A DNA stretch of 64,000 nucleotides, from contig OZ242203.1 in assembly GCA_965206275.1 (NCBI GenBank), forward strand, positions 904,474 to 968,473, given 5' to 3'. Below, piece after piece: positions 1-64,000 of this stretch. Made by a program: the position numbers and the translations under genes. Positions within the stretch are counted from its first letter, which is position 1, and every line of letters begins with the position of its first letter. The notes below the pieces were generated by a model that saw nothing but the letters and a program-made list of their open reading frames with translations, was not told the DNA's origin and did no database searches. This stretch comes from Dehalococcoidia bacterium (GTDB taxonomy: Bacteria > Chloroflexota > Dehalococcoidia > UBA6926).

Positions 1-846
1 CGCGGACGCCGCTTCATTGGCAATGCGGCAGTCGTATTGTTCTTCCTGTCGACGCTTGTGGGACTTGCGACTCTAGCCGCCCTTATCATCGACGTGCTCA
101 TAGACGGTCTGCCTTGGCTGGACTGGGACTTTTTGTCGACATATCCATCGCGGCGGCCTGAGGACGCCGGACTGCGCTCCGCCCTATTTGGGACGCTGTG
201 GGTTGGTGGGCTGACCGCGCTGTTCACCTTCCCAATCGGGACGGCTACAGCGATCTACCTAGAGGAATATGCGCCTCGCAACAAGCTGACCCAGCTCATT
301 GAGGTGAATATCTCCAATCTCGCTGGTGTGCCGTCAATCGTCTATGGACTGCTCGGCCTGGCGGTCTTCGTGTTCCTGCTGGGCATGGGGCGTGTAATCA
401 TCGCTGGCGCGCTGACGCTGACGTTGCTGGTTCTACCGCTGTTGATTGTGGCGGGACGCGAGGCTATACGAGCGGTGCCGGACAGCTATCGGCAGGGGTC
501 GCTGGCGTTAGGTGCGACGCGCTGGCAGACGGTGAGGCATGTGATCCTGCCATCCGCGCTACCGGGCATCCTGACGGGCACGATCCTTGCGATGTCTCGC
601 GCGATTGGGGAAGCGGCGCCGCTCCTCGCCATCTCCGGTCTTGTTTTCGTGACGTTCACGCCAGGGCACCCATTTGAGCGATTCACCGTACTGCCCATCC
701 AGATCTTCAACTGGGTGTCACGTCCACAGTTGGACTGGCAGCACGTGACGGCAGCGGCAATCATCATCCTGTTGCTCGTACTGCTGACCATGAACGCGAC
801 AGCGATCTTGCTGCGCGACAGGTTCCAACGGCGGTCGGAAGAATAA
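1..846 (+). CDS. pstA: phosphate ABC transporter permease PstA (frame open to window start; 5' end probably outside window)
   Basis: No stop between nt 1 and the first Met at 37. Multi-TM protein with an EAA-like loop ([15 protein letters not shown]). Good similarity to the PstA core; directly followed by pstB genes and phoU. Confidence 0.85.
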
Positions 847-871
847 GGCAGGCAGGGAGAGAGTTACACAT

Positions 872-1660
872 ATGGCAACTGCGACAGCGATTTCGGCGCC
901 TCCTGCCCTGTCCGTTCGGGACCTGAACCTCTACTACGGGCATTTTCAGGCGCTCAAGGACGTGAATCTGGACATTCCGCACCACAAGATCACAGCATTC
1001 ATTGGGCCGTCCGGTTGTGGCAAGAGTTCTCTTTTGCGCTGCATGAATCGGATGAATGACCTAATCCGCACGGCGCAGGTTGACGGCGAGGTGTTGTTCC
1101 ACGGAGAAAACGTATACGCGGAGGAGACGGACCCAACGGAGATACGATTCCGAATTGGAATGGTGTTTCAGAAGCCCAACCCGTTCCCGAAATCGATATA
1201 TGACAATGTTGCGTTTGGACCAAAACTCGCGGGGTACAAGGGTGATATGGGCGCCCTCGTGGAGCGGTGTCTGCGACAGGCGGCGCTGTGGGATGAGGTG
1301 AAGGACAGGCTGAAGGATTCCGCATACAAGCTCTCCGGCGGTCAACAACAACGTTTGTGCATCGCTCGGACGCTGGCGCTGGATCCAGAGGTCATCCTGA
1401 TGGATGAGCCGTGTTCGTCGCTCGATCCAATCGCAACGCTGGCCATCGAGGAACTGATGCGAGAGCTGGCTCCTAACTACACCATCGTGTTGGTGACTCA
1501 CAACATGCAGCAGGCCGCCCGTGTCTCGGACTACACCACTTTCCTAACAGTCGACGATCAGCAGACCGGATACGTCGTGGAGTTCGGGGAGACGGGCGGA
1601 ATCTTTTCGATGCCGCGAGAGAAGGCGACGGAGGATTACATCACGGGTCGGTTCGGTTAG
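872..1660 (+). CDS. pstB: phosphate ABC transporter ATP-binding protein PstB (copy 1)
   Basis: Walker [10 protein letters not shown] and ABC signature [16 protein letters not shown]. PstB-typical LNLYYG, RMNDLI and C-terminal EDYITGRFG motifs. SD-like GGAGAGAG upstream of the ATG. Confidence 0.93.
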
Positions 1661-1678
1661 ACAGGAACGAAATCGCCA

Positions 1679-2608
1679 ATGACGAATAACATCAGAGAAA
1701 GCTACAGTGGCGGCGAGACACATCGCGCGTCTATCATGACCACCGTGGCAAATCCAGAGGCAAACCAGGACGCTCACGAGTTGCCTGACATGGCGGCATC
1801 TCCTGAGCACGTTTCGGACCGCCTCCCCGTGTCGGAGCGACCCGTTTCACTCAGCACACGGAACATGTCGCTCTACTACGGACAGTTCAGGGCGCTGAAG
1901 GACATCTCCGTTGAGATCCCGGAGCGAACGGTCACGGCAATCATCGGCGCGTCCGGCTGCGGCAAAAGCACTTTCTTGCGCAGCTTCAATCGCATGAATG
2001 ACCTGATTCCCGGTGTACGTGTGGAGGGCACCGTGGAGATGTCCGGCGTACCCATCTATGACCGACGTGTAGACGTTACTGAGCTGCGCCGTGCAGTCGG
2101 GATGGTGTTCCAGCGACCGAACCCGCTGCCCATGTCCATCTACGAAAACATCGCTTACGGACCCCGACGGCACGGTGTGCGGAATCGGGCAGCTTTGGAT
2201 GAGATTGTCGAGCGGTGCCTGACACAGGCAGCGCTGTGGGACGAAGTAAAGGATAAGTTGAAGCAGCAAGGAAATGAGCTTTCCGGCGGCCAACAGCAAC
2301 GGCTGTGCATCGCGAGAACACTGGCCGTGGAGCCAGACGTGATTCTGATGGATGAGCCATGCTCAGCGCTTGACCCAGCGTCAACACTGCGTATTGAGGA
2401 ACTCATGCAGGAGTTGGGACATGAGTATACAATCCTTGTCGTTACGCACAATATGCAGCAAGCTGCGCGCGTATCTGAGATGACTGCATTCATGAACATG
2501 GAGGAGGATCGAGCAGGCGTCCTCGTTGAATTCGGACCCACCACCGAAATCTTCACTACTCCCAAAGAGAGAACAACGGAGGACTATATCACGGGCCGCT
2601 TCAGTTAG
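1679..2608 (+). CDS. pstB: phosphate ABC transporter ATP-binding protein PstB (copy 2, tandem paralog with ~50-aa N-terminal extension; start uncertain, alternatives 1739 or 1790)
   Basis: Walker [10 protein letters not shown] and [16 protein letters not shown]. Same PstB hallmark motifs ([20 protein letters not shown]). AGGAA 12 nt upstream of 1679. Confidence 0.88.
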
Positions 2609-2662
2609 GTAGACTGGATAACCTGTCAACACGAAACCCGCGAACGGGAAGAGGTAACGACA

Positions 2663-3343
2663 ATGGCAATGGGACGGCACCCGACACGGCAGGACTTCGA
2701 CCGGCTCCTGCAAGAGGTGCAGGACGACGTGATAGCGATGGGCTCCATGGTGGACAAGTCCATCGAGCGCTCCACCGAGGCTCTCTTGAACCGCGATGCG
2801 GCACTTGCGCGGCAGGTTGTCGCGGAGGACGCGCGCATCGACTCCATGCGATTCGAAATCGAAGAAAAGGCCATCCGCCTGATTGCGACACAGCAACCGA
2901 TGGCCGGTGATCTACGCGTATTGGTCACTGTACTCAACGTCATCGTCGATCTTGAACGAATGGCGGATCACGCAGAAGGGAATGGGCGCATAGCAGAGAT
3001 GATTGGGGCGGACAGTACGATCCGGCCGCTAGATACCCTGCCCCGTATGGCAGAAAAATGTCGCGACATGCTGCGGCGCGCGCTTTCTGCGCTGGTGGAT
3101 CACGACGCCGACACGGCGCGGAAGATCTGCGAGGAGGATGACGAAGTCGACGCGATGCAGGATTCGTCCTACCATGCGTTGCTGGAACTCATGATTGAGA
3201 ATCCGTCGCGTGTTCAGGAGGCGACGTACCTGCTGTGGGCGACGCATAACCTGGAGCGTATCGCGGACCGGACGACGAACATCGCCGAACGCGTCGTCTT
3301 CCTCGTAACCGGCCATATGGAGGAACTGGCCAGCAAGCTATAG
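2663..3343 (+). CDS. phoU: phosphate signalling complex protein PhoU
   Basis: 226 aa with two PhoU repeats. Conserved E/D...D loops (VVAEDARID, ICEEDDEVD) and a LERIADHAEN-like motif (LERMADHAEG). Position after pstB. Confidence 0.92.
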   Translation: MAMGRHPTRQDFDRLLQEVQDDVIAMGSMVDKSIERSTEALLNRDAALARQVVAEDARIDSMRFEIEEKAIRLIATQQPMAGDLRVLVTVLNVIVDLERMADHAEGNGRIAEMIGADSTIRPLDTLPRMAEKCRDMLRRALSALVDHDADTARKICEEDDEVDAMQDSSYHALLELMIENPSRVQEATYLLWATHNLERIADRTTNIAERVVFLVTGHMEELASKL

Positions 3344-3388
3344 GGAGTGGTATAACGCACCCTCAAAGCTGTTCGCTGAAGGATTCCC

Positions 3389-4741
3389 CTACGCTACGTC
3401 CGGGTCGTAGTCCATGCCGACATGGCCCATGTCGATGAACTTCTGGTACTCCTCGTCTGAGTAGCCCATGACGTTCTTGTAGACGTAATCGTTGTCCTGG
3501 CCGAGCATGACAGCGTGGCGCCGGATCTCATAAGGCGTATTCTGGAGTTTGAATCCCGTCGTGGGGTTCTTGTGGGTGCCGGCCTCGGGATGGGTCACCT
3601 GCTGGAAGAAGTTGCGCTCAGCCACGTGCGGGTCCGCGTGGACATCGCTCTCATCCATGACCATGCCAGCGGGGACGCCGACCGCCTGCAGGCGGTGCAT
3701 GGTCTCGCGAGCATCCTGCTCAATCGTCCACCTGGAAATCACCTCATCCAGTTCGCGGCGGTTCTGATAGCGGCTGAGGGAGTCGGCAAAGCGCGGATCG
3801 TCGGCGAGGTTGGGCTCGCCCATGATCTGGCAGAGCGTGCGGAATTCGGCGTCTGAGCGGCAGGCAATGGTGAGCCATCGCTCGTCGCCGGCGCACTGGT
3901 AGACGTTGTGCGGGGCGAGGAACTGGTGCGTGTTGCCAAGTTGGGTGTAGACGCGGCCGTTCATGGAGTAGTCCATGACGAAATCACCAAGGAACGGAAC
4001 GAAGTTCTCAGCCGTTGGCGCCTCGATGAGGATTCCTTTGCCGGTCTTGTTGCGGTGGCGCAGACCCATGATAAAGGCGAGCGCGCCGCCGACGCCGCCC
4101 GCCGCATCACTTGGGACGCCGCTAGGGCCGCGGGCCGGGTCTTCATCCGGATAGGCGCGCAAGAGAGGATGGCCCGCCAAGGCCTCCATGTGATTGCCCC
4201 ACGTGCGGTAGTTCTTGTAAGGGCCCTCGATGCCGAAGGCGGGCATTCGGACCATGATCAGGCGCGGGTTGATTGCGGAGAGGCGCTCCCACGTAATGCC
4301 AAACCGCTCCATGGAAATGGCGACATTGTTTTCCAGGAAACCGTCCGCCTGGGCGACGAGCCGCTCCAGGGCTTCCTGGCCCTCAGGGCTCGCGAGATCC
4401 ATGGTGACGGAGAGCTTGTTGCGCGCGTGTGTGTTGAAGATAGCCTGGCGGTTCCAGGGGCGTTCACCCGGATCGTCATCGACATAACCCATGCCGGTGT
4501 TTCGGAGACGCACGAATTCCAGTGGCGGGCGGGCCATTTGGCCGCGTGTACTGGTAGCGAAGTGCTTGATGGACTCGATTCGGATGACCTCCGCGCCCCA
4601 GTCCGCAAGGTGCATGGTGCCATACGGGCCGGCCCACACGACAGTGATGTCCAAGATACGCAGGCCCTCAAGGGGCAGCTTGCCGGTACCAGGGACAGGG
4701 GAGCCGGTCATGTCTCGGCGGCCGTTCTCTGTGGCTGTCAT
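3389..4741 (-). CDS. CoA-transferase family III (CaiB/BaiF) protein
   Basis: N-terminal LEGLRILDITVVWAGPYGTMHLADWGAEVIRIES is the family-III CoA-binding Rossmann signature. 450 aa. Confidence 0.85.
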   Translation of the reverse strand: MTATENGRRDMTGSPVPGTGKLPLEGLRILDITVVWAGPYGTMHLADWGAEVIRIESIKHFATSTRGQMARPPLEFVRLRNTGMGYVDDDPGERPWNRQAIFNTHARNKLSVTMDLASPEGQEALERLVAQADGFLENNVAISMERFGITWERLSAINPRLIMVRMPAFGIEGPYKNYRTWGNHMEALAGHPLLRAYPDEDPARGPSGVPSDAAGGVGGALAFIMGLRHRNKTGKGILIEAPTAENFVPFLGDFVMDYSMNGRVYTQLGNTHQFLAPHNVYQCAGDERWLTIACRSDAEFRTLCQIMGEPNLADDPRFADSLSRYQNRRELDEVISRWTIEQDARETMHRLQAVGVPAGMVMDESDVHADPHVAERNFFQQVTHPEAGTHKNPTTGFKLQNTPYEIRRHAVMLGQDNDYVYKNVMGYSDEEYQKFIDMGHVGMDYDPDVA

Positions 4742-4786
4742 TGTCGTGCTCCTTTAGCTTTCGGCGTCCTTGCGTATGGCATACGT

Positions 4787-6004
4787 CTAGATGACGCCCT
4801 CAGACCGGAGGAACGATATATCTTCGCCCTCAATGCCGATCTCCTTGAGAACCTCGACGGTGTGTTCACCGAGGAGGGGTGCACGGTGGCGGGCGGGCCG
4901 CTCGCCGTCCTCGAAGTGGATACGAGAGTTGAAGCCAGGGTAGGTGAGAGGGCCAGTGGCGGGGTGGTCGATAGTTTGCCAGAAACCTCGCGCGTCAAAG
5001 TCTTCGTCGTTCATGAGGTTCTCGATGGTGTTGACGGGGCCGCCAAGCACGCCGAACTCCATGCAGGCGCGCTGCACCTCTTTGGTGGTGCGCTCCAGCA
5101 TCCACGGGATGAGGGTGGCCTCCCATTCTTCGGCGGCCTCCGGACGTGAGCGGGCGGCGACAGTATCCCAACCGGGTTGGGTTAGGATGTCCTCCGCGCC
5201 GACCATGCGCGCCATGTTGGGGAACTGGGCGGCACCGGCCGTGGTCATGAACATGCCATCAAGGCAGGGGTAGATGCCGCTGCCGAGACCGAGGCTGGCG
5301 CCGGGGGAGACACGCATGGGCACCTGGTTGTTGTACTGGTAGCCGAGGAGTTTTTGCATGCGGCCATCGATGGATTGGAGCGTAACTTCGAAATAGCTGA
5401 CATCGATGTTCTCGCCCTGCCCTCGCAGTTCGGCATTGGTAAGGCCCAGAGCGCTGGCGAGGGCGGCGGCGTAGCCGACGTGGAAGCTGGCCATGCGGCC
5501 GGCGGTCTTGAGCGGCTCAAGCTCGGGATCCCCGGAGCCCCACATGTTGCCACCCATTGCGTACAATGTGAGATCAAGCCCGACCCAGTCCTTATAGGGG
5601 CCGGTTTTACCGAAGTTGCTGATGGAGGTCATCACGAGCTGAGGGTTGATTTGACTGAGCTCCTCGTAGCCGAGTCCGGCGTTCGGCATGACGTCGGGCG
5701 GGAAGCTCTCGATGAGGATGTCGGCACCCTTTACGAGCTCCTTGATGATCTGTTTGCCCTTCTCAGTCTTGAAGTCCAGGGTGACGGAACGCTTGTTGGT
5801 GTTGAGGAATAGGAAAAGTCCGCTCTTTTCGAGGTCAGGCTCATCGTGGTAGAAGGGACCGATACGGCGCGCCGGGTCTCCACCGCCCGGCCTCTCAATC
5901 TTGATAACGTCTGCGCCGTAGTCGCCGAGAATCCGTGTGGCGTACGGCCCTGCGGTGTAATGCGTCAAGTCAATAACGCGGACACCCTCAAGCGGCATGA
6001 ACAT
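4787..6004 (-). CDS. CoA-transferase family III (CaiB/BaiF) protein
   Basis: LEGVRVIDLTHYTAGPYATRILGDYGADVIKIERPGGGDP signature. Start moved to the ATG (MFMPLEG) that has a GGAGGGGGGG SD 10 nt upstream; the longer ORF begins at 6088. Confidence 0.82.
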   Translation of the reverse strand: MFMPLEGVRVIDLTHYTAGPYATRILGDYGADVIKIERPGGGDPARRIGPFYHDEPDLEKSGLFLFLNTNKRSVTLDFKTEKGKQIIKELVKGADILIESFPPDVMPNAGLGYEELSQINPQLVMTSISNFGKTGPYKDWVGLDLTLYAMGGNMWGSGDPELEPLKTAGRMASFHVGYAAALASALGLTNAELRGQGENIDVSYFEVTLQSIDGRMQKLLGYQYNNQVPMRVSPGASLGLGSGIYPCLDGMFMTTAGAAQFPNMARMVGAEDILTQPGWDTVAARSRPEAAEEWEATLIPWMLERTTKEVQRACMEFGVLGGPVNTIENLMNDEDFDARGFWQTIDHPATGPLTYPGFNSRIHFEDGERPARHRAPLLGEHTVEVLKEIGIEGEDISFLRSEGVI

Positions 6005-6144
6005 CTCTAAACGGCCCCCCCTCCGTCTCTGCTCACCGGGCGATGGGCTTTGTTCCTCACCGTCCAGATTGATGCCATATTGTGGCACTGAGTGATGGTG
6101 GGGTAAAGGGATGGAGGGAGCAAGTATAATTGTAGGCGCGGGGA

Positions 6145-6756
6145 TTGCGAATGGAGAATCGGTCTAACGACGTCGAAAGCGGCTTTCCGGGGCCGGGCGC
6201 TCAGGAGCAGGGGCGGCCGGGAATTGTCGTTGTCAGTGTGGCGGTTGTGGTGATGGCGGCGTTCATTGGCCTCCTTGCATACAGCTTGCTGACACGTGAG
6301 ACGATGCCGATGGACACGACGACACGCACCAGCATCGCGGCGCCGTCGTTCACGCTTTCACAGCTGAACGGAGCGGGAGACGTGAGTTTGTCCGATTTTG
6401 AGGGTTCGCCACTCGTGGTGAATTTCTGGGCTTCATGGTGCGCTCCGTGCCGCGTTGAGATGCCACATCTGGTCGAGGCTCATGAGCGATACAAGGACCA
6501 GGGAGTTCGATTCATCGGCGTTGCGATCCAGGACACGAATGAGGACGCGCTGGCCTTTATCGAGGAATTCGACGTTCCCGTTGACGATGGCTATGTCATG
6601 GTGACCGATCCGGACGGGGAGGCCACTATAGACTACGGTGTCGGCGGGCTGCCAGTGACGTTCTTCATCGAGCAGGACGGCACGGTGCATACGCGGTGGG
6701 CAGGCGTGGTGAACAGTACAGTCCTCGATGAGAGGATCGCGGAGATACTCTATTAG
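6145..6756 (+). CDS. membrane-anchored TlpA/ResA-like thiol-disulfide oxidoreductase (thioredoxin fold, WCAPC)
   Basis: N-terminal TM helix, then a thioredoxin-like domain with NFWASWCAPCRVEMPHL (CxxC active site). Confidence 0.85.
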   Translation: MRMENRSNDVESGFPGPGAQEQGRPGIVVVSVAVVVMAAFIGLLAYSLLTRETMPMDTTTRTSIAAPSFTLSQLNGAGDVSLSDFEGSPLVVNFWASWCAPCRVEMPHLVEAHERYKDQGVRFIGVAIQDTNEDALAFIEEFDVPVDDGYVMVTDPDGEATIDYGVGGLPVTFFIEQDGTVHTRWAGVVNSTVLDERIAEILY

Positions 6757-6772
6757 CGGCAACTGGCATACC

Positions 6773-7738
6773 ATGGATCGCTTCATCGGACTCTGGGCGC
6801 TTATCTTTGTTCGGCCACTATTTGTACTGGGCATCTTAGTGGCGGCCATTGGGGTCTTGTTGGTGTTGTTCTCGGCAGGTTATTTCGCTCTCGGGGGGTA
6901 TTCAGAGGCAAACCTGGATGAACTGAACGTTTCACAGGCTGAGAGCGGCATCACGCAGGAAGATCTGACACGTGGTTTGCCAACGGCGCTGCCGACCACG
7001 CCATCCGCAACAACTCCCACGCCCGTCAGTTCACCATCGCCTGGGAATACACCATTGGCAATGACCGCGCAAACTCAGCAACCTACTCCCATCACTGAAG
7101 ATGCGGCAGGTAATCCCACTCAGGCAGACAGCACAACAGGAAGCAATCTCTATGACGAGTACGGCGTCCTCCGGGACTTCAGTCATTATTTGGCCGAGGC
7201 TAACGATGGCGCGCTGCTTGAGCCGATTAGAGAGAATTTCAAGCTAATTGCTGAGGAAGACCTCGTTGAGACCTATGGAGAGGAACCGCGACCTCTCCAC
7301 ATCATCATTCCTGCCATCAACCTCGAATCGAACATTATCGACCTCAACATCTTGTGGGATGGCGAGACGGCTGAATGGGAGACGGCTGACCGCGCAGTTG
7401 GTTTCCACGTTGGTTCAGCGACCCCGGGAGAAATCGGTAATACGGTGATGTCCGGCCACGTGAATTCGCCGTTTGCAGGCGAGGGATCGATATTCGCACG
7501 TCTGGATGAGATTGCACCTCTTCTGCGACGCGGCGAGATTGTAGACATCATGGTCATGGCAGGCGGTGACGTGTTCCTGTACCGGGCTACAGATACGACC
7601 GTTGTTCTGCCGGAGGACATGGACGTATTCGATTACTCAGACAGCCCGACGCTGTCACTTGTGACGTGCGCGCCGGCAACAACATATTCCCATCGCTTCA
7701 TCGTTAACGCGACGCTTGTTGGTGTGGCACGGCTGTAG
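6773..7738 (+). CDS. sortase family transpeptidase (membrane anchor + Pro/Thr-rich linker + catalytic domain)
   Basis: Catalytic His (MSGHVNSP) and the TLxTC cysteine motif (SPTLSLVTCAP); Arg in ATDTTVV...; N-terminal TM segment. Start set at the internal ATG at 6773; the ORF overlaps the upstream gene if started at 6728. Confidence 0.8.
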   Translation: MDRFIGLWALIFVRPLFVLGILVAAIGVLLVLFSAGYFALGGYSEANLDELNVSQAESGITQEDLTRGLPTALPTTPSATTPTPVSSPSPGNTPLAMTAQTQQPTPITEDAAGNPTQADSTTGSNLYDEYGVLRDFSHYLAEANDGALLEPIRENFKLIAEEDLVETYGEEPRPLHIIIPAINLESNIIDLNILWDGETAEWETADRAVGFHVGSATPGEIGNTVMSGHVNSPFAGEGSIFARLDEIAPLLRRGEIVDIMVMAGGDVFLYRATDTTVVLPEDMDVFDYSDSPTLSLVTCAPATTYSHRFIVNATLVGVARL

Positions 7739-7872
7739 ACGGATGTGCCACATCGATTGGCGCGTGTACCCGTTGATTCGTATACACTAGCAAGGACTTT
7801 CGGCAGATTGCCGCGTAGCACGTGTGAGACAGTCGCGCGGGATAGTTGAAGCCGTGAGCACAATCGTGGAAA

Positions 7873-8610
7873 TTGGTGGGGGGTGTCTTAGTGACAGCAA
7901 CAGCGTCCGCCTTATTCGATGAGACGGCGGCACGAGCGCGGGCAGAAGGGCGACTCATCCTGACGGAAGAGGAATCCAAGGCCATCCTGCAGGAGCAGGG
8001 CATCCAAGTGACCATGCCGACACTGGCATCGTCTGCGGATGAAGCAGCCTCGGCAGCAGAGAACATCGGCTACCCCGTTGTGATGAAGGTGTCTTCACGA
8101 GAGATCACACACAAAAGCGATGTTGGCGGCGTAAAGCTTGGTATAGCAGACGCAGATGCCGCACGAGCTGCGTACGACGAGATCGTTGCCAGCGCCAAGG
8201 CTGCAGAGCCGAGCGCGGCTATCGACGGCGTTACGGTGCAGTCACAAGCACCGGGTGGCGGTGTCGAGGTAATCGTGGGAATGACTCGCGACCACCAATT
8301 CGGCCCCGTCATCATGTTCGGGCTGGGAGGGATAGCCGTTGAAGTTCTACAGGACGTGGCGTTCCGTATCGCTCCCCTGACCAAGAGGGACGCAGGCGCT
8401 ATTGTCCGTGAGATCAAGGGGTATCCCCTGCTGACCGGGTATCGGGCGACGCAAGCCGTCGATCTCGAGGCGCTTGAAGGCGTTATCGGGGCAGTCTCAA
8501 CATTCGTGAGCGAGACATCAGACGTGGCGGAGATGGATCTCAATCCCGTACTGGCGTATGCGGACGGTACAATCGCCGTCGATGCCCGGATCGTTCTCAC
8601 AGCGGACTAG
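7873..8610 (+). CDS. NDP-forming acyl-CoA synthetase beta subunit (ATP-grasp domain; AcdB-like). TTG start at 7873; alternative GTG at 7891.
   Basis: ILTEEESKAILQEQGIQV...YPVVMKVSSREITHKSDVGGVKLG matches the ATP-grasp ligase-CoA subunit of ADP-forming acetyl-CoA synthetase. Confidence 0.8.
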   Translation: MVGGVLVTATASALFDETAARARAEGRLILTEEESKAILQEQGIQVTMPTLASSADEAASAAENIGYPVVMKVSSREITHKSDVGGVKLGIADADAARAAYDEIVASAKAAEPSAAIDGVTVQSQAPGGGVEVIVGMTRDHQFGPVIMFGLGGIAVEVLQDVAFRIAPLTKRDAGAIVREIKGYPLLTGYRATQAVDLEALEGVIGAVSTFVSETSDVAEMDLNPVLAYADGTIAVDARIVLTAD

Positions 8611-8642
8611 TCCCACTACACAGTAAGCGGAGGAGTATAGAG

Positions 8643-10079
8643 ATGGACGCGACACGCAAAGCCAACCTGGACAGGGCGTTCAATCCACAAGTGATTGCCG
8701 TGGTGGGCGATAAGAAAATCACGGACTACATGTGGCTGAAGAGCGTTCGTGACGCCAAGGCCAAGGTTGTGTCCGTCCAGATTGATGAGAACGAGATCCC
8801 GGGCATCCTTGAGATGGGATTCGAGAACTATCCCAGCCTTGCCGACGTGCCGGGGCAGGTTGACTATGTGATCGTTGCGGTGCCGCGCCCCGTCGCGCCC
8901 CGCATCGTGAAGGATGCCATCGACGTGGGCGCCGGTGCAGCGGCGCTGTTCACATCCGGCTTTGCGGAGACGGGCGAGGAACAAGGCGTCCAACTGCAGG
9001 ATGCACTGACACAGATGACGCACGAGGCGAATTTCAACCTCGTCGGCCCGAACTGCATGTGCCTGTATCACTCCAAGACCGGCATACGAAACTCTGCGGA
9101 CCAGTGGATCGGCGAGGGCGGCGACATCGGGTTCATGTCCAACTCCGGCACACACGCGACCAGCTTCGTGATGCGGGCTCGCAACAACGGGTTGTTCCCG
9201 CTCAAGTCCATCAGCATGGGCAATAGCATCTCCGTGGACCAAGGGGATTGGCTTGAGTACCTGGGCGACGACCCGGAGGTCAAGTCCATCGGCATGTACG
9301 TTGAGGGGACACGGGACGGGCGCAAATTCTTTGAAGCACTGCGGGACGTTGCAGCGCGCAAGCCGGTGGTCATCTGGAAGGGTGGGCAGACACGCGAAGG
9401 AGCCCGCGCCGCCGCGTCTCATACAGGGCACCTGGCCTCCGATATGGCGCTGTGGGACGCGATGATGCGCCAGACGGGCGCTATTCGTGTCGATACGCAG
9501 GACGAGCTGATGGACGCCTTCAAGGCGCTTCACTTCATGAAGCCGTTCACGGGCAGCAGGATGGGCATTGTGGCGCAGACGGGTGGGCAGTCCGTGCTGG
9601 TGTCTGACGCGTTCGGACGCGAAGGGCTGACTGTACCGGATCTGACGCAGGAGAGCTACGACATACTGGAGCCTATCGTCACGGTCGTTGGCGGCAGTTA
9701 CAAGAATCCTTTGGATGTGTCCGGCTCGCTTACGAGCATCGAACGAGGGCGGGAGATGCTGGATACGCTTGCGGCTGATACGAATACGGACATCATCGTC
9801 ATTGAGGCGAGCATCGGGTTCATCTCGCGGCGGCTCGAGCGGCAGGGAAAGACCATGGACGATCTCATCGACATGTTCAAGGAATTCCAGGAATCGACGG
9901 ACAAGCCTTTCGGCGTGATTGCGACATGGAACCAAGATGAGGCGGCGTTGGCAGAGTTCCGAATCAAGATTGCAGACCGTGGGATTGCGGTTTTTCCGTC
10001 GTTTCAAGATGCTGCGCGGGCGATCCGGCGGCTGCGGGAGTACTACATCACGCAGGCGGAGCTCGCGGCCGGGTCGTAG
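8643..10079 (+). CDS. NDP-forming acyl-CoA synthetase alpha subunit (CoA-binding + CoA-ligase domains; AcdA-like)
   Basis: NPQVIAVVGDKK...VDYVIVAVPRPVAPRIVKDAIDVGAGAAALFTSGFAETGEEQGV is the succinyl-CoA-synthetase-like CoA-binding fold. 478 aa; GGAG SD upstream. Confidence 0.85.
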   Translation: MDATRKANLDRAFNPQVIAVVGDKKITDYMWLKSVRDAKAKVVSVQIDENEIPGILEMGFENYPSLADVPGQVDYVIVAVPRPVAPRIVKDAIDVGAGAAALFTSGFAETGEEQGVQLQDALTQMTHEANFNLVGPNCMCLYHSKTGIRNSADQWIGEGGDIGFMSNSGTHATSFVMRARNNGLFPLKSISMGNSISVDQGDWLEYLGDDPEVKSIGMYVEGTRDGRKFFEALRDVAARKPVVIWKGGQTREGARAAASHTGHLASDMALWDAMMRQTGAIRVDTQDELMDAFKALHFMKPFTGSRMGIVAQTGGQSVLVSDAFGREGLTVPDLTQESYDILEPIVTVVGGSYKNPLDVSGSLTSIERGREMLDTLAADTNTDIIVIEASIGFISRRLERQGKTMDDLIDMFKEFQESTDKPFGVIATWNQDEAALAEFRIKIADRGIAVFPSFQDAARAIRRLREYYITQAELAAGS

Positions 10080-10154
10080 ACACCAGATATCGTTATTTCG
10101 CGTTTGCGATTAGGTGTGGGTTGCGGCGGCGGGTAGCGTCGCGCGGCCGGTTTT

Positions 10155-11333
10155 GTGGCTGATATCAGGCTTTCTGAGGATGAGGCGCGTCGGTGGCGTT
10201 TTGCGTCTCAGGGGCTGGATGTAGGGGTTAAAGCGCGGGAAAGTGGCGGGGCGGTACCGGATGTTGTGCGGCTGAGCGCCGGGGTGCAGGCGCAGGATAT
10301 GAACACTGCGCCTCTGCAGGTGCGGGCGCGGAGCCTCGACACGAAGGTGGGGGATGCTTGGAAATCCCTATCTGAAACTCGTCATATTGTGCGGACCTGG
10401 GCGATGCGTGGGACGCTGCATATTATTCCGGCGGAGGATCATAAGTGGCTGACTGCGTTGCTCGGGCCGAGTTCGTTTAATGCGGGGCGAAAAAGGCGTT
10501 CAGAGCTCGGATTGGACGAATCGACGCTGTATAAGGCGTTTGAAAGTTTCGCTACTTTTTTCACACAGGAGGGCCCTTTAACACGCCAAAAACTGGCTGA
10601 AATGCTCATTTTAGAGGGGATAAGGGTCGAAAACCAGGCAATTAATCACATCGTGCGTTCCGGGGGGTTTTTGGGTTACATAACGCACGGTCCCCTACTG
10701 GACGGCAAGACGGAGACGTTTGTCGCGGCCGACGAGTGGCTGGCGGGGGTGGAACGTCCGCAGCTCGATCGGGAGGAGGCTCTGGCGCGGCTGGCGGGGC
10801 GGTATGTCCGGGCTTTCGGGCCGACGACTGAGCGTGACTTCGCGGTGTGGTCGGGGCTGCCGCTGAGGGACGCGCGGGCGGGGTGGCAGGCGATCTCCGG
10901 TGAGCTGGTGGAGGTTGATGTTGCGGGGGAGCGGATGTGGGTGGATGAGGAGGGGATTGCACTCCAAGATCAAGATTCCCGCTTTCGCGGGAATGACGAG
11001 GACACTTCCCCGCTCTCGCCGGTGGTTAGGTTGTTGGGGTTTTTTGATACGTATTTGTTGGGGTATCGGGGGCGGGGGCTTGCGGTTGGGTCGGAGCACT
11101 TGTCCCGGGTGAATGCGGGCGGGGGGATGATCCGGCCGGTTGTGACTATCGATGGGCTTGCGGTGGCGACGTGGTCGTGGACGCGGCTGTCGGGCGGCAG
11201 GGGGCTTGAGATCTCGGTTGAGGCGTTCCCGGGGATGGAGGGGGCGCTGGGGCCTTCGTGGGCGCGGGAGGCGGTGGCTCGCGAGGTTGAGGATATTGGG
11301 CGGTTTTTGGGGGTTGAGGCGGGGCTACGCTAG
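10155..11333 (+). CDS. winged-helix DNA glycosylase, AlkZ/YcaQ (HTH_42) family
   Basis: QxQ catalytic motif (VQAQDMNTA) followed by WAMRGTLHIIP, characteristic of YcaQ/AlkZ crosslink-repair glycosylases. Contains an in-frame palindromic repeat copy at 10975-10994. Confidence 0.7.
   Translation: MADIRLSEDEARRWRFASQGLDVGVKARESGGAVPDVVRLSAGVQAQDMNTAPLQVRARSLDTKVGDAWKSLSETRHIVRTWAMRGTLHIIPAEDHKWLTALLGPSSFNAGRKRRSELGLDESTLYKAFESFATFFTQEGPLTRQKLAEMLILEGIRVENQAINHIVRSGGFLGYITHGPLLDGKTETFVAADEWLAGVERPQLDREEALARLAGRYVRAFGPTTERDFAVWSGLPLRDARAGWQAISGELVEVDVAGERMWVDEEGIALQDQDSRFRGNDEDTSPLSPVVRLLGFFDTYLLGYRGRGLAVGSEHLSRVNAGGGMIRPVVTIDGLAVATWSWTRLSGGRGLEISVEAFPGMEGALGPSWAREAVAREVEDIGRFLGVEAGLR
10971..10999. 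repeat. palindromic repeat module A (attcccgc-tttc-gcgggaat + gacga) embedded in-frame inside the AlkZ-like CDS
   Basis: Exact match to the module found at 10 or more intergenic loci. It encodes DSRFRGNDE in the CDS frame. Confidence 0.8.
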
Positions 11334-12269
11334 TAGGTCCGGGTTCTTTAGGACGTGGGTGGCGGCGTTGGTGGGGGGGATCTCTCCCGTTTCTACTTTG
11401 CGGAGGATGTCCGCCAAAGCTTCGGAGTGTTCGGCGTGGGTGAGGCGGGTGAGGAGGCGTTCTCTGAGGGCTGCGTGAAATTCTGAGCGCCTCTGGGCGG
11501 CGCGGCGGTCTTCGAGGCGTCCTGAGTCGCGCAGCGTGTCGTAGTGCCGCTCCACGGCGTCCAGGAGCTCCGTTACGCCCTTGTTACGGATTCCTTCTGT
11601 CTGGAGGACGGGAATCGTCCACCAGTCCATGTCACGGCTGCCCAAGTGGACGGTGGTCTCAAGGTCGTTGGCCATTCTCTTCGCGCCGGGTCGGTCGGCT
11701 TTGTTGACGACGAAGACATCGGCGATCTCGAGCAGCCCGGCTTTCATGGTCTGAATGGCGTCGCCCGCCTCGGGGACGACGACGACCACGACGCTATCGA
11801 CGGTGTGCATGATGTCCAGCTCAGTCTGGCCGACGCCCGCGGTCTCGACGATGATGACGTCCACGCCCGCTGCGTCCAGGACGCGCATGGCGGAGGGTGC
11901 GATGGCGGAGAGGCCGCCGGACGCGCCGCGTGTGGCCATGCTGCGGATGAAGACGCCGGGGTCCAGGAAGTGGTCTCTCATGCGGACGCGGTCGCCGAGG
12001 ATCGCGCCACCTGTGAAGGGGCTAGAGGGATCGACGACGAGGACGCCGACGGTGCGGTCTCGTTCGCGGAGTTGGGCGGTCATGGCCTCGACGAGGGTGC
12101 TTTTGCCCGCGCCGGGGGGGCCTGTGATGCCTATGAGGTGTGCGCCGCCGGTATGAGGGGCGATGCGCTGCATGATGTCGTCGGCGACGGGGTCGCCTTT
12201 TTCGAGGAGGGTGAGGATGCGGGGGGCGGCGGCGAGGTCTCCGGTGAGGAGGCGGTCTACTAGTTCCAT
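11325..12269 (-). CDS. meaB: methylmalonyl-CoA mutase-associated GTPase MeaB/ArgK
   Basis: P-loop GITGPPGAGKST and the G-protein motifs of the MeaB/ArgK family (VVDPSSPFTGGAILGDRVRM, VVNKAD). Confidence 0.9.
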   Translation of the reverse strand: MELVDRLLTGDLAAAPRILTLLEKGDPVADDIMQRIAPHTGGAHLIGITGPPGAGKSTLVEAMTAQLRERDRTVGVLVVDPSSPFTGGAILGDRVRMRDHFLDPGVFIRSMATRGASGGLSAIAPSAMRVLDAAGVDVIIVETAGVGQTELDIMHTVDSVVVVVVPEAGDAIQTMKAGLLEIADVFVVNKADRPGAKRMANDLETTVHLGSRDMDWWTIPVLQTEGIRNKGVTELLDAVERHYDTLRDSGRLEDRRAAQRRSEFHAALRERLLTRLTHAEHSEALADILRKVETGEIPPTNAATHVLKNPDLLA

Positions 12270-12287
12270 GGGTTAAGGGTAACGCAA

Positions 12288-12326
12288 AGGGAGAGGCCCC
12301 GGGGGTTGCCCGGGGCCTCTTTTGTT
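12288..12326. terminator. GC-rich hairpin (aggccccggg-ggttg-cccggggcct) followed by a T-tract on the + strand, between the surface-protein stop and the meaB start
   Basis: A 10-bp perfect stem seen in sequence. Its orientation relative to the minus-strand genes is ambiguous. Confidence 0.25.
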
Positions 12327-12376
12327 TCCGCTAGGGAGGGGCTGCCGGGTGGCAGGCCCCTCCATGGTGTCGGGGA

Positions 12377-15300
12377 TTAGCCGCCGATCACGCCGTTGCG
12401 GGTGGCGAAGAGCAGGTAGCCCTTGCCGCTTTCGACGACCGCTACGCCGCCCTCGTGCGGGAAGCCATCGGTCATCGCGCCGCTGGAGAAGTAGGTCTCG
12501 TACTGCGGCGGGGTTGCGTCAGCGTTCCAAGTGCGGATCATGCCCCATCCGCTGGCGCCAAGCGCGCTGAGGTAGGCGTCGGCGCTCACGGAATCCTCAC
12601 CGCCTGCGGGGGTGTAGCCAATGCCGTTCCACCCGCTGGTGACGGTGTACTGCGGCGGCGTGCGCTGCGGGCTGAACCGAACGGTTAGGACGCTAATGGG
12701 ATCGAAGGTGGTGCTGCGGACGAAGTAGGCGCGGCCATCCACGATGTTGGTCAGGGTTCCCGTCAACCACTCGCCACTCTCCGGATCCTTGCCGGCGTAC
12801 TCCCACTGCTTAGTCTCGTTGTTGAGACTCCAGACATCCGTCACCGCAGAGCCTTCGAAGACGCCGCTGATGCTGGTGTCCTGCGGGGTGCCTGGGATGG
12901 ACACAAGGGACCAACCCGGGACAACCGCAACCTTAGCGGGGGCCGGGGCCGTGATGCGGAAGACGTAGCCAAAGGTATCCGTATTCCCGGCCTGATCCTC
13001 GTAGTCAACGTTGAGGCGGTAGTTGCCAATGGCCAGATCCGACAGAGCCACGACGTAGCGGATGCTGTTGGAAGTCTGGGCCGCGGCCCCATCAACCTCG
13101 GTAGTTTCCGTGACGGTCACGGAGGAGGCAGCCTTGAGGTTCTTGCTGGAGTCCAGCGAGTCCGCAGACAGGGACTGCAGGGCGAGGCCCGTAACACTCA
13201 CGGTCTTGGCGGAATCATCGTCGTACTCTCCGGCCTCGCCCGAGAAGTCGAAGTTGAGGAAGACAACGTCGTTCACTTCAATGGGCTGGGCGGCTGCGGA
13301 GGCCGCATCCGGGTCGTAGACACGCGCGGGATCAACACCACCATTGGCGAGGGTGTCAAGCTCCCACTTGGCCTTGCTACTGGATCCATCGTTATTGTTG
13401 TCGTCCGTGCCTTCCACGTGAATGGTGTACACGCCGCTGCGGTTGGTTCCACCAAGGTTCTCGGCGCGCCGGTTGGTATCCACCGTCCAAGTGTTGTTGG
13501 ATCCACCGCGGACGGGCAACGCTTCATTTACCGTGCCGTGCCGCAGGCGAGCGGATGGCGCTCGTTCAAGGTCCTCAGAGGACTCGATGGTGACGCTCAG
13601 GTCATTGTTGCTGAGCTTGGTTCCCACGGTCACGGTGAAGACGGGCGCCAGCTTGTCCGCAGGCGTGGTCCGGTGGTTCACCCGGCTCTCGTTTCCGGCC
13701 AGGTCACGCAGATCGGCATTGTCGATTTCAATGCCGGGGCGCGCGTCCGTGGGAAGGTCATTCTCGAGAGTGAGGAACAGCAGGTGCCTTGCGTCACCGC
13801 TACCGATGTCGCCGAGGTCACCGCGGATATCCGAGCCCGCAGTTCCTGCGGATCCGATCTTGTTCGAGCCGGTGTTGTCAAGCCACATGACGCCGGCGAC
13901 AGTATTGCCAACGACGTTGATGTCCTGCGCGTTGACGTCGTTGCCGGCAATGGCATCGTCAAACACGAGGACGATGCTCTTGCGGTTCTGGTCATTCAGT
14001 TCGTAGGGATCGGCGGTGTCCTTGGCGGCCTTGACGGAGACGCCCGTGATGGCACGCAGCAGCTCCGGATCAATGTCATCAATGATGAACGTGAGGGTCT
14101 TGCTCGCCTCGTTCCGGGCGATGTCATACGCGAGGATGCGGACCTGGATGGTCACCGTCCTGGCATCTGTGTTCTCGTCGCCCTCGGCGGCCTGAACGGT
14201 GTTCGTGACGTCAAACTCTATCTCGTAGCGCTCGCCGTCGGCAACCTCATCATCAACGTCGAGCGTCGCGTCATCGTTAGGCTCGCTGAAGTTGTTCTGA
14301 TCAGTGCCGTCATTAGGATTAAGGGTAAACGACTCGCCAGTGGGCGCGCCGCCGGACGACTGGCTCACGTACGGCAAACCGCTCCGTATCGCCTGCTCGC
14401 CCAGGTCATGCGCATCCTCCGGGATGCCGGAGTCCGCATCTGTGACGGTGAAGAACAACGAGAAGTCATCCTCGTCAACGTAGGCACCGCTGGCAAGCGA
14501 GGTATCGCCGATCGTCGGCGCGACCAAGTCAACCTCAGCATCACGGCTGCGGGTGGACCGAGGGTTGGCGTCGCTGTAGTTCACCTCAAGGGTGTCACCG
14601 TGCTCGACGCCAATGAGCATGCCCACCAATTGGCTGGCGGCATCGCCGCCATCCAGGCCCAGGTTATCCGTGTGGGCCTGGATGGCGGCAACAAGCTTGC
14701 CCTGCTCGGCGCACTCTTGTCCAGCCTTAGCATTAGGATCGCAGAAGCTCTCAAAGGCCTCACTCGGCCCGGTTGCGCCAGTCACCGCGCCGTCAACAAC
14801 AGCAACATCATTAATGTCGTCGATCAGGTCCTGAATTGTATCTTCGTTGGCAGCCGGTTCCCAGTCAGAAAGAGCTTCCTTGAAGTCGTTGCGAATCACG
14901 CCGAACATTCCGACGAAGATGCCGGAGTCACGCGAGGAGTTTGCTGCGAGGCCACTGGCATCAACAGCGGCGCCACCGAAACCTCCCAGGTTCTTCTCCG
15001 TCGCCGTCACACGAATCGACTCGCCGGAGGTGCTGCTGATTACAACACGGCTCAGGCCGCGCAACCTCTCAGTTGCGTGGTCAGTAGCGTAGTTGAGGTT
15101 ATCTATGGTTGCGGAGGCAAACCGGATTCGCAGAGCGCCCACTTCACCGGTCACGCGCCCAGTCGGGTAGGTCGGGATGATGTTCAAGCTGAGGTAGGCT
15201 TCCTTACCGTTGGTGCTCGAACTCACGAAGGCGTTCTGCACGTTCACTGTTCGGACAGCTTCAAACGCACCGGTTGCGCTCACGTAGTATCCAGTTTCAA

Positions 15301-15781
15301 TCAAAAGGTCGCCGGCATCAATCGAGCCGTTCCTGTTGCGGTCACCGATCTGGAGGTCGGCGGCATTCGCAACATTAGTGCCGTCACTCTCAGTGACTGC
15401 GGTAGCGACCGCTGGGTTGGGGGTCGTTCCGCTTTGGGCCGGATCAATCACGTACGCGTTACCACCGCCGTCCGCAGTGGCTGGCCTGTCGGTGAAGTAC
15501 GCGTAGTAGTCAGTCAATGTGTTTGAGGAAGAGTCATTGTCCTCAATAACGACGTAGAGGGTGCCTCCGGCGTCTTCCAAGGTATCGCGGCCGGTTGAAT
15601 CAGAGACAAAATCGGCGCTGTCCAGCCTATCAAAAGACGAGCCGGTCGACCCCGAGGGACCGGCCAATTCGTCAGGGGTGACGAGCTTGACCGTACCCGC
15701 AGCTGCGCCAGCCCCGAGGGCCGGGACCATGGCGAACGCGAGGATCGCGATCGACAGGATAATCAGTGCTTTGCGCTTCAC
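12377..15781 (-). CDS. large secreted/cell-surface protein (1,134 aa; S-layer-like candidate), unknown family
   Basis: GTG start at 15781 preceded by GGAAGGGGG. Signal peptide KRKALIILSIAILAFAMVPALGAGA. Asp/Thr/Gly-rich, no TM apart from the signal peptide. The longer ORF to 15907 would bury the signal peptide. Confidence 0.6.
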   Translation of the reverse strand: MKRKALIILSIAILAFAMVPALGAGAAAGTVKLVTPDELAGPSGSTGSSFDRLDSADFVSDSTGRDTLEDAGGTLYVVIEDNDSSSNTLTDYYAYFTDRPATADGGGNAYVIDPAQSGTTPNPAVATAVTESDGTNVANAADLQIGDRNRNGSIDAGDLLIETGYYVSATGAFEAVRTVNVQNAFVSSSTNGKEAYLSLNIIPTYPTGRVTGEVGALRIRFASATIDNLNYATDHATERLRGLSRVVISSTSGESIRVTATEKNLGGFGGAAVDASGLAANSSRDSGIFVGMFGVIRNDFKEALSDWEPAANEDTIQDLIDDINDVAVVDGAVTGATGPSEAFESFCDPNAKAGQECAEQGKLVAAIQAHTDNLGLDGGDAASQLVGMLIGVEHGDTLEVNYSDANPRSTRSRDAEVDLVAPTIGDTSLASGAYVDEDDFSLFFTVTDADSGIPEDAHDLGEQAIRSGLPYVSQSSGGAPTGESFTLNPNDGTDQNNFSEPNDDATLDVDDEVADGERYEIEFDVTNTVQAAEGDENTDARTVTIQVRILAYDIARNEASKTLTFIIDDIDPELLRAITGVSVKAAKDTADPYELNDQNRKSIVLVFDDAIAGNDVNAQDINVVGNTVAGVMWLDNTGSNKIGSAGTAGSDIRGDLGDIGSGDARHLLFLTLENDLPTDARPGIEIDNADLRDLAGNESRVNHRTTPADKLAPVFTVTVGTKLSNNDLSVTIESSEDLERAPSARLRHGTVNEALPVRGGSNNTWTVDTNRRAENLGGTNRSGVYTIHVEGTDDNNNDGSSSKAKWELDTLANGGVDPARVYDPDAASAAAQPIEVNDVVFLNFDFSGEAGEYDDDSAKTVSVTGLALQSLSADSLDSSKNLKAASSVTVTETTEVDGAAAQTSNSIRYVVALSDLAIGNYRLNVDYEDQAGNTDTFGYVFRITAPAPAKVAVVPGWSLVSIPGTPQDTSISGVFEGSAVTDVWSLNNETKQWEYAGKDPESGEWLTGTLTNIVDGRAYFVRSTTFDPISVLTVRFSPQRTPPQYTVTSGWNGIGYTPAGGEDSVSADAYLSALGASGWGMIRTWNADATPPQYETYFSSGAMTDGFPHEGGVAVVESGKGYLLFATRNGVIGG

Positions 15782-16304
15782 AGGAAGCCCCCTTCCGTAA
15801 CTGTGATTTAGGCCTCTGCGGCCCGTCTTCTCAAGTGTAGTAGAAATTGCGGGTTTATTCACGGCGCCCGTTGGGCTTCGGGATTGCCAGGGTTCTCGTA
15901 AGTGCATGTGCTCCTCCCCATCCGTGGGAGCCAGGAACCCTGCTGTTTGCCGTCTGTTACGGCAGAGGGCGCCGGCTTTCCCGCGCTACCTGTCCGGTTA
16001 GTCTCCATACCTGCGGAGAGCCCCGCGCTCTCCCATTTCTGCTCTCTTTATCCCGACTCCGCTTTGCCACACATGTGACTTCCGCGCGTGTGCATGCAAT
16101 ACGCGGAAGCGCCCACGCCTGCGGCTAGGCGTAGTCACTGACCGTGATTCTAGGGGAGATTTACAAGTGTTGTCAATAGTGGTTTGGCTTGGAATAAGTA
16201 GAAATTGTCGAATCAGGTTTGAGACCTGTTTCGGTTTATCGGCGTGTTCCGGGTGGTTTGTCTGAGGGCATATGTAGGAGTTTTCCTGGTGGGGTTTACG
16301 AGAT
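15782..16304 (-). promoter_or_regulatory. long (~520 nt) structured 5' leader/promoter region of the surface-protein gene, with repeated AAGTAGAAATTG boxes
   Basis: Several stable hairpins (cttccgcg...cgcggaag, ggagagc...gctctcc) and a direct repeat of agtagaaattg at about 15838 and 16197. Confidence 0.3.
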
Positions 16305-18080
16305 TTAGATTTCACGGGAGAGGGTGGCCATGAAGTCGGCGTTGGTCTTGGTCTTGGAGATGCGGTCAAGGATGCGCTCTGTGGCGTCGGAGGCGTCAAG
16401 GTTGGAGTTGGAGAGCATGGCCATCATGCGGCGGAGGGTGACGATGCCGCGGTAGGTCTTGTCGTCGTAGAGCCGCTCGTCACGCCGTGTGCCGGATTTG
16501 AGGACGTCAATGGCGGGGTAGATGCGGCGCTCGGCGAGTTTGCGATCGAGGTGGACTTCCATGTTGCCGGTGCCTTTGAATTCTTCGTAGATGACATCGT
16601 CAAGGCGGGAGCCGGTGTCAACGAGGCAGGTGGCGACGATGGTCAACGTTCCGGCTTCTTCAGTGTTACGCGCGGCGCCGAAGAAGTGTTTGGGTGGGTA
16701 GAGGGCGACGGGGTCCATGCCGCCGGAGAGTGTGCGTCCACTGGAGGGGGCGGCGATGTTGTAGGCGCGTGCGAGGCGTGTGATGGAGTCAAGGAGGATG
16801 ACGACGTCCTGGCCTGCTTCGACGAGTCGCTTGGCGCGGGCGAGGACGAGCTCCGCGACGCGGGTGTGTTCTTCGACGGGCTCGTCAAAGGTGGAGGCCA
16901 TGACCTCCGCTCCTTTAACGGTGCGCTCCCAGTCCGTGACTTCTTCGGGTCGCTCGCCAATGAGTGCGGCCATGATGTGGGTGGAGGGGTATTGGGCGGA
17001 GATGGCGTCCGCGATCTGGTGGAGGAGGATGGTCTTGCCGGCCTTGGGCGGGGAGACGATGAGCGCGCGCTGGCCGAAGCCGATGGGGGCGATGAGGTTG
17101 AGGAGGCGGGCGGCGACGGCCTTTTGGCCGGTCTCAAGATCGTAGAGTCGGTCCGGGAAGAGTGCGGTGAGCTGGTCAAAGACGGGTCGGCGGCGGGAGA
17201 CTTCAGGCTCCTGGCCGGTGACGGTGTCAACGCGGAGGAGGCCGTAGTATTTCTCGCCGCTCTTGGGCGAGCGGACCTGGCCGGTGACCCAATCGCCGGT
17301 GCGGAGGGAGAATCGGCGGATCTGGGACTGGGCGACGTAGACATCGTTGATGTTGTGGCGGAGTGTACGGTGGCGGATGAAGCCGTAGCCGTCGTTGGTG
17401 ATTTCAAGGATGCCGCTGGCGGAGATTGTGCCGCCGCGCTCGCCAAGGTTCTGGATGGCGCGGTGGACCATCTCGTCACGGCGGAGGGCAGCGCCGGGGG
17501 GCATGCCGAGGAATTCGGCAAGGCGCGCGCCTTCGTCACGGTCAAGGGCCTCGAGTTGAGGGATGGTGACGTGGTGGAGGGGTTCGGGGAGGTCAACGAC
17601 GCGGGGTTCACGCTCTGAATCGGCGTCGTCACTCGCGGGTGGACGGGGCCTCTGAGGGCGATCGCGGTCCTGGCGGTCCCGGTCCGGGCGTTCGCGTCGG
17701 CGCTGGGGCGCGCCGTTGGCGGAGCGTGGGCGTGGGGCGCGGCGAGGGGGGGCCTCGTCTTCGGTGTCTTCGATCACGTCGGCGGTGGTTGAGACGGGTG
17801 GTAGGCCGTCGGTGATGGATGGTGTGGCTGCGCCGTTTGCCGCGGCAGTTTCCTCAGGGGCTGTGCCGTTGTCTGTGGTTTCGGCAGGAGCCGCGCCGTT
17901 GTCTGCCGATTCGACCGGGGCCGAGCCGTTATCTGCAACGGCTTCCTCAGTGGTGGTCTCCTCAGGGGGAGTTTCGGTTGCGGCGGCCGCTGTGCGGCGG
18001 GTGCGCGGTGGGCGGGCGATGCCGCGCCGGGTGACGGGGCGTTGCGGCTCGTCAGTGTTGGGGGTGTCTGTGGTGTCCAC
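16305..18080 (-). CDS. rho: transcription termination factor Rho with ~170-aa disordered N-terminal extension
   Basis: Rho core motifs (RNA-binding GILEI..DGYGFIR, P-loop PPKAGKT, C-terminal helicase domain). GTG start with AAGGAG 6 nt upstream. The N-terminus is R/D/E/T/A-rich low complexity. Confidence 0.93.
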   Translation of the reverse strand: MDTTDTPNTDEPQRPVTRRGIARPPRTRRTAAAATETPPEETTTEEAVADNGSAPVESADNGAAPAETTDNGTAPEETAAANGAATPSITDGLPPVSTTADVIEDTEDEAPPRRAPRPRSANGAPQRRRERPDRDRQDRDRPQRPRPPASDDADSEREPRVVDLPEPLHHVTIPQLEALDRDEGARLAEFLGMPPGAALRRDEMVHRAIQNLGERGGTISASGILEITNDGYGFIRHRTLRHNINDVYVAQSQIRRFSLRTGDWVTGQVRSPKSGEKYYGLLRVDTVTGQEPEVSRRRPVFDQLTALFPDRLYDLETGQKAVAARLLNLIAPIGFGQRALIVSPPKAGKTILLHQIADAISAQYPSTHIMAALIGERPEEVTDWERTVKGAEVMASTFDEPVEEHTRVAELVLARAKRLVEAGQDVVILLDSITRLARAYNIAAPSSGRTLSGGMDPVALYPPKHFFGAARNTEEAGTLTIVATCLVDTGSRLDDVIYEEFKGTGNMEVHLDRKLAERRIYPAIDVLKSGTRRDERLYDDKTYRGIVTLRRMMAMLSNSNLDASDATERILDRISKTKTNADFMATLSREI

Positions 18081-18196
18081 GATGTCTCCTTTTGCTGCGG
18101 GCGATGTGATGGATGATGCCCGGGTTTTTTTCTCGGTTTTGCTTGCTCGGTGTCGGTTGCTACTTAAAGGAAAGGACTAATCAGATATGTGTCAGA

Positions 18197-20005
18197 TCAC
18201 GAGGCACGGGCGCTGCGGGGCTGCTCGGCTGTTTGGTCCCGCCCTTCGACAGGCTCAGGGCGAGCGGTGGCGGGCCGCCCTTCGGGCGGCACTGGATTCC
18301 CGCTTTCGCGGGAATGACGAGATTCGTCCGGGCGTTGGGCGGGATGGGCGAGGCCGTCCTGGGCGACGATGAGCGGCGGCTGTTCGCCCTCACGGAGGAT
18401 GCCGGCGGCGACGGAGACGAATTCGCGGAAGAGGGGGTGGGCGTGGGTGGGGCGGGACTTGAACTCCGGGTGGAATTGTGTGCCAACCATGAAGGGGTGA
18501 TCACGCACTTCAGAAATCTCAACGAGGTCGAGTTCACGGTACGCGCCGCTGACGATCAAGCCGGCGTCATTAAAGGAGGAGCGGTAGGCGTTGTTGAATT
18601 CAAAGCGGTGGCGGTGTCGCTCAACGATGGTGTCCGGGTTGCCGTATGCGCGGGCGGCGTTTGTGCCGGGGGTGAGGTGGCAGAGGTAGGAGCCGAGACG
18701 CATGGTGCCGCCCTTGGCGCGGACTCGCTCCTGGTCTTCCATGATGTGGATGACGGGGTGGCGGGTGGCGACGTTGAACTCGGTGGAGTTTGCGCCGTCA
18801 AGGCCGGCGACGTTTCGGGCGAATTCAATGACCATAATCTGCATACCAAGGCAGAGGCCAAGATAGGGGACGCGCTGCTCACGGGCATAGGAGGCGGCGC
18901 GAATCATGCCCTCGATGCCGCGCTCACCAAAGCCGCCGGGGACGACGATGCCGTGCGCGCGTTCGAGCAGCGATTCCCAGCCGTCCTCTTCCAGCTCTTC
19001 AGCGGATATCCAGTCGATGTCGATGTCCACACCGATCTCAAGGCCGGAGTGGGTGAGGGCCTCTTTAACGGAAAGGTAGGCATCGCGCAGTTCAACATAT
19101 TTGCCGACGATGGCGACGGTTAAAGGAGGCTTAGGTTCGTCGAAACGTCGGACGAGATCGTGCCAGTCATCGAGCTGCGGCTCGGTTTCGGCATACGCCG
19201 CGAGCTGCATCCTTTTAAGGAGGTAGTCGCCGAGGCCGCGCTCTTCAAGGAGGAGAGGGACACGGTAGATGGTGTCCACGGTGGCCAGCGGAATCACGGC
19301 CTGCGGCTCAACATCACAGAACAGGGCAATCTTCTCAATCGTGTCCTGCGTGGCCTCAACCTCACTGCGGGCGATGATGACATCGGGCGCAATGCCGGCA
19401 CTGCGGCCAAGCTCACGGACGGAGTGCTGGGTGGGCTTGGTCTTGAGCTCCCCGGTGGCATGGAGGTACGGGAGATATGTGACATGAACGAAGATGGCGT
19501 CGGCGCGGCCGACCTCATTGCGAACCTGGCGGATGGCCTCAAGGAACGGCTGGCCCTCGATATCGCCGACGGTGCCGCCGACCTCTATGATTATGACCTC
19601 TGCGTCAGTCTCGTCCGCGATCTGTCGCATGCGATTCTTGATGGAATTCGTGACATGCGGAACGACCTGGATGGTGCCGCCAAGGAAGTCGCCACGCCGC
19701 TCCCGCGAGAGGACGGAGGAGTAGACCTGGCCGGCGGTGACGCTGGATGAGCGGGTCATTTCGGTATCGACGAATCTCTCGTAGTGGCCGAGGTCGAGGT
19801 CTGTTTCCGCGCCGTCACGCGTGACGAAGACCTCGCCGTGCTGATAGGGGGACATGGTGCCGGGGTCGACGTTGAGATACGGATCGAGCTTCTGCACTGC
19901 GACCCTGATGCCGCGGCTCGTGAAGAGCCGACCGATGGCGGCGGCGGTGATGCCTTTCCCGATGGAACTAACGACGCCGCCGGTCACAAAGACGTACTTT
20001 GCCAT
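18197..20005 (-). CDS. pyrG: CTP synthase PyrG (annotated ORF carries ~55-65 aa C-terminal tail read through a repeat element)
   Basis: N-terminal MAKYVFVTGGVVSSIGKG and a GATase domain with the catalytic LGLCLGMQ. The native PyrG end is expected near ...FVSVAAG; the ORF continues through the repeat at 18233-18322. Confidence 0.92.
   Translation of the reverse strand: MAKYVFVTGGVVSSIGKGITAAAIGRLFTSRGIRVAVQKLDPYLNVDPGTMSPYQHGEVFVTRDGAETDLDLGHYERFVDTEMTRSSSVTAGQVYSSVLSRERRGDFLGGTIQVVPHVTNSIKNRMRQIADETDAEVIIIEVGGTVGDIEGQPFLEAIRQVRNEVGRADAIFVHVTYLPYLHATGELKTKPTQHSVRELGRSAGIAPDVIIARSEVEATQDTIEKIALFCDVEPQAVIPLATVDTIYRVPLLLEERGLGDYLLKRMQLAAYAETEPQLDDWHDLVRRFDEPKPPLTVAIVGKYVELRDAYLSVKEALTHSGLEIGVDIDIDWISAEELEEDGWESLLERAHGIVVPGGFGERGIEGMIRAASYAREQRVPYLGLCLGMQIMVIEFARNVAGLDGANSTEFNVATRHPVIHIMEDQERVRAKGGTMRLGSYLCHLTPGTNAARAYGNPDTIVERHRHRFEFNNAYRSSFNDAGLIVSGAYRELDLVEISEVRDHPFMVGTQFHPEFKSRPTHAHPLFREFVSVAAGILREGEQPPLIVAQDGLAHPAQRPDESRHSRESGNPVPPEGRPATARPEPVEGRDQTAEQPRSARAS
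18233..18322. repeat. composite repeat (module C variant + module A) at the 3' end of pyrG
   Basis: cccttcgacaggctcagggcgagcgg ... attcccgctttcgcgggaatgacga. Confidence 0.8.
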
Positions 20006-20261
20006 GCAACCTCAAATGGCCTGCCCCACCGGGCGATCTCGGGGGGCGGTTCGCGCCTGCTCTATTCCCCAACTGTCAATCAACGCATGCACGCGCATAT
20101 CGATATTCAAAACGCGCTACAACGTCTTTTGTCTTGGGAAATTCTCTCCAACTAACCGAGGCGACTACACACCGTTGTCGACCCCGATAACGGATTCAAT
20201 ATGCGCTTGATATGGCGGGGTGTCAAGTTTTTGGGGTTCGGGAGGGGGCTTCGGCAGCACA

Positions 20262-20455
20262 GTGAGATTTTAGATTCTTCGCTGCGCTCAGAATGACATG
20301 GGGGACGGAATGACAGTGGAGGACGGCGCTGCGCGCCGTACTGGATTCCCGCTTTCGCGGGAATGACGAACCCGATGGATTCCGGCTTGCCCCGGAATGA
20401 AGGGAAAGGCACAAATGAGGTTTTAGATTCTTCGCTACGCTCGGAATGACGGAGG
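20262..20455. repeat. composite MITE/REP-like repeat cluster (modules B, E, A, A', B) in the pyrG-ppc intergenic region
   Basis: ttagattcttcgctgcgctcagaatgaca; ggcgctgcgcgccgtactgg; attcccgctttcgcgggaatgacga; attccggcttgccccggaatga; ttagattcttcgctacgctcggaatgac. Confidence 0.85.
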
Positions 20456-20458
20456 GGG

Positions 20459-21934
20459 TTAGCCGAGGAAGTGGCGGAGTTCTCCTGCTTCGGCGATGTA
20501 TTGCGACACCCGGCCGGTGGCACCCTGCTCAATACTCGCCCAGACGGATGTGGTGAGGCCTTCGTGGATGCGGTCAATCTCTTCCGTGAAGCGCACGAGC
20601 AGTCGCCGGTATTTGTCGCCGAGCAGTTGGTTGACGCGTGTCTCGTTGGCGTACTGGAGCGCCGTGGCGAGATCTTCGACAAAGCTCGGGTATATCTCTC
20701 GCAGGTAGGCGAAATCCTCCTGGTCAAGGGCGGCGAGTCCGAGTAGTTCCGGCGGAACGCCGATGGAATAGAGGGCAGTGGTAAAGGCGATGGCGCGGGG
20801 CAGCGTCACGTCGTCCGAGCCAGAGAGGGAGCGCCCGTAGCCGAATAGTCCCACGTGCAATTTGCGCTCTCGTCTTCGCGGGGAGAGCGCGGAGACTGTG
20901 GCGATAGTCGGAGCAAGGCTGCGTACCTGCTTCTGGTACTCAGCGGCGGTCTTGTCGAGGATGGTGATGGCACGTTCTTCATCTATAGGATGCGCGGGCG
21001 CCTGTTCGTGAGCCTGGATTTCGGCGATGCCCGCCGTCACATCCTCACGGGGGTAGTCAAATTTGAATGCGGACTGGACGGTGAGCGTGTGGACGCTGGG
21101 GTATTCACGGAAGGCCCGCGCAGTGTTGACGGGTTTCAGGTGTCCACGGAACGGGACGGAGCCGGCGCCGATAATCGGGTACATCGGGATGCCGGTCTCC
21201 TGCGCGAGGCGGTCAACGCGGTAGAGGGCGCTCTTGAGCAGGATTTCCGCGCCAACCATGCCGTAGTTGAGGGCAGGGTCGCTGCGGGCCAGGAAGACAC
21301 GCTGGTAGGGTTCCTCACGCTCCCGCAGGTAGTCCCGGACGATGTCATCAACGTTGAGCATCTGATCGCGCTCTTCCACGAGCGGGATAACACGAATGCG
21401 CTTCGGGAGGAATTCGCCGATCCAATCGCGAACGGATACATCGCCCAAGAGAGTGCTTGATTCCTGTCCGACGATGAAGTTCTCGTAGTAGGCCGCGATG
21501 CGAGAGAGTTCGTCGGCGGAGGTGGTAAAGGGGAGAATTATCTCCTGTATGGGCGGCTCCACATCATCGCCATAGAATTCATGGGCCACATCAAAGGCGG
21601 TGGGGACGCCCTGCAGCGCCTCAACCATGAGCTTCCGCATCTCAACCTCGATGGCGGGGTTGGGGACGCGCAGGGTGATGACGGTGTCGGTTCCCAACCG
21701 GCGCTCCTCGCGGAAGTAGTCGGAGTAGTTGCTGAGGAGTTTCTGGACGACGTGGGTATCGGTGTCCTTGCCTTCCGAGTCCCACATCTGCTCATCGCAG
21801 CCGAGGCTGAAGGCGTCGACGGCTTCGATGATTTCTCCGTCGCCCTTGATGACACCATCAACGGCGTAGGGAGGCGCCGCAGCGTTGTCCGGGTGCTGGG
21901 TGCTCATCACTTTGGGAATGAGAGGCACTGCCAA
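20459..21934 (-). CDS. ppcA: archaeal-type phosphoenolpyruvate carboxylase (PepcA family)
   Basis: N-terminal IPKVMSTQHPDN is the hallmark of archaeal-type PEPC. The ~490 aa length fits. Confidence 0.8.
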   Translation of the reverse strand: MAVPLIPKVMSTQHPDNAAAPPYAVDGVIKGDGEIIEAVDAFSLGCDEQMWDSEGKDTDTHVVQKLLSNYSDYFREERRLGTDTVITLRVPNPAIEVEMRKLMVEALQGVPTAFDVAHEFYGDDVEPPIQEIILPFTTSADELSRIAAYYENFIVGQESSTLLGDVSVRDWIGEFLPKRIRVIPLVEERDQMLNVDDIVRDYLREREEPYQRVFLARSDPALNYGMVGAEILLKSALYRVDRLAQETGIPMYPIIGAGSVPFRGHLKPVNTARAFREYPSVHTLTVQSAFKFDYPREDVTAGIAEIQAHEQAPAHPIDEERAITILDKTAAEYQKQVRSLAPTIATVSALSPRRRERKLHVGLFGYGRSLSGSDDVTLPRAIAFTTALYSIGVPPELLGLAALDQEDFAYLREIYPSFVEDLATALQYANETRVNQLLGDKYRRLLVRFTEEIDRIHEGLTTSVWASIEQGATGRVSQYIAEAGELRHFLG

Positions 21935-21961
21935 ACTCCAGTCGTCAGGTTGGGTTCATCA

Positions 21962-22068
21962 TATCGGAATGACATGGGGGACGGCGCTGCGCGCCGTACT
22001 GGATTCCCGCTTTCGCGGGAATGACGAGGGGTTCACCCTTCGACAGGCTCAGGGTGAACGGGGGCTCA
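21962..22068. repeat. composite repeat (partial B + E + A + C)
   Basis: ggaatgacatggggg; ggcgctgcgcgccgtactgg; attcccgctttcgcgggaatgacga; ggttcacccttcgacaggctcagggtgaacggggg. Confidence 0.85.
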
Positions 22069-23178
22069 GTCGAAGGTGGTGAGGTTGGTGACGGTTTCAG
22101 GGGTGAGGCGGTGGAGGACTTTGGTGACGAGGCGGACAGCATTGGCGAAATCGTCGCGGTGGATGATGCCGTTGTGGCTGTGGAGATAGCGGGTGGGGAC
22201 GGCAATGTTGATGGAGGGCGCGCCGGAGCCTGATTTCTGCATCTCCGCGCCGTCTTCGCCGTAGCCGCTGAGGACGTTGAACTGGAGCGGCATCTCGAGT
22301 TCTGCGGCGGTGTCGACAAAGAAATCGCGGAGGCGGAGGTTGGGGAGCATGGAGCTGTCATGGAGGAAGACCGTCGGACCTTTGCCGAGTTCCTCCTACG
22401 CTTCGTCCTTAGTGATGCCGGGGTAGTCGCCCGCGACGCCGGACTCAAGGTTGATGCCGATGTCGGGCATGACGTGGAAGGAGCTTGTGTGCGCGCCGCG
22501 GAGGCCAACCTCTTCCTGGACGGTGGCGACGAGGTAGACGGTTGCGGGGAGCGAATCGGCGGATTCGCGGATGGCGCGAGCGACCTCAATGAGGCCGGCA
22601 ACCCCTGCCCTGTCGTCCCATGCCTTGCCGAGGTAGAGTTCACCGCCGGCCATCTCCTGAAACCGGCTGTCCGGCGCAACGGGATCGCCGGGGCGGATGC
22701 CGAGGCGTTGCTCGGCGTCCTCCTTGTTGGCCGCGCCGACGTCGATGAACATGTTCTCTTTCTTGAACACCTGCGAGCGGGCTTCAGGCTGCATAACGTG
22801 GACAGTCTTGATACCGGTGAGGCCGGGTATGGGGCCGTTGCGGGTCATGACGACCCATCGCTGGTTTATCAAGGCTTGGTCAAGCCAGCCGCCGAGGTTC
22901 TGGATGGTCAGGAATCCCTCACTGGTGATCTGGCGGACCATGAGGCCGACTTCGTCCATGTGGGCGGAGAGCATGATGCGGGGGACGCCATCGGTCTCGT
23001 CGCCAATGCGGGCGATGAGGGAGCCGATGCCGTCGGTCTCTATGTCATCGGCGAGGGGAGTGAGTTCGCGTCGGACGATGGCGCGGACGGGGCCTTCGTG
23101 GCCGGTGGGGCCGAAGGCGTTGGAGAGCTCTTCGAGGAGGGTGCGTTGGCGGGCGTGGGTTTCGGGGGATGTGGTCAT
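22066..23178 (-). pseudogene. M42 family metallopeptidase (FrvX/YsdC-like) interrupted by a single in-frame TAG at 22395-22397. Two ORF fragments in the same frame: 22396-23178 and 22066-22350.
   Basis: The N fragment has GHEGPVRAIV...IMLSAHMDEVGLMV. The C fragment has SINIAVPTRYLHSHNG. Translation across the TAG gives contiguous M42 homology (...PGITKDEA*EELGKGPTVFLHD...). Confidence 0.6.
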
Positions 23179-23256
23179 ATCGGATACTTGCCTCTTTCAC
23201 GCTTGGCGCGTCATTCGTCATTATAGATAGGAGTAGCGCAAGGAGAATTTTTTTGC

Positions 23257-25038
23257 ATGTCACATGAGGAACACCAGTCAGTCAGTGCGAACGGCGGCGC
23301 GCTTGAGGAGCGTTACACGGGCGAGAATGACACGCTCATCCGGATGCGGCATTCCGCGGCGCACATGATGGCGGAGGCGGTGCTGTCCATGTTCCCAGAG
23401 GCGAAGCTGGGAATCGGGCCGCCCATCGAGGACGGGTTCTATTACGACTTTCTGCTGCCGCGGACACTTTCGACGGATGATCTGCCGGAGATCGAGGCGC
23501 GGATGCGGGAGAGCGCAAAGGCGGCCGCGCCGTTTGTCGTGGGTGAGATGACGCGTGAGGAGGGTTTACAGCGTTTCGCGGACCAGCCTTTCAAGGTGGA
23601 GATCATCGATAGCCTGACGGACGAGACGGTATCGACATACTCGCATCGGGATTTCACGGACTTGTGCCAAGGGCCTCATGCGGAGTCGACGGACAAGACG
23701 GGGGCGTTCACGCTGACGCGGGTGGCGGGGGCGTACTGGCGCGGCGATGAGAGCAATCCGCAGCTGCAGCGCATCTATGGGGCGCTGTTTGAGACGCAGG
23801 AGGAGCTGGACGCGCACCTGGAGCGGCTGGCTGAGGCGGAGCGACGTGACCATCGGCGGCTGGGGCGCGAGCTTGATCTGTTCTTCTTCGATCCCATCGC
23901 GCCGGCGAGCCCGTTCTTCCTGCCGAAGGGGGCGACGGTCTATAACCTGATGGTGGATTTCATCCGCGAGCTTTATGACCGGTACGGGTACCAGGAGGTC
24001 ATCACGCCGCAAATCTTTTTGACCGACCTGTGGAAGCAGTCGGGGCATTACGACAATTACCTGGAGAACATGTACCTGACGCAGTCGGATGAGATCGAGT
24101 ACGGGGTCAAGCCGATGAACTGCCCCGGGCACTGCGTGATGTACGCCTCTCAACTGCATTCGTATCGAGCATTGCCGCTGCGGTACGCGGACTTTGGGCG
24201 GCTGCATCGGAACGAGCGGTCCGGGGTGACGCACGGGCTGACGCGGGTACGGAGTTTTTCCCAAGACGACGCGCATATCTTCTGCCGCATGGACCAGGTG
24301 CAGGACGAGTTTTCGTCGTTGATCCGGATGATGCGCGACGTGTACTCGGCGTTTGGGCTGAATGAGCCGCGGTACACGCTGTCGCTTCGGCCTGAGAAAC
24401 GGGTGGGGAGCGATGAGACGTGGGACCGGGCGGAGGACGCGCTGCGGGAGGCGCTGACCATCGCAGGGGCGGACTTTGAGGAGATTCCGAATGAGGGCGC
24501 GTTCTACGGGCCGAAGATTGACCTGTTCTCACAGGACGCGCTGCGGCGGGAGTGGCAGTTGAGCACGTTCCAGCTGGACTTCAATCTGCCGGAGCGGTTC
24601 GACCTGGAATACGTGACGGAGGACAACACGCGGGAGCGGCCGGTGATGATTCACCGCGCGATACTCGGCTCGCTGGAGCGGTTTTTTGGGGTTTTATTAG
24701 AGCACAACGCGGGGGCGTTCCCGGTGTGGCTCGCGCCGGTGCAGGCGACGATCATCCCCATCGCGGACCGGCACATCCCCTATGCGGAGCAGGTGCAGGA
24801 GCAGCTGCATGACGCGGGGCTGCGCGTTGAGATTGATGACCGGAATGAGCGGATGAACGCGAAGATCCGTGAGGCGCAGACTCGGCACGTGCCGTACATG
24901 CTGGTGGTCGGCGACCGCGAGGCGGAGTCGGGCGCGGTGGCGGTGCGTCGTCGTGAGGGGAGCGAGGACCTGGGGGCGATGGCGGTTGCGGAGTTTGTGG
25001 GGCGGGTGTTGAGGGAGGTTGAGGCGGGGAGGGGGTGA
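23257..25038 (+). CDS. thrS: threonine--tRNA ligase ThrS
   Basis: Class II aaRS motifs and a ThrRS catalytic core (NCPGHCVMY Zn site, RVRSFSQDDAHIF). AAGGAG SD 11 nt upstream. Confidence 0.93.
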   Translation: MSHEEHQSVSANGGALEERYTGENDTLIRMRHSAAHMMAEAVLSMFPEAKLGIGPPIEDGFYYDFLLPRTLSTDDLPEIEARMRESAKAAAPFVVGEMTREEGLQRFADQPFKVEIIDSLTDETVSTYSHRDFTDLCQGPHAESTDKTGAFTLTRVAGAYWRGDESNPQLQRIYGALFETQEELDAHLERLAEAERRDHRRLGRELDLFFFDPIAPASPFFLPKGATVYNLMVDFIRELYDRYGYQEVITPQIFLTDLWKQSGHYDNYLENMYLTQSDEIEYGVKPMNCPGHCVMYASQLHSYRALPLRYADFGRLHRNERSGVTHGLTRVRSFSQDDAHIFCRMDQVQDEFSSLIRMMRDVYSAFGLNEPRYTLSLRPEKRVGSDETWDRAEDALREALTIAGADFEEIPNEGAFYGPKIDLFSQDALRREWQLSTFQLDFNLPERFDLEYVTEDNTRERPVMIHRAILGSLERFFGVLLEHNAGAFPVWLAPVQATIIPIADRHIPYAEQVQEQLHDAGLRVEIDDRNERMNAKIREAQTRHVPYMLVVGDREAESGAVAVRRREGSEDLGAMAVAEFVGRVLREVEAGRG

Positions 25039-25123
25039 GGAAAGCACCCTGCTCATCACCTTCAGCATCTCCAGTGAGCGCTCCTCTCTTTATATCGGCT
25101 GCATTCAACATTCTTAGGGAATA

Positions 25124-25951
25124 ATGTCAATGCGCAGCGCCATTCTTCTCCGTGATTGGGTCCGTAGCTATTTGGGGAGCTACGTTCGCATAATGCTGCG
25201 GTTGTCTGTGCCAACATTCTGCGCTGGTGTTTTGGCGGTGGTATTCGCCAACGATCTGACAAACGACTTTTTTAGGTACTTAAGATGGAGCACACCTAGT
25301 CTGACAACTACGTACTTCATAGCAGTTCACGGAATCCTGCTTGGCATCGTTGCAATTGGTATCCTTGCAGCGCCATTTGCATTCGCAGCGGCAGTTTTCC
25401 AAGCACGGGGTACGGATTGGCGAGAACGAACACTACTGGGTGTCTGGACCGGCATCGCTTCAGCATCTATGTTGTCGCCATGGATCGAGCTTCAGACCAA
25501 GAATGCCAAGGCCGCACGACTTAGATTAGGTATCAGGGCCTTCAATCGCACCTTGCTGCTGCTCTGGCTATTGGGCCCAATCGCATTGTGGCTGATATGG
25601 ACTGCGGAGCAAATATTCACCTTCACGTTTGTAAGTGGTGCCGAGTTCCTTGGGAAACCGCATGGCGAGTCTGGCTTTGCCTTTGATGATTGGGATGGTC
25701 GCTTCAGTTATTTGATTAACGGAGTCGTTTCAGTGGCTTACTCATCAGCATTGTTTGTCTTGTCCCTCACAAATTGGAGATATGCACTGCGTACAGGCGT
25801 GAGGTCAAGCGAGGAAGTACTCGACCCATCTGTTTGGCAAGATGTGCGCACAAAATGTTGGCCGCTTACTCCTCTGGCGATATTGATTGTCAGTACTCCA
25901 TTTTTGATTGCACTTTACGTCCTTTTGGGATGGATTGGTGTCGAATTGTGA
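25124..25951 (+). CDS. hypothetical multi-pass membrane protein in a lower-GC patch (about 55% vs about 63%)
   Basis: 5-6 predicted TM helices; no recognisable family. Compositional shift seen in sequence. Confidence 0.5.
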   Translation: MSMRSAILLRDWVRSYLGSYVRIMLRLSVPTFCAGVLAVVFANDLTNDFFRYLRWSTPSLTTTYFIAVHGILLGIVAIGILAAPFAFAAAVFQARGTDWRERTLLGVWTGIASASMLSPWIELQTKNAKAARLRLGIRAFNRTLLLLWLLGPIALWLIWTAEQIFTFTFVSGAEFLGKPHGESGFAFDDWDGRFSYLINGVVSVAYSSALFVLSLTNWRYALRTGVRSSEEVLDPSVWQDVRTKCWPLTPLAILIVSTPFLIALYVLLGWIGVEL

Positions 25952-25982
25952 ACCTGGCTTCCTTACAAGGGTGAACGGGGGT

Positions 25983-26095
25983 TTGCTGTGGCCCTTGCGG
26001 GCCACGGGATGGATTCCGGCCTTCGCCGGAATGACGATTGGGCTAGGTCCCCGTTCGGGAGCCCCCTTCGACTGCGCTCAGGGCGAACGGGGGTG
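25983..26095. repeat. composite repeat (module D gtggcccttgcgggccac + A' attccggccttcgccggaatgacg + C')
   Basis: Modules as stated. Its twin lies at 33565-33620. Confidence 0.8.
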
Positions 26096-26100
26096 GTGGC

Positions 26101-26487
26101 CTAGACTCCGCGGATGTCTGTGTGGGGGAAGTCTTGGCCTTTGTAGAGGAGGGGTTCTCCGGTCATGTCTGCGAGGGCGTAGGCGAGGCAGTCGCCGAGG
26201 TTGAGGGCGGCAGGGTGGTTGCCCTTGCCGAATTGTCGCCAAGCGCGTCGGGCGGCGGTGACCTGTTCAGGCGTTACGGGGACGATCTCTATGGACTCGC
26301 GCTGGAGGAATGCATCGAATTCCTCGCCGCCTGCGGGGCCCAGTCGGCTTTCCAAAACGACGGCGGATTCAAGGGCATTGAACGCGGACATTCGGAGACC
26401 GTCCACGCGGAACAGCGCTTCTTCGAAATAGGGGCCGTCAGTCTCTCTCAGCAGGATGGCGCAGATGGCAGATGAATCGATGATCAC
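26101..26487 (-). CDS. vapC: type II toxin VapC (PIN-domain ribonuclease)
   Basis: A GTG start overlaps the vapB stop (GTGA). The N-terminal IIDSSA is a PIN acidic-residue pattern; about 128 aa. Confidence 0.8.
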   Translation of the reverse strand: MIIDSSAICAILLRETDGPYFEEALFRVDGLRMSAFNALESAVVLESRLGPAGGEEFDAFLQRESIEIVPVTPEQVTAARRAWRQFGKGNHPAALNLGDCLAYALADMTGEPLLYKGQDFPHTDIRGV

Positions 26488-26777
26488 TTGGGTTCGCCGT
26501 GCTCGCCATAGAGGGAGTCGAGAAGCTCCTGTGAGGAGGGGGCGGGGCGCAGATGCGGCGCAAGCCGGCGATGCATGTCGGCAATTTCCTTGCGTCGTTC
26601 CGCTTTCCAGCGCAGCCAACCTTCAAGGGAGCGGTCTACTTCCGCGAGCCGTTCTCGTTCCCGTTCCAAGCGCTCCTGGAGGGCGATGGTGATGGCCTGC
26701 GTTTTGTTTTCGTTGGTCAGGGCCGCGAGTTCTTCGGCGAGTCGGTTGGTTTCGGGGTTCTTGATGTTCAGGCTCAT
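26484..26777 (-). CDS. vapB: type II antitoxin VapB (ribbon-helix-helix-like)
   Basis: 97-aa charged protein immediately upstream of the PIN gene, with a 4-nt overlap. Confidence 0.7.
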   Translation of the reverse strand: MSLNIKNPETNRLAEELAALTNENKTQAITIALQERLERERERLAEVDRSLEGWLRWKAERRKEIADMHRRLAPHLRPAPSSQELLDSLYGEHGEPK

Positions 26778-26851
26778 TGTGTACCTCAGGGTAGACGGTT
26801 TGTTATGTGTCTACCCTACTGGTTATGGGGGGCGGGGGCAAGGGGGTTTCG

Positions 26852-27118
26852 GCTGGGTTCACCCTTCGACGGGCTCAGGGTGAACGGGGGTGGTGGGACT
26901 GCCAATACGTTCTTTAGATTCTTCGCTACGCTCAGAATGACATCGGGGTTGTGGCGGCGCTGTGCGCCGCACTGGATTCCCGCCCCGTATCGGAGTACGG
27001 GGCATGCTTTCGCGGGAATGACGATGGGACTTCTATCCTTGACCCGTTGGGGTGGGGAGCCTATCGTACTCGCAGATTGGGGAGGGTGTTCTGGATTCCC
27101 GCTTTCGCGGGAATGACG
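26852..27118. repeat. repeat cluster: module C, then B+E+A with a 23-nt nested palindromic insertion inside hairpin A (26984-27006), then another A
   Basis: attcccgc|cccgtatcggagtacggggcatg|ctttcgcgggaat. Second copy at 27093-27115. Confidence 0.85.
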
Positions 27119-27147
27119 AATGCGCCTAGTCGGTGGGGAGTGTGGTT

Positions 27148-29565
27148 ATGACTAATGGTGGGGCGGGATCGGCGGCTGGCGGCGGGGATTCGGCGCTGGG
27201 GCATTTGCGGGTTGTGGAGATTGGGGAGATTCCCGCGGCGTATTGCGCGGGGTATCTGGCCGGGCTCGGCGCGGACGTGGTCAAGGTTGAGCCGCCGGGG
27301 GGCGATCCTAACCGGATGCATGCGCCGTTCGCGGGCGATATTGCCGACCCGGAGCGCGGTATTCCTTTTCTTAATGCGAATCTGAATCGTCGCAGCATCG
27401 TGCTGGACGTTGAGGATGCGGGCGGCAAGGAGACGCTTGAGAAGCTCATCGAGCGGGCGGATATCTTTGTCGAGTGCACGCCGCCTGGATACCTGGCCTC
27501 TCTGGGTGTTGATGATGAGCGGCTGGAGGCGTTGAATTCCGGGCTTGTGACGGTTTCGATGACGCCGTTTGGGCAGTCGGGGCCGCACAGCGCGTTCGCG
27601 GCTAACGAGGCGGTGATCTCCGCCATGTCCGGCGTGATGATGAGCCAGGGGGATGATGAGCGCTCACCGGTCGTGCTGCCGTGCCAGATCGGCGCGCAGC
27701 TGGCCGCGGCGCTTGGCGCGTATTTGGGAGTCAACGGTGTGCGGCATCGACGGGCGACGGGTCGGGGCCAGCGCATCGATCTCTCGTTGCAGGAGGCGCT
27801 GACATTCGCGACAGTCGGGACGATTGCGCGGTACAGTCAGCGGAGCGAGCTGGTGACGCGGCAGGGACCACGCGGCGGACCCGCGAATATCTATCGAACA
27901 AAGGACGACAAGTACGTCCAGATTGCGGTCTTTATGACCGGGCACTGGCGTGTTCTGGCCCGGCAGTGGATGGAGGACGCGGTGTTGTCCGGCGACGACT
28001 GGGATTCGTCGCAGTACCGGACGGACAACGAGGACCTGGCGCAGATCCTTATACAGTCGTTCGTCGAGCAGTTCGACCGCGATGAGTTCGTGGAGGAGGG
28101 GCAGAAGCGCGGGCTGGCAGTCTGCCCCGTCAACACGTTCGAGGATTTCGTAACGGACGAGCATATGCGGTCACGGGGGTGGTTCCAGACAGTGACGCAT
28201 CCCGTCGTTGGCGAGTACGAGACGCCGGGGCAGCCTTTCATCATGTCAGCGACGCCGTGGAACCAGACGCGCCCTGCCCCGCTGCTGGACCAGCATCGGG
28301 ATGAGGTGCTGGCCGAGATTGAATCGGTTCAGCCGCGTCGTGAGACGTACCCTGCGCCGACGAACGGGAAAGCATCGGACGACGCGCTGCTGGAGGGCAT
28401 CCGCGTGGCGGACATCACGCGGGCGTTCGCGGGGCCGATCGGGACGATGTTCCTCGGCTTCTACGGGGCGGAGGTCATCAAGGTGGAGTCCGAGAGCCTT
28501 GAGGCGAATCGCGAGCCGACGCGTCCGCTGTTCCCCGACATGAACCGGAACAAGATCAGCTGCACACTCGATCTGCGGTCGGACGGCGGCAAGGACCTGT
28601 TCCGCCAAATGGTCAAGGAAAGTGACGTTGTCGTTGACAACTTCAGCGCGACGGTCATGAAGCGACTTGGGCTGGGCTACGACGACCTGACGAAGATCAA
28701 CCCGGGCATCATCCAGATCGGGATGCCGGGGATGGGGTCCGAGGGGCCGCTGAACAACTGGGTGACGTACGGGAACAACCTGCAGGCGGTGACGGGGCTG
28801 TCGCTGCTGTGGGGGCACCCGGACTCGCCGATGCAGAACCATGCGAAGGGGGTCATCCCGGATTACGTGGGCGCTGCGTTCGTGGCGCTATCGACGGCGG
28901 CGGCGCTGGAATACCGAGACGTGACGGGTCGCGGTCAGTTCATCGAGATTGCTCAGGTGGACGGCCAGGGGTCGATGATGGGCCCGGCCATCCTGGACTA
29001 CACGATCAACAAGAACATCTGGGGCAGCGTGGGCTATGACGAGCCGCTGGCGGCCCATTACGCGCCCTACGGGGCGTATGCGTGCCTTTACCAGGACACA
29101 TGGATCGTCATCGCGTGCGAGACGGACGAGCAGTGGCGGGCGCTGGCTCAGGCGATGGGCGCGCCGCACTGGGCGGACGATCCCCGTTTCGCAGACACAG
29201 CGGGGCGGCGTGAGAACCGCGACGAGATCGACCACGAGATAAGCGAGTGGGCCAAGGCGTTCACGTCGCACCAGCTTCTGCACATGCTGCAGAAGGTGGG
29301 CGTGCCTGCGGGCGTGGCGATGAACAGTGAGGACCTGTACCACGATCCGCACTTGCGGGAGCGGGGACACATCGTACAGTCGACGCACTCGACGTGGGGG
29401 ACGCTGTCGCATCACGGGCTGCCTGCGATACCGTCGCTGTCCAAGGCGACGGCGGCGAATCGCGCGCCATGGATCGGTGAGGATAATGAGTACGTGTACA
29501 GGTCCGTGCTTGGGCTTTCAGAGGATGAGATCAGAGAGGGCACGGAGAGTGGGGTGCTGAGGTAG
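27148..29565 (+). CDS. fused tandem double CoA-transferase family III protein (two CaiB/BaiF domains, ~805 aa)
   Basis: Domain 1 signature LRVVEIGEIPAAYCAGYLAGLGADVVKVEPPGG. Domain 2 signature LEGIRVADITRAFAGPIGTMFLGFYGAEVIKVES. ATG at 27148 with GGGGAG 7 nt upstream. Confidence 0.8.
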   Translation: MTNGGAGSAAGGGDSALGHLRVVEIGEIPAAYCAGYLAGLGADVVKVEPPGGDPNRMHAPFAGDIADPERGIPFLNANLNRRSIVLDVEDAGGKETLEKLIERADIFVECTPPGYLASLGVDDERLEALNSGLVTVSMTPFGQSGPHSAFAANEAVISAMSGVMMSQGDDERSPVVLPCQIGAQLAAALGAYLGVNGVRHRRATGRGQRIDLSLQEALTFATVGTIARYSQRSELVTRQGPRGGPANIYRTKDDKYVQIAVFMTGHWRVLARQWMEDAVLSGDDWDSSQYRTDNEDLAQILIQSFVEQFDRDEFVEEGQKRGLAVCPVNTFEDFVTDEHMRSRGWFQTVTHPVVGEYETPGQPFIMSATPWNQTRPAPLLDQHRDEVLAEIESVQPRRETYPAPTNGKASDDALLEGIRVADITRAFAGPIGTMFLGFYGAEVIKVESESLEANREPTRPLFPDMNRNKISCTLDLRSDGGKDLFRQMVKESDVVVDNFSATVMKRLGLGYDDLTKINPGIIQIGMPGMGSEGPLNNWVTYGNNLQAVTGLSLLWGHPDSPMQNHAKGVIPDYVGAAFVALSTAAALEYRDVTGRGQFIEIAQVDGQGSMMGPAILDYTINKNIWGSVGYDEPLAAHYAPYGAYACLYQDTWIVIACETDEQWRALAQAMGAPHWADDPRFADTAGRRENRDEIDHEISEWAKAFTSHQLLHMLQKVGVPAGVAMNSEDLYHDPHLRERGHIVQSTHSTWGTLSHHGLPAIPSLSKATAANRAPWIGEDNEYVYRSVLGLSEDEIREGTESGVLR

Positions 29566-29696
29566 GTATTCGTTCTTGACGTGGTAAATAGGCGGATTGT
29601 AGAGTACGTGCTTGAACAATAGGGATAAAAGGCACTTACAATAGGGATGAGAGCGGCCTGCGATACGGCTGAGAAACGCATAGCGAGGGAGTAGAC

Positions 29697-30296
29697 ATAC
29701 CGAGAGATTATCGCGTCAACCAACGAATCACCGTGCCGGAGGTCCTTGTGGTGACCGACACGGGGGAACGGGTTGGAGTGATGCATACGGCAGACGCCAT
29801 TCAGATGGCGCTGGATCGGGGCCTTGACCTGGTTGAGGTGGCCCCGGGGGCGCAACCACCTGTTTGCCGCATTCTTGACTACGGCCGCTATCGCTATGAG
29901 CAGTCCAAGAAGGAGCGGGAGCTTCGCAAGGGACAGCACACGCAGGAACTCGGCGAGGTGCGGCTCCGCCCCAAGATCGGTCAGCACGATATCGACTTCA
30001 AGACGCGGACGGTTCGCAAGCTGATTGACGGCGGGGACAAGGTCAAGGTTTCGGTTATTTTCAGAGGCCGTGAGGCGACCCACCCCGAGTTGGCAATCAA
30101 TCTGTTGAAGAAGGTATTGGACCAAGTAGAGGACATCGCGGGCATCGACACCGCGCCGCAGTTGGAGGGACGGGGCATGAGCATGATCCTGGCCCCCCTG
30201 AAGCGCAAGAACGCGGCATCATCGAAGCAGGCAGTTGAGGCTCCTGCCGAGGAGAAGGCCGAAGAAGCAGCAGCGGCCGCCGGTTCGCCAGAGTAA
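29697..30296 (+). CDS. infC: translation initiation factor IF-3 with non-canonical AUA start
   Basis: IF3 N-terminal (RVNQRITVPEVLVV..GE..GV) and C-terminal domains present. In-frame stop at 29670-29672. The only start upstream of the conserved N-terminus is ATA at 29697, with AGGGAG 5 nt upstream. Confidence 0.85.
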   Translation: MPRDYRVNQRITVPEVLVVTDTGERVGVMHTADAIQMALDRGLDLVEVAPGAQPPVCRILDYGRYRYEQSKKERELRKGQHTQELGEVRLRPKIGQHDIDFKTRTVRKLIDGGDKVKVSVIFRGREATHPELAINLLKKVLDQVEDIAGIDTAPQLEGRGMSMILAPLKRKNAASSKQAVEAPAEEKAEEAAAAAGSPE

Positions 30297-30346
30297 ACTA
30301 GAGTTAGCACCAGACCGGTTAGAGGCGCGGGGATAGATATATCGTC

Positions 30347-30553
30347 ATGGCAAAGTACAAACTCAAGACGCACAAGGGCACGCAGAAGCGGATCGGCATG
30401 ACCGGTTCCGGCAAGCTGACGAAGCGCAAGGGGCACCAGAGCCACCTGCGGCGTCGCAAGCCGAAGGACGTCAAGCGCCTGTACGGCGATGAGATGCCGT
30501 TGAGCCCGGCAGATCGGCGTCGCGTGCAGCGGCTGCTGCCGTACGGGCCATAA
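30347..30553 (+). CDS. rpmI: 50S ribosomal protein L35
   Basis: MAKYKLKTHKGTQKRI... is the bL35 signature. Confidence 0.95.
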   Translation: MAKYKLKTHKGTQKRIGMTGSGKLTKRKGHQSHLRRRKPKDVKRLYGDEMPLSPADRRRVQRLLPYGP

Positions 30554-30595
30554 GCCGCGCGCTTATTTTCGTTATCTGAAGAGAGGATCACCGAC

Positions 30596-30970
30596 ATGAC
30601 CCGAATCAAGGGCGGCCCGAGAACGCGACGCCGCCACAAGGAAGTCATCAACTTGATGAAGGGGCAATGGGGCTCCCGGCACAAGCTGTTTCGCCGGGCG
30701 CAGGAGTCCCTGCTGCACTCCTGGCAGTACGCTTATGAGCACCGGCGTGAGCGCAAGGGCGATTTCCGTCGGTTGTGGATCACGCGAATCAACGCGGCGG
30801 CGCGTCAGAACGACATCACGTACGGCAACCTGATCCACGGGCTGAAGCTGGCGAACGTGGCCGTCGATCGCAAGATGTTGGCGGATTTGGCGGTGCGAGA
30901 CCCGCAGGCGTTTGCGCGGATCGCGGAGGCGGCGAAAGAGGCGCTGGCGGCGGAGACGGCTGCGGCGTAG
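30596..30970 (+). CDS. rplT: 50S ribosomal protein L20
   Basis: MTRIKGGPRTRRRHKEV... is the bL20 signature. Confidence 0.95.
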   Translation: MTRIKGGPRTRRRHKEVINLMKGQWGSRHKLFRRAQESLLHSWQYAYEHRRERKGDFRRLWITRINAAARQNDITYGNLIHGLKLANVAVDRKMLADLAVRDPQAFARIAEAAKEALAAETAAA

Positions 30971-31051
30971 CTGCGCTACGGCTCTCGGTTCGCGATCCGG
31001 TTTCGATTCCTGAATGAGATATTTGCCGCGTTCCGGCTTTGGCGGTCTGTT

Positions 31052-31142
31052 GAGTCTTTAGATTCCTCGGCTACGCTCGGAATGACATGAGAAGGCGGCG
31101 CTTCGCGCCGCACTGGATTCCCGCTTTCGCGGGAATGACGAG
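31052..31142. repeat. composite repeat (B + E + A), overlapping the annotated 5' end of the following redoxin ORF
   Basis: tttagattcctcggctacgctcggaatgaca; ggcggcgcttcgcgccgcactgg; attcccgctttcgcgggaatgacga. Confidence 0.85.
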
Positions 31143-31833
31143 TCCGTACAATCGGAGTGTGAGGGGATTACTTCCGGGACGCTTTTCTATTCTGTTCATT
31201 GCCGTGTTGGCGGCAATTGTCTTCATCATCGCGGGATGCGGAGAGGATTCACCGACCGCGACTTCTGTACCAACAATTACTCCGACTGCGGTACCTACGG
31301 ACACTCCCCTGCCGACGGCTACCGCGGTGCCAACGGCGACTCCTGAACATGAGCTGCCGCAGGCGCCGGATTTCTCGCTGTCTACGGGGACGGGCGAGCG
31401 GTATTCGTTGGATGAGCTGCTTGCGGGGCGGGATGCGCTCGTGCTGGTGTTCTATCGCAGCTTCCGTTGAGGCATCTGCCAGCAGCAACTGGTCGAGTTG
31501 CAAAGTTTCTACGACGAGTTTGAGGAACGGGACGTCGGGCTGGCGGCGATCAGCACGGACTCGCTGGTCGATGCAGAGCAGATGGAGGTGTTGGCAGAAG
31601 CAGAGTTCCCGGTGCTAGCCGACAGGAACGAGGACGTTTCCAAGGATTTCGGCGTGTTCAACCTGCTTGGGGACGGGGTCGCTGCCCCCGCGACGTTCAT
31701 CATCTTGCCGGACGGCGGGGTTGTGTGGGGGTACGTCGGTGTGGAGATCGGGGACCGGGTGCCGTCGCAGGTCATTTTGGAGGTGCTGGACGTGGTGCTG
31801 GGGGTTGAGGAGGGGGAGCAGGTGAGGGTGTGA
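31087..31833 (+). CDS. candidate selenoprotein: lipoprotein Prx-like/redoxin (AhpC-TSA fold) with in-frame TGA (31468-31470) giving a U-G-I-C redox motif. The true start is likely downstream of 31087.
   Basis: ORFs 31087-31470 and 31498-31833 share a frame and are separated only by one TGA. Lipobox IAGC and a Pro/Thr linker. The redoxin domain PDFSL..GERYSLDEL..ALVLVFYRSFR[TGA]GICQQQLVELQSFYDEFEERDVGLAAISTDS places the TGA three residues before the conserved Cys. Confidence 0.5.
31471..31505 (+). promoter_or_regulatory. bacterial SECIS-like hairpin downstream of the in-frame UGA (gcaac-UGGUCGA-guugc)
   Basis: The stem-loop starts 15 nt after the UGA. GGUC in its apical loop lies at +21..+24, comparable to the E. 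coli fdhF SECIS (G/U at about +19..+22). Confidence 0.4.
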
Positions 31834-31839
31834 GGGAGG

Positions 31840-32760
31840 TTACCCCTTAAACACGTTTTCGTTGTGCCAGTTGAGCGCAGCTCGGTTTGGTTGCTCATCT
31901 TTGTATGGCGGGATGTAGATTGGCTTGGCGTTCAGCGCGTAATAGTTACGCCCGTTCCCGAATTCCTTCCGAATGCTCTCACTCACCTTGAATGTGTAAT
32001 CAGGCGTCACCGTCACATAACCATCATCAAAAAGCTTATGGATATCGCGACGAAGCAGGATGCCATTGCTGATCTCATGTTGCCCGCCTAGGCGATATGG
32101 GTGAATGTGTGCCGCCTCCAGAGCGGGGAATGTGCGCTCGCCGGTAATAGCGCACTTGCGGCCATAGGTGTCGGCAACGAGTACCCGAAAACCGCCTTGC
32201 CCCAATCGCGGCTCAACAAGCTGTGGCGATCCATAGCGAGCCCTCTCTTCCGCAAGCAGCGCTCCTGCTTCCTCCACAGCCGCACGGGCCAGACGTTCCT
32301 GAAAGGCTTCCCTCAGAGCACGTCCGATGCCGATTTCAGAATCGTATCTCTTTCCCGAAACAATGCTCTTGGACCAATCCTCAGGTGGATCCATCCAGTC
32401 AGACTCATCGAAGAAGAATGGCTGTAAGAGAATCCGGCAAATGATCTCATGGCGTGGGCCTTGCCAACCATGCTTGGTCATCCTTGCAAGAAACTCTTCT
32501 GCGGATAGCGCTCCGTTGTTTTCTTCAAAAGCCTCCCAAGCGTAGAAAAGCGGAAGCTTGGTTGAATGCCGGAAGTATGCTCCGCCCACTATCTTGTTTA
32601 TGGGCGCATGCAGTTTGAACAGGAATAAGGAGCCTCGCTCGAGAGAACCAATGTTGTCCTTGGCCGACGGCGACCAGAAGTTGACCTCACTCGGCTTGAG
32701 CTCTCTGAGCGTCTGAAACCAATCATTGTCTGTGACCGCGACGACAAGGTTTATCGCCAT
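31840..32760 (-). CDS. PUA-like (EVE/YTH-like) domain + HNH_2 endonuclease; putative modification-dependent (type IV-like) restriction enzyme
   Basis: C-terminal CAITGERTFPALEAAHIHPY...NGILLRRDIHKLFDDGYVTV is the HNH_2 motif. The N-terminal VNFWSPSA...GSLFLFKLH...IVGGAYF resembles a PUA-like fold. Start set at the ATG (MAINLVV) with GGAG 5 nt upstream. Confidence 0.6.
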   Translation of the reverse strand: MAINLVVAVTDNDWFQTLRELKPSEVNFWSPSAKDNIGSLERGSLFLFKLHAPINKIVGGAYFRHSTKLPLFYAWEAFEENNGALSAEEFLARMTKHGWQGPRHEIICRILLQPFFFDESDWMDPPEDWSKSIVSGKRYDSEIGIGRALREAFQERLARAAVEEAGALLAEERARYGSPQLVEPRLGQGGFRVLVADTYGRKCAITGERTFPALEAAHIHPYRLGGQHEISNGILLRRDIHKLFDDGYVTVTPDYTFKVSESIRKEFGNGRNYYALNAKPIYIPPYKDEQPNRAALNWHNENVFKG

Positions 32761-32884
32761 GTCTGCTCCAGCCATGAGTGGCATTGGGTTAACTGGGCGA
32801 CTACCTCCGAGGATAGCAGATGCGATGAGCTGCGGCTTGCGGCGGATTGAGCGGAGCAGCGGCTACAGAGTTGGGTTGGGTATT

Positions 32885-33005
32885 TGAGTTTTTAGATTCT
32901 TCGCTGCGCTCAGAATGACAGACCCGATGGATTCCGGCTTTCGCCGGAATGAGGGGAGACGGCGCTGTGCGCCGTACTGGATTCCCGCTTTCGCGGGAAT
33001 GACGG
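32885..33005. repeat. composite repeat (B + A' + E + A)
   Basis: tttagattcttcgctgcgctcagaatgaca; attccggctttcgccggaatga; ggcgctgtgcgccgtactgg; attcccgctttcgcgggaatgacgga. Confidence 0.85.
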
Positions 33006-33011
33006 AGGGGG

Positions 33012-33404
33012 TTAGCAGGCGCAGCGGATGTTGGGGTCTCCGATGGTGGCGCCGGGGCCGTGGGTGGCGTAGCCGTCGCGTCGCCACCAGTCAAGGCCGC
33101 CGATGAGTTCTCGCACCTGGAAGCCCAGTTCAGCCAGTTTCAAGGCCGTCTTGGTGGAGGCGTTGCAGCCAATGCCGTCGCAGTAACAGACGTAGATTCT
33201 TGTTTTGTCCAGCGATGCGGTGGAGTCGGCGTTGATCTCTCGATGGGGGAGGCTTATCGCGCCGGGGATGTGTTCCTGTTCGTAGGCGAAGTGGGCACGG
33301 CCGTCCACGACGATGATTGGCTCATCGTTTTGGAGGCTTTCGAAGAGGTCTGCGGAGTCGGTTTCGTAGGCGAGTTTGTGGCGGTAGAAGTCCAGTTGGT
33401 CCAT
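33012..33404 (-). CDS. rhodanese-like sulfurtransferase domain protein
   Basis: 130 aa. Active-site loop YCDGIGCNAS (Cys-x-G-x-x), a single rhodanese domain. Confidence 0.75.
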   Translation of the reverse strand: MDQLDFYRHKLAYETDSADLFESLQNDEPIIVVDGRAHFAYEQEHIPGAISLPHREINADSTASLDKTRIYVCYCDGIGCNASTKTALKLAELGFQVRELIGGLDWWRRDGYATHGPGATIGDPNIRCAC

Positions 33405-33480
33405 GAGTTTGGTTGCCCTTTCTGAGGTTGGGTGGATTGGTGCGGGGTTAAAGCTTAGCGGAGGCTAGGTGGGGTGTCAC

Positions 33481-33775
33481 GGGGTTCACCCTTCGACAAG
33501 CTCAGGGTGAACGGGTGGTGGCTCAGGGTGAGCGGGCTAGATCTAGGCTCGAGGTGAACGGGGGGATGTGTTGTGGCCCTGCGGGCCACGGGGTGGATTC
33601 CGGCCTTCGCCGGAATGACGGATGGTTTGCGGAATTGAGTCTTTAGATTCTTCGACTCCGCTACGCTCCGCTCAGAATGACATGGGGAGGAGGCGCTGTG
33701 CGCCGCACTGGATTCCCGCTTTCGCGGGAATGACGAGGGGGTTCACCCTTCGACAAGCTCAGGGTGAACGGGACG
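33481..33775. repeat. dense repeat array (C, C-like, D + A', B + E + A + C) filling the rhodanese/DUF1801 intergenic region
   Basis: Two ggttcacccttcgacaagctcagggtgaacgg copies; gtggccctgcgggccac + attccggccttcgccggaatgacg; ttagattcttcg...ctcagaatgaca; ggcgctgtgcgccgcactgg; attcccgctttcgcgggaatgacga. Confidence 0.85.
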
Positions 33776-33776
33776 G

Positions 33777-34244
33777 TTAGAAGCCTTTCCAGGCGGGGAG
33801 GTTGGCGGATTGGCGGAACCAGTCTGAGAGTTGGGCTTCGTCGAAGTCGCCTTCGTAGAGGTCGATCCAGCGGGCATCGGGATCTTTGCCGCCGGCGGGA
33901 GGCATGGGATCGAGTCCGACGCCATTGAGGAATGTCACCTTGATGTACTTGGCGAAGACGTGATAGCTGACGAACCAGCCGTGCTCTTCCGTGCCGTAGA
34001 AGGGAGAGTTCCAGCGGACGGCCTTGCGGACGTTGGGGACGGCTTTCACGATGAGGTCATCGAGGCGTCGGCCAATGTCGCTCTTCCATTCCGGCATGGC
34101 GTCGATGTAGGCCTGCACGGGGGCATCGCCGTCGCCCTTGGCAATCTGTGGGTTGCCGCCGGAGAGGTAGACGATTCCGTTGGCATCGGGCTTTAAGGCG
34201 GGCCTCGTTGACCCGCTGGACGAACTTGTCGGCTTATCGGGCAT
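33777..34244 (-). CDS. DUF1801 (YdhG-like) domain protein
   Basis: VRWNSPFYG..GWFVSYHVFAKYIKVTF is the characteristic DUF1801 core. Confidence 0.65.
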   Translation of the reverse strand: MPDKPTSSSSGSTRPALKPDANGIVYLSGGNPQIAKGDGDAPVQAYIDAMPEWKSDIGRRLDDLIVKAVPNVRKAVRWNSPFYGTEEHGWFVSYHVFAKYIKVTFLNGVGLDPMPPAGGKDPDARWIDLYEGDFDEAQLSDWFRQSANLPAWKGF

Positions 34245-34319
34245 TGCGCTTACTCCGGTTCACGAATCTCAGGGTAGACCGTGCCAGCGACGGGGCGGAA
34301 AGTCAACGGGAGCGCGTTA

Positions 34320-34940
34320 CTAAAGCCACGTGACGAGTTCCGAGTGCGGTGTGCGCTGCGTGGCGGGGTCTTCGGCCGCCTTGCCGATGAAAACGACGCC
34401 CACCATCATCCAGTCCTCGTTCGCGCCCAGTATGTTCGCGAGGTCCGGGAGCTTTGTGAGGCGTCCGGTGCTCCAGCCGAGGCTGAGGCCCTCTGCGACG
34501 GCGGCGAGGGCCATGTTGTGGACGGCGATGCAGGAGCTGGCGTAGTTCTCAAGGGTGATCTCCTGCACCAGTCCCTTGACGCTGTAGACGTAGACCATCG
34601 CGGGGGCGGTCAGCACCCTGTCTCGCAGGTCATCCGCCGAGCGCTGCTTCTGCTCGGGATTGGGATTGGTCACGCCATCGTAGGCGGACTGCCAAGCAAC
34701 TTCGGCAATCTTCGTCCTCATGGGACTGTCTTTCTGCACCGCAAAGTATCGGGTAGGTTCGTTGAGTCGGTGATTGGGCGCCCAGACGGCGGCGGAGAAG
34801 AGGCGTTCAAGCGTTTCACGACTAACGGCGTCAGTCGTGAACTCCTTGATGTGCCTACGACGGTAGATTGCCTCATAGACGCTGACGGGCGTTGACGGGA
34901 TCTCAGCGCCATCACTGTTCAGTTTCATTCCTGTGCTCAT
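34320..34940 (-). CDS. nitroreductase family protein
   Basis: [13 protein letters not shown]...[25 protein letters not shown] is the nitroreductase fold signature. Confidence 0.8.
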
Positions 34941-35141
34941 GATTTAGTTTGCGGCATCAGATTGGCGGTGTCCCTTAGAGTAAGCGTATACGCGGTTGGC
35001 TGTTGTGGCACGCATCGCGTGTCGACGGGAAAAGTTGCAGTTTTAAACGAAAGTTTACGTGCCCGCCTATTTCCTGTACACTGCGACGAATCCAAAAACT
35101 GGAGGGGTAAACCCCGCCCGGAGGGACTGACACCGTGGGGG

Positions 35142-36410
35142 GTGTGTCATATCGATATTTATTCAGCAGCCAATGGCGCTGCCGATCTTACTCAGGCGAG
35201 TGACGAGCTCGACCTAGAAGTCGACACGAGGCTTGTCTGTGAAAACCTGTGGAAGGTCTTTGGAGACGGAGCCGAGGAGCTTGCCGAGTCCATAGAGCCC
35301 GGCCAGTCCAGAGAAGAGGTGCTGGCCGAGACCGGGTGCGTTCTCGCCGTCCGGGACATCTCATTCGATGTGCCTGAGGGAGAGACCTTCGTCATCATGG
35401 GTCTTTCCGGCAGCGGGAAGTCCACACTTGTGCGCTGTTTGAGCAGACTCATCGAACCGACGCGGGGACATGTCCACGTGGACGGTGAGGACCTGCTCGC
35501 GATGAACAAGCAGCAGCTGCGGGATGTCCGCCGCCACAAGATGGGCATGGTCTTCCAGCACTTCGGGAACTTCCCCCACAAACGCGTCCTTGAGAACGTT
35601 GTCTATGGGCTGCAGGTGCAGGGCATCGACAAGGCCACGCAGCAGAGCCGCGCGGAGGAAGTTATTGAGTTGGTGGGCCTGTCAGGATGGGAACACCGGT
35701 ACCCCCATGAGCTGAGCGGCGGAATGCAGCAGCGCGTTGGCTTGGCGCGCGCCCTTGCAGTCGATCCCGAGATTCTTCTGTTCGATGAGCCGTTCAGCGC
35801 TCTTGATCCCCTTATCCGCCGGGATATGCAGGACCAGCTGATCGGGCTCCAGCAACTGGTCAAGAAGACAATGGTCTTCATCACCCACGACTTCCTCGAG
35901 GCCATCAAGGTGGGAGACCGGGTGGCCATCATGAAGGACGGGGAGTTCGTCCAGGTGGGCACGCCCGAAGAGCTGGTCTCCAACCCCATCGACGATTACG
36001 TGCGGGACTTCACGCGCGACGTGCCGCGTTCAAAGGTGCTGACGGCGCGTTCCGTGATGACCGAGCCTTCAGTCTATGTGACGCCGGATCAGTCACTGGC
36101 CGGTGTGGTCGACAAGATGAACACAGAGGATTGCGAGTGCGCGGTGGTGGTGGACGGGGACGGTCGCTTTATCGGAACCATGCACCTGGATGATGTGCCG
36201 AGTAATGGCGCGTCGGCGCACTCCAGCGTCGCATCCTGCATGCAGGACTCCTGCCCTGTTGCGGATGCGGATACAAGCCTTGAACAGCTTATTCCTCTTG
36301 TAATCGACAACGACGCGCCTATCGTCGTCCTGGATGATTCCCGATGCATCGGCACCATAACTCGCGCAGCAGCCATGGCGGCGCTGGTGAGTGACGAGGG
36401 TGCAGTGTGA
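35142..36410 (+). CDS. proV: glycine betaine/proline ABC transporter ATP-binding protein with C-terminal CBS pair (ProV/OpuAA). Start uncertain: GTG at 35142, and the ORF is open from 34962.
   Basis: Walker [10 protein letters not shown] and [16 protein letters not shown]. Strong ProV N-terminal conservation (NLWKVFG). C-terminal CBS-like region. Confidence 0.85.
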
Positions 36411-38386
36411 TTCGCGCGGAGACTCTGCAGCTTCGCTACATCCGCGAGCCACGATTCAAATGGGCTCTTTGGGTGTTGGTGGCGGCGGCCTGCTATGGCC
36501 TGGCGTATACGCTGGCGGCCACCAACGCCAACACTGAGTTTGGCAACTGGCCGAGCAACTGGGAACTGCCGATGCAGGAGCCCATCGACGTGGCGTTCGA
36601 TTGGGTGGGGGACACTTTCGCGTGGTTCTTCAATCCAATCTCTGATGTCATTGCCGGTGGTGTGTCTGCAATCAACTCATTCCTTCTGTGGCTGCCCTGG
36701 CCCACTGTCCTGGCGATCGTCCTGATTGGAGGACTAAGGCTGGGCGGCAGAACGCTGGGACTGCTCAGCTGCGGGTCTCTGCTCTTCATTGGCCTCAACG
36801 GGTTCTGGGACTCCGCGGTGCTCACCATGAGCGTGGTTGTTGTCTCCGTGATCATCGGCGTGGGACTCGGCGTACCAGTGGGCATCCTGGCAGCCTTCAG
36901 CAATCGATTTGAAGCGCTTGTCCGGCCGATCCTGGATACCATGCAGGTGCTGCCTGCCTTCGTGTATTTCATTCCGGCGCTTGTCCTGTTTGGTGTGAGC
37001 GGCGCGGCGGGCGTTTTCCTGACGGTGGTCTATTCCATCCCGCCCGTTATCAGGCTGACCAACCTCGGGATCCGCCAGGTCCCACAGGCAGCCGTTGAAA
37101 CCGCTCAATCTCATGGATCGACACCACTCCAGACGCTGTTCCATGTACAGCTTCCGCTGGCAAAGAGCTCAATCATGATGGGGATCAACCAGACAATCAT
37201 GATGGCGGTTGCCATGGTGATTATTACGGCACTGGTGGGCGTTGGAGGGCTTGGTTGGGATGTCTGGCTCGCGCTACGCCAGGTGGACGCGGGCGATGGG
37301 CTGCAGAGCGGCATCGCAATCGTTCTCCTGGCCATCGTTTTGGACCGGTTCAGCTACGCGTTTGCCCAGTCCAGCCCGAAGGCGTCCGCGCCAGAGCCAG
37401 GCGACGATCAGTCCGGCGAGAAATCGGCGGGCGACATCATTCGACAGATGCCGTCCCTGAGCATTCTGTTGATGGTGGGTGTTGGGCTCCTGACCGTCCT
37501 CGGCGTGTTGATTGCGCCACTGAGAGATATCCCGGAAGAACTCACCTTCTCGCTGACAGACCAGATCAACATGGTGTTTGACTGGATGGCCGTCCACATT
37601 CACTTTGCGACGAGCTGGAGCCGTGACATCCTGTTCCGCGAGCTTGGCTACGCACCCGTCAATACGTTCTTTCTTTGGCTTCCATGGCCCGCACTGATGT
37701 TGGTTGCGGCGGGCGCGGCTTACTTTGCCGCGGGATGGCGCATAGCCCTTCTCGCTGTGGGGGGCCTCGCGTTCGCAGGCATTGGAGGTCTCTGGGACAT
37801 CACAGTGGACACCCTGAGCCAGGTGCTAACGGCGGGGGTGTTCACAGTGGTCGTGGGGGTCGCAATTGGCGCTCTCGTGTCCCAGAGCAGGACGTTTGAG
37901 GCGATCCTGCGTCCCATCCTGGACACCATGCAGACGATGCCGATATTCGTGTACCTGATACCGGTCATCATGCTCTGGGGGATTGGGCCACTGGTCGGCA
38001 TCATCGCCACAGCGATATACGCGGTGCCTCCGGTGATTCGTATGACGTCCCTGGGAATCAGGGAGGTGCCGGCCCAGGCAATCGAAACCGCGCAGTCCCA
38101 CGGCTCGACGGGGCTTCAGACCATGCTGCAGGTGAAGATGCCGCTGGCGCTGCCAACAATCATGATGGGCATCAACCAGACGATCATCATGGTGTTGGCC
38201 ATGGTAATCATCGCCGGTCTCGTTGGCGGTCGCGGCCTTGGAGAAGTGATTATCGTCAGCTCTCTCAGGCTCGACATTGGCGACGGTCTGATAGCGGGCA
38301 TGACCATCGTCATCATGGCGATGATTCTCGACCGAATGACCCAACGACGGGGGAAGGCGTCTGCCACTTCGGGTTTGTTCAGATAG
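36407..38386 (+). CDS. proW: tandem-duplicated (fused) glycine betaine ABC permease ProW/OpuAB, two permease domains in one 659-aa polypeptide
   Basis: Two internal repeats, each with ...[16 protein letters not shown]...G......VYA.PPVIR.T.LGIR.VP....E.AQSHGST.LQ... (EAA-loop region). GTG start overlaps the proV stop. Confidence 0.8.
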
Positions 38387-38498
38387 CACTGAGATAATTG
38401 AGATTTCGTTGAACAAGGAGGACTGTGTATGTGACCAACCGGAAGGAGGCAACCGAGCAGGGTTGCCTGTCGCGCCACTAAAAGACAGGAGGGAAAGA

Positions 38499-39503
38499 AT
38501 GAAGAAACTGAGAAAGGCCTTGTTTGGTATCTCGCTGGCAATGCTGCTGACTATCGGCCTCGCGGCAGGTCTGGCATGTGAACAGGCGGAAGACGACGCG
38601 GCCGAAACTGATGAGAGGGGCACCCTCTATCTCGTCGACCAGGATTGGAACGGCCAGCTTGTCATGACGGCCGTGGCACAGATCCTATTGGAGCAAGAGA
38701 TGGGCCTCGACGTCGCGACGAAGTTCGCGCCCGCCGATTCGGTGCCGTTGTTCATCGGGCTCGAAAATGGTGACTTCCACTTCGTTTGCTGCAACTGGCC
38801 GTCATACAGCGCTGACCTGCTTGATGAGTACGTCGACGCTGACGAAGCCACGGTGGACCGCCTGGGTTCGGTCGGCATTCTTGGCACGGGCGGCTGGTAT
38901 GTGCCCTCCTACGTCATCAATGGCGACCCGGATCGCGGAATTGAGCCCGTGGCTCCCAACCTCCGCACGGTTGACGACATGAACCAGTACAAGGACATCT
39001 TTGCCACGAGCGATACGGCCCCAAGCGGCCGGGTGCTGGAGTTCACTCCGGCATGGGACACACGGCCTGAGGAACGCATGGAGGCATTCGGCGTTGACTT
39101 CGTTCCGATCTACGCCGGATCCGAGGGCGCGGCGCTGGCTGAGGTGGACGCTGCCTTCCAGAGAGGCGACCCGGTTATCACGTACCTGTGGGAGCCGCAC
39201 TGGGCGCATGCCAAGTATGACCTCGTCCGCATTGAGATGCCGGAGTGGACCACAGATTGCTATCCGGACGGCGAGAGCTTTGACTGCGGCTACCCAAGCG
39301 ATCCCGTTGCCAAACTGATTTGGCCCGGTCTTCAAGAGGAGTTCCCGGAGGCTTACGAGTTCCTCTCCAACTTCGAGATGACCAACGCACAGCAGAACGA
39401 GATTGTGCTGAATCTGACTGAGAACGACCTGCCGGTGCGGGCGGCCGCACAGGAGTGGGTTGACGCCAACGAGTCAGTGTGGAGGGCCTGGATTCCATCG
39501 TAA
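38499..39503 (+). CDS. proX: glycine betaine ABC transporter substrate-binding lipoprotein (ProX/OpuAC)
   Basis: ATG at 38499 with AGGAGGGAAAGA SD. Lipobox LAAGLAC. Mature domain LYLVDQDWNGQ... is typical of OpuAC/ProX. Confidence 0.82.
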   Translation: MKKLRKALFGISLAMLLTIGLAAGLACEQAEDDAAETDERGTLYLVDQDWNGQLVMTAVAQILLEQEMGLDVATKFAPADSVPLFIGLENGDFHFVCCNWPSYSADLLDEYVDADEATVDRLGSVGILGTGGWYVPSYVINGDPDRGIEPVAPNLRTVDDMNQYKDIFATSDTAPSGRVLEFTPAWDTRPEERMEAFGVDFVPIYAGSEGAALAEVDAAFQRGDPVITYLWEPHWAHAKYDLVRIEMPEWTTDCYPDGESFDCGYPSDPVAKLIWPGLQEEFPEAYEFLSNFEMTNAQQNEIVLNLTENDLPVRAAAQEWVDANESVWRAWIPS

Positions 39504-39525
39504 CGGCACACAGTGCATTGATGAC

Positions 39526-39566
39526 GAGGGAGAGGGGTTTGCCCCTCTCCCTCGTTTGGGTTTTGG
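39526..39566 (+). terminator. rho-independent terminator after proX
   Basis: gagggagagggg-ttt-gcccctctccctc followed by gtttgggttttgg. Confidence 0.7.
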
Positions 39567-39939
39567 GGGGTTGTGGACAGTGTACTCTTACTTAGGAAAT
39601 CGCTATATCGGAGGTGAGGTCGGAGTAGAAACGATTCCCGTCCCGTAGGATTGACGATGGGGCAAGCATGCTTCAGGGGCGATGTCCAGCCAAAATACAG
39701 ACCGCTTGAGCAAGCTTGAAAGATGCCTCCAATCTGAGCACAGAGGCGGTTCGGGCGATAGTTTACGGCGAAGAATTGCAGGATACCTCGAATTCAAGAG
39801 ACATTCATGGCTAGGTGCGAGAGTTTTGTGAGCACCGGGGACCAGAAACGTCAACAGTAAGAGTGGACATACTAGGTAAGCGAGAGTTTGGCTACAGATT
39901 GAGATTGACTGGCACCTTTAGGACAATTGGCAAAGGCTG

Positions 39940-40467
39940 ATGGACAGCGAAGCACACCAGTATGCGGAGCATGGATTCAGTAACGAGTCGTTGCGCATGC
40001 TAGATAGCGAGGAGGGACAACTCAACGCGGTCTTTGCTTGCTTTGGCTCGGCTGCCCAGCACGGCCAGTTATTCGAACAGGGCCTGACAAGATTCTTGAT
40101 GGTGTGTAGCAAGGCTGGCTTGGTGTCGATTAGCAACATCGATACCACAAACAAAATGACCATGGGCCAGCTATTTCGCGAAGTGCGGAAGCATGTCACC
40201 ATAATCGACAATTGGGTTGAGGAGGACTTCTTGACTGCCATACAGCAGAGGAATTTCCTAATCCACCGCTTCTTCTTGGAGCGCAGCGCCCAACTTCGTT
40301 CGTCCAGTGGTCGTGTGGAGCTTCTCAACGAATTGGTAAGTATGGAGTTGAATCTCGATCGTTGTCATACACTAATAAACGCGATGCGCATTGCCATGTG
40401 CAGAACGCTAGGAATTACAGATGATTGGGCCTATGAGTACACAGCCGACACTCCGGGCGATTCTTAA
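39940..40467 (+). CDS. hypothetical protein in lower-GC (about 50%) islet; possible HEPN-like (R-N-x-x-x-H motif) protein
   Basis: The only plausible ORF in the AT-richer 39.58-40.62 kb segment. Contains RNFLIHR, which fits the HEPN Rx4-6H motif. Otherwise no recognisable family. Confidence 0.4.
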   Translation: MDSEAHQYAEHGFSNESLRMLDSEEGQLNAVFACFGSAAQHGQLFEQGLTRFLMVCSKAGLVSISNIDTTNKMTMGQLFREVRKHVTIIDNWVEEDFLTAIQQRNFLIHRFFLERSAQLRSSSGRVELLNELVSMELNLDRCHTLINAMRIAMCRTLGITDDWAYEYTADTPGDS

Positions 40468-40639
40468 GTCCGCCTGATGACGATTCAGTTCATTTTCGCA
40501 GCTTGAAGCCCTTATGCTGGGCAATTCAATTGCTAGTCTCAGCGAGGGCCTTGTGCAAAATCTCCCGTGATACTTTCATTCAGTATCGGACACGTTTCAG
40601 AGTAATTTGCCCAGCCTCTACGCGATAACGGGCGGGGCG

Positions 40640-40745
40640 CGTTCCGGCCTTGGCGGTCTATTGAGGCTTTGGATTCTTCGCTTCGCTCGGAATGACATAG
40701 GGGGTTCCCCCCTCACCCCGGCCCTCTCTCTGAGGGAGAGGGGGT
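40640..40745. repeat. repeat copy (module B variant ttggattcttcgcttcgctcggaatgacata + C-like gggggttcccccctcaccccggccctctctctgagggagaggggg)
   Basis: Matches modules elsewhere in the window. Confidence 0.7.
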
Positions 40746-40762
40746 GGGCGGCAGGGCGCGGC

Positions 40763-40800
40763 TTGACGTGCAACCCTGTGGTTGTGTATTGTGTGCATCG
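40763..40800 (+). promoter_or_regulatory. sigma70-like promoter (TTGACG-18 nt-TATTGT) giving a leaderless arsR transcript
   Basis: The -10 element ends about 8 nt before the ATG at 40801, and there is no SD. Confidence 0.3.
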
Positions 40801-41073
40801 ATGAACGAGGACCTGGTGTTCAAGGCACTGGCGGATCCAACACGGAGGTTGATGCTGGACGAGCTCTCTGAGCGCAGGGAGCAGACGCTTTATGAGCTGA
40901 CGGCGCGCTTGATCATGCGCCATGAGGTCGCTATCTCCCGACAGGCCATGGCCAAGCACATTGCCGTGCTGGAGAAGGCGGGGATCGTCAGCTCAGAGAA
41001 GCGTGGCAAGTTTCGGATGCTCGTCTTCAACGATGAACCGATCCGCGGTGTCATGAATCGATGGCTGAAGTAA
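40801..41073 (+). CDS. ArsR/SmtB family transcriptional regulator
   Basis: ALADPTRRLMLDEL...LYELTARL is the ArsR wHTH signature. Start at the internal ATG (MNEDLVF). Confidence 0.8.
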   Translation: MNEDLVFKALADPTRRLMLDELSERREQTLYELTARLIMRHEVAISRQAMAKHIAVLEKAGIVSSEKRGKFRMLVFNDEPIRGVMNRWLK

Positions 41074-41099
41074 CTCCATGAGGAGAGGGGAAACGGGAT

Positions 41100-41483
41100 A
41101 TGCGCATCACGCACACCGGTGTTTTTGTCAATGACCAGGACAAGGCCCTGACGTTCTATACGGAGACGCTGGGCTTTGTGTTGAAGCACGACGTGCCTGC
41201 GGGGGAATACAGGTGGATTACGGTGGTCTCGCCCGATGATCCGGACGGGACCGAGCTTCTGCTTGAGCCGAATGAAAACCCGGTCGCGCAGACATATCAG
41301 AAGGGGATATTTGACCAGGGCATCCCGGCGACGTCATTTGGCGTTGCGGACATCCATGCAGAGCATGAGAAGCTGGCGGCACTGGGCGTTGCTTTTACGA
41401 TGGAGCCGACAGACATGGGCCCTGTTACTATCGCCGTCTTCGACGACACGTGCGGCAACCTGATCCAGATCATGCAGACGTAG
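41100..41483 (+). CDS. VOC (glyoxalase/bleomycin-resistance/dioxygenase) family protein
   Basis: MRITHTGVFVNDQDKALTFYTETLGF... is the paired beta-alpha-beta-beta-beta fold signature. Adjacent to arsR, a common pairing. Confidence 0.8.
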   Translation: MRITHTGVFVNDQDKALTFYTETLGFVLKHDVPAGEYRWITVVSPDDPDGTELLLEPNENPVAQTYQKGIFDQGIPATSFGVADIHAEHEKLAALGVAFTMEPTDMGPVTIAVFDDTCGNLIQIMQT

Positions 41484-41502
41484 GGGGGGCCGGGCGTCGG
41501 GG

Positions 41503-44500
41503 CTATTCGCGTTCTTCTGAATAGGTAGCGCTTCGTCCGTCTAAACTGTGACCCGCCGCGTAATGCCTGTTCCTGCGTTTCCGTATAACCCTGATGGCAA
41601 TTGCTATCAGCACTGCCAGCAACAGCAGCAACCACCAGGGCAGCGGAGTAAGCCACGACAACGGGAGCGCCATTGACGCGGGGGAGGCTGCTGAACCCGA
41701 ATCGCTTACGCCCGTCGACCCGCTCATAGACTGCGGGAAGCCGCCCGCCAACTCCGGCACGGGAGGAGTCGCCGTCGGCGCCACGCCGGACGTCATCCCT
41801 GAATCGCGCCCAGGTCCCATACCCGGACTGCCGGATTCCGTCTGCCTCTCGTACCCAGCCCCCGTCCGGGACTCGTAGCCAGGCCAAGCCCCCGGCACGA
41901 GAGTGGTTATCGGCTCCGGTGTGGGCGTGTCTTCGGGTTCAGGTGTAGACGTATCCTCCGGTTCAGGCGTGGATGTTGACTCCGGCGTGGGCGCGGGTGT
42001 CGGTTCCGGTGTGGGCGCGGGTGTCGGTTCCGGTGTGGGATCGGACGGTGGTTCCGGTGTGGGCGCGGGTGTCGGTTCCGGTGTGGGCACGGGTGTCGGC
42101 TCCGGTGTGGGTTCGGGTGTCGGTTCCGGTGTGGGCGCGGGTGTCGGTTCCGGTGTGGGCGCGGGTGTCGGTTCCGGTGTGGGATCCGACGGTGGTTCCG
42201 GTGTGGGTTCGGGCGTCGGCTCTGGTGTTGGATCGGACGGCGGCGGCGGTGGTGTCGGCGGAACAGGGCTGCCGGGCGTATCGTCGTTCGTGTCTGTGAT
42301 GGTGGTGGTTACCGATGCCGTGCCGATAGTGGGCGCGGGGCCTCCACCGCCTTGAGGATTAGAGACGGTGACGGTGAAGGTCTCGCCCGTGCCCTCGACG
42401 ACGGTGTCCTCGGTGGTGCTCACGGTGAACGTCTGCGACCCAGCCGCCGTGCTTGTGAAGGTCAGCGTGCCGGAGGCCGCCGCGTAGTCGGAGCCTGCTG
42501 TCGCCGTGCCGTCGGACGTGGCGTAGCTCACTGTCAGGGCTGCCGTGGGCGTGACGCCGGACGGGGAGAGGGAGACGGTGTACGTGGCGGAATCGCCCTC
42601 GTTCACGGATGAGGGGCCGCTGATGTTGACGGTAATCGGGTCGCTCCCGGCGATGGTGGCGGTGGCGGCGGAGGACCCGCTCTTGAGAAAGACCTGGGAT
42701 GACAGCGTCGAGGTGATTGTTCCGAGGGTGACGGTGAAGGTTTCCAGCCCCTCCGACAAGTTGTCGTCAATGACAGGGATAGTGATGGTCTGTGTGGAAC
42801 CCTCCGCGCTGTTGGCGCTGAAGGTCACGGTGCCGGACGCTCCTGTGTAGTCCGATGTCCCGGCCGTCCCGGCCGTGGCGGACCAGGCTACCTGCACTTC
42901 CGCCGCCACCTGCCTGGAGAGGGTGACGGTGAATACCGCGTCTCCGCCCTCGGAGACTGGGGACGTGGGGCCAGATATGCTCAGTTCCGCCCCGTCCACT
43001 CGCTCACTGTTAGAGTGATCCGTCAGCGTGATCTCGGCCGAATTGACTGTCAGGTCTACCGTGGTGGTACCGGAGACGGTGATAGTCTCATCGCCCTCCA
43101 CCACATCGTCGTTCGTCGGTGTGATCGTTAGCGTCCCGGTCGCACTGCCGGAATTCGCCGGGATGGTGATGCTGGTCAAGGTTGTCGTGACCGTGTAATC
43201 CGTGTCCTTAGTGGCGGTGCCTGAGAGAGTCCCGATGGTGATTACGGTGTCAGACGACCGAGTACTGCCCTGCAGCGTGGCGGTGACGGTAACTTCAGTG
43301 GCATCATCGTCTTCCCGAATGCCGGATGGGCTTACGCTGAGAACCACATCCGGCGGGTCGTCATCATCCGTGATAGTGGTAGTGACGGAGGCCGTGCCGA
43401 TAGTGGGCGCGGCTCCGCCACCACCTGTTGGGTTGGAGATACTGACGGTGAATGTCTCATCCAATTCGTCGATGGTGTCCTGCTTCGTTTCGACGGTGAA
43501 AGTCTGCGCGCCGGGGGCGGCATTGGTGAAGGTCAGCGTGCTGGACTTGGCAGTGTAGTCCGTTCCGACGGTCGCCGTGCCGTTGGAGGTGGCATAGGAG
43601 ACGGTGAGGTCTGCCGTGGGTGTGACGCCTGACGGCGAGAGGGAGACGGTGTATACAGTCGTCGTGTCGCCTTCGTCCACGGTGGACGGGCCGCTGATGT
43701 TGATAGTGATTGGGTCGCTTTCGGCGATGGTGGCAGTGGCACTGGCGGCAGTGCTCTTGACCCACACGGTGTCTGCCTGGTCACCGGAATCTGCGCCCAA
43801 TGCGACGCTGAAGGTTTCAGAGCCCTCCGACAGGTCGTCGTCGGTGACCGCAATCGTGATGGTCTGCGTGGCCTCGGCTGCGGAATTGGCGTCGAAGGTA
43901 ACGGAGCCGGACGTGGCGCCCAGGTCCGCTGCTACCGCTGTGTCTGCGGCAATGGACCAGGCGACCGTGACATCCGCGGTTACGGTCCTGGACAGAGTGA
44001 CGGTGAAGGTTGCGTTGGAGCCCTCCGTTACCTCTGCCGACGGCCCGGTGATGCTCAAGTACGCCGAGTCGTTGTCGTTGATGGTGATGAGCGCGGAGGC
44101 AATGGTCAGGGTTCCAGAGCTGCCGCCGACGATGATGGTCTCGTCGCCCTCGGATATGTCGTCGTCAATGAGGGTGAGGGTTAGGGTGCCAGAGCCGCTG
44201 GACTGATTTGCCGGTATGGTCACGCTGGCCTGCTCTGGGCCGGTGTAATCCGCGCTATCCGCGGTTCCTCCCAGGGTTAGGCTAACGGTAGTTGCTGTGT
44301 TCGGCGGTGTCTCCACGTCATGGGTGGCCGTTACGGTGAAGGTGGTCTCGCCGTTGTCTTCGTTCACGGAGACCGGGGAGACGGTTAGCTGGATGTCTAT
44401 ATCCGCACTATTGCCGGGGGGGTCAGATGGGGACAAGAGTAGCGCATCGTTGTCCCTGATGTCAGTGGTGACGGTAGGGGATGTGCCGAGGGCGGGGGTG

Positions 44501-47500
44501 GGGTCTCCGCCGCCTGTGGGATTAGAGATGGAGGCGGTGAAGTTCTCGGTGTTTTCGGCCAGGATGTCCTCGGTGGTCTGCACCGTGAACGTCTTGTCTC
44601 CGGCGTCGGTCTGGGTGAATGTCAGGGTGCCAGAGGCAGCGGTGTAGTCGGAACCGGTTACTGCCGTACCATCGGCGGTGGCGTAGTTCACTGTTAGATC
44701 CGCTGTGGGTGTCACACCTGCGGGAGACAGCGATACCGTGTACGTTGCCGGGTCTCCCTCAGTCACTTCCTCTGTAGGCCCGGTGACTGAGATAGTGATG
44801 GGGTCACTTGCGGCGATGGTGGCAGTGGCAGAGGAAGCCCCGCTCTTCAGGGAGACCTGGGAGGAGAGGTCGGAGGTGATGGTTCCAAGGGTGACGGTGA
44901 AGCTCTCTGCGCCCTCGGAGAGCATGTCATCCGTTGCGGTGATGTTGATGGTCTGCGTCGCTCCAGCGGCGGAGTTGGCGGCGAAGGTCACGGTGCCACT
45001 GTCGGGAGAGTAGTCGTCCGTGTTTCCGGTAGCTGTCCACGCCACAGTCACGGACTTCGCGATGGCCCCCGACAGGGTGACGGTGAAGGTGGCGTTGCTG
45101 CCTTCGGAGACGTTGGATGCCGGGCCGGTGATGGAAATCTCTGCGGAGTCCTTGTCGTCCGTCGGGGTGGTAGTGGTCTTGTTGTCGTCGGTGAGGGTTA
45201 CCGTGGCGGAGGTGACGCTCAAGCTCACTGTTGTGGTGCCGGGGATGGTGATGGTCTCATCTCCCTCTACCACGGCGTCGTCGGTGGGGGTGATGGTGAG
45301 AGTTCCTGTCCCAGTGGACGAGTTGGCAGGGATGGTGATTCTGGTTAGGCTCGTCGCCGTGTAGTCGGTGTCTTTGGTCGCCGACCCCGCAAGCGTACCG
45401 ATGGTAACTATGGTGGCAGTAGGCAGGGTGCTATCGCCGTCGAGAGTCGCGGTGACGGTGATTGACGTCGCCGAATCATCCTCACCCAAAGTGGACGGGT
45501 TCGCGGTAAGTGTGATGCCTGTAGGCGCGTCGTCATCGTCCGTGATGGTGGTACTCACCGAGGACGTGCCGAGGCTCGGCGCGGGACCGCCGCCGCCTGA
45601 CGGGCTGGAGATGGTGACGGTGAAGGTTTCGCCTGTCCTCTCGTCGATGGTGTCCTCGGTGGTCTGCACGGTGAACGTCTGTGATCCCGCGGCCGCGTTC
45701 GTGAAGGTCAGCGTGCCGGACTTGGCGGTGTAGTCAGTGCCAGCCGTGGCCGTGCCATTGGAAGTGGCGTAGCTCACGGTGAGATTCGTGGTCGGTATGA
45801 CGCCTGACGGCGACAGGGAGACGGTGTATGCGGTGGTGGCGTCACCCTCGTCCACGGTGGATGGGCCGGAGATGTTGATGGTGATGGGGTCGCTGGCGGC
45901 GATGGTGGCGGTGGCGGAGGATGCGCCGTTCTTGAGAGATATTTGCGACGACAAGGTCGACGTGATTGTACCCAGTGTCACGGTGAAGGATTCCGCCGTT
46001 TCCGAGAGTATGTCGTCCGTTACCGTGATGGTGATACTCTGCGTAGCTCCGGCCGCGGAGTTGGCCGTGAAGGTCACGGTGCCCGTCGTCGCCGACAGGT
46101 CAGCACTCTCTGCTGTGTCCGTGCTCAATGGCGCGGACCACGCAACTTGCACTTCGGCATCCACTGCCTGCGACAGTGTCACTGTGAAGGAGGCGCTGCT
46201 GCCCTCAGCGACGTTGGATGTGGGGCCGGAGATGGAGACCTCTGCTGAGTCCTTGTCGTCCGTTGGGGTGGTAGTGGTCTTGTTGTCGTCGGTGAGGGTG
46301 ATGGTGGCGGATGTGACAGTTAGGCTGACCGTCGTCGTGCCGGGGAGGGTGATGGTCTCATCACCCTCCACCACCGAGTCGTCCCTAGGCGTGATTGTGA
46401 TTGTGCCCGTTCCACTGGTCGAGTTGGCGGGGATGGTGATACTGGTCAACGACGTAGTCGTGTAGTCGGTGTCTTTAGTGGCGGTGCCGGACAGGGTACC
46501 GATGGTGACGACGGTGGCGGAAGTTCGGGTGGTGCCGCCGTTGAGGGTGGCTGTGACGGTGATCGACGTCGCCGAATCATCCTCGCCTAAGCTGGACGGG
46601 CTCGCGCTGAGTGTGATGCCCGACGGCGCGTCATCATCGTCCGTGATGGTGGTACTCACCGACGACGTACCAAGACTCGGCGCGGGGCCTCCGCCGCCTG
46701 ATGGGCTGGAGATGGTGACGGTAAAGGTCTCGCCCGTTCCTTCGTCGATGGTGTCCTCCGTCGTCTGGACGGTGATGGTTTGCGACCCAGCCGCCGTGTT
46801 CGTGAAGGTCAACGTGCCGGATTTGGCGGTGTAGTCCGTCCCCGCCGTGGCCGAGCCGTTCGACGTGTTATAGGAGACCGTCAGGTCCGCCGTCGGCGTC
46901 ACTCCGGTCGGGGAGAGGGAGACGGTGTATGCGGTGGTGGCGTCACCCTCGTCCACGGTGGATGGGCCAGAGACGTTGATGGTGATTGGGTCGCTTGCGG
47001 CGATGGTGGCTTGGGCGGAGGATGCTCCGTTCTTCAGAGAGATCTGGGAAGACAGCGTGGAGGTGATGGCTCCGAGCGTAACGGTAAAAGTTTCTGCCGT
47101 TTCCGAGAGCATGTCGTCGGTGGCGGTGATTGTGATGCTTTGCGTCGCGCCCGCCGCGGAGTTGGCCGTGAAGGTCACCGTGCCGGATGTGGCCGATAGG
47201 TCACTACCTTCCGCCGCGTCTGTGCCCAGCGGCGCGGACCACGCAACTTGCACTTCGGCATCCACTGCCTGCGACAGTGTCACGGTGAAGGAGGCGCTGC
47301 TGCCCTCAGCGACGTTGGATGTGGGGCCGGAGATGGAGACCTCTGCTGAGTCCTTGTCGTCCGTTGGGGTAGTAGTGGTCTTGTTGTCGTCGGTGAGGGT
47401 AATGGTGGCGGATGTCACAGTCAGGCCCACCTGCGTTGTGGTGGCGCCGGGGATGGTGATGGTCTCGTCGCCCTCCACCACCGCATCGTCCGTCAGGGTG

Positions 47501-50500
47501 ATGGTAAAAGTCTGGCTGCTGCTGGCTGTGTTCGCCGGGATGGTGATGCTGGTCAGCGTCGTGGCTGTGTAATCCGTGTCCTTGGTGGCGGTGCCGGACA
47601 GCGTGCCGATGGTGACCACCGTGGCGGAAGTCCGGGTAGTGTCTCCGTTCAGGGTGGCAGTGACGGTGATTGATGTTGCCGAATCGTCCTCGCCGAGAGA
47701 GTTGGGGTTGGCGGTCAGGGTGATGCCTGTCGGCGCGTCGTCATCGTCTGTGATGGTGGTGGTAACGCTCTTGGATGTGCCCAAGCTCGGTGCAGGTCCG
47801 CCGCCGCCCGATGGGCTAGAGATGGTGACGGTGAAGGTTTCACCTGTTCCCTCGTCGATGGTGTCCTCGGTGGTCTGGATGGTGAAGGTTTGCGGTCCAG
47901 CGGCCGTGTTTGTGAAGGTGAGTGTGCCGGTCTTGGCGGTGTAGTCGGAGCCTGCTGTCGCGGTGCCGTTGGAGGTGTTGTAGGAGACGGTGAGGTCCGC
48001 CGTAGGTTTCACTCCCGCAGGGCTCAGGGAGACGGTGTAGGCGGTGGTGGCGTCACCCTCGTCCACTGACGTGGGGCCGGTGATCGAGATAGTGATGGGG
48101 TCGCTTGCGGCGATGGTGGCGGTGGCGGAGGAAGCCCCGCTCTTAAGGGAGAGTTGGGAGGCGAGAGAAGAGGTGATGGTTCCGAGGGTGACGGTGAAGG
48201 ATTCGGCTGTCTCCGACAGCATGTCGTCCGTGACGGTGATGGTGATGCTTTGCGTCGCTCCGGCCGCACTGTTGGCGGCGAAGGTCACGGTGCCGGAGGT
48301 GGCGGAGAGGTCTGCGCCCTCCGCGGCGTCGGCGGCGAGCGGAGCGCTCCACGCAACTTGCACTTGGGCGGCTACTGCCTTGGAGAGGGTGACGGTGAAG
48401 GTAGCGTCTGAGCCCTCCGAGACGTTGGACGCAGGGCCGGTGATGCTCAGTTCGGCGCTGTCCTTGTCACCAGGGGTAGTGGTGCCCTTGTCATCGTCGG
48501 TGAGGGTGACAGTGGCGGCGCTCACATCCAAGCTCACCGTGGTTGTGCCGGAGATGATGATGGTCTCATTACCCTCGACCACAGCGTCGTCCGTGGGGGT
48601 GATGGTGATGCTGCCGGTTCCCGTCGTGGAATTGGCGGGGATGGTGATGGTGGTCAGGCTCGTTGCCGTGTAGTCGGTGTCCTTGGTGGCGGTGCCCTTG
48701 AGCGCGCCGATGGTGACGACCGTGGCGGAAGTTCGGGTGGTGCCGCCCTTCAGGGTGGCAGTGACGGTAATCTCGGTGGCCGCATCGTCCTCGCCGAGGG
48801 AGTTGGGGCTCGTGCTGAGGGTGATGCCTGTTGGCGCGTCGTCATCGTCCGTGATGGTGGTGGTGACGGATGACGTGCCCAAAGACGTGGTCCCGCCGCC
48901 GCCTGACTGACCGGATATGGTGACGGTGAAGGTTTCGCCTGTCCCTTCATCAATGGTGTCCCCGGTGGTTTGGACGGTGAAGGTTTGCGATCCTGCTGCC
49001 GTGTTCGTGAATGTGAGCGTGCCGGACTTGGCGGTGTAGTCAGAACCGGCGGTCGCTGTGCTGTTGGATGTTCCGTAGGAGACGGTGAGATCAGCAGTCG
49101 GTGTCACGCCGGAGGGCGAGAGGGAGACGGTGTAGGCCGTGGTGGCATCACCCTCATCCACTGACGTGGGGCCGCTGATTGAGATAGTGATGGGGTCGCT
49201 GGCGGCGATGGTGGCGGTGGCGGAGGATGCGCCGTTCTTCAGAGAGATCTGGGACGACAGGTCGGAGGTGATGGTTCCGAGGGTGACGGTGAAGGACTCG
49301 GCCGTCTCCGAGAGCATGTCGTCCGTGGCGGTGATGGTGATGGTCTGCGTCGCTCCGGCGGCGGAGTTGGCGGCGAAGGTGACGGTGCCGCTGTCGGGAG
49401 AGTAGTCGTCAGTATTTCCGGTAGCTGTCCACGCCACAGTCACAGACTTCGAGATGGCTGCCGACAGGGTGACGGTGAAGGTGGCGTCGCTGCCCTCGGA
49501 GATGTTAGACGCGGGACCGGTGATGCTGATCTCGGCGGTGTCCTTGTCGTCCGTCGGAGTGGTGGTGGACTTGTCATCGTCAGTGAGGGTGATGGTGGCG
49601 GAGGTGACGGTCAGGCCCACCTGCGTGGTGGTGCTGCCCGGGATTGTGATGGTCTCGTCACCTTCCACCACCGAGTCGTCCGTGGGTGTGATGGTGATGG
49701 TGCCGGTGCCGCTCGTGGAGTTGGCGGGGATGGTGATGGAGGCAAGGCTCGTTGCCGTGTAGTCGGTGTCCTTGGTGGCTGTGCCCGCCAGCGTGCCGAT
49801 GGTGACGACGGTGGCGGAAGTCCGGGTGGTGCCACCGTCGAGAGTCGCGGTGATAGTGATCTCGGTGGCTGTGTCGTCTTCGCCCAAACTGGAGGGACTT
49901 GCGCTGAGGGTGATGCCTGTTGGTGCGTCGTCATCGTCCGTGATGGTGGTGGCGACTGAAGACGTGCCGAGGGTCGGCGTTGCTCCGCCGCCGGAGGGGC
50001 TGGAGATGGTGACGGTGAAGGTTTCATCAGATTCGTCGGTCGTGTCTCCGGTGGTCTGGACGGTGAAGGTTTGCGGTCCAGCGGCCGTGCTTGAGAAGGT
50101 GAGTGTGCCGGACTTGGCGGTGTAGTCGTTGCCTGCGGTGGCGGTGCCGTTTGCGGTGGTGTAGCTCACCGTGAGGTCTGCAGTGGGTTTCACGCCGGAG
50201 GGCGACAGGGAAACGGTGTAGGCGGTAGTGGCGTCGCCTTCATCGGCCGACGATGGGCCGCTGATGTTGATGGTGATGGGGTCGCTTGCGGCGATGGTGG
50301 CGGTGGCGGAGGATGCGCCGCTCTTGAGAGATATTTGCGACGACAAGGTCGATGTGATGGTTCCGAGGGTGACGGTGAAGGACTCGGCCGTCTCCGAGAG
50401 CATGTCGTCCGTCACGGCGATGGTGATGCTCTGGGTGGCTCCGGCGGCGGAGTTGGCGGCGAAGGTTACGGTGCCACTGTCGGGAGAGTAGTCGTCAGTG

Positions 50501-53500
50501 TTCCCGGTAGCCGTCCACGCCACAGTCACAGATTTCGAGATGGCCGCCGACAGGGTGAAGGTGAAGGTGGCGTTCCCGCCCTCGGAGACGTTGGACGACG
50601 GACCTGAGATGGAGAGGTCTGCCGTGTCCGTGTCGTCCGTCGGGGTGGTAGTGGTCTTGTTGTCGTCGGTGAGGGTGATGGTGGCGGAGGTGACGCTCAG
50701 GCCCGTGACGGTGGTGGTCCCGGGGATGGTGATGGTTTCGTCGCCCTCGACGACCGCGTCGTCTGTGGGTGTGATGGTGATAGAGCCTGTTCCACTAGTG
50801 GAGTTGGCGGGGATGGTGATGCTGGCCAACGCCGTCGCGGTGTAGTCGGTGTCCTTGGTGGCGGTGCCGGTCAGCGTGCCGATGGTGACGATGGTGGCGG
50901 AAGTCCGGGTGGTGCCGCCTTGCAGGGTAGCGGTGACCGTGATTGTGGTCGCGTTATCATCCTCGCCCAAAGTGGACGGATTTGCGCTGAGGGTGATGCC
51001 TGTGGGTGCGTCGTCATCGTCCGTGATGGTGGTGGTAACTGAGGCCGTTCCTAGAGTGGGCGTCGCTCCGCCGCCTGACTGGCCGGATATGGTGACGGTG
51101 AAGGTCTCGCCGGTGCCCTCGTCGATGGAATCCTCCTTGGTCTGGACGGTGAAGGTTTGCGGTCCAGCGGCCGTGCTCGAGAAGGTCAACGTGCCGGACT
51201 TGGCGGTGTAGTCAGAACCGGCGGTCGCTGTGCCGTTGGATGTTCCGTAGGAGACGGTGAGGTCGGCGCTGGGAACGCCGCCCGAGATGGAGACGGTGTA
51301 GTTGGAAGTGGCGTCTCCCTCATCGACGCTCGTGGGGCCGCTGATCGAGATCGTGATTGGGTCGCTGGCGGCGATGGTGGCTGTCGCTGAGGAGGCGCCG
51401 TTCTTGAGAGATATATGCGACGACAGCGTGGACGTGATGGTTCCGAGGGTGACGGTGAAGGACTCAGCGCCCTCGGAGAGCATGTCATCCGTTGCGGTGA
51501 TGTTGATGGTCTGCGTCGCTCCGGCGGCGGAGTTGGCCGCGAAGGTGACGGTGCCACTGTCGGGAGAATAGTCGTCCGTGTTCCCTGTAGCTGTCCACGC
51601 CACAGTCACAGACTTCGCGATAGCCGCCGACAGGGTGACGGTGAAGGTGGCGTTGCTGCCCTCAGCGACGTTGGATGTAGGGCCGGTGATGCTCAACTCG
51701 GCTGAGTCCTTGTCATCCCCCGGGGTCGTGGACTTGTCGTCGTCGGTGAGGGTGATGGTGGCGTCGGACACGTTCAGGCCGGAGACCGTGGTGGTTCCGG
51801 GGATGATGATGGTTTCGTCGCCTTCGACCACCGAGTCGTCTGTGGGCGTGATTTTGATAGTGCCGGTCCCAGTGGCGGAGTTGGCGGGGATGGTGATGGA
51901 GGCCAATGACGTGGCCGTGTAGTCGGCGTCCTTGGTGGTGGTGCCTGTCAGTGTGCTGATGGTGACGACTGTGTCAGATGGCAGAGTGCTGCCGTTCAGG
52001 GTGGCGGTGATAGTGACAGAGGTGGCTGCGTCATCCTCGCCCAAGGAGTTGGGGCTCGCGCTAAGGGTGATACCTGTGGGGGCGGCATCATCGTCCGTGA
52101 TAGTGGTGGTAACGCTCTTGGCGGTGCCAAAGCTCGGTGCGGGACCGCCGCCGCCCGATGGGCTTGAGATGGTGACGGTGAAGGTTTCGCCGGTTCCCTC
52201 GTCGATGGAGTCATCTGTTGTTTGGACGGTGAAGGTCTGGGCTCCTGCAGCCGTGCTCGTGAAGGTGAGTGTGCCGGACTTGGCCGTGTAGTCGGCACCC
52301 ACCGTGGCAGTCCCGTTGGCGGTGGTATAGCTCACGGTGAGGTCTGCGGTGGGCGTCACGCCGGAGGGGGAGAGGGAGACGGTGTAGTTGGCGGTGGTGT
52401 CACCTTCGTCGACGCTCGTGGGACCGCTGATGCTGATGGTGATTGGGTCGCTCTCGGCGATGGTGGCCTGGGCGCTGGAGGCGCTGTTCTTGAGGGAGAG
52501 CTGAGACGAGAGCGTGGAGGTGATGGTTCCGAGGGTGACGGTGAAGGACTCGGCCGTCTCCGAGAGGTTGTCGTCCGTCACGGCGATGGTGACATCTTGC
52601 GTGGCTCCTGCGGCGGAGTTGGCGGCGAAGGTTACGGTGCCGCTATCGGGAGAGTAGTCGTCAGTGTTTCCGGTAGCTGTCCACGCCACAGTCACGGACT
52701 TCGCGATGGCCGCCGACAGGGTGATGGTGAAGGTGGCGTTGCTGCCCTCGGAGATGTTGGATGCGGGGCCGGAGATGGAGATCTCGGCAGTGTCCTTGTC
52801 ACCGGGGGTGGTGGTGGACTTGTCGTCGTCCGTGAGGGTGAGGGTGGCGGAGGTGACGTTGAGGCCGGAGACCGTGGTGGTGCCGGGGATTGTGATGGTC
52901 TCGTCGCCCTCTACTACGGTGTCGTCGGTGGGGGTGATGGTGAAGGTCCCTGTGCCACTGGAGGAGTTGGCGGGGATGGTGATGCTGGCCAAAGACGTGG
53001 CCGTGTAGTCCGTGTCCTTGGTGGCGATGCCGGACAGTGTTCCGATGGAGACAATGGTGCTGGTGGGCCGGGTGCTCCCGCCTTCCAATGTGGCGGTGAT
53101 GGTGACGGTAGTGGCTGCGTCGTCTTCCCCGAGAGAGTCAGGGCTGACGGAGAGGGTAATGCCTGTGGGCGCGTCGTCATCGTCTGTGATGGTGGTGGTG
53201 ACGGTCTTGGATGTACCCAAGGATGTGGTTCCGCCACCACCTGTTGCGTTGGAGATGGTGACGGTGAAGGTTTCGCCCGTCCCTTCGTCGATGGTGTCCA
53301 CGGTGGTCTGGACGGTGAAGGTCTGGGCTTCTGCAGCCGTGCTCGTGAAGGTGAGTGTGCCGGACTTGGCGGTGTAGTCCGACCCGGCGGTCGCTGTGCC
53401 GTTGGCGGTGGCGTAGGAAACAGTGAGGTCCGCCGTGGGGGTGACGCCATCGGGCGAGAGGGAGACGGTGTAGTCGCTCGTCGCGTCGCCCTCATCCACG

Positions 53501-56500
53501 GTGGACGGGCCGGTGATGTTGACGGTGATCGGGTCGCTTGCGGCGATGGTGGCGGTGGCGCTGGAGTCGTCGGTCTTCAGTGTCACCTGGGTCGCGGGCA
53601 GCGTTGTCGTGATGGTTCCGAGGGTGACGGTGAACGACTCAGTGCCCTCCGAGAGCATGTCATCCGTCACCATGATGGTGATGGTCTGGGTGGACTCGGT
53701 TGCGGAGTTGGCTGGGAAGGTCACGGTGCCGGAGGTTGTGCCTAAATCTGCTGCTGCTGCCGCGTCCGTGCCGAGCGGCGCGCTCCATGCTACCTGCACT
53801 TCCTTGGACACCGCTGCCGACAGTGTGACGGTGAAGGTGGCGTTACTACCCTCGGAGACGTTGGATGCGGGACCGGAGATGGAAATCTCGGCTGTGTCCT
53901 TGTCGTCCGTCGGAGTGGTGGTCTTGTTGTCGTCGGTGAGGGTGACGGTGGCATCACTTACATCTAGGCTCACCGTGGTAGTGCCGGGGATGGTGATGGT
54001 CTCATCGCCCTCTACTACGGTGTCGTCCGTGGGCGTGATGGTGAATGTTCCCGTTCCGTTGGTGGAGTTCGCTGAGATGGTGATGCTGGCCAAGCTCGTT
54101 GCCGTGTAGTCGGTGTCCTTGGTGGCGGTGCCAGCCAGGGTTCCGATGGTGACGACGGTGGCGGAAGTGCGGGTGGTGCCGCCGTCTAGGGTGGCGGTGA
54201 CGGTGATCTCAGTCTCGCCGTCGTCCTCGCCGAGAGTGGCCGGATCCACCGAGAGGGTGATGCCCGTTGGCGCGTCGTCATCGTCCGTGATGGTGGTAGT
54301 GACGGTCTTGGACGTACCCAAGCTTGGCGTGGGGCCGCCGCCGCCCGACGGGCCAGAGATGGTGACAGTGAAGGTCTCGCCCGTCCCCTCGTCGATGGTG
54401 TCCACTGTCGTCTGGACGGTGAAGGTCTGCGATCCCGCAGCCGCGTTGGTGAAGGTGAGTGTGCCGGTCTTGGCTGTGTAGTCGGTGCCCGACGTGGCCG
54501 TGCCGCCGGACGCGGCGTAGTTCACGGTGAGGTCTGCTGTGGGGGTGACGCCGGATGGGGAGAGGGAGACGGTGTAGTTGCCCGTCGCGTCACCTTCATC
54601 CACTGACGTGGGGCCAGTGATTGAGATAGTGATGGGGTCGCTGGCGGCGATGGTTGCTGTGGCGGTGGAGTCGTCGGTCTTCAGGGTCACCTGTGTCGAG
54701 GGCAGCGTTGTCGTGATGGTTCCGAGCGTTACAGTAAAGGACTCCGCGCCTTCAGAGAGCATGTCGTCTGTCACGGCGATCGTGATGGTCTGCGTTGAAT
54801 CCGCAGGGGAGTTGGCCGCGAAGGTCACCGTGCCGGAGGTTGATCCCAAGTCGGCCCCCTCCGCAGCGTCGGTGGCCAGCGGCGCGCTCCACGCCACCTG
54901 CACTTGCGACGCTACCGCCGCGTCCAGCGCCACCGTGAAGACAGCGTTCCCGCCCTCTGTTACGTTCTCCGTGGGCCCCGTGATCCTCAGGTCTGCCTTG
55001 TCCTCGTCGTTGGGATCATCGGTGGTGGTGCCATTGTGGTCTTTGAGGGTGATTGTGGCCGAACTGACGGTCAGACCCGTGACGGTGGTGGTTCCGGGGA
55101 TGATTATTGTCTCGTTGCCCTCGACCATCTTGTCGTCCGAGGGGGTGATGGTTAGCGTGCCGCTGCCGCTCATGGAGTTGGCGGGGATGGTGATGCTGGC
55201 CAACACCGTGGCCGTGTAGTCCGTTCCCTTGGTGGCGGAGCCCTTAAGCGTGCCGATGGTGACGACCGTCGCCTCGGTCCTCGTGCCACCGTTGAGAGTG
55301 GCGGTTACCGTCACCGACGTCGCTGCCCCGTCTTCTTCGACGGTGTCGGGGTCGGCGCTCAGTGTGATTCCGCTTAGTGAGTCGTCGTCCGTTATGGTGG
55401 TGGTTACCGACTTTGCCGTGCCCAGGCTGGGCGCGGGCCCACCGCCGCCCGTCGGGCTGTCAAGGGTGACGGTGAACGTTTCGTCGGACTCGTCAATCGT
55501 GTCCTCGGTGGTTTGGACGGTGAAGGTCTTAGCTCCGGCATCTGTAGGCGTGAACGTCAGCGTGCCAGAAGCCGCTTCGTAGTCGTCGCCCTCAGCGGCA
55601 GTGCCATCCGACGTGGAATAATCCACCGTGAGGTCCGCCGTCGGCGTTCCTCCGGACAACGACACCGTATAAACCGTGGTGGCGTCGCCCTCGGCGACGG
55701 TGGACGGGCCGGAGATGGTGACGGTGATGGGGTCGTTCTCTGCGATATACGCGTCCGCGATGAAGGAGCCTGATTTGGGCGCGACGAAGGCGCTGAGAGA
55801 CGAGGTGACAGTCCCCAACTCTAAGGTGAAGTTTTCGAGCGTCTCCGACAGATTGTCGTCAGTCATCGTGACGGTGAAGGTCTGGGTTGCGCCTGCCGAC
55901 GAGCCCGCAGGGAAGGTGACGGAGCCGCCGGCCGGGGAGTAGTCCGCCGCTACGGCGGTGTTCGGCACTGCGGACCAGGTTACGCTCAGTTCTTCAGAGA
56001 TGGCCGCGGACAGGGTGACGGTGAAGGTGGCGCTTGCTCCCTCTGCCACCGGTGCGCTTGGGCCGCTTATGCTCAGGTCCGCATGGCTGGTGTTGAGAAT
56101 CGTGATTGTCGCAGGGAATACCTGCGTACGCCCGAGCGCCGCGCTCAACAGGACGGTTTCGTCCCTCTCCACAACGGCGTCGTTCGTGGGCGTGAAGGTG
56201 AAGGTGGCGATGCCGTAGTCCTCCCCCGCAGGGATGGTCAGCGTTCCGGTGGCCGCGGTGTAGTCGCCGCTGGCGAGGGTGGCCGTGCCGTCGGCCAGCG
56301 ACAGGCCGATCGGCGCGTCAGTCGTAAACGGGTCCATCCCATGCAGCGATGCCGTTACCGTCAGAACGGTGGCGCCAGCGTCCTCCCGCACCCTGTTGGG
56401 GCTCACGGTCAAGGTGATGCCTCTGCGCCCAGAGTCGTCGTCCAGAATAGTGATCTCCGCCGGATGAACCGTGAACGGCATTGCCGTTCCGGTCACCTGA

Positions 56501-59500
56501 AGGGTCTCATTCTCTTCGGATTTGTCGTCGCCCTTGACGTTCACCTTGAGGTTTGCGGACCCGCTCATTTGGCCGGCAGGAATGGTCACCTTCGCCGTGG
56601 CTTTGGCGTAGTCCTCGCTGTTGGCGGTCCCGTCCTCCAGCGACACCGTAACCTCGATTGCGCCCGGCAGCGTCGAGCCGCTATTCAGCGTGGCCGTGAC
56701 CCTAACGTCGGTGGCGGAATCAGAGCTGCCCTCGCGCAGGACCGAGGGGCTGACGCTGAGCGTGATGCTGGGGGGAATTTCGTTGTCCTCGAGGGTGATG
56801 GCAGGCTCGTCCGAGGTTGTGAGACCTCCACCAGCGTGGCTGGTGAAGACGATTGTCTCGTCATCTTCCACGATGTCGTCATCAACCGGCGTGATTGTCA
56901 GCGTCCCGCTGGCGTCTTCCTCCCCGGCGTCGATGGTCAGAACCAGGTAATGGCCGCTGATGGTGTAGTCCTCCGTCGCCACCCTGGTGCCTCTGTCGGA
57001 ATTCGGGAAAACGACAATCTGGACTGCATTGTGGAGGAACCGCTTGTCGCTGTCGTCTATAGTCGCCGTGAACCTGATCTGCGTGGCCCCATCACCCTCG
57101 CCCACCTCGACGGGAGTAGCCGTCAGGGTGTACGAGTCAGGGTATGCCGGATCGTCGGTGAAGCTGTCGGCGATGGTTGTGGTTCTCCCATCCTTGACTA
57201 TCTCGGGGGCCAGGCCTCCGCCGCCCTGGGCGTTGGACAGGGTGACGGTGAAGTCTTCCGTGGGTTCGAATATGGTGTCGGCGAGGGTGCTGACCGTCAC
57301 GGTCTTGGTGGTCTCGGTGGGCGTGAAGGTGAGGGTCTGGTCCACCGCCGTGTAGTCTTCACCGGCGGTAGCCAGGTCCCTGGGGCCACCGGTCTTGAAG
57401 CGCACCGTCACGTTTGTGGTTCGACTGCCTTCCAGCTTGATGACATATGTGGCGTCACTTCCTTCCGTGACCGATGTTGGCGCGGTCTCGAAGGAGATCA
57501 CCGGCGCTTGCGGAGCGGAGTTTGTGAGGGTGATGTCCGTCGTGCTCACGGTGTGACAAATAGCCGTGCCGTAGAGCCGGATGGTCTCGTCACTCTCCGC
57601 CAGCGCGTCATGGACCGGGGTCACCGTGAGGGTTGCCGTGCCGGTGGTCGCGTTGGCGGGGATGGTGATGGTGACGGGCAGCGACGCCGCGTAGTCGTCC
57701 TGGATCTTGGCCGTCCCGGACAGGGACAGCTTCACCACTGTGTCCACGTCCCGGGCGGTTTGGCGAGTCGCCGTCACGGTCACTTCAGTGGCGCCCGCGT
57801 TCTCCGCAATGCTGGACTTGTTGACGCTCAGCGCGATGTTGTTGGTGTATTCCTCAGTGATGGTCAGAACGGCGCGGGCCACTGTTAGGCCGGTAGCCGT
57901 CCCTTCCACCCATATGCTCTCGTCGCTCTCCGGCAGATAATCGTTCACCGGAGTCACGGTGAAGGTTGCCGTTCCGGTGGTGGCGTTGGCCGATATGGTG
58001 ATGGACGTCAGCGACGTCGCCGTGTAGTCCGAGTTCTCGGTGGCCGTGCCGGAGAGGGCGCCGATGGTGACTACGGTTTCTGATGACCGAGCGCCGCCTG
58101 TGAGAGTGGCCGTCACCGTGACAGAGGTGGCGGAGTCGTCCTCCCCAAGGCTCGACGGGTTCACGCTTAACTCGATGGCGTCCCTGTCGTTGTCGGTGAT
58201 TGTCAAAACGACCGGGGCCACTGACAGCCCGGCGGGGGCCGTTGCCTTGAGGAGGATGGTCTCGTCCCCTTCCACCTCGCTGTCGTCAGTCATGGTGAAA
58301 CCCAACGCCTGACGGGTGGAGGCGCTGGTTGCGCCATCCGGGATGGTTATCTGCCATCCCGACCACGTTACGTAATCATTGGGATTGCCCAGCGCACCCG
58401 CTTCGGCCGTGCCTTCCGGAGGCAATACGCCGGTTATCGTGACTTCACCATTCGTGCCGCTGCGGGTCGCCGTAAGGGTCACTCTCGCCGCAACTTCGTT
58501 CTCCCCGATGGTGTATCGGTTCGCGGTCAGGGTGATGTCGTGCTTGTCGTTGTCCTTGATGGTCAGAATGACCGGGGCAACCGTCAGTCCGCCGGTGGCC
58601 TTTCCGTTGATGATGATGGTCTCATCGCCTTCTTCGAAATCATCGTCAGTCATGGTGAAACCCAACGCCTGACGGGTGGACGCGCTGCTTGCGCCGTCCG
58701 GGATAGTTATCGACCAGCGCGACCAGATTACGTAATCCTGCGAATCGCCCAGGGCGCCCGGAGTGGCAGTCCCACCCGGAGGGAAATCGCCGGTTATCGT
58801 AACTGCGCCCTCCGTGCCAGTCCGAGCCGCCGTAATAGTGATCCTGGCCGCGATTTCATGCTCTCCGATGGTGTAGCGATTTGCGGTCAGCGTGATGTCC
58901 TTGTTGGCGTCGAGGATGACCGTGGTTACCTTGTCTACGCCTATGCTTGGCGGGGACGCCCCGCCCCCTTGCAGATTGGATATGCCGAAGGTGAAGACCT
59001 CTCCAGAGTCTGTCTCCGTGTCCGCGAGGATCGGCACGGTTATCGTCTTCGGGCCGGCGTTGGTGGGGGTGAACGTCACTGTTCCGGATTGAGCGGTGTA
59101 GTCAGTCCCGGCCACGGCGGCGGGCCCCCGATAGGGGTTCGACCCATCAGACGTGGCGTACTCCACAGTCAAATCAGCCTGAGGGACAGATCCCGGCGGG
59201 GACAGGGAGATGGTGTAGGTCGCGGAGTTGCGCTCCATCACGATCGCGGGCCCGCTGACGCTGACGGTTCGGGCTAAGGGGGCCGAGTCCGTGATGGTGA
59301 TGTCCGTCGGGCTGACTGTCCGGGCACCCGATTGGCCTGAAACTGTAATCGTCTCGTCTCCCTCCGGCATGGTGTCATTAACGGGGGTGATGGTGAGCGT
59401 TCCGTAGGCGGTGGTCTGTCCCTTGGGGATGGTGATGCTGTTGAGGGTAGTCGCCGTGTAATCGGCCGGGTTGGCAGCGGCGCCGCCCAGCGTGAGGTCC

Positions 59501-62500
59501 ACCACCGTGTCCGTAGGTCGCGCCGCGCTCATGGTGGCCGTGACCGTTACCTCGGTTGCGCCGGCGTCCTCAGTAATAGTGTCGGGGCTGACGGAGAGGG
59601 CGATGGTTTCCGGCTCGCCTATGGTGAGCACGGCATCGGTGACGGTTGCGCCGGGCACATCTGCCGACCAGACTATCGTTTCGTTCGGATCATCAAGGTC
59701 GTCGGAGCAAATGTGGAAGGTCATGCTCGTGGATGCGCTGGACTCGCCCGGCGCGATGCGCACATCCGAGGGAAGGACACGTATAAAGTAGTCGGTGTTC
59801 CGTTCAGGGCGGCAGGATCCACCTCCCCCCTGTGTGTAGTCAGTGTTGTCTGTGGCGGTTTGGCTGCTCCAGCCCCCGTGCCAATCGGTCGCATGATTGC
59901 CGACTGTACCGTCCCGAGTCGCCGTGAGGGTGACCTGGATGTCACTCCCTTCCTGAGTATATTCAGGGTCGAATGAGAGGGTGACGTGGGCGAGATCGTT
60001 CTCTGCCAGGTCTATGGTGTCCGGGAAGACCACAAAGCCAGTGAGGCTGCCCTCGACGACGATGGTCTCCTTACCCTCATAGACGGAGTCGTCGACGGGT
60101 GTGATGCTCAAAGTGGCCGAGCCGGTGGCGGTTGACGCCGGGATGGTCACATTGGCGACGGTGGCGGTGTAGTCATCCGTGCGGGTCGCCGTTCCGCCAA
60201 GGGAGACGGTCACGGTCGTGTCTTCGTCGAAGGTGGCGCAGCAGTCCAGGTTCACCTTGACGGTGAAGTCCGTGGCTGCGCCACCTTCCCCTATACTGTC
60301 GGGCGTCACCGTGAGAGTTGCGCCGAGCAGGGGCCCAGCGGCGTCCACGATGCCGGTGGTTGCGATGCTCGTGTCGAGGGTGGGCGTGAGTCCGCCGCCG
60401 CCCGACGGGCTGGAGAGGAGCAGGCGGAAGTACTCGACGGGCTCGGTGATGGCGTCGGTCAGGACGGGTACGCGCACCCGTTTGCTGGTCTCGCCGGGGA
60501 CGAAGGTCAGCGTGCCGGACTGAGGGGTGTAGTCGTCGCCCGACGTGGCTGAGCGCTGTGGAGAGAGCGCATCGTAGGTCTGGTAGTTCACCGTGAGGTT
60601 GGCGGTGGGCGCGCGGCTCAGCGAGACCGTGAAGTCGGCGTTCCCGCCCTCTGTGACCGTCTCCGGGCCGCTGACGGATACAGACATAGCCTGATCGCGG
60701 ATGGTGGTGGTGGCGGTGGCGGTGCCCAGCGCCGCATCAGTTATCTGGGTGAATCCGATGAAGTAATACTCCGGGTCGGAGAGGGTCAGGCTGAAGGTCT
60801 CGTTGGACTCGTCCACGTTATCCGCCGTGATCGGCACCAGGATCTCCCAGTCTGAGTACCGCACTTGGTATTCATCGGCAGTGGCGGGGGCGGGATAGGT
60901 GGTGACGGGCATCTCCAGCGTGCCGGAGACGGCGGTGTAGTCCGTGCCCGCCGTGGCCGTGCCGTCCGAAGTGGTGTAGCTGACCCTTGCGCCCCAGGCG
61001 GGGTGAAGGTCGGCGTTGCGCTTCACGACGAAACGGGCGTTGGTCCCCTCATCCACGAACTCGGGGCCTTCGACGGAGAAAGTCAGAGGGGTGGAAGTGA
61101 TGGTGGTGGTGACCGACGAGTCGCCTAAGACCACCGGCGTTGTGCCGCCGCCGCGGAGGTTGGAGAGGGAGAGCGTGAAGGTCTCATCCGTGTCTCCGGT
61201 CGAGCCGCTTACCATATAGACGAAGACGGTGTACCAGGTCACACCGAAGTCATTGACGTTGTGCTGAGTGTCCTTGCTTGGGCCGATGGTGAGGGTATCG
61301 GACACGTTCACATAGTCGCCGGTCTGGCCGCTCTCACAGCTATTGACGCCGCCATCGCACCCGGTGGCGGTCCCATCCGAGGAGGTGACGTCCACCTGGA
61401 TGTCGGCGTTGACCGGGCCGGAGAGGAAGACCTGGTAGACGGCGAAATCGGTGTTCCTGACGTGGGGGAATGCCCGAGGACCCATCAGGGTGACCGTCAC
61501 GACCTGTCCGGTGGCGATAGTGGCGTCAGCACTCGACTTGGTAGAGTCCACGGACACTTTGGAGGCAAGGTCGCCGGTGACGCTGCCGAGCGTGACGGTG
61601 AAGGTCTCCTGCTGCTCTTCCGTCCCATCGTCGGCGATGGCCATGGTGATGGTCTTGGTTGCGCCGGCGGCGGAGCCCGCAGGGAAGATGACGCTGCCGG
61701 AATCCGGGGAGTAGTCATCGGCGGAGGCGGCGACCGTGGCCGTCGAGCCTGCCGACCATGCAACGACGACCTGGGAAGCGACCGCGTGGGACAGGGTGAC
61801 GGTGAACTCGGCGCTGCTTCCCTCGCTTATCACACCAGTCGGGCCGGCGATGCCCACGGTTGCAGTGTCGTCATCGGTGATGGTGATGGTTGCGGGAGTC
61901 ACGTCCAGCCCGGCGGACGCGCCCTGCAGCAGAATGGTCTCGTCGCCCTCGACAATCTGATCGTTTACCGGCGTCACGGTGAAGCTGCCCGTTCCGCTGG
62001 ACTCGGTTGCGGTGATGGTGATGTTGCCCAGCGTGGTGGCGGTATAGTCGCCGGTGCTTCCCTTCGTGGCGGTTCCGCCGAGTGTGACCACGACGGTGGC
62101 ATTCTGTGCCAGTGTGCCGCCCTCCAGCGTGGCGGTCACGTTGACCGTTCCGGCCGCGTCAGCCTCACCGAAGGATGTTTTGTCGACGCTGAGGACAACG
62201 GAAGAGGGTAGGCCGTCATCGTCCACGATGGTGGTATTGACGAACTGGGTGGTGCTCATTAGAGGGGTGGGACCGCCGCCGCCCTGGGGGTTGGACATAC
62301 GGAACTCGAAGTAGGTGTTGGCCGCGTCGTCGGTGTTTTCGGTGGTGGCGACGGTGACGGTGGCGGAGGTATCCCCGGCGGCGATGGTGACAGTGCCGGT
62401 GGCGGCGGTGTAGTCAGTACCCGCCACTGCTGTCCTGTCCGTGGTGGTGTAGTCTACCGTGATGGCCTCGGTCGATGTGGCGCTGTCGAGCGTGAAGGTA

Positions 62501-64000
62501 TAGGTGGCCGAGTCGCCCTCCGTGACCCGTTCATCGCCGGAAATGCTCACGGTTACAGCGTCGTTTTCCGCGATGTCAGCGTTGGCCGTTCCCTTGCCGG
62601 ACTCTATAGACACCTGTGAGGCGGTCTTGCCGGTGATAGCGCCGAGGGCCACGGAGAATCGCTCCGTTGCCTCGGGAACGAGGTCATCCGTGATCGGGAT
62701 GGTGATGGTCTGGGTGGCGTTGTCGGGCGATCCGGCGGGGAAGGTGACGGTGCCGGACGAACCGACGAAATCGCCTGTCGATGCCGTGCCATTCGACGCG
62801 CTCCAGGCCACGGTGAGGGCCCTGGTTATTCCCCGGCTGAGCGAAACCGTGAACTCGGCGTCCTCGCCCTCCTCCACCTCTCCGGGCGGGCCGGTGATGG
62901 AAAGGACGGCGTGGTCATCGTCCTCCAGGGTGAGGATGACCGGTTCCACCCAATCCGTCGGGGTTGTCGTCACCAGATTGATGACCCAAGTCGGGTAGAT
63001 CTCTATCTCCTCGTCGCCTTCGACCAGGAAGTCCTCGATGCCGGTGAAATCGAACGTGACGGATGCGCCCTTCTGGCCGGCCGGAATTGTCAGCGCCTGT
63101 GAGTTGGTGTTGACCGTGTAGTCGCTGTTCTCACGCGCGTCATGGTCTATGTCAACCCTGATCTGTGGAATGGTGGTTGCGGAACTCCTGACCGGGCCGG
63201 TCAGCGTGCCGGTGACGGTCACGCGGCCTCCGCTGGTAGGCGTCGAGGACTCGGTGATGCTGTCGGGCGACAGGCTGAGCACGATGTCGGAAATTTGCTC
63301 CAGTGTCACGGTATAGGTGGGCGACTCAGACCCGGCGCGGTCCAGCACTTTAAAGGTGAAGGACCCACCGATGTCGACGCGGAAACCGTTGGGCTGCGGA
63401 ACGTATTTGAGCTTGCCCAGATCGTCAACGGGAACCTCCTGGCCCGCCGTGGCTGCTGTGCCATCGAAACGCAATACACCCGTTGTCTTGCCGTATATGT
63501 CAGTGTGGCCGGGCAGCGTGACGATCTTGACCTTGCTGATCGCATCGCCCGCGTCCACGTCGGTGAACGGGAAGTCGCTCGCGCTGAACGTCGCGCCGGT
63601 CTGGCGGGAGACCTTCTTGGTGAAATTCGCCGAGGTGGGAGCGGTGTTGGCCAACGTGGTCGCGGTCTGGGTGGTTGGCGGCCCCGGCTGTCTGTCCTCA
63701 TTGAGGGCCAGGACCCTGACGGTGTAGGTGGTGCTGGGAGTCAGGCCGGTCAGCGTTGTGGTGGTCCCGGATGTGATGGCTGCTGCAATGACGGCTGGCT
63801 CAGAATCCGCCTCGTAGCCCACCACGTACCGCTCGATGGGCGAGGAGCCGGTGGTGTCAGGGGGAGTTACGGTCACCAGCATCGTGGTGGCCGTAATCTC
63901 CGAGAGGGAGAAGGTCACGCTTGGCGCAGCGCCTTCCAGGACATTGGTGACTGTGATGTTGACGGTTACGGAATCGTCCACGGTTGTGTCAGCGGTTCCG
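41503..64000 (-). CDS. giant surface protein (>7,490 aa within the window; N-terminus outside the window). It has FN3-like and >25 Calx-beta-like domains, a PT/PEPT linker and a C-terminal TM anchor.
   Basis: Single uninterrupted minus-strand ORF to the window edge. Recurrent Calx-beta motifs (DDxxSEgtEtFTVTLs, VAWSA...TATAGSDY). C-terminus ...PEPTPAPTPE(n)...LPWWLLLLLAVLIAIAIRVIRKRRNRHY then a short tail. Confidence 0.9.
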   Translation of the reverse strand, partial: GTADTTVDDSVTVNITVTNVLEGAAPSVTFSLSEITATTMLVTVTPPDTTGSSPIERYVVGYEADSEPAVIAAAITSGTTTTLTGLTPSTTYTVRVLALNEDRQPGPPTTQTATTLANTAPTSANFTKKVSRQTGATFSASDFPFTDVDAGDAISKVKIVTLPGHTDIYGKTTGVLRFDGTAATAGQEVPVDDLGKLKYVPQPNGFRVDIGGSFTFKVLDRAGSESPTYTVTLEQISDIVLSLSPDSITESSTPTSGGRVTVTGTLTGPVRSSATTIPQIRVDIDHDARENSDYTVNTNSQALTIPAGQKGASVTFDFTGIEDFLVEGDEEIEIYPTWVINLVTTTPTDWVEPVILTLEDDDHAVLSITGPPGEVEEGEDAEFTVSLSRGITRALTVAWSASNGTASTGDFVGSSGTVTFPAGSPDNATQTITIPITDDLVPEATERFSVALGAITGKTASQVSIESGKGTANADIAENDAVTVSISGDERVTEGDSATYTFTLDSATSTEAITVDYTTTDRTAVAGTDYTAATGTVTIAAGDTSATVTVATTENTDDAANTYFEFRMSNPQGGGGPTPLMSTTQFVNTTIVDDDGLPSSVVLSVDKTSFGEADAAGTVNVTATLEGGTLAQNATVVVTLGGTATKGSTGDYTATTLGNITITATESSGTGSFTVTPVNDQIVEGDETILLQGASAGLDVTPATITITDDDTATVGIAGPTGVISEGSSAEFTVTLSHAVASQVVVAWSAGSTATVAASADDYSPDSGSVIFPAGSAAGATKTITMAIADDGTEEQQETFTVTLGSVTGDLASKVSVDSTKSSADATIATGQVVTVTLMGPRAFPHVRNTDFAVYQVFLSGPVNADIQVDVTSSDGTATGCDGGVNSCESGQTGDYVNVSDTLTIGPSKDTQHNVNDFGVTWYTVFVYMVSGSTGDTDETFTLSLSNLRGGGTTPVVLGDSSVTTTITSTPLTFSVEGPEFVDEGTNARFVVKRNADLHPAWGARVSYTTSDGTATAGTDYTAVSGTLEMPVTTYPAPATADEYQVRYSDWEILVPITADNVDESNETFSLTLSDPEYYFIGFTQITDAALGTATATTTIRDQAMSVSVSGPETVTEGGNADFTVSLSRAPTANLTVNYQTYDALSPQRSATSGDDYTPQSGTLTFVPGETSKRVRVPVLTDAITEPVEYFRLLLSSPSGGGGLTPTLDTSIATTGIVDAAGPLLGATLTVTPDSIGEGGAATDFTVKVNLDCCATFDEDTTVTVSLGGTATRTDDYTATVANVTIPASTATGSATLSITPVDDSVYEGKETIVVEGSLTGFVVFPDTIDLAENDLAHVTLSFDPEYTQEGSDIQVTLTATRDGTVGNHATDWHGGWSSQTATDNTDYTQGGGGSCRPERNTDYFIRVLPSDVRIAPGESSASTSMTFHICSDDLDDPNETIVWSADVPGATVTDAVLTIGEPETIALSVSPDTITEDAGATEVTVTATMSAARPTDTVVDLTLGGAAANPADYTATTLNSITIPKGQTTAYGTLTITPVNDTMPEGDETITVSGQSGARTVSPTDITITDSAPLARTVSVSGPAIVMERNSATYTISLSPPGSVPQADLTVEYATSDGSNPYRGPAAVAGTDYTAQSGTVTFTPTNAGPKTITVPILADTETDSGEVFTFGISNLQGGGASPPSIGVDKVTTVILDANKDITLTANRYTIGEHEIAARITITAARTGTEGAVTITGDFPPGGTATPGALGDSQDYVIWSRWSITIPDGASSASTRQALGFTMTDDDFEEGDETIIINGKATGGLTVAPVILTIKDNDKHDITLTANRYTIGENEVAARVTLTATRSGTNGEVTITGVLPPEGTAEAGALGNPNDYVTWSGWQITIPDGATSASTRQALGFTMTDDSEVEGDETILLKATAPAGLSVAPVVLTITDNDRDAIELSVNPSSLGEDDSATSVTVTATLTGGARSSETVVTIGALSGTATENSDYTATSLTSITISANATTGTATFTVTPVNDYLPESDESIWVEGTATGLTVARAVLTITEEYTNNIALSVNKSSIAENAGATEVTVTATRQTARDVDTVVKLSLSGTAKIQDDYAASLPVTITIPANATTGTATLTVTPVHDALAESDETIRLYGTAICHTVSTTDITLTNSAPQAPVISFETAPTSVTEGSDATYVIKLEGSRTTNVTVRFKTGGPRDLATAGEDYTAVDQTLTFTPTETTKTVTVSTLADTIFEPTEDFTVTLSNAQGGGGLAPEIVKDGRTTTIADSFTDDPAYPDSYTLTATPVEVGEGDGATQIRFTATIDDSDKRFLHNAVQIVVFPNSDRGTRVATEDYTISGHYLVLTIDAGEEDASGTLTITPVDDDIVEDDETIVFTSHAGGGLTTSDEPAITLEDNEIPPSITLSVSPSVLREGSSDSATDVRVTATLNSGSTLPGAIEVTVSLEDGTANSEDYAKATAKVTIPAGQMSGSANLKVNVKGDDKSEENETLQVTGTAMPFTVHPAEITILDDDSGRRGITLTVSPNRVREDAGATVLTVTASLHGMDPFTTDAPIGLSLADGTATLASGDYTAATGTLTIPAGEDYGIATFTFTPTNDAVVERDETVLLSAALGRTQVFPATITILNTSHADLSISGPSAPVAEGASATFTVTLSAAISEELSVTWSAVPNTAVAADYSPAGGSVTFPAGSSAGATQTFTVTMTDDNLSETLENFTLELGTVTSSLSAFVAPKSGSFIADAYIAENDPITVTISGPSTVAEGDATTVYTVSLSGGTPTADLTVDYSTSDGTAAEGDDYEAASGTLTFTPTDAGAKTFTVQTTEDTIDESDETFTVTLDSPTGGGGPAPSLGTAKSVTTTITDDDSLSGITLSADPDTVEEDGAATSVTVTATLNGGTRTEATVVTIGTLKGSATKGTDYTATVLASITIPANSMSGSGTLTITPSDDKMVEGNETIIIPGTTTVTGLTVSSATITLKDHNGTTTDDPNDEDKADLRITGPTENVTEGGNAVFTVALDAAVASQVQVAWSAPLATDAAEGADLGSTSGTVTFAANSPADSTQTITIAVTDDMLSEGAESFTVTLGTITTTLPSTQVTLKTDDSTATATIAASDPITISITGPTSVDEGDATGNYTVSLSPSGVTPTADLTVNYAASGGTATSGTDYTAKTGTLTFTNAAAGSQTFTVQTTVDTIDEGTGETFTVTISGPSGGGGPTPSLGTSKTVTTTITDDDDAPTGITLSVDPATLGEDDGETEITVTATLDGGTTRTSATVVTIGTLAGTATKDTDYTATSLASITISANSTNGTGTFTITPTDDTVVEGDETITIPGTTTVSLDVSDATVTLTDDNKTTTPTDDKDTAEISISGPASNVSEGSNATFTVTLSAAVSKEVQVAWSAPLGTDAAAAADLGTTSGTVTFPANSATESTQTITIMVTDDMLSEGTESFTVTLGTITTTLPATQVTLKTDDSSATATIAASDPITVNITGPSTVDEGDATSDYTVSLSPDGVTPTADLTVSYATANGTATAGSDYTAKSGTLTFTSTAAEAQTFTVQTTVDTIDEGTGETFTVTISNATGGGGTTSLGTSKTVTTTITDDDDAPTGITLSVSPDSLGEDDAATTVTITATLEGGSTRPTSTIVSIGTLSGIATKDTDYTATSLASITIPANSSSGTGTFTITPTDDTVVEGDETITIPGTTTVSGLNVTSATLTLTDDDKSTTTPGDKDTAEISISGPASNISEGSNATFTITLSAAIAKSVTVAWTATGNTDDYSPDSGTVTFAANSAAGATQDVTIAVTDDNLSETAESFTVTLGTITSTLSSQLSLKNSASSAQATIAESDPITISISGPTSVDEGDTTANYTVSLSPSGVTPTADLTVSYTTANGTATVGADYTAKSGTLTFTSTAAGAQTFTVQTTDDSIDEGTGETFTVTISSPSGGGGPAPSFGTAKSVTTTITDDDAAPTGITLSASPNSLGEDDAATSVTITATLNGSTLPSDTVVTISTLTGTTTKDADYTATSLASITIPANSATGTGTIKITPTDDSVVEGDETIIIPGTTTVSGLNVSDATITLTDDDKSTTPGDDKDSAELSITGPTSNVAEGSNATFTVTLSAAIAKSVTVAWTATGNTDDYSPDSGTVTFAANSAAGATQTINITATDDMLSEGAESFTVTLGTITSTLSSHISLKNGASSATATIAASDPITISISGPTSVDEGDATSNYTVSISGGVPSADLTVSYGTSNGTATAGSDYTAKSGTLTFSSTAAGPQTFTVQTKEDSIDEGTGETFTVTISGQSGGGATPTLGTASVTTTITDDDDAPTGITLSANPSTLGEDDNATTITVTATLQGGTTRTSATIVTIGTLTGTATKDTDYTATALASITIPANSTSGTGSITITPTDDAVVEGDETITIPGTTTVTGLSVTSATITLTDDNKTTTTPTDDTDTADLSISGPSSNVSEGGNATFTFTLSAAISKSVTVAWTATGNTDDYSPDSGTVTFAANSAAGATQSITIAVTDDMLSETAESFTVTLGTITSTLSSQISLKSGASSATATIAASDPITINISGPSSADEGDATTAYTVSLSPSGVKPTADLTVSYTTANGTATAGNDYTAKSGTLTFSSTAAGPQTFTVQTTGDTTDESDETFTVTISSPSGGGATPTLGTSSVATTITDDDDAPTGITLSASPSSLGEDDTATEITITATLDGGTTRTSATVVTIGTLAGTATKDTDYTATSLASITIPANSTSGTGTITITPTDDSVVEGDETITIPGSTTTQVGLTVTSATITLTDDDKSTTTPTDDKDTAEISITGPASNISEGSDATFTVTLSAAISKSVTVAWTATGNTDDYSPDSGTVTFAANSAAGATQTITITATDDMLSETAESFTVTLGTITSDLSSQISLKNGASSATATIAASDPITISISGPTSVDEGDATTAYTVSLSPSGVTPTADLTVSYGTSNSTATAGSDYTAKSGTLTFTNTAAGSQTFTVQTTGDTIDEGTGETFTVTISGQSGGGGTTSLGTSSVTTTITDDDDAPTGITLSTSPNSLGEDDAATEITVTATLKGGTTRTSATVVTIGALKGTATKDTDYTATSLTTITIPANSTTGTGSITITPTDDAVVEGNETIIISGTTTVSLDVSAATVTLTDDDKGTTTPGDKDSAELSITGPASNVSEGSDATFTVTLSKAVAAQVQVAWSAPLAADAAEGADLSATSGTVTFAANSAAGATQSITITVTDDMLSETAESFTVTLGTITSSLASQLSLKSGASSATATIAASDPITISITGPTSVDEGDATTAYTVSLSPAGVKPTADLTVSYNTSNGTATAGSDYTAKTGTLTFTNTAAGPQTFTIQTTEDTIDEGTGETFTVTISSPSGGGGPAPSLGTSKSVTTTITDDDDAPTGITLTANPNSLGEDDSATSITVTATLNGDTTRTSATVVTIGTLSGTATKDTDYTATTLTSITIPANTASSSQTFTITLTDDAVVEGDETITIPGATTTQVGLTVTSATITLTDDNKTTTTPTDDKDSAEVSISGPTSNVAEGSSASFTVTLSQAVDAEVQVAWSAPLGTDAAEGSDLSATSGTVTFTANSAAGATQSITITATDDMLSETAETFTVTLGAITSTLSSQISLKNGASSAQATIAASDPITINVSGPSTVDEGDATTAYTVSLSPTGVTPTADLTVSYNTSNGSATAGTDYTAKSGTLTFTNTAAGSQTITVQTTEDTIDEGTGETFTVTISSPSGGGGPAPSLGTSSVSTTITDDDDAPSGITLSASPSSLGEDDSATSITVTATLNGGTTRTSATVVTIGTLSGTATKDTDYTTTSLTSITIPANSTSGTGTITITPRDDSVVEGDETITLPGTTTVSLTVTSATITLTDDNKTTTTPTDDKDSAEVSISGPTSNVAEGSSASFTVTLSQAVDAEVQVAWSAPLSTDTAESADLSATTGTVTFTANSAAGATQSITITVTDDILSETAESFTVTLGTITSTLSSQISLKNGASSATATIAASDPITINISGPSTVDEGDATTAYTVSLSPSGVIPTTNLTVSYATSNGTATAGTDYTAKSGTLTFTNAAAGSQTFTVQTTEDTIDERTGETFTVTISSPSGGGGPAPSLGTSSVSTTITDDDDAPTGITLTANPSTLGEDDSATSITVTATLDGDSTLPTATIVTIGTLAGSATKDTDYTATSLTRITIPANSSTGTGTLTITPTDDAVVEGDETITIPGTTTVSLSVTSATVTLTDDNKTTTTPTDDKDSAEISITGPASNVSEGSNATFTVTLSGAIAKSVTVAWTATGNTDDYSPDSGTVTFAANSAAGATQTINITATDDMLSEGAESFTVTLGTITSDLSSQVSLKSGASSATATIAASDPITISVTGPTEEVTEGDPATYTVSLSPAGVTPTADLTVNYATADGTAVTGSDYTAASGTLTFTQTDAGDKTFTVQTTEDILAENTENFTASISNPTGGGDPTPALGTSPTVTTDIRDNDALLLSPSDPPGNSADIDIQLTVSPVSVNEDNGETTFTVTATHDVETPPNTATTVSLTLGGTADSADYTGPEQASVTIPANQSSGSGTLTLTLIDDDISEGDETIIVGGSSGTLTIASALITINDNDSAYLSITGPSAEVTEGSNATFTVTLSRTVTADVTVAWSIAADTAVAADLGATSGSVTFDANSAAEATQTITIAVTDDDLSEGSETFSVALGADSGDQADTVWVKSTAASATATIAESDPITINISGPSTVDEGDTTTVYTVSLSPSGVTPTADLTVSYATSNGTATVGTDYTAKSSTLTFTNAAPGAQTFTVETKQDTIDELDETFTVSISNPTGGGGAAPTIGTASVTTTITDDDDPPDVVLSVSPSGIREDDDATEVTVTATLQGSTRSSDTVITIGTLSGTATKDTDYTVTTTLTSITIPANSGSATGTLTITPTNDDVVEGDETITVSGTTTVDLTVNSAEITLTDHSNSERVDGAELSISGPTSPVSEGGDAVFTVTLSRQVAAEVQVAWSATAGTAGTSDYTGASGTVTFSANSAEGSTQTITIPVIDDNLSEGLETFTVTLGTITSTLSSQVFLKSGSSAATATIAGSDPITVNISGPSSVNEGDSATYTVSLSPSGVTPTAALTVSYATSDGTATAGSDYAAASGTLTFTSTAAGSQTFTVSTTEDTVVEGTGETFTVTVSNPQGGGGPAPTIGTASVTTTITDTNDDTPGSPVPPTPPPPPSDPTPEPTPEPTPEPPSDPTPEPTPAPTPEPTPAPTPEPTPEPTPEPTPVPTPEPTPAPTPEPPSDPTPEPTPAPTPEPTPAPTPESTSTPEPEDTSTPEPEDTPTPEPITTLVPGAWPGYESRTGAGYERQTESGSPGMGPGRDSGMTSGVAPTATPPVPELAGGFPQSMSGSTGVSDSGSAASPASMALPLSWLTPLPWWLLLLLAVLIAIAIRVIRKRRNRHYAAGHSLDGRSATYSEERE
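41950..42250. repeat. 24-bp tandem repeat (cggttccggtgtgggcgcgggtgt, about 12 copies) encoding the (PTPEPTPA)n linker of the giant protein
   Basis: Direct tandem copies with minor variants, seen in sequence. Confidence 0.85.
42300..55600. repeat. about 12 near-identical tandem DNA repeats of ~1.08-1.11 kb inside the giant gene (each encodes a ~365-aa three-Calx-beta module)
   Basis: Spurious plus-strand ORFs with near-identical translations recur at 45368, 46469, 47576, 48677, 49766, 50849, 51932, 53012 and 54113 (period ~1.1 kb). The minus-strand protein shows the same periodicity. Confidence 0.85.

Follow-up and report, generated by a model that had tools for sequence, protein, structure and literature searches.

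The closest described relatives of the repeats analyzed here are the CGTC-1 REPs, which include dRS3 of Neisseria and RPE-6 of Rickettsia conorii. Their hallmarks are a CGTC tag, an 8-bp stem starting with AT, a 4-nt loop, and a CCA tail, and the peptides they encode are given in the supplement as DSRFRGND, VIPAKAGI, and WIPAFAGMT (Di Nocera et al. 2013, PMC3733652). The class was reported from five phyla, Chloroflexota not being included (Di Nocera, De Gregorio and Rocco 2013, PMC3733652). In Neisseria, dRS3 and RS elements make up the NIMEs (Parkhill 2000; Bentley 2007), which were stated to be absent outside this genus, i.e., were thought to be genus-specific (Parkhill 2000; Bentley 2007, PMC1797815). 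Mobilization in trans by a RAYT has been proposed for E. coli and Pseudomonas and, by correlation, for Neisseria. Here we describe arrays of short repeats in a 64,000-nt stretch of a genome of a Dehalococcoidia MAG lineage (the window), which are very probably a mosaic of CGTC-type REPs.

Ten arrays of short modules in the window

About 45 copies of at least eight short modules were found at ten loci between positions 10971 and 40748, where chance would give none, and all polar copies are on the + strand. The original prediction spoke of at least 11 loci; it listed only ten, and each of these holds the modules assigned to it. The arrays are as follows.

10971..10999, + strand: array 1, lone A (a CGTC-1 REP by sequence), an exact A match
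18233..18322, + strand: array 2, C' - E' - A, within the 3' end of the pyrG ORF
20250..20455, + strand: array 3, B - B fragment - E - A - A'' - B, filling the space that separates the pyrG promoter from the PEP carboxylase stop codon
21962..22065, + strand: array 4, B 3' fragment - E - A - C, lying between the start of the PEP carboxylase gene and the M42 peptidase stop codon (22066-22068)
25965..26095, + strand: array 5, C 3' fragment - D - A' - hairpin - C', in the gap separating two convergent genes (ORF 25124-25951 and a PIN toxin gene, 26101-26619)
26854..27120, + strand: array 6, C - B - E - A* - promoter-like spacer - A, in the divergent region upstream of a CoA-transferase gene (27133); in A*, the loop of A contains the nested 24-nt hairpin H
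26984..27007, + strand: hairpin H (CCCGTATCGGAGTACGGGGCATGC), between GC and TTTC of an A loop
31027..31142, + strand: array 7, G - B - E - A, 3' of the stop codon of rplT (L20)
32892..33006, + strand: array 8, B - A' - E - A, lying between the start of the HNH gene and the rhodanese stop codon (33012)
33481..33775, + strand: array 9, C - two C fragments - D - A' - B - E - A - C, from the rhodanese start to the DUF1801 stop codon (33777)
40638..40748, + strand: array 10, G - B - F, F being the palindrome CCCCCTCACCCCGGCCCTCTC...GAGAGGGGGTGGG

Module A gave nine matches with up to three mismatches, all nine on the + strand, compared to 0 expected (100 shuffles), and with its A' variants (ATTCCGGC) it reaches 13 copies. 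Canonical C gave four matches, all on +, with 0 expected; C' variants lie at 18236 and 26060, and there are further fragments of the 3' half of C. B and E are present in seven copies each and D in two. The additional modules are F (40708-40748), G, the leader on the 5' side of B (at 31027 and 40638), and the nested hairpin H. The frame common to A and B, GATTC...GAATGAC, is real, as had been proposed, and GAATGAC occurs 26 times on the + strand and 3 times on the - strand. A comes after all seven copies of E, A' after both copies of D, and the pair E-A after five of the seven copies of B, so that the order B-E-A-C given originally sums up the arrays fairly. The copies are arranged head-to-tail throughout, without a single inverted REP doublet (REPIN) in the window.

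Most arrays lie just 3' of stop codons and others in 5' leaders, in a divergent promoter region, or in ORFs; the genome is streamlined (∼1.9 Mb) and leaves only a few nucleotides of expendable spacer, and the sites used are positions directly after stop codons, hairpin loops, and non-conserved gene tails. Several mechanical ORFs of at least 100 amino acids cross the arrays. The modules create spurious ORFs, as had been recognized, and the peptides IPAFAGMT, DSRFRGND, VIPAKAGIQ, and LRQAQGER are correct translations of the modules. Two real genes read through modules. In the pyrG ORF (18197-20005, - strand), the final ∼45 codons are the module sequence C'-E'-A. In the gene for an AlkZ-like DNA glycosylase (10155-11333), the A of array 1 is in frame and encodes DSRFRGNDE, and the protein, when aligned to AlkZ 5UUJ, has ∼10 additional residues there.

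Identity of the modules

By its sequence, module A is a CGTC-1 REP, the same as Neisseria dRS3. All 13 copies have an 8-bp stem beginning with AT and a 4-nt loop, 11 of them end in GACG (the reverse of CGTC), and 12 start with TGG (the CCA tail). The match to CGTC-1 REPs extends to the encoded peptides DSRFRGND, VIPAKAGI, and IPAFAGMT, to in-frame intragenic copies, one of them in a DNA-repair gene, and to the lack of an adjoining transposase. However, the published families are mostly inverted "HH" dimers in which head-to-tail arrangement is negligible, whereas all copies here are head-to-tail on one strand. Neither this CGTC-1/dRS3 identity nor the strict single orientation was part of the original prediction.

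The modules are real hairpins maintained by compensatory change. Among 26 A variants chosen by flanks and loop alone, 95.7% of cells were paired and compensatory changes occurred at four of the eight pairs, which was matched by 0 of 500 shuffles. The stems beside the B/C loop TTCG-N4-6-GCTCA covary too, and B and C are related families with a tag, covarying stems, and a conserved loop. The A and C hairpins are stable (-8 to -9 kcal/mol). B folds weakly as DNA (-1.7 kcal/mol, z -0.4), which counts against the explanation that we favor below.

In IMG/VR, exact copies of A are present in 109 stretches, of B in 92, and of C in more than 120, all unrelated to the window, and module F is present in 11 IMG/VR contigs. 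Exact A, B, or C copies also occur on plasmids or chromids of Alpha-, Beta-, and Gammaproteobacteria, Cyanobacteria, and Bacteroidota. This occurrence in unrelated contigs and several phyla means that the arrays are not a lineage-specific MITE; restriction to the lineage is seen only for E, the E-A doublet, and H, and A, B, and C are separate modules rather than the one element family that had been assumed. A MITE in the usual sense was also rejected on structure, there being no unit-bracketing terminal inverted repeats, no target-site duplications, and no DDE transposase. The original description as palindromic, REP-like, and not CRISPR held. No tRNA was found in the arrays and the modules match no known noncoding RNA, with no Rfam match even at E<=1.

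In their architecture, the arrays are counterparts of the NIMEs of Neisseria and the BIMEs of E. coli. As in NIMEs, ATTCCC-N8-GGGAAT hairpins form arrays with other short repeats between them, the length and content of the arrays vary among relatives at syntenic sites, and variable accessory genes adjoin them. Unlike in NIMEs, the interleaved units are the cross-bacterial hairpin modules B, C, and F plus short G-rich linkers instead of 50- to 150-bp RS elements, and there is no Nf-phage or IS110-type integrase here. With the REP-BIME-REPIN systems of E. coli and Pseudomonas, the arrays share high-copy short tagged hairpins in intergenic gaps, mosaic clusters, and covarying stems, but the tag is CGTC, not GTAG, inverted doublets are missing, and no RAYT was found here.

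Gain, loss, and nesting of modules among relatives

Modules appear, disappear, and become nested one unit at a time. In 17 syntenic relatives, gain and loss occurred repeatedly at identical intergenic gaps, and relatives with 90 to 96% identical proteins differ there by whole modules and composites, which bears out the recent activity that had been suggested. A good example is the gap at 29561-29739, which has no modules in the window or L325, C-E'-A-C in L324 (96% amino acid identity), F in L326, F plus A in L328 and L338, and a single C in L329 to L335. The site of array 2 has no modules in L328 and L332 and only a GGAATGAC remnant in L326. In L327, L328, L329, and L332, the array 3 gap is 54 to 69 nt long without modules, and L326 has another set there. 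The array 4 site is an unrelated 42- to 60-nt spacer in ten relatives and a full B - E - A with nested H in L327. The array 7 site has 111 to 117 nt without modules in L329, L332, and L340 and insertions of 1.1 to 1.5 kb in L326, L330, and L337. The array 9 gap is module-free (101 nt) in L330 and holds other combinations (180 to 525 nt) in L326 to L329, and F is found at other sites in L326, L328, and L338.

Nesting is seen with H. The A at 27091 lacks H in the window, and its orthologue carries it in L335, L337, and L344. Further copies of H lie in the loops of other A modules (L327 has four), within the F palindrome of L331 and L338 but not in the orthologous F of L328, and at the center of an unrelated palindrome in L404. 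It is thus highly likely that turnover is ongoing. No consistent target duplication was found at module junctions, and several junctions (e.g., site 21901-22074) look like replacements or deletions instead of clean insertions, which again counts against the favored explanation.

Orientation follows GC skew

Module orientation tracks GC skew, not transcription. The skew is +0.05 to +0.27 over the whole window, and in 17 relatives with a skew above 0.06, 121 modules are on the + strand and 0 on the - strand, with flanking genes on both strands. The TGG-hairpin-GACG strand of every such copy is the G-rich strand irrespective of the direction of the neighboring gene; these lineage data come from one syntenic chromosome arm. 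In unrelated contigs, modules were on the G-rich strand in 79 cases versus 33 on the other (P = 1.6e-5), and 37:9 where the genes were on the C-rich strand; relative to the genes, 51 were in sense and 61 in antisense orientation. A strand bias of this kind is not seen everywhere. The near-zero-skew relatives L336 and L342 have modules in both orientations, and in N. gonorrhoeae (six 50-kb segments) tagged dRS3 copies were distributed 9:10 by strand, unlike the strictly polar arrays here. On balance, coupling of the modules to the replication strand is probable.

IS200/IS605 "peel and paste" elements resemble the modules in their hairpin ends, lack of target duplication, and orientation tied to the replication strand, and insertion into single-stranded loops is plausible for both. 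They differ in that neither TnpA nor TnpB is present here and the units are 25 to 35 nt. Moreover, if the CGTC-tagged strand were recognized as GTAG is for RAYT, it would be the presumed leading-strand template, the opposite of the IS608 rule.

A short GIY-YIG gene flanked by tagged hairpins

No transposase, RAYT, or GIY-YIG gene was found in the window and 22 related loci (482 kb in all). A RAYT, suggested originally as the cognate enzyme, was likewise not detected when the window, relatives, and ∼300 module-bearing contigs were searched for homologues of E. coli RayT (E<=1). The hairpins flanking the one N. gonorrhoeae RAYT homologue copy inspected, and those flanking a Chloroflexota RAYT (plasmid CP069395.1), are GTAG-type, not A-type.

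GIY-YIG domains occur in free-standing homing endonucleases and structure-specific nucleases such as I-TevI, Slx1, and the UvrC N-terminal domain. In other organisms, tagged hairpins of A, A-like, or B type flank the gene for a ∼95-aa stand-alone GIY-YIG nuclease in almost all of 25 loci, which were selected solely on protein homology. Tagged hairpins are enriched by a factor of 29 at distances of up to 200 nt from the ends of the gene (P = 4e-10), and their type follows the nuclease clade. The hairpins are inverted with the tags pointing outward, making a unit of ∼430 bp. For instance, one of only two A-like places in the 4.9 Mb of Aeromonas caviae is 60 nt from the GIY-YIG gene, and in Azospirillum the gene is wedged between sufB and sufC. 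The small catalytic domain (PF01541) and the short, mobile-looking gene between housekeeping genes recall the known nucleases, but the protein lacks a DNA-binding extension, the gene carries inverted tagged hairpins, and it is usually single-copy. In the proposed model, this matches the REPtron, a single-copy nuclease gene bracketed by its own hairpins, except that the enzyme is not a Y1 HUH enzyme. By analogy, the ∼95-aa nuclease is a tentative candidate for the mobilizing partner in the Dehalococcoidia genome, although the gene could instead home into REP doublets.

Discussion

The explanation that we favor, at a probability of roughly 55%, is that the arrays are intergenic mosaics of non-coding, non-autonomous CGTC-tagged REP hairpins that spread through a single-strand intermediate with an enzyme acting in trans. 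The G-rich strand would be the lagging-strand template, and copies would arise or survive through a hairpin intermediate that forms in single-stranded DNA at the replication fork and is processed by an enzyme whose gene lies in another part of the genome. The likeliest enzyme would be the ∼95-aa GIY-YIG nuclease, with a RAYT-type Y1 transposase as the second candidate, and solo modules and doublets may be ends or internally deleted derivatives of the ∼430-bp unit. Besides the weak fold of B and the junctions noted above, the lack of a candidate enzyme gene in the 482 kb covered, the exceptions to the strand bias, the conflict with the IS608 rule, and the possible homing of the GIY-YIG gene speak against this explanation.

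In the classical REP/REPIN scheme, a single-copy RAYT (TnpA-REP, a Y1 HUH enzyme) elsewhere mobilizes the modules in trans. The Neisseria master sequence ATTCCCGCGCAGGCGGGAATC is tied to a Group 2 RAYT, and REPINs decay where this RAYT is frameshifted (Bertels and Rainey, bioRxiv 10.1101/2021.07.10.451892). Some Chloroflexota have RAYTs, and the action of Y1 enzymes on hairpins in the lagging-strand template would explain the strand bias. However, no CGTC-flanked transposase was found in any species (Di Nocera 2013, PMC3733652), and the GTAG-type hairpins bracketing both RAYTs, the failed RayT searches, and the head-to-tail copies without REPINs make this scheme unlikely. We consider it similarly unlikely that no dedicated enzyme is involved and that the arrays result from illegitimate or homologous recombination, slippage, template switching, and exchange with incoming DNA, as in the NIME hypothesis, inverted copies being purged because of harmful inversions or unstable lagging-strand-template hairpins. 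Such processes fit the mosaic content, the 5'-truncated modules against genes at 21962 and 25965, the replacement rather than mere interruption of ancestral spacer, the lack of strand bias in relatives without skew, and the variable accessory genes between arrays (PIN toxin, HNH, DUF262-like, toxin-antitoxin pairs, and lipoproteins), as in Neisseria (Bentley 2007, PMC1797815). They do not readily account for exact 24- to 30-nt modules common to several phyla, which together with the conserved tags and loops and covarying stems point to sequence-specific recognition, or for the finding that the 24-nt H takes the same place in the loops of different host hairpins, and the modules are below the usual minimum length for RecA-mediated recombination.

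It is very improbable that the modules are mainly RNA elements, i.e., 3'-UTR stabilizers, terminators, or small RNAs selected at gene ends, even though most arrays follow stop codons, A and C are stable, and REPs elsewhere affect mRNA stability (PMC3733652). Relative to the upstream gene, five arrays are antisense and three sense, and there was no sense preference in the unrelated contigs. The terminator role raised originally found no backing, as no module has a T-run or was called as a terminator, and to this are added the negative Rfam result and the copies in 5' leaders, a divergent promoter region, and ORFs.

Set beside these alternatives, the favored reading of hairpins processed in trans concerns a repeat class that is already known and bacteria-wide, and the informative twists are the uniform orientation and the GIY-YIG flanking.

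Ten intergenic arrays of hairpin modules

The modules named in the original prediction were present at every one of its ten loci, which form intergenic arrays between 10971 and 40748. In the window (61.4% G+C), pattern searches allowing ≤3 mismatches recovered nine matches to A and four to C, all on the + strand, compared to none in 100 shuffles for A and none expected for C. A regular-expression census counted 13 A-type copies, among them ATTCCGGC variants and one carrying a nested insertion, together with seven copies of B, four canonical copies of C (besides two C′ variants and a number of 3′ halves), two of D, and seven of E. It also added three modules beyond those predicted:

F, 40708-40748, palindrome CCCCTCACCC...GAGGGAGAGGGGG
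G, 31027 and 40638, 28-nt leader of B
H, 26984, 24-nt hairpin within an A loop

A always directly follows E, A′ directly follows D, and no polar module lies on the − strand of the window. The arrays occupy intergenic gaps completely and often end 0 to 5 nt from a stop codon (20459, 22066, 33012, and 33777). The density of A is 13 copies in 30 kb of the window, compared to 1 to 6 copies per 22 kb in relatives. F, another mobile-looking module, was also seen in the syntenic relatives L326 (∼12420-12460), L328, L338, and L327 and has 11 exact matches in IMG/VR. A promoter-like sequence at 27039-27067 (TTGACC-17-TATCGT) lies between two A copies and would place the second of them (27091-27118) in the 5′ leader of a CoA-transferase gene.

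Module A matches the CGTC-1 REP family

On the − strand, A reads CGTC-ATTCCCGC-GAAA-GCGGGAAT-CCA. Judged by this sequence, A matches the CGTC-1 family of Di Nocera et al. (2013; PMC3733652), agreeing at each defining point. In that family, the hairpin carries an unpaired CGTC tag (variants TGTC and CCTC) on one of its ends, positions one and two of the 8-bp stem are A-T pairs, the loop is 4 nt long, and a 3-nt tail fits CCA (PMC3733652). In the window, GACG, which is CGTC on the other strand, follows 11 of the 13 A copies; GAGG (CCTC) follows one and GAAG one. The stems pair ATTCCCGC with GCGGGAAT or ATTCCGGC with GCCGGAAT around loops of TTTC, CTTC, or TTGC, and covariation supports the pairing; in one copy, a 24-nt insertion is nested in the loop. 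TGG precedes 12 of the 13 copies (as CTGG, ATGG, or GTGG), the copy at 10971 having AAG, and CTGG is also found at most of 135 exact A copies from unrelated contigs. The same study equated CGTC-1 with Neisseria dRS3 and R. conorii RPE-6, and the CGTC-1-encoded peptides in its supplement are those encoded by the A modules of the window. Nine A copies fit the dRS3 consensus exactly, and the four A′/A″ copies (ATTCCGGC) differ from it at position 6.

The arrays resemble the Neisseria intergenic mosaic elements (NIMEs) in that dRS3 units (ATTCCCNNNNNNNNGGGAAT) are interleaved with other repeat families (here B, C, D, E, and G) and in that array content varies among relatives at syntenic sites. However, NIMEs are described as restricted to the genus Neisseria and contain RS families, whereas the present arrays are from Dehalococcoidia and have B, C, and F as spacers in place of RS elements. 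The repeats are real and belong to a published CGTC-REP/NIME-like class, now found in the phylum Chloroflexota.

Further analysis supported the hairpins themselves. When A variants were picked by flanks and loop only, 95.7% of cells were paired, with compensatory changes at four of eight positions; none of 500 shuffles equaled this. B and C share a conserved 13- to 14-nt loop, TTCG-N4-GCTCAG, and the stems beside it, collected by the loop alone, were complementary far more often than shuffled partners. DNA folding gave −8 to −9 kcal/mol for A and C and only −1.7 kcal/mol for B, which means that B is conserved as a sequence rather than as a strong hairpin. Nearest-neighbor DNA folding energies were equal for the two strands and thus have no bearing on the idea of the more stable GAAA (sheared G-A) strand lying off the lagging-strand template.

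Other identities were weighed against this class. The element is not a CRISPR array, nor is it a MITE specific to the lineage. A MITE, as the original prediction had it in part, would, as a derivative of a DDE transposon, have terminal inverted repeats around a 50- to 500-bp unit and a target-site duplication; comparison of filled and empty sites gave no bracketing inverted repeats and no consistent target duplication, and this reading was rejected. The prediction's exclusion of CRISPR stands: such an array has a single repeat at a regular period with unique spacers, usually beside cas genes, whereas here different repeat types are mixed at irregular intervals and the window has no cas genes. 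An integron attC array would combine RYYYAAC...GTTRRRY sites with an intI gene; C has GTTCACCC...GGGTGAAC, core sites in the reverse order to R″/L″-L′/R′, and Pfam scans found no integrase in the window. Explanation as tRNA or noncoding RNA genes, an outcome named beforehand as counting against the prediction, gained no support from ARAGORN, which found none, or from Rfam, which gave no match at gathering score and none at an E value of ≤1 over 18 to 41 kb. Of 13 intrinsic-terminator-like sites, none overlapped a module. An assembly artifact is rejected, as the arrays are also found in 17 independent metagenome-assembled genomes (MAGs), including complete chromosomes.

Turnover of modules among relatives

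By a protein-guided scan, the window belongs to a lineage of Dehalococcoidia MAGs with 17 syntenic relatives at 80 to 96% identity, several of them complete chromosomes of ∼1.9 Mb. Gene order is conserved among these relatives, and the contents of the gaps differ. For instance, the gap at 20201-20461 is 54 to 69 nt long and has no modules in four relatives. Another example is the gap at 29561-29739, which is empty in the window and in L325. It holds a 150-nt C-E′-A-C composite in L324, F in L326, F plus A in L328 and L338, and a single C in five others, with apparent decayed C remnants in L332 and possibly L344. Similarly, three relatives carry H in their orthologue of the A copy at 27091; H also lies within F in L331 and L338, is missing from the orthologous F in L328, and sits at the center of another palindrome in an unrelated contig. 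These presence/absence patterns show that units of ∼24 to 30 nt come and go individually, with a preference for dispensable spacer and the loops of hairpins. At some junctions, sequence has been replaced or truncated, not cleanly interrupted by an insertion.

Between the arrays lie accessory genes that vary among relatives (PIN toxin, HNH, DUF262-like, toxin-antitoxin pairs, and lipoproteins). These segments resemble the "minimal mobile elements" beside Neisseria NIME arrays:

Window, 25124-26850 and 31199-32784, variable segments
L326, 7493-9711, variable segment
L327, 6099-6764 and 14855-16756, variable segments
L330, 1058-3027, variable segment

Orientation follows GC skew in the lineage

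GC skew is positive across the whole window (+0.05 to +0.27), all modules of the window are on the + strand, and there are no inverted pairs. Among the 17 relatives with skew above 0.06, all 121 modules were on the + strand (121:0), a count that includes independent insertions at non-orthologous gaps. This differs from CGTC-1 families, which occur mainly as inverted (HH) dimers, with negligible head-to-tail arrangement (PMC3733652). Such families number tens to thousands of copies throughout a genome, and the counts for A given above cover 64 kb of this genome. Two relatives of near-zero skew have modules in both orientations. In unrelated contigs where both flanking genes are codirectional, modules were on the G-rich strand 79:33 (P = 1.6e-5); for genes on the C-rich strand, the ratio was 37:9. 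Their orientation relative to genes was 51:61. A 300-kb sample of N. gonorrhoeae showed no strand bias (9:10). Taken together, these counts indicate a bias that is strong in the lineage and present on average elsewhere but not universal. In the lineage, the strand lock is known from one chromosome arm.

Gene setting and genes altered by modules

Pfam scans identified a housekeeping region with pst/phoU, CoA-transferases, an AlkZ-like glycosylase, MeaB, Rho, CTP synthase, an archaeal-type PEP carboxylase, an M42 peptidase, ThrRS, a PIN toxin, a fused CoA-transferase, IF3, L20, an HNH protein, a rhodanese, DUF1801, a nitroreductase, and an opuA-type transporter. The genes flanking the arrays are on both strands, and the scans found no transposase, integrase, or cas gene in the window. 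As predicted, the modules seed spurious open reading frames (ORFs); they also alter the ends of genes. The pyrG ORF terminates within C′-E′-A, and relatives without modules stop ∼17 codons past the conserved core. In the AlkZ-like gene, A is read in frame as DSRFRGNDE, a place where AlkZ (5UUJ) has ∼10 fewer residues. Annotation pipelines for such MAGs should therefore mask these modules.

Four other features of the region were recorded. The M42 peptidase gene (22066-23178, − strand) has an in-frame TAG at 22396-22398, where 16 of 16 relatives have CAG or CAA (Gln), and is either a pseudogene or affected by a sequencing error. A conserved leader of ∼125 nt upstream of the opuA-type ABC transporter in L326 (19410-19558) and 11 other relatives is cleanly absent from the window (∼35114); having no Rfam match at an E value of ≤1, it may be an undescribed cis-regulatory RNA. 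A giant ORF (41503-63981, − strand; >7,492 amino acids [aa]) runs past the window edge. It codes for Calx-beta, FN3, and LapA-like domains and is composed of a ∼1.09-kb unit repeated ∼13 times in tandem plus a 12/24-nt microrepeat (41884-42291). The Rho ORF (16305-18080, − strand; 591 aa) has a ∼220-aa N-terminal extension with a 30-nt tandem repeat (17848-17937).

Distribution of the modules

The exact A 24-mer occurs in 109 IMG/VR stretches with G+C of 0.40 to 0.71, some of which are Neisseria-type NIME arrays with a 77-nt period. The spread of B (92 stretches) and C (more than 120) is comparable, and all three match plasmids or chromids of Azospirillum, Sphingobium, Sinorhizobium, Neisseria, Comamonas, Photobacterium, Calothrix, and Hymenobacter. 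E and H are almost limited to the lineage, with zero and one viral matches, respectively. A metagenome scan for the E-A junction gave only three matches, all unrelated. Literature searches by module sequence and encoded peptide found no description of B or C, and no proteins matching a 95-aa array-encoded peptide were found.

Candidate mobilizing enzymes

The original prediction proposed a search for a cognate transposase such as RAYT, the Y1 HUH transposase of REP/REPIN systems, whose gene would be flanked by the same REPs. No homologue of E. coli RayT was found in the window and its relatives (482 kb of lineage DNA) or in ∼300 module-bearing contigs, and the window has no REPIN doublets (two inverted REPs). 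Bertels and Rainey (bioRxiv 10.1101/2021.07.10.451892) tied a Neisseria dRS3-type REPIN to Group 2 RAYTs by correlation. In N. gonorrhoeae (L396, NZ_CP119140.1, 1074425-1076297) and in a Chloroflexota plasmid (L397, CP069395.1), the RAYT homologues inspected are directly flanked by GTAG-type hairpins, and CP069395.1 carries a textbook REPtron with three downstream REPIN-like doublets. This agrees with the statement that CGTC repeats have no dedicated transposase (Di Nocera 2013, PMC3733652). Several PLSDB "plasmid" records are chromosome-sized, at 2 to 5 Mb (NZ_CP119140.1, NZ_CP119142.1, NZ_AP026896.1, and CP125156.1; N. gonorrhoeae, A. caviae, and K. pneumoniae), and may mislead users of that collection.

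A screen of inverted module pairs for enclosed ORFs yielded a GIY-YIG ORF between B modules, and tblastn gave two more between A or A-like modules. A sample of 25 loci was then collected by protein homology alone (11 IMG/VR loci, 8 named records, and 6 chromosomal contigs). Loci with the stand-alone gene bracketed by tagged hairpins include the following:

L024, 3046-3338, GIY-YIG locus
L190, 10871-11146, GIY-YIG locus
L426-L433, GIY-YIG loci
L434-L442, GIY-YIG loci

In nearly all loci of the sample of 25, the ∼95-aa gene (PF01541) lies within ∼200 nt of tagged hairpins, on one side or both, with a recurrent layout of GTCA-hairpin-CCAG ... gene ... CTGG-hairpin-TGAC. Near the gene, tagged hairpins under a strict definition show a 29-fold enrichment (P = 4e-10), and the nuclease clade is matched by hairpin type. 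The family comprises at least 7,996 clusters. Hairpin-bracketed members with CGTC/TGTC tags occur in Neisseria, Aeromonas, Azospirillum (where the gene lies between sufB and sufC), Sinorhizobium, Novosphingobium, Spirosoma, Planktothrix, and many uncultured contigs. The association comes from other organisms, and no family member was found in the 482 kb of the lineage. No link between GIY-YIG and REPs was found in the searchable literature.

We tentatively propose, at somewhat less than even odds, that the CGTC/TGTC-tagged REPs (dRS3, RPE-6, A, and B) are ends or internally deleted derivatives of undescribed GIY-YIG units of ∼430 bp. Each unit of this very large family would encode one ∼95-aa stand-alone GIY-YIG nuclease, with tagged hairpins of one type within ∼200 nt on each side of the gene. 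This would make a second kind of REPtron in which a GIY-YIG enzyme takes the place of the Y1 HUH enzyme; in strongly strand-asymmetric genomes, its activity would be coupled to the replication strand. If this is true, GIY-YIG would be the "missing" dedicated enzyme of the CGTC class.

Significance

REPs are among the commonest noncoding repeats in bacteria, and we know of no mobilizing enzyme for their CGTC half. The locus extends the CGTC class and NIME-like mosaic arrays to Chloroflexota and shows B and C to be two further bacteria-wide hairpin families, with a conserved loop and covarying stems, that travel with CGTC REPs. What is worth pursuing is the strand-locked head-to-tail arrangement and the GIY-YIG association. 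Copies locked to one replication strand in a strongly asymmetric genome point to a single-stranded intermediate, and the hairpin-bracketed GIY-YIG gene, found in many phyla, offers a concrete and cheap biochemical test of how such repeats spread.

Follow-up and report, generated by a model that had tools for sequence, protein, structure and literature searches.

A probable layered locus between thrS and infC in an uncultured Dehalococcoidia bacterium

Introduction

The genes thrS and infC are normally adjacent: in 50 of 77 informative loci, fewer than 400 nt separate thrS from a downstream infC, and the usual spacing is 70-340 nt. In the 64,000-nt stretch of Dehalococcoidia DNA analyzed here (the window), thrS ends at position 25038 and the most likely start of infC is at 29697, leaving 4.66 kb between them. 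How did this gap arise? A preliminary description interpreted it as a single integrated 4.6-kb islet. The features it named, i.e. the thrS end, the infC start, a low-GC membrane protein, two repeat clusters, vapBC and a double CoA-transferase of about 805 aa, were all confirmed at or near their first assigned positions, as was the normal adjacency of thrS and infC. Considered jointly, the results presented below make it probable that the gap is a layered locus with three ages of build-up and not a single islet. It consists of a CoA-transferase gene that is old and fixed, a toxin-antitoxin pair of long residence and a slot of about 1 kb after thrS that differs between related species.

Results

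The CoA-transferase gene upstream of infC

The window was compared with 11 related lineages (12 with the window itself), whose thrS genes are 92-98% identical. Most of the compared sequences are metagenome-assembled, and L120, L121 and L126 include low-coverage long-read contigs with split genes. The part of the gap next to infC contains the following elements:

27039-27067, plus strand: promoter-like site of the CoA-transferase gene, TTGACC-17-TATCGT (consensus scan)
27148-29565, plus strand: fused double family-III CoA-transferase, 805 aa, two CoA_transf_3 domains (Pfam)

The reading frame of the transferase opens at GTG 27133 (810 aa), and ATG 27148 is preceded by a conserved Shine-Dalgarno sequence. 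Its two halves, both complete CoA_transf_3 domains, best match the two different subunits of the benzylsuccinate CoA-transferase BbsEF (PDB 9FN0), the N-terminal half chain A (E = 5e-47) and the C-terminal half chain B (E = 2e-56). However, BbsEF is a heterodimer, whereas the window protein carries both subunits fused in a single 805-aa chain. Such fused architecture is widespread: many metagenome contigs encode proteins that align along the whole chain at about 30% identity. No substrate was assigned, because the scores fall below every NCBIfam equivalog cut-off.

The transferase gene is located directly upstream of infC in all ten related loci that reach so far. The protein is 91-96% identical in the six relatives compared, the GC3 of the gene (0.815) is core-like, and its promoter-like site, a consensus match, is kept in 8 of 8 aligned loci. 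To judge from this comparison, the transferase is a fixed gene of the clade rather than recent cargo.

Start and promoter of infC

The downstream translation genes are arranged as follows:

29576-29605, plus strand: promoter-like site of infC, TTGACG-18-TAGAGT (consensus scan)
29616-29659, plus strand: 44-nt insertion in the infC leader, two 22-nt tandem units
29697-30296, plus strand: infC (IF3), probable AUA start, Shine-Dalgarno sequence GAGGGAG
30347-30553, plus strand: rpmI (Pfam Ribosomal_L35p)
30596-30970, plus strand: rplT (Pfam Ribosomal_L20)

A mechanical list of open reading frames puts the infC start at GTG 29733, in a frame open from 29694. Residue 2 of this shorter product aligns to position 14 of the NCBIfam infC profile; therefore, the start was placed at ATA 29697, 12 codons further upstream. 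The sequence GAGGGAGTAGACATACCGAGAGATTA is kept, with at most one substitution, in 8 of 8 aligned loci, and both the Shine-Dalgarno sequence and the AUA codon are kept across the 8 loci. Given the profile offset and the conserved GAGGGAGTAGACATACCGAGAGATTA, GTG 29733 was set aside and 29697 retained as the best call; infC most likely starts at the conserved AUA codon.

The suggestion that infC would need its own promoter agrees with the promoter-like site at 29576-29605, likewise a consensus match, nearly invariant in 8 of 8 aligned loci. Just upstream of it, the sequence varies by the presence or absence of REP units. The 44-nt insertion, found only in the window and its closest relative L122, creates a second promoter-like match at 29613-29642. 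The infC-rpmI-rplT genes are most likely transcribed from the conserved site just after the transferase. The rpmI and rplT genes are 99-100% identical to those of the relatives, and Rfam detected no leader RNA binding ribosomal protein L20 in the window.

Spacing of thrS and infC in wider relatives

Several more distant loci have infC at about 100-210 nt from thrS, namely the Dehalococcoidia-labelled L022, L039, L055, L063, L065 and L080 and the Chloroflexota L018 and L023. On the other hand, 20 of the 77 informative loci, including many Chloroflexota, have no infC downstream of thrS; in the nearest outgroup, L002 (thrS 63% identical), the 10 kb following thrS contain none. We infer that the transferase entered a thrS-infC pair that had until then been adjacent, as the pair still is in more distant Dehalococcoidia, although not in L002. 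The missing infC in L002 and in the 20 loci, as well as the fully host-like composition of the transferase, would also suit a history without any insertion: in this lineage, a genome rearrangement moved thrS and infC close together or the two were always apart, the transferase and vapBC are ancestral neighbors, and only the slot on the thrS side is dynamic. Such a history seems unlikely, though it retains some weight. Indeed, the short spacing in several Dehalococcoidia and Chloroflexota loci speaks against it, as do the transferase homologs of 50-64% identity, which sit in other contexts and not beside thrS or infC, and the thrS-...-infC order and orientation, which match the canonical operon.

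A probably long-resident VapBC30-type pair

Divergently from the transferase lies a predicted toxin-antitoxin module:

26101-26487, minus strand: vapC, PIN-domain toxin of VapC30 type, 128 aa (Pfam PIN, E = 4e-12)
26484-26777, minus strand: vapB, antitoxin of Rv0623/VapB30 type, 97 aa (Pfam PSK_trans_fac, E = 9e-19)
26788-26817, no strand: inverted repeat AGGGTAGAC-N12-GTCTACCCT just upstream of vapB (hairpin z = -3.7 vs shuffles)

Both proteins match both chains of the VapBC30 complex of Mycobacterium tuberculosis (Rv0623/Rv0624; PDB 4XGQ), VapC with chain A (E = 5e-34) and VapB with chain B (E = 2e-7). Further similarities are the antitoxin gene coming first, the four-base overlap GTGA of the vapB stop with the vapC start, read directly, the upstream palindrome and the conserved acidic residues of the PIN domain, whose predicted active-site positions (D4, the LES glutamate, GDC and QDF) were assigned by reading the sequence. 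On the other hand, the C-terminal half of the window antitoxin is not alignable.

A VapBC30-type pair is present at the same place in 7 of the 12 lineages and missing in L003, L122 and L128. Between the window and relatives that match it at 91-93% in thrS and CoA-transferase, vapC is only 62-68% identical; inside a subgroup with transferases 97-98% identical, vapC is 72-91% identical. The palindrome is kept in those aligned loci that bear vapBC and whose extract extends to it, whereas L003 and L122, both without vapBC, do not have it. It probably serves as the VapB operator, placed in a putative vapBC promoter region.

A variable slot next to thrS

The remaining zone, adjacent to thrS, is organized as follows:

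23257-25038, plus strand: thrS, threonyl-tRNA synthetase (Pfam tRNA-synt_2b, HGTP_anticodon, tRNA_SAD), left core flank of the slot
25039-26100, no strand: variable cargo slot from the thrS stop to the vapC stop, about 1.06 kb, content specific to this genome
25124-25951, plus strand: orphan membrane protein, 275 aa, about six predicted transmembrane helices, foreign composition

Eight different slot contents were observed across the twelve lineages, and even lineages as close as the window and L122, or L120 and L126 (thrS 98% identical in each pair), differ in content. An empty slot was seen in none of the 12. The slot genes of the relatives match GmrSD_N/C, HNH and PDDEXK_4 in Pfam, and HEC-05, HEC-06, PDC-M55C, PDC-S26 and type IV restriction models in PADLOC. 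They are mostly candidates for nuclease-type defence genes (GmrSD-like, HNH, PD-(D/E)XK), their roles being read from family matches, several of them to candidate (PDC, HEC) models. One of the compared lineages (L081) stems from the metagenome of a sponge, Petrosia ficiformis; the study concerned reports an enrichment of defence genes in sponge metagenomes (PMC5099237). GmrSD_N proteins of 630 aa occur in L001, L119 and L128; these and a split copy in L121 are 64-69% identical to each other, and their carriers fall in different thrS subgroups.

The membrane protein occupying the slot in the window has at least four strongly hydrophobic stretches in a hydropathy scan, and its sequence suggests about six transmembrane helices; the AlphaFold2 model is all-helical, with a pLDDT of 46.5. 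It matched only itself among 5.8 billion clusters, gave two remote homologs among 1.84 billion representatives (41% and 30% identity) and had no match in Pfam, NCBIfam, PADLOC, PHROGs or a phage collection. Its gene shows a GC of 0.498 and a GC3 of 0.507, versus a GC3 of about 0.82 for thrS, the transferase and rplT, and the poorest codon fit to core genes. The closer remote homolog is found on a contig of about 52% GC. This gene was probably acquired from a lower-GC donor.

Synteny with the relatives breaks exactly at the thrS stop. The DNA is collinear with L001 and L003 up to 25039/25040 and again from 27035 on, where the transferase has its promoter-like site, and in nine loci the sequences part ways directly after the thrS stop codon. 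The last 60 nt of thrS are 53-90% identical between relatives (53-82% in most pairs), versus mostly 85-97% elsewhere in the gene. This fall in identity fits recombination junctions within the 3' end of thrS, but an unconstrained C-terminal tail could also be its cause.

Dispersed hairpin repeats within the gap

Three intergenic zones carry REP-like hairpins:

25966-26099 (about), plus strand: repeat cluster A, three hairpin units of a dispersed intergenic REP-like family
26853-27030 (about), plus strand: repeat cluster B of the same dispersed family, including the type-2 unit 26855-26896
27093-27118, plus strand: single REP-like hairpin in the CoA-transferase 5' leader (z = -2.8), content differing among relatives

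These units resemble REP/BIME repeats in being short, GC-rich hairpins, in their dispersed intergenic clusters and in their presence or absence at a given site among relatives. They differ in that the family matches no Rfam model and in that the two motifs, with 12 and 7 copies in the window (versus 0.1 and 0.02 expected), lie on one strand in all 19 cases.

Could these repeats drive the turnover of the slot? Recombination between units of the same orientation, or a repeat-associated transposase, would then delete or capture segments such as the vapBC cassette. The common orientation of the 19 copies would favor this, as would the units at the cargo-vapC and vapB-transferase junctions; indeed, the type-2 unit 26855-26896 is a direct repeat of the unit 26057-26099 (42-43 nt), and this pair brackets vapBC. 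Furthermore, units are present or absent at identical sites in different relatives, lineages without vapBC exist, and repeat-cluster segments recur between the window and L122 with 91-97% identity but a changed order, including a 71-nt stretch of cluster A 97% identical to part of a cluster in the L122 slot. However, the cargo gene of L001 and L119 lies directly against vapC, without an intervening repeat; repeat units are also missing from the left junction, at the thrS stop, in the examined loci, and the repeats occupy many intergenic sites that do not vary. We thus regard the repeats as a doubtful motor of turnover.

The gap as a single islet

It is highly improbable that one recent 4.6-kb islet brought the membrane gene, vapBC and the transferase together, with vapBC as the stabilizing module: such a gap is unusual next to the normal spacing and does contain a toxin-antitoxin pair and a low-GC gene, but the core-like transferase (2.4 of 4.6 kb), with its own conserved promoter-like site, is in place in all ten related loci that reach it, and vapBC and its palindrome keep their position in 7 of 12 lineages while the neighboring cargo changes. 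The synteny of the relatives largely refutes this reading. What stands of it is the interruption of a tight pair and the accessory, compositionally foreign nature of part of the DNA; most of the interval is an ancestral arrangement, and only 25039-26100 remains genome-specific. The low GC is confined to about 25.0-26.0 kb. The repeat clusters are both copies of a dispersed family and not island ends. No repeats, direct or inverted, flank the whole interval, and neither an integrase nor a tRNA was found at it, tRNA being absent from the whole window.

Discussion

The layered reading suggests the following history. The fused CoA-transferase, with its own promoter-like site, would have become fixed in the thrS-infC gap already in the common ancestor of these Dehalococcoidia and would now behave as a core gene. 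The VapBC30-type pair, with its operator-like palindrome, is probably a long-term resident, evolving or being exchanged much faster than its flanks and lost in some lineages. The ancestral occupant of the slot was probably a 630-aa GmrSD_N-type nuclease gene, which may have been repeatedly replaced by other single genes, mostly nucleases of defence-associated families, and in the window by the orphan membrane protein from a presumed lower-GC donor. Incoming DNA probably recombines via the conserved flanks, with thrS on the left and vapBC or the transferase on the right, the presumed mode of defence hotspots between core genes.

The gene order is that of the Escherichia coli thrS-infC-rpmI-rplT genes, where infC is served by promoters of its own and begins at a non-canonical codon of the AUU class that underlies IF3 autoregulation. 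The window infC similarly has its own promoter-like site and a non-canonical start, probably AUA, but, unlike in E. coli, 4.66 kb separate it from thrS.

The slot itself is a small accessory-gene hotspot between core genes, an ordinary and already known kind of feature, with no mobility genes of its own. The defence hotspots of Pseudomonas aeruginosa, e.g. cDHS1 and cDHS2, are marked by flanking core genes without an obvious mobile element (PMC10250203), and the hotspots of E. coli defence islands offer another comparison (PMC10121019). As in these systems, the slot has a fixed, core-marked position, a low GC, a varying content rich in defence-family genes and no obvious mobile-element machinery. 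On the other hand, the known hotspots span tens of kilobases and were described among strains of one species, whereas the slot holds one or two genes (1.8-3.4 kb) and varies among species-level lineages of uncultured Dehalococcoidia. Unlike them, it lies inside a translation-gene cluster with no tRNA or tmRNA at its edge, and its occupant in the window matches no known defence family.

The interval between thrS and infC

The separation of thrS from infC is unusual. Among 80 loci found with ThrRS in a set of one genome per species, 77 were informative: infC sits under 400 nt 3' of thrS in 50 and is absent nearby in 20, while a handful carry 1-2.5 kb between the two genes. The ORF map and domain scans recovered every element listed for this interval in the preliminary description.

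Genes of the thrS-infC interval and its flanks (window positions)
23257-25038, plus strand: thrS (ORF map and domain scans)
25124-25951, plus strand: membrane-protein ORF of 275 aa, no family match
26101-26487, minus strand: vapC, PIN domain (Pfam PIN, E = 4e-12)
26484-26777, minus strand: vapB, Rv0623-like (PSK_trans_fac, VapB30-like)
27133/27148-29565, plus strand: CoA-transferase with two CoA_transf_3 domains
3' of the transferase: infC, then rpmI and rplT (ORF map and domain scans)

The composition of the interval is not uniform. The GC profile dips to ~0.50 only at roughly 25.0-26.0 kb, with 0.60-0.65 on both sides, and the rest of the interval is not low in GC. The GC3 is 0.507 in the membrane-protein ORF, 0.71-0.72 in vapBC and 0.815 in the transferase, the last value being core-like (0.83-0.85 in thrS, rpmI and rplT).

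We compared the window with 11 related lineages at 92-98% ThrRS identity (12 lineages including the window), namely two species representatives (L001 and L003) and nine contigs (L117-L122, L126-L128) from the same 90% ThrRS cluster, about 12 of whose 37 members were inspected. Collinearity of the window with its relatives starts at a position of ~15.5 kb, ends where thrS stops (25039/25040) and is back at 27035, continuing through the transferase, infC, rpmI and rplT. The left flank, thrS, is present in 12/12 lineages and the right flank, transferase then infC, in all 11 (window included) with sequence reaching that far. Of the single integrated islet of 4.6 kb that had been proposed, ~1 kb of low-GC, genome-specific DNA stands; the remainder does not, given that the transferase lies between thrS and infC in all 10 related loci that extend that far and that vapBC occurs in 7/12 lineages. 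Nor does the interval resemble a site-specifically integrated genomic island. No integrase or recombinase domain (Pfam) was found among the membrane protein, vapC, vapB and the CoA-transferase, no att-like repeat pair flanks 25039-29696, the window contains no tRNA or tmRNA that could serve as an integration site, and the interval is neither absent as a whole from relatives nor distinct in composition throughout. The direct repeats expected at its ends amounted to short chance-level pairs and dispersed repeat units.

A lineage-fixed CoA-transferase

The transferase directly precedes infC in each of these 10 relatives, and its protein is 91-96% identical to that of the window in the six compared. 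The stretch alignable across all eight loci opens with a promoter-like site, TTGACC-17-TATCGT (27039-27067), which is followed by a variable repeat unit and then by a conserved Shine-Dalgarno sequence and ATG 27148. Since homologs of 50-64% identity on other metagenome contigs adjoin neither thrS nor infC, this placement is specific to the clade. Judged from these alignments and from its core-like composition, the transferase is fixed in this clade as host-like DNA.

Both CoA_transf_3 domains are full-length (combined E = 1e-176, Pfam), which assigns the protein to the family III CoA-transferases (CaiB/BaiF). Each half finds its best match in a different subunit of benzylsuccinate CoA-transferase (chains A and B of PDB 9FN0), and the protein therefore resembles a heterodimeric family III enzyme fused in one chain; Frc and YfdE are also matched in PDB. 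It scores below the cut-off of every NCBIfam equivalog (for instance, 354.9 against 700 for succinyl-CoA:mesaconate CoA-transferase), so that no named substrate-specific enzyme was assigned. Fused full-length homologs of about 30% identity are common in metagenomes.

A resident toxin-antitoxin pair

Both vapB and vapC are found at the same position in seven of the 12 lineages; L127 keeps vapB alone, L003, L122 and L128 have neither gene, and the L121 sequence stops short of this position. The small antitoxin gene lies immediately upstream of the toxin gene in the same operon, with a GTGA overlap. VapC and VapB match chains A and B, respectively, of the VapBC30 complex of M. tuberculosis, and alignment to VapC30 shows conservation of the acidic PIN residues (D4, the LES/LET glutamate, GDC and QDF/EDF), which we take to be catalytic. 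These features identify a predicted type II toxin-antitoxin pair. A conserved inverted repeat, AGGGTAGAC-N12-GTCTACCCT, located just 5' of vapB at 26788-26817, is a candidate operator.

The vapC gene of the window is 62-68% identical to those of its relatives, and vapC is 72-91% identical within a subgroup where the transferase is 97-98% identical. Thus vapBC is best read as an old resident that changes far faster than its flanks. Because it persists as the neighbouring gene changes, it is not a stabilising module that arrived with the cargo, contrary to what had been suggested, and an association of vapBC with the cargo gene was rejected on the same grounds.

A variable slot after thrS

The slot was defined as the region bounded by the stop codons of thrS and vapC (25039-26100 in the window) or, where vapBC is missing, by the thrS stop codon and the promoter-like site of the transferase. 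It holds eight different contents among the 12 lineages.

Contents of the slot by lineage
L001, L119, L128 and L121 (split in L121): 630-aa GmrSD_N protein, plus strand, copies mutually 64-69% identical
L118: 571-aa GmrSD_N protein, unrelated to the 630-aa type
L003 and L120: GmrSD N+C protein (minus strand) and a 68-aa ORF
L117: 502-aa protein with an HNH domain
L122: PDDEXK_4 protein (PDC-S26) and a 117-aa ORF
L126: HhH-GPD protein and a 163-aa ORF
L127: several small ORFs, some retropepsin-like
Window: orphan membrane protein

The slot has a GC content of 50-56% in all lineages, and its occupants differ even where ThrRS is 98% identical, as between the window and L122 and between L120 and L126. 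Seven of the 12 lineages carry GmrSD-type genes, and others have PDDEXK_4 (PDC-S26) or HNH proteins. The flanks are thus constant core genes, the content varies between close relatives, and the occupants are enriched in known defence genes as far as family matches go, the window occupant itself matching no defence model. Phage protection is, by these family matches only, a candidate role of the slot occupants. Since the 630-aa GmrSD_N type was found in several thrS subgroups, it is probably the ancestral occupant; if so, the gene in the window would have replaced an earlier occupant instead of entering an empty site. Searches of the window slot against those of the relatives by tblastx and blastn yielded no relic of a displaced cargo gene, repeat units being the only matches.

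Slot turnover would proceed by homologous exchange through the flanks. Identity over the last 60 nt of thrS falls to 53-82% in most pairs compared, versus roughly 85-95% through most of the gene, and vapBC is much more diverged than the transferase; both observations fit such an exchange, with relaxed constraint as the alternative explanation for the two. The sequences diverge straight after the thrS stop codon and share no motif there.

A minor rival is a contribution of repeats to this turnover. The two repeat clusters are built of short hairpin units, for example GGATTCCCGC-TTTC-GCGGGAATGACG and CCCTTCGAC...GCTCAGGGYGAACGG, which recur at intergenic sites over 10.9-33.8 kb of the window and are present or absent at the same site among relatives; a unit right after the transferase stop codon, for instance, is found in five relatives and is missing from the window. 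They therefore represent a dispersed REP-like family and not island ends. Two units of 42-43 nt bracket vapBC in direct orientation in the window and could promote its deletion. However, in the loci examined the left junction, which falls on the thrS stop codon, is free of repeat units, and no repeat separates the cargo gene from vapC in L001 or L119. We continue to favour homologous exchange through the flanks.

The motifs TTCGCSGGAATGAC and GCTCAGGRYGAACGG occur in 12 and 7 copies, versus 0.1 and 0.02 expected, at 19 sites (10984-33734), all of them on the plus strand. Such a strict strand bias suggests a mechanism tied to replication direction or to a single-strand transposase. The plus strand is also GC-skew positive over the profiled stretch (18-36 kb).

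The orphan membrane protein

The hydropathy scan of the 275-aa protein gave at least four strongly hydrophobic stretches, and about six transmembrane helices were read from its sequence. Among 5.8 billion protein clusters it retrieved only itself, and among 1.84 billion representatives it had three hits. One homolog (278 aa) is 41% identical over its full length and another is weaker, at 30%. These two share 40 invariant positions with the window protein, which indicates that the ORF is a real gene. Both are carried by contigs of 1-2 kb without informative context, that of the closer homolog having ~52% GC, and the small ORFs 5' of the two, whose translations were inspected for a shared partner gene, are mutually dissimilar. 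The protein has no match in Pfam, NCBIfam, PADLOC or PHROGs, nor by tblastn in 50,697 phage records, and its AlphaFold2 model, built from a three-sequence alignment, is unreliable (mean pLDDT 46.5).

The membrane protein could be a defence gene because it stands in place of the type IV restriction-like or other nuclease genes of its relatives; this position suggests a defence role but does not show it. We regard as rather improbable the more specific reading that it would be a new single-gene anti-phage defence, such as a membrane-disrupting abortive-infection effector. Were this true, the slot after thrS would, by guilt-by-association logic, be a useful place to hunt for new defence genes in uncultured sponge-associated Chloroflexota.

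Start and expression of infC

The mechanical start of infC is GTG 29733. Three observations instead agree with the previously placed start at ATA 29697: the reading frame stays open back to 29694, the NCBIfam profile of infC starts 12 codons 5' of this GTG, and a Shine-Dalgarno sequence and ATA string are kept in 8/8 aligned loci. A promoter-like site, TTGACG-18-TAGAGT (29576-29605), is almost invariant in the same eight loci, whereas the sequence just 5' of it varies. It was thus reasonable to propose that infC needs its own promoter. The E. coli infC also has its own promoters, which makes this site unsurprising. A 44-nt insertion in the leader (29616-29659), composed of two 22-nt tandem units (ACAATAGGGATRARAG...), is common only to the window and L122, its closest relative. 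It gives rise to another promoter-like match, TGAACA-18-TACAAT.

Rfam gave no match over the whole window at gathering thresholds, and a permissive scan of 24.9-31.2 kb returned one chance-level epsC match (E = 0.75); the L20-leader RNA was found by neither. Folding of the infC leader revealed no sign of structure (z = -0.2). No intrinsic terminator was found after thrS or the transferase, and terminator-like hits overall equal the shuffle expectation.

Neighbouring sites

On the other side of thrS, a DUF433 gene lies between the M42 peptidase gene and thrS in L119, L120, L126 and L127, followed by a second small ORF, which in three of these four has a weak DUF5615 match; the two are taken as a putative toxin-antitoxin-like pair. 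The corresponding gap in the window measures just 78 nt, and both sides of thrS are thus variable in the clade. The M42 glutamyl aminopeptidase gene of the window (22066-23178, minus strand) carries an in-frame TAG at 22396-22398; in five relatives the codon is CAG or CAA (Gln). This single C-to-T nonsense change reflects either a fresh pseudogene or an assembly error. The CoA-transferase or GmrSD gene is split into two ORFs in L120 (13354-15751), L121 (9862-11761) and L126 (13447-15167), which are low-coverage long-read contigs, and the splits probably stem from sequencing frameshifts, not from genuine pseudogene formation.

About 0.9 kb 3' of rplT lies an HNH_2 endonuclease gene (31840-32784, minus strand, GC 0.53) with PADLOC 'HNH' matches. 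It is 53% identical to the L001 copy, other relatives have different genes there, and it may mark another small variable site, across the infC-rpmI-rplT cluster from the slot. Further downstream, a giant ORF of 7,492 aa (41503-63981, minus strand) contains at least 12 tandem units of ~1.1 kb, mutually 60-88% identical, and, at 41.9-42.3 kb, a stretch with 12/24-nt periodicity; its product may be a huge repetitive surface protein.

Discussion

The split of thrS from infC was correctly observed, and its interpretation finds partial support: this is a small layered locus in which a hotspot adjoins a resident toxin-antitoxin pair and a metabolic gene fixed in the lineage. This corrects a plausible but wrong reading as a single islet, as the 'insertion' consists largely of fixed host-like DNA, with only ~1 kb that is strain-specific. 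Current understanding is unchanged by these results. The conserved promoter-like site and AUA start of infC offer a clean case in which to study IF3 autoregulation beyond model bacteria.

A very small core-flanked hotspot is thereby documented in uncultured Dehalococcoidia. A metagenome of the sponge Petrosia ficiformis is the source of one further locus, L081, arranged as in L001, so the clade is sponge-associated at least in part; defence genes have been reported as enriched in sponge microbiomes (PMC5099237). The slot after thrS provides a short list of candidate defence genes, including the orphan membrane protein. On its gene content, the locus is a small accessory and putative defence-gene hotspot of a known kind, flanked by core genes. 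For hotspots that are marked by core genes and have no obvious mobile element, exchange through the flanks has been proposed (PMC10250203; PMC10121019), and the slot described here, which has no integrase, tRNA or att-like repeat, is likewise flanked by core genes.

Follow-up and report, generated by a model that had tools for sequence, protein, structure and literature searches.

A gene at about positions 31159 to 31833 of the 64,000-nucleotide stretch of Dehalococcoidia DNA analysed here (the window) most probably encodes a membrane-anchored, extracytoplasmic lipoprotein of the peroxiredoxin (Prx) fold. We put the probability at about 90% that this is one gene, that its in-frame UGA is recoded by SelB and a downstream hairpin to give a U-G-I-C redox motif, and that the protein has thioredoxin-like chemistry. 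In the window the gene appears as two open reading frames (ORFs), 31087-31470 and 31498-31833, which lie in the same frame with the TGA at 31468-31470 between them. An earlier note made from the window alone had joined these ORFs through a TGA within the active-site region of a redoxin. The joined translation is indeed one AhpC-TSA/Redoxin domain, and with C in place of U it matched PF00578 with an E-value of 5.7e-25 and 88 bits, against a cut-off of 26. Read through the TGA, the motif is VLVFYRSFR-U-GIC-QQQL. The coding sequence contains one Sec codon and ends at its own TGA (31831-31833). The features of the locus are listed in Table 1.

Table 1. Features of the redoxin locus, in window positions.
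Feature	Position	Strand	Evidence or remark
Palindromic repeat cluster between rplT and the redoxin gene	31060-31139	+	Sequence
Full coding sequence of the proposed selenoprotein, from its likely start	31159-31833	+	Read-through translation; Pfam AhpC-TSA
Predicted lipoprotein-type signal peptide, VRGLLPGRFSILFIAVLAAIVFIIAG/C	31159-31239	+	Read from sequence
Low-complexity Thr/Pro/Ala-rich linker from anchor to redoxin domain	31240-31359	+	Translation
AhpC/TSA (peroxiredoxin-fold) domain	31360-31725	+	Pfam, residues 92-213
Suppressed synonymous change around UGA and hairpin	31462-31503	+	Window's own sub-lineage only
UGA very probably read as Sec, first residue of U-G-I-C	31468-31470	+	TGA in 56/56; Cys in 28/33 homologues
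TGC, partner (putative resolving) Cys of U-x-x-C	31477-31479	+	PDB alignments
SECIS-like hairpin GCAACU-GGUCG-AGUUGC	31485-31501	+	Stem 31485-31490/31496-31501, loop 31491-31495
TTG, ORF-finder start of the C-terminal fragment	31498-31500	+	In fact a Leu codon in the 3' arm of the hairpin
Pro of conserved AAPATF, at the position of the Prx catalytic Arg	31687-31689	+	Structure alignment

When the gene was aligned with its relatives, every one of the 56 sequences, which come from approximately 55 Dehalococcoidia species and are 41-91% identical, had TGA in the same column. The relatives were collected by a genome scan with the peptide pattern D[GN]VAAPATF, which Cys forms such as the homologue P0172 would not match, so the statement that all carry TGA is limited to the clade that this motif defines. 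Chance cannot account for the recurrence of TGA at one column in 56 of 56 sequences. Over at least 109 codons 3' of the TGA the 56 sequences contained no frameshifts, no extra stops and no indels, and none of them ended naturally at this point. The codons downstream of the TGA are translated and are under purifying selection. Over 105 of these codons dN/dS was 0.11-0.15 in 14 of 15 comparisons and 0.31 in the remaining one, with L018, a member of the window's sub-lineage (L001 and L005-L018, in which the redoxin gene adjoins rplT). In the sub-lineage comparisons dS was 0.5-1.3, mostly 0.6-0.9, and the codons after the TGA were constrained equally or more than the codons before it. Synonymous change is suppressed close to the TGA: mean synonymous codon entropy was 0.17 bits over codons +1 to +11 and 0.78 over the rest, and the lowest-entropy 11-codon windows of the whole gene begin at codons -2, -1 and +1. 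A scan for other read-through candidates across the window gave off-frame artefacts only, apart from 31468, and an exact look-up of the window's C-terminal ORF in the contig collection returned no record.

These results bear on the simplest alternative, that the TGA is a true stop, whether the gene is a pseudogene or the codon reflects a sequencing error or a recent nonsense mutation, and that the downstream ORF is a dead remnant. Gene callers treat it so, nearly all database entries are fragments, and genes for the Sec machinery are absent from the 64-kb window. We nevertheless regard a true stop as vanishingly improbable, given that the TGA recurs in independent assemblies, that the downstream codons are intact and constrained, and that a covarying hairpin follows the codon.

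This hairpin has a 6-bp stem and a 5-nt loop, GGUCG, and begins 14 nt after the TGA. The earlier note had described a 5-bp stem with a 7-nt loop 15 nt downstream; the presence of a SECIS-like hairpin and the placement of GGUC at +21 to +24 from the first base after the TGA stood up, and the geometry was revised. The predicted energy is -8.0 kcal/mol. Shuffled sequences folded as well as a 66-nt segment of the single window sequence (z = -0.49), so the case for the hairpin comes solely from comparison with relatives. In the alignment 98.4% of stem cells were paired, as against 5-42% for slid controls, and RNAalifold independently predicted the same helix. Two stem pairs have changed on both sides: one is GC in 33 sequences, AU in 17 and GU in 3, with none unpaired, and the other is CG in 25 and GC in 23, with 5 unpaired. 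In a tree that excluded the hairpin residues, A-U to G-C switches occurred at least five times independently. The other four of the six stem pairs are invariant, and part of this invariance is forced by the conserved peptide Q-L-x-E-L. The G at loop position 2 is also invariant, and the hairpin is kept in a relative of 32% GC.

The form of the hairpin resembles known bacterial elements. Criteria of the bSECISearch type look for a stem-loop right after the UGA with a G in the apical loop approximately 16-37 nt away, and the hairpin at 31485-31501 has this form. The SECIS element of E. coli fdhF is likewise a hairpin within the coding sequence directly after the UGA, with a G-rich apical loop containing GGUC. 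Here the G-rich loop begins 20 nt after the UGA, which is 2 nt further than in fdhF, the stem is shorter, and a bulged U is not evident. We ruled out a longer SECIS that would include a lower stem, because the small GGC..GCC hairpin that immediately follows the UGA is not maintained across the family. Rfam searches of the whole window at gathering thresholds, and of 31400-31600 at permissive ones, gave no relevant match; to our knowledge Rfam does not include a general model for bacterial SECIS elements.

The 3' arm of the hairpin contains the TTG from which the second ORF was called, and this raises the question of two separate products, one ending at the TGA and a C-terminal one made from TTG 31498 or by re-initiation. 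In its favour, databases often list predicted C-terminal fragments that are about 110 aa long. Yet the codon equivalent to TTG 31498 is CTG in 35/56 relatives, where the gene callers' starts differ. Two products would also divide one thioredoxin/Prx fold, with strand 1 on one product and the active-site helix on the other, and leave a C-terminal piece that has only half of the redox motif and no signal peptide, and the Cys-form homologues are continuous. We consider this arrangement extremely unlikely.

Homologues of full length indicate which residue belongs at the TGA. The column of the U is Cys in 28/33 of them, and the partner position of the motif is Cys in 32/33; in the Cys-form homologue P0172 the motif reads VLVFYRGFF-C-GIC-RGQLVELQ. 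The query in the search of representative sequences was the 120 residues after the TGA. Together, the invariant TGA, the Cys homologues, the covarying hairpin and the purifying selection support the proposal of the earlier note that this is a selenoprotein, and the TGA at 31468-31470 is very probably a real selenocysteine codon.

Read-through could in principle take place without selenium, by a near-cognate tRNA for Trp or Cys or by a lineage-specific reassignment of UGA, with the hairpin merely slowing termination. Few genes in the window, 4 of 27, terminate in TGA, and one pipeline gives the homologous TGA as Trp (P0180/L059). This W stems from the use of code 4 in gene calling and is an artefact, since the DNA has TGA. 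Moreover, TGA terminates the redoxin gene itself, here and in 25/56 homologues, the Pfam-complete genes of the window are uninterrupted by TGA, and the aligned residue encoded by a sense codon is the Cys of a CxxC centre and not Trp. Also against selenium-free read-through is the presence of selB near the gene in six species, and we judge it very unlikely.

In those six species (L003, L020, L023, L030, L032 and L034) selB lies within 10 kb of the redoxin gene and was recognized by SelB-specific Pfam domains; SelB cluster representatives may be present on two further redoxin-bearing contigs (L022 and L031). No selA, selB, selD or tRNA-Sec was found in the 64-kb window, and ARAGORN detected no tRNA-Sec in the window or the 56 loci. 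Searches with SelB from L003 and L020 returned only lineages other than the window's among the best 120 matches. The Sec machinery is thus known from related genomes outside the window's sub-lineage, and we infer the dependence on SelB for the gene described here. Dehalococcoidia are among the most selenoprotein-rich bacteria (PMC13326102). During translation, SelB carrying Sec-tRNA(Sec) would bind the hairpin at 31485-31501 and deliver Sec to the ribosome, so that the UGA at 31468-31470 would be decoded as Sec. At the second UGA of the gene, which has no such hairpin, termination would be normal.

A single-sequence AlphaFold model was poor (pLDDT 63), and for the fold we used an alignment-based model of the Cys-form homologue P0172 with a pLDDT of 97.8. 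The best PDB matches to this model were the peroxiredoxins Bcp4 and AhpE, with a TM-score of 0.88. In the model the loop between strand 1 and helix 1 ends with the motif, and the helix starts at residue 38. In the PDB alignments the partner Cys of the motif aligns with the peroxidatic Cys of peroxiredoxins. The Pro of AAPATF, present in 64/73 family sequences, aligns with the Arg that AhpC and BCP structures have in YRASF and KRAVF, and it resembles the cis-Pro of thioredoxin-like oxidoreductases. The Prx motif PxxxT/SxxC is absent: Thr/Ser is replaced by Sec, Pro by Arg and the catalytic Arg by Pro, and the Cys alone is kept.

The replacement of the Prx Thr and Arg by Sec and Pro led us to read the chemistry as thiol/selenol-disulfide exchange and not as a peroxidase of the Prx type. 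The protein would then act as a thiol-disulfide oxidoreductase of the thioredoxin/TlpA/ResA type. The first step would be attack by an exposed selenolate on a disulfide of the substrate (or on an oxidant); the Cys three residues on would resolve the intermediate to a selenenylsulfide, and a membrane electron donor would re-reduce it. Which way the redox reaction would run, and on what substrate, is projected from the active site. A genuine selenoprotein could alternatively be an extracytoplasmic peroxidase, in which Sec is oxidized to selenenic acid by peroxide and the Cys resolves it, as in GPx and PrxU. Such a role agrees with the scaffold being nearest to peroxiredoxins, with the partner Cys at the peroxidatic position and with the fast reaction of selenols with peroxides. 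It agrees less well with the loss of the peroxide-activating Thr and Arg, with the combination of a Pro-x-Thr-Phe motif and CxxC spacing, which is of the thiol-disulfide oxidoreductase type, and with the location of the gene in about 20 relatives, which is a copper/cytochrome c cluster and not a group of oxidative-stress genes. A peroxidase therefore seems to us an unlikely reading.

The N-terminus of the protein suggests that the thiol-disulfide oxidoreductase proposed here is exported and anchored to the membrane. By inspection, a lipobox (VFIIAG/C) is present at 31225-31239, with the lipobox Cys encoded by TGC at 31237-31239, and its sequence conforms to the rule [LVI][ASTVI][GAS]C. Most of the 56 relatives have an equivalent h-region followed by [LVI][AG][GA]C, in line with the earlier description of the protein as an exported lipoprotein. 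Lipidation of this Cys would tether the redoxin. A linker comparable to that between the anchor and the redoxin domain occurs in relatives but is poorly conserved.

The predicted signal peptide begins at GTG 31159, which is the likely start of the gene, the longer alternatives being ATG 31135 and ATG 31087. We base this choice on four orthologues (L009, L010, L012 and L013) in which a stop codon lies just 5' of the equivalent GTG. ATG 31087 falls within the palindromic repeat cluster and is probably a spurious start. A complete copy of a 25-nt repeat, GGATTCCCGCTTTCGCGGGAATGAC, occupies 31115-31139, among the first 18 codons of the long ORF. The 64-kb window has 11 copies of this repeat, where none is expected. 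A MITE-like repeat had been noted at the 5' end of the ORF and suggested as the source of the annotated start; the overlap was confirmed and the orthologues favour that origin.

Selenoproteins of this type are already known. Prx-like proteins with a UxxC motif are a long-known and abundant predicted family (PMC2398784, PMC1794560), which also occurs in Deltaproteobacteria genomes (PMC1794560), and Prx-like thiol:disulfide oxidoreductase selenoproteins have been "predicted with high confidence" (PMC13188914, PMC9312934). The Global Ocean Sampling (GOS) selenoproteome includes "Prx-like 1", with 225 GOS sequences and 2,740 Cys homologues (PMC2398784). Like the Prx-like selenoproteins (pfam00578, UxxC/UxxU), the protein described here has an AhpC/TSA domain, Sec as the first residue of U-x-x-C and Cys homologues, and it was likewise predicted from an in-frame UGA and a downstream hairpin. 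The likeness to Prx-like 1 is one of domain, motif and description and not of alignment with the reference WP_010940744.1. In contrast to Prx-like 1, the window's clade is confined to Dehalococcoidia as sampled, has a lipoprotein signal and a Thr/Pro linker, and carries its own motifs, FYR[GS]x[FG]-U-G[IV]C-[RQ]xQL and D[GN]VAAPATF.

The best NCBIfam match was the SelL-related redox protein NF040769 (E 4.9e-14), but at 52.4 bits against a curated cut-off of 120 the protein is not a member by the NCBI criterion. Proteins of the PRX_like2 group (cd02970) combine a Prx scaffold with a thioredoxin-like CxxC, of which the second Cys is the peroxidatic one, and lack the Prx Thr and Arg. The window's protein shares with SelL-related and cd02970 CxxC proteins the Prx scaffold, a CxxC-type centre and the replacement of Thr and Arg, the replacements having been tested here. 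Fish SelL has UxxU, unlike the UxxC found here. SelL has been named as a Prx-like protein (PMC2398784).

Gene callers routinely cut such genes in two. Nearly all homologues in protein databases are split at the TGA: the N-terminal piece ends in FYRSFR or FYRSYG, and the C-terminal piece is about 110 aa long. Public database entries give this gene and dozens of its orthologues either in two parts or with the TGA translated as Trp. Annotation in this way cuts off the active-site half, together with the export signal, from the remaining part of the domain; once the Sec codon is recognized, the exported redox enzyme is whole again. The finding leaves knowledge of Sec decoding and of the Prx-like class unchanged; it extends the Sec-containing Prx-like redoxins by an extracytoplasmic and probably lipid-anchored protein from a marine lineage noted for large selenoproteomes. 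With its covariation, the 56-sequence alignment is also a clean case of a minimal bacterial SECIS within the reading frame, and it could help to train SECIS models.

In approximately 20 relatives the redoxin gene lies in a copper/cytochrome c cluster, adjoining a CopC-CopD-YtkA-cytochrome c fusion. In approximately 20 larger genomes it is located between genes for two exported His-rich proteins and the fusion, with selB about 4 kb away. Pfam searches of three conserved neighbours in the copper cluster (hyp183, hyp233 and hyp512) gave no matches. It is conceivable, though we would not favour it, that a Dehalococcoidia-specific clade of exported Sec redoxins ancestrally served a copper/cytochrome c module and was kept, after a move to a site beside rplT, in streamlined genomes of about 1.9 Mb, that of the window among them. 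If true, the redoxin would be a selenium-dependent counterpart of TlpA/ResA that metallates or matures extracytoplasmic respiratory proteins. TlpA, ResA and CcmG (DsbE) are similarly membrane-anchored and exported, have a CxxC-type centre where helix 1 begins and a P-x-T-F (cis-Pro-like) motif, and their genes often adjoin cytochrome c or copper maturation genes. The fold of the redoxin is closer to that of Prx than to that of TlpA, and Sec replaces Cys. NCBIfam matches were weak and below threshold, with 37 bits for ResA, where the cut-off is 170, and 16 for TlpA, where it is 230, and the likeness to ResA, TlpA and DsbE concerns the likely mode of action only. The window also encodes an ordinary ResA/DsbE-like protein with a WCAPC motif at 6145-6756.

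Translation through the in-frame TGA, with Cys placed at that position, yielded a single AhpC-TSA/Redoxin domain (Pfam PF00578, E = 5.7e-25; PF08534, E = 1.8e-20) that contains the motif ...VLVFYRSFR-U-GIC-QQQLVELQ.... An earlier note, made from the sequence alone, had proposed a selenoprotein with a SECIS-like hairpin at this site. We recovered its coordinates and its motif with the TGA in frame, and we conclude that the observation is real and was correctly interpreted.

When 5.8 billion protein clusters were searched for relatives of this redoxin, nearly all matches were fragments. The C-terminal fragments are approximately 110 aa long and comprise the last 69% of the domain with 63-91% identity, and the N-terminal fragments terminate at ...VFYRSFR, ...FYRSYG or ...FYRSFF. 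The DNA behind two fragments again contained an in-frame stop, in FYRSYG*GICQQQL (locus L001, syntenic with the window across infC-rpmI-rplT-redoxin) and in FYRGLF*GTCRNQL (locus L003, 49% identity). We next used the peptide pattern D[GN]VAAPATF, of which the stop is not a part, to scan the GTDB species at one genome each; this gave 54 loci, all in Dehalococcoidia/Chloroflexota MAGs. TGA was found at the Sec column in 53/53 of the loci covering the site and in 56/56 when L001, L003 and the window are included, within the one clade that this pattern delimits; Cys forms with another motif, such as the database protein P0172, would escape the scan. The comparison of orthologues suggested in the earlier note thus gave TGA throughout, with the frame open for at least 109 codons beyond it in all 56 sequences. 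TGA is also the terminator of 25 of these 56 genes, including that of the window (31831-31833). In three distant members (L053, L055 and L056) the frame after the Sec TGA is 204-276 codons long compared to the usual ~110-120, suggesting a C-terminal extension or fusion in their predicted products.

We then compared the window with each of 15 relatives from its own sub-lineage, where the redoxin gene is next to rplT (L001, L005-L018). For the 105 codons after the TGA, dN/dS was 0.11-0.15 in 14/15 comparisons and 0.31 against L018, at dS values of 0.5-1.3 (mostly 0.6-0.9). This constraint equals or exceeds that on the 38 codons before the TGA, which excludes a dead remnant or an untranslated spacer 3' of the TGA.

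The hairpin downstream of the TGA was examined in a 72-column ungapped nucleotide alignment. Its cells were paired in 98.4% of cases, versus 5-42% when the 3' partners were slid by 1-3 columns, and RNAalifold returned the identical helix unprompted. The pair between columns 33 and 43, which joins the synonymous third base of a Gln codon to the first base of a Leu codon, is G-C in 33, A-U in 17 and G-U in three distinct sequences and is unpaired in none. On a neighbour-joining tree of residues outside the hairpin, at least five independent A-U to G-C switches are required, and one such switch, in L017, lies within the window's sub-lineage. Columns 30 and 46 form C-G in 25 and G-C in 23 distinct sequences and are unpaired in five. 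The 3' Leu codon is invariably YTG, and G is the fixed last base of the Glu/Gln codon. By contrast, the third base of the Leu codon that reaches into the loop varies freely. A relative on a 32% GC contig retains CAACU-CGUUG-AGUUG. Synonymous codon entropy in the sub-lineage was 0.17 bits at codons +1 to +11 versus 0.78 elsewhere, and the lowest-entropy 11-codon windows of the gene begin at codons -2 to +1. The window's hairpin has an energy of -8.0 kcal/mol, which is also the family mean. Folded singly, the window sequence was no better than its shuffles (z = -0.49), so the case for the hairpin rests on comparison. The loop begins 20 nt past the UGA and its second base is an invariant G, in agreement with the criteria for bacterial SECIS elements. 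The E. coli fdhF element is similar but has its GGUC loop 2 nt nearer the UGA.

Using the 120 post-TGA residues as the query, a HMMER search of 1.84 billion representatives yielded 401 redoxin relatives, many of them truncated fragments. Among the full-length relatives the U column is occupied by a sense codon, which encodes Cys in 28/33 (for example VLVFYRGFF-C-GIC-RGQLVELQ in P0172), and the second motif position is Cys in 32/33. Two representatives have Trp at the U column. For one of these (P0180; locus L059, ERZ840995, 32% GC contig) the DNA has TGA, and the Trp evidently stems from gene calling under genetic code 4; this locus is a family member in which the TGA is followed by the same hairpin.

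The main functional rival to an exchange role is that the Sec redoxin is a peroxidase. An alignment-based AlphaFold model of P0172 was confident (pLDDT 97.8), and its nearest structures are the peroxiredoxins Bcp4 and AhpE (TM 0.88). When aligned to solved peroxiredoxin structures, the second Cys falls on the peroxidatic Cys and the Sec on the Thr/Ser, and the position of the catalytic Arg is an almost invariant Pro (AAPATF) in this family. The protein thus has a peroxiredoxin scaffold, but its catalytic residues are those of a thioredoxin-type C/UxxC plus a Pro-x-Thr-Phe motif. Such a protein would carry out thiol/selenol-disulfide exchange via a selenenylsulfide.

The literature since 2004-2008 includes pfam00578-domain selenoproteins of the UxxC type, under the names "Prx-like thiol:disulfide oxidoreductase" and "Prx-like 1"; 225 of them are GOS sequences (PMC1794560; PMC2398784). 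They also appear in current reviews (PMC9312934; PMC13188914). None of the curated NCBIfam models claims the redoxin, the top one being the SelL-related NF040769 (52 bits versus a cut-off of 120). We therefore class it as a new lineage-specific lipoprotein member of the known class, useful for annotation repair and no surprise to specialists.

Within the 64-kb window there was no tRNA and no Rfam match, and SelA, SelB and SelD were absent among the Pfam-annotated genes. In L003, a selB gene with SelB-specific Pfam domains lies ~4 kb upstream of the redoxin. With tblastn, selB was found within 10 kb of the redoxin in L020, L023, L030, L032 and L034. In addition, the longest contigs of some SelB cluster representatives match in length the contigs that bear the redoxin in L022 and L031. 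The best 120 SelB matches represented lineages other than the rplT-linked one of the window. Judged from the source names of its matches, SelB is widespread across SAR202/Dehalococcoidia, and two Dehalococcoidia are in the top ten bacteria by selenoprotein gene number in BSepDB (PMC13326102).

Throughout its sub-lineage, as in the window, the redoxin gene is downstream of infC-rpmI-rplT. Elsewhere, in about 20 larger genomes, the gene lies between two exported His-rich proteins and a CopC-CopD-YtkA-cytochrome c fusion of 740 aa, in a conserved cluster that also includes a polytopic, Cys-rich membrane protein for which Pfam had no match. From this setting, the redoxin may have a part like that of TlpA/ResA in copper or cytochrome maturation. 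In six species selB is ~4 kb upstream. Directly 3' of the window's redoxin gene is an HNH endonuclease ORF (PF13391) with a low GC3 (0.59) that is probably an insertion, since it is absent at the same spot in L001.

The ATG of the long ORF sits within a palindromic-repeat cluster between rplT and the redoxin gene, so that the annotated start overlaps a MITE-like repeat as had been noticed earlier. This cluster holds one full copy of a 25-nt repeat found 11 times in the 64 kb versus 0 expected; several copies are at gene ends, where they extend ORFs (translation ..IPAFAGMT..). In four relatives (L009, L010, L012, L013) a stop codon directly precedes the counterpart of GTG 31159, and the window's repeat insertion recurs in L011. 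The product therefore likely begins VRGLLPGRFSILFIAVLAAIVFIIAG|C, from GTG 31159. Such an N-terminus has the form of a lipoprotein signal, its lipobox Cys encoded at 31237-31239, and leads into a linker rich in Thr and Pro. Most relatives share this layout, whereas about ten carry a transmembrane anchor in place of the signal.

Features of the window and of related loci
Feature	Position	Strand	Detail
In-frame TGA	31468-31470	+	between ORF 31087..31470 (127 aa) and ORF 31498..31833 (111 aa)
Hairpin	stem 31485-31490 / 31496-31501; loop 31491-31495	+	loop GGUCG; alignment columns 30-35 / 41-46
HNH endonuclease ORF	31840-32784	-	
Repeat GGATTCCCGCTTTCGCGGGAATGAC, palindromic, REP/MITE-like	10973, 18294, 20343, 22001, 26011, 27093, 31115, 32929, 32979, 33595, 33710	+ (as reported)	25 nt each
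Copper/cytochrome cluster	L003 8039-14248		conserved; also L021-L024, L027, L030-L032, L034-L036, L041, L042, L044-L048, L050, L051
Redoxin of L059	114-635		
ResA/DsbE-like redoxin	6145-6756	+	
Sortase gene	6728-7738	+	
CoA-transferase family III genes	3389-4741; 4787-6088; 27133-29565	-; -; +	
Giant ORF	41503-63999	-	continues past window end

TGA terminators are unusually rare for a GC-rich genome: the stop codons of 27 window genes (nearly all Pfam-supported; 61% GC) are TAG in 16, TAA in seven and TGA in four. A second redoxin in the window, adjoining the sortase gene, is an ordinary one with WCAPC and a membrane anchor. The giant ORF (at least 7,498 aa) has 13 Calx-beta stretches in its C-terminal 3,000 aa and probably encodes a huge surface adhesin. 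One of the three CoA-transferase family III genes encodes 810 aa with two such domains.
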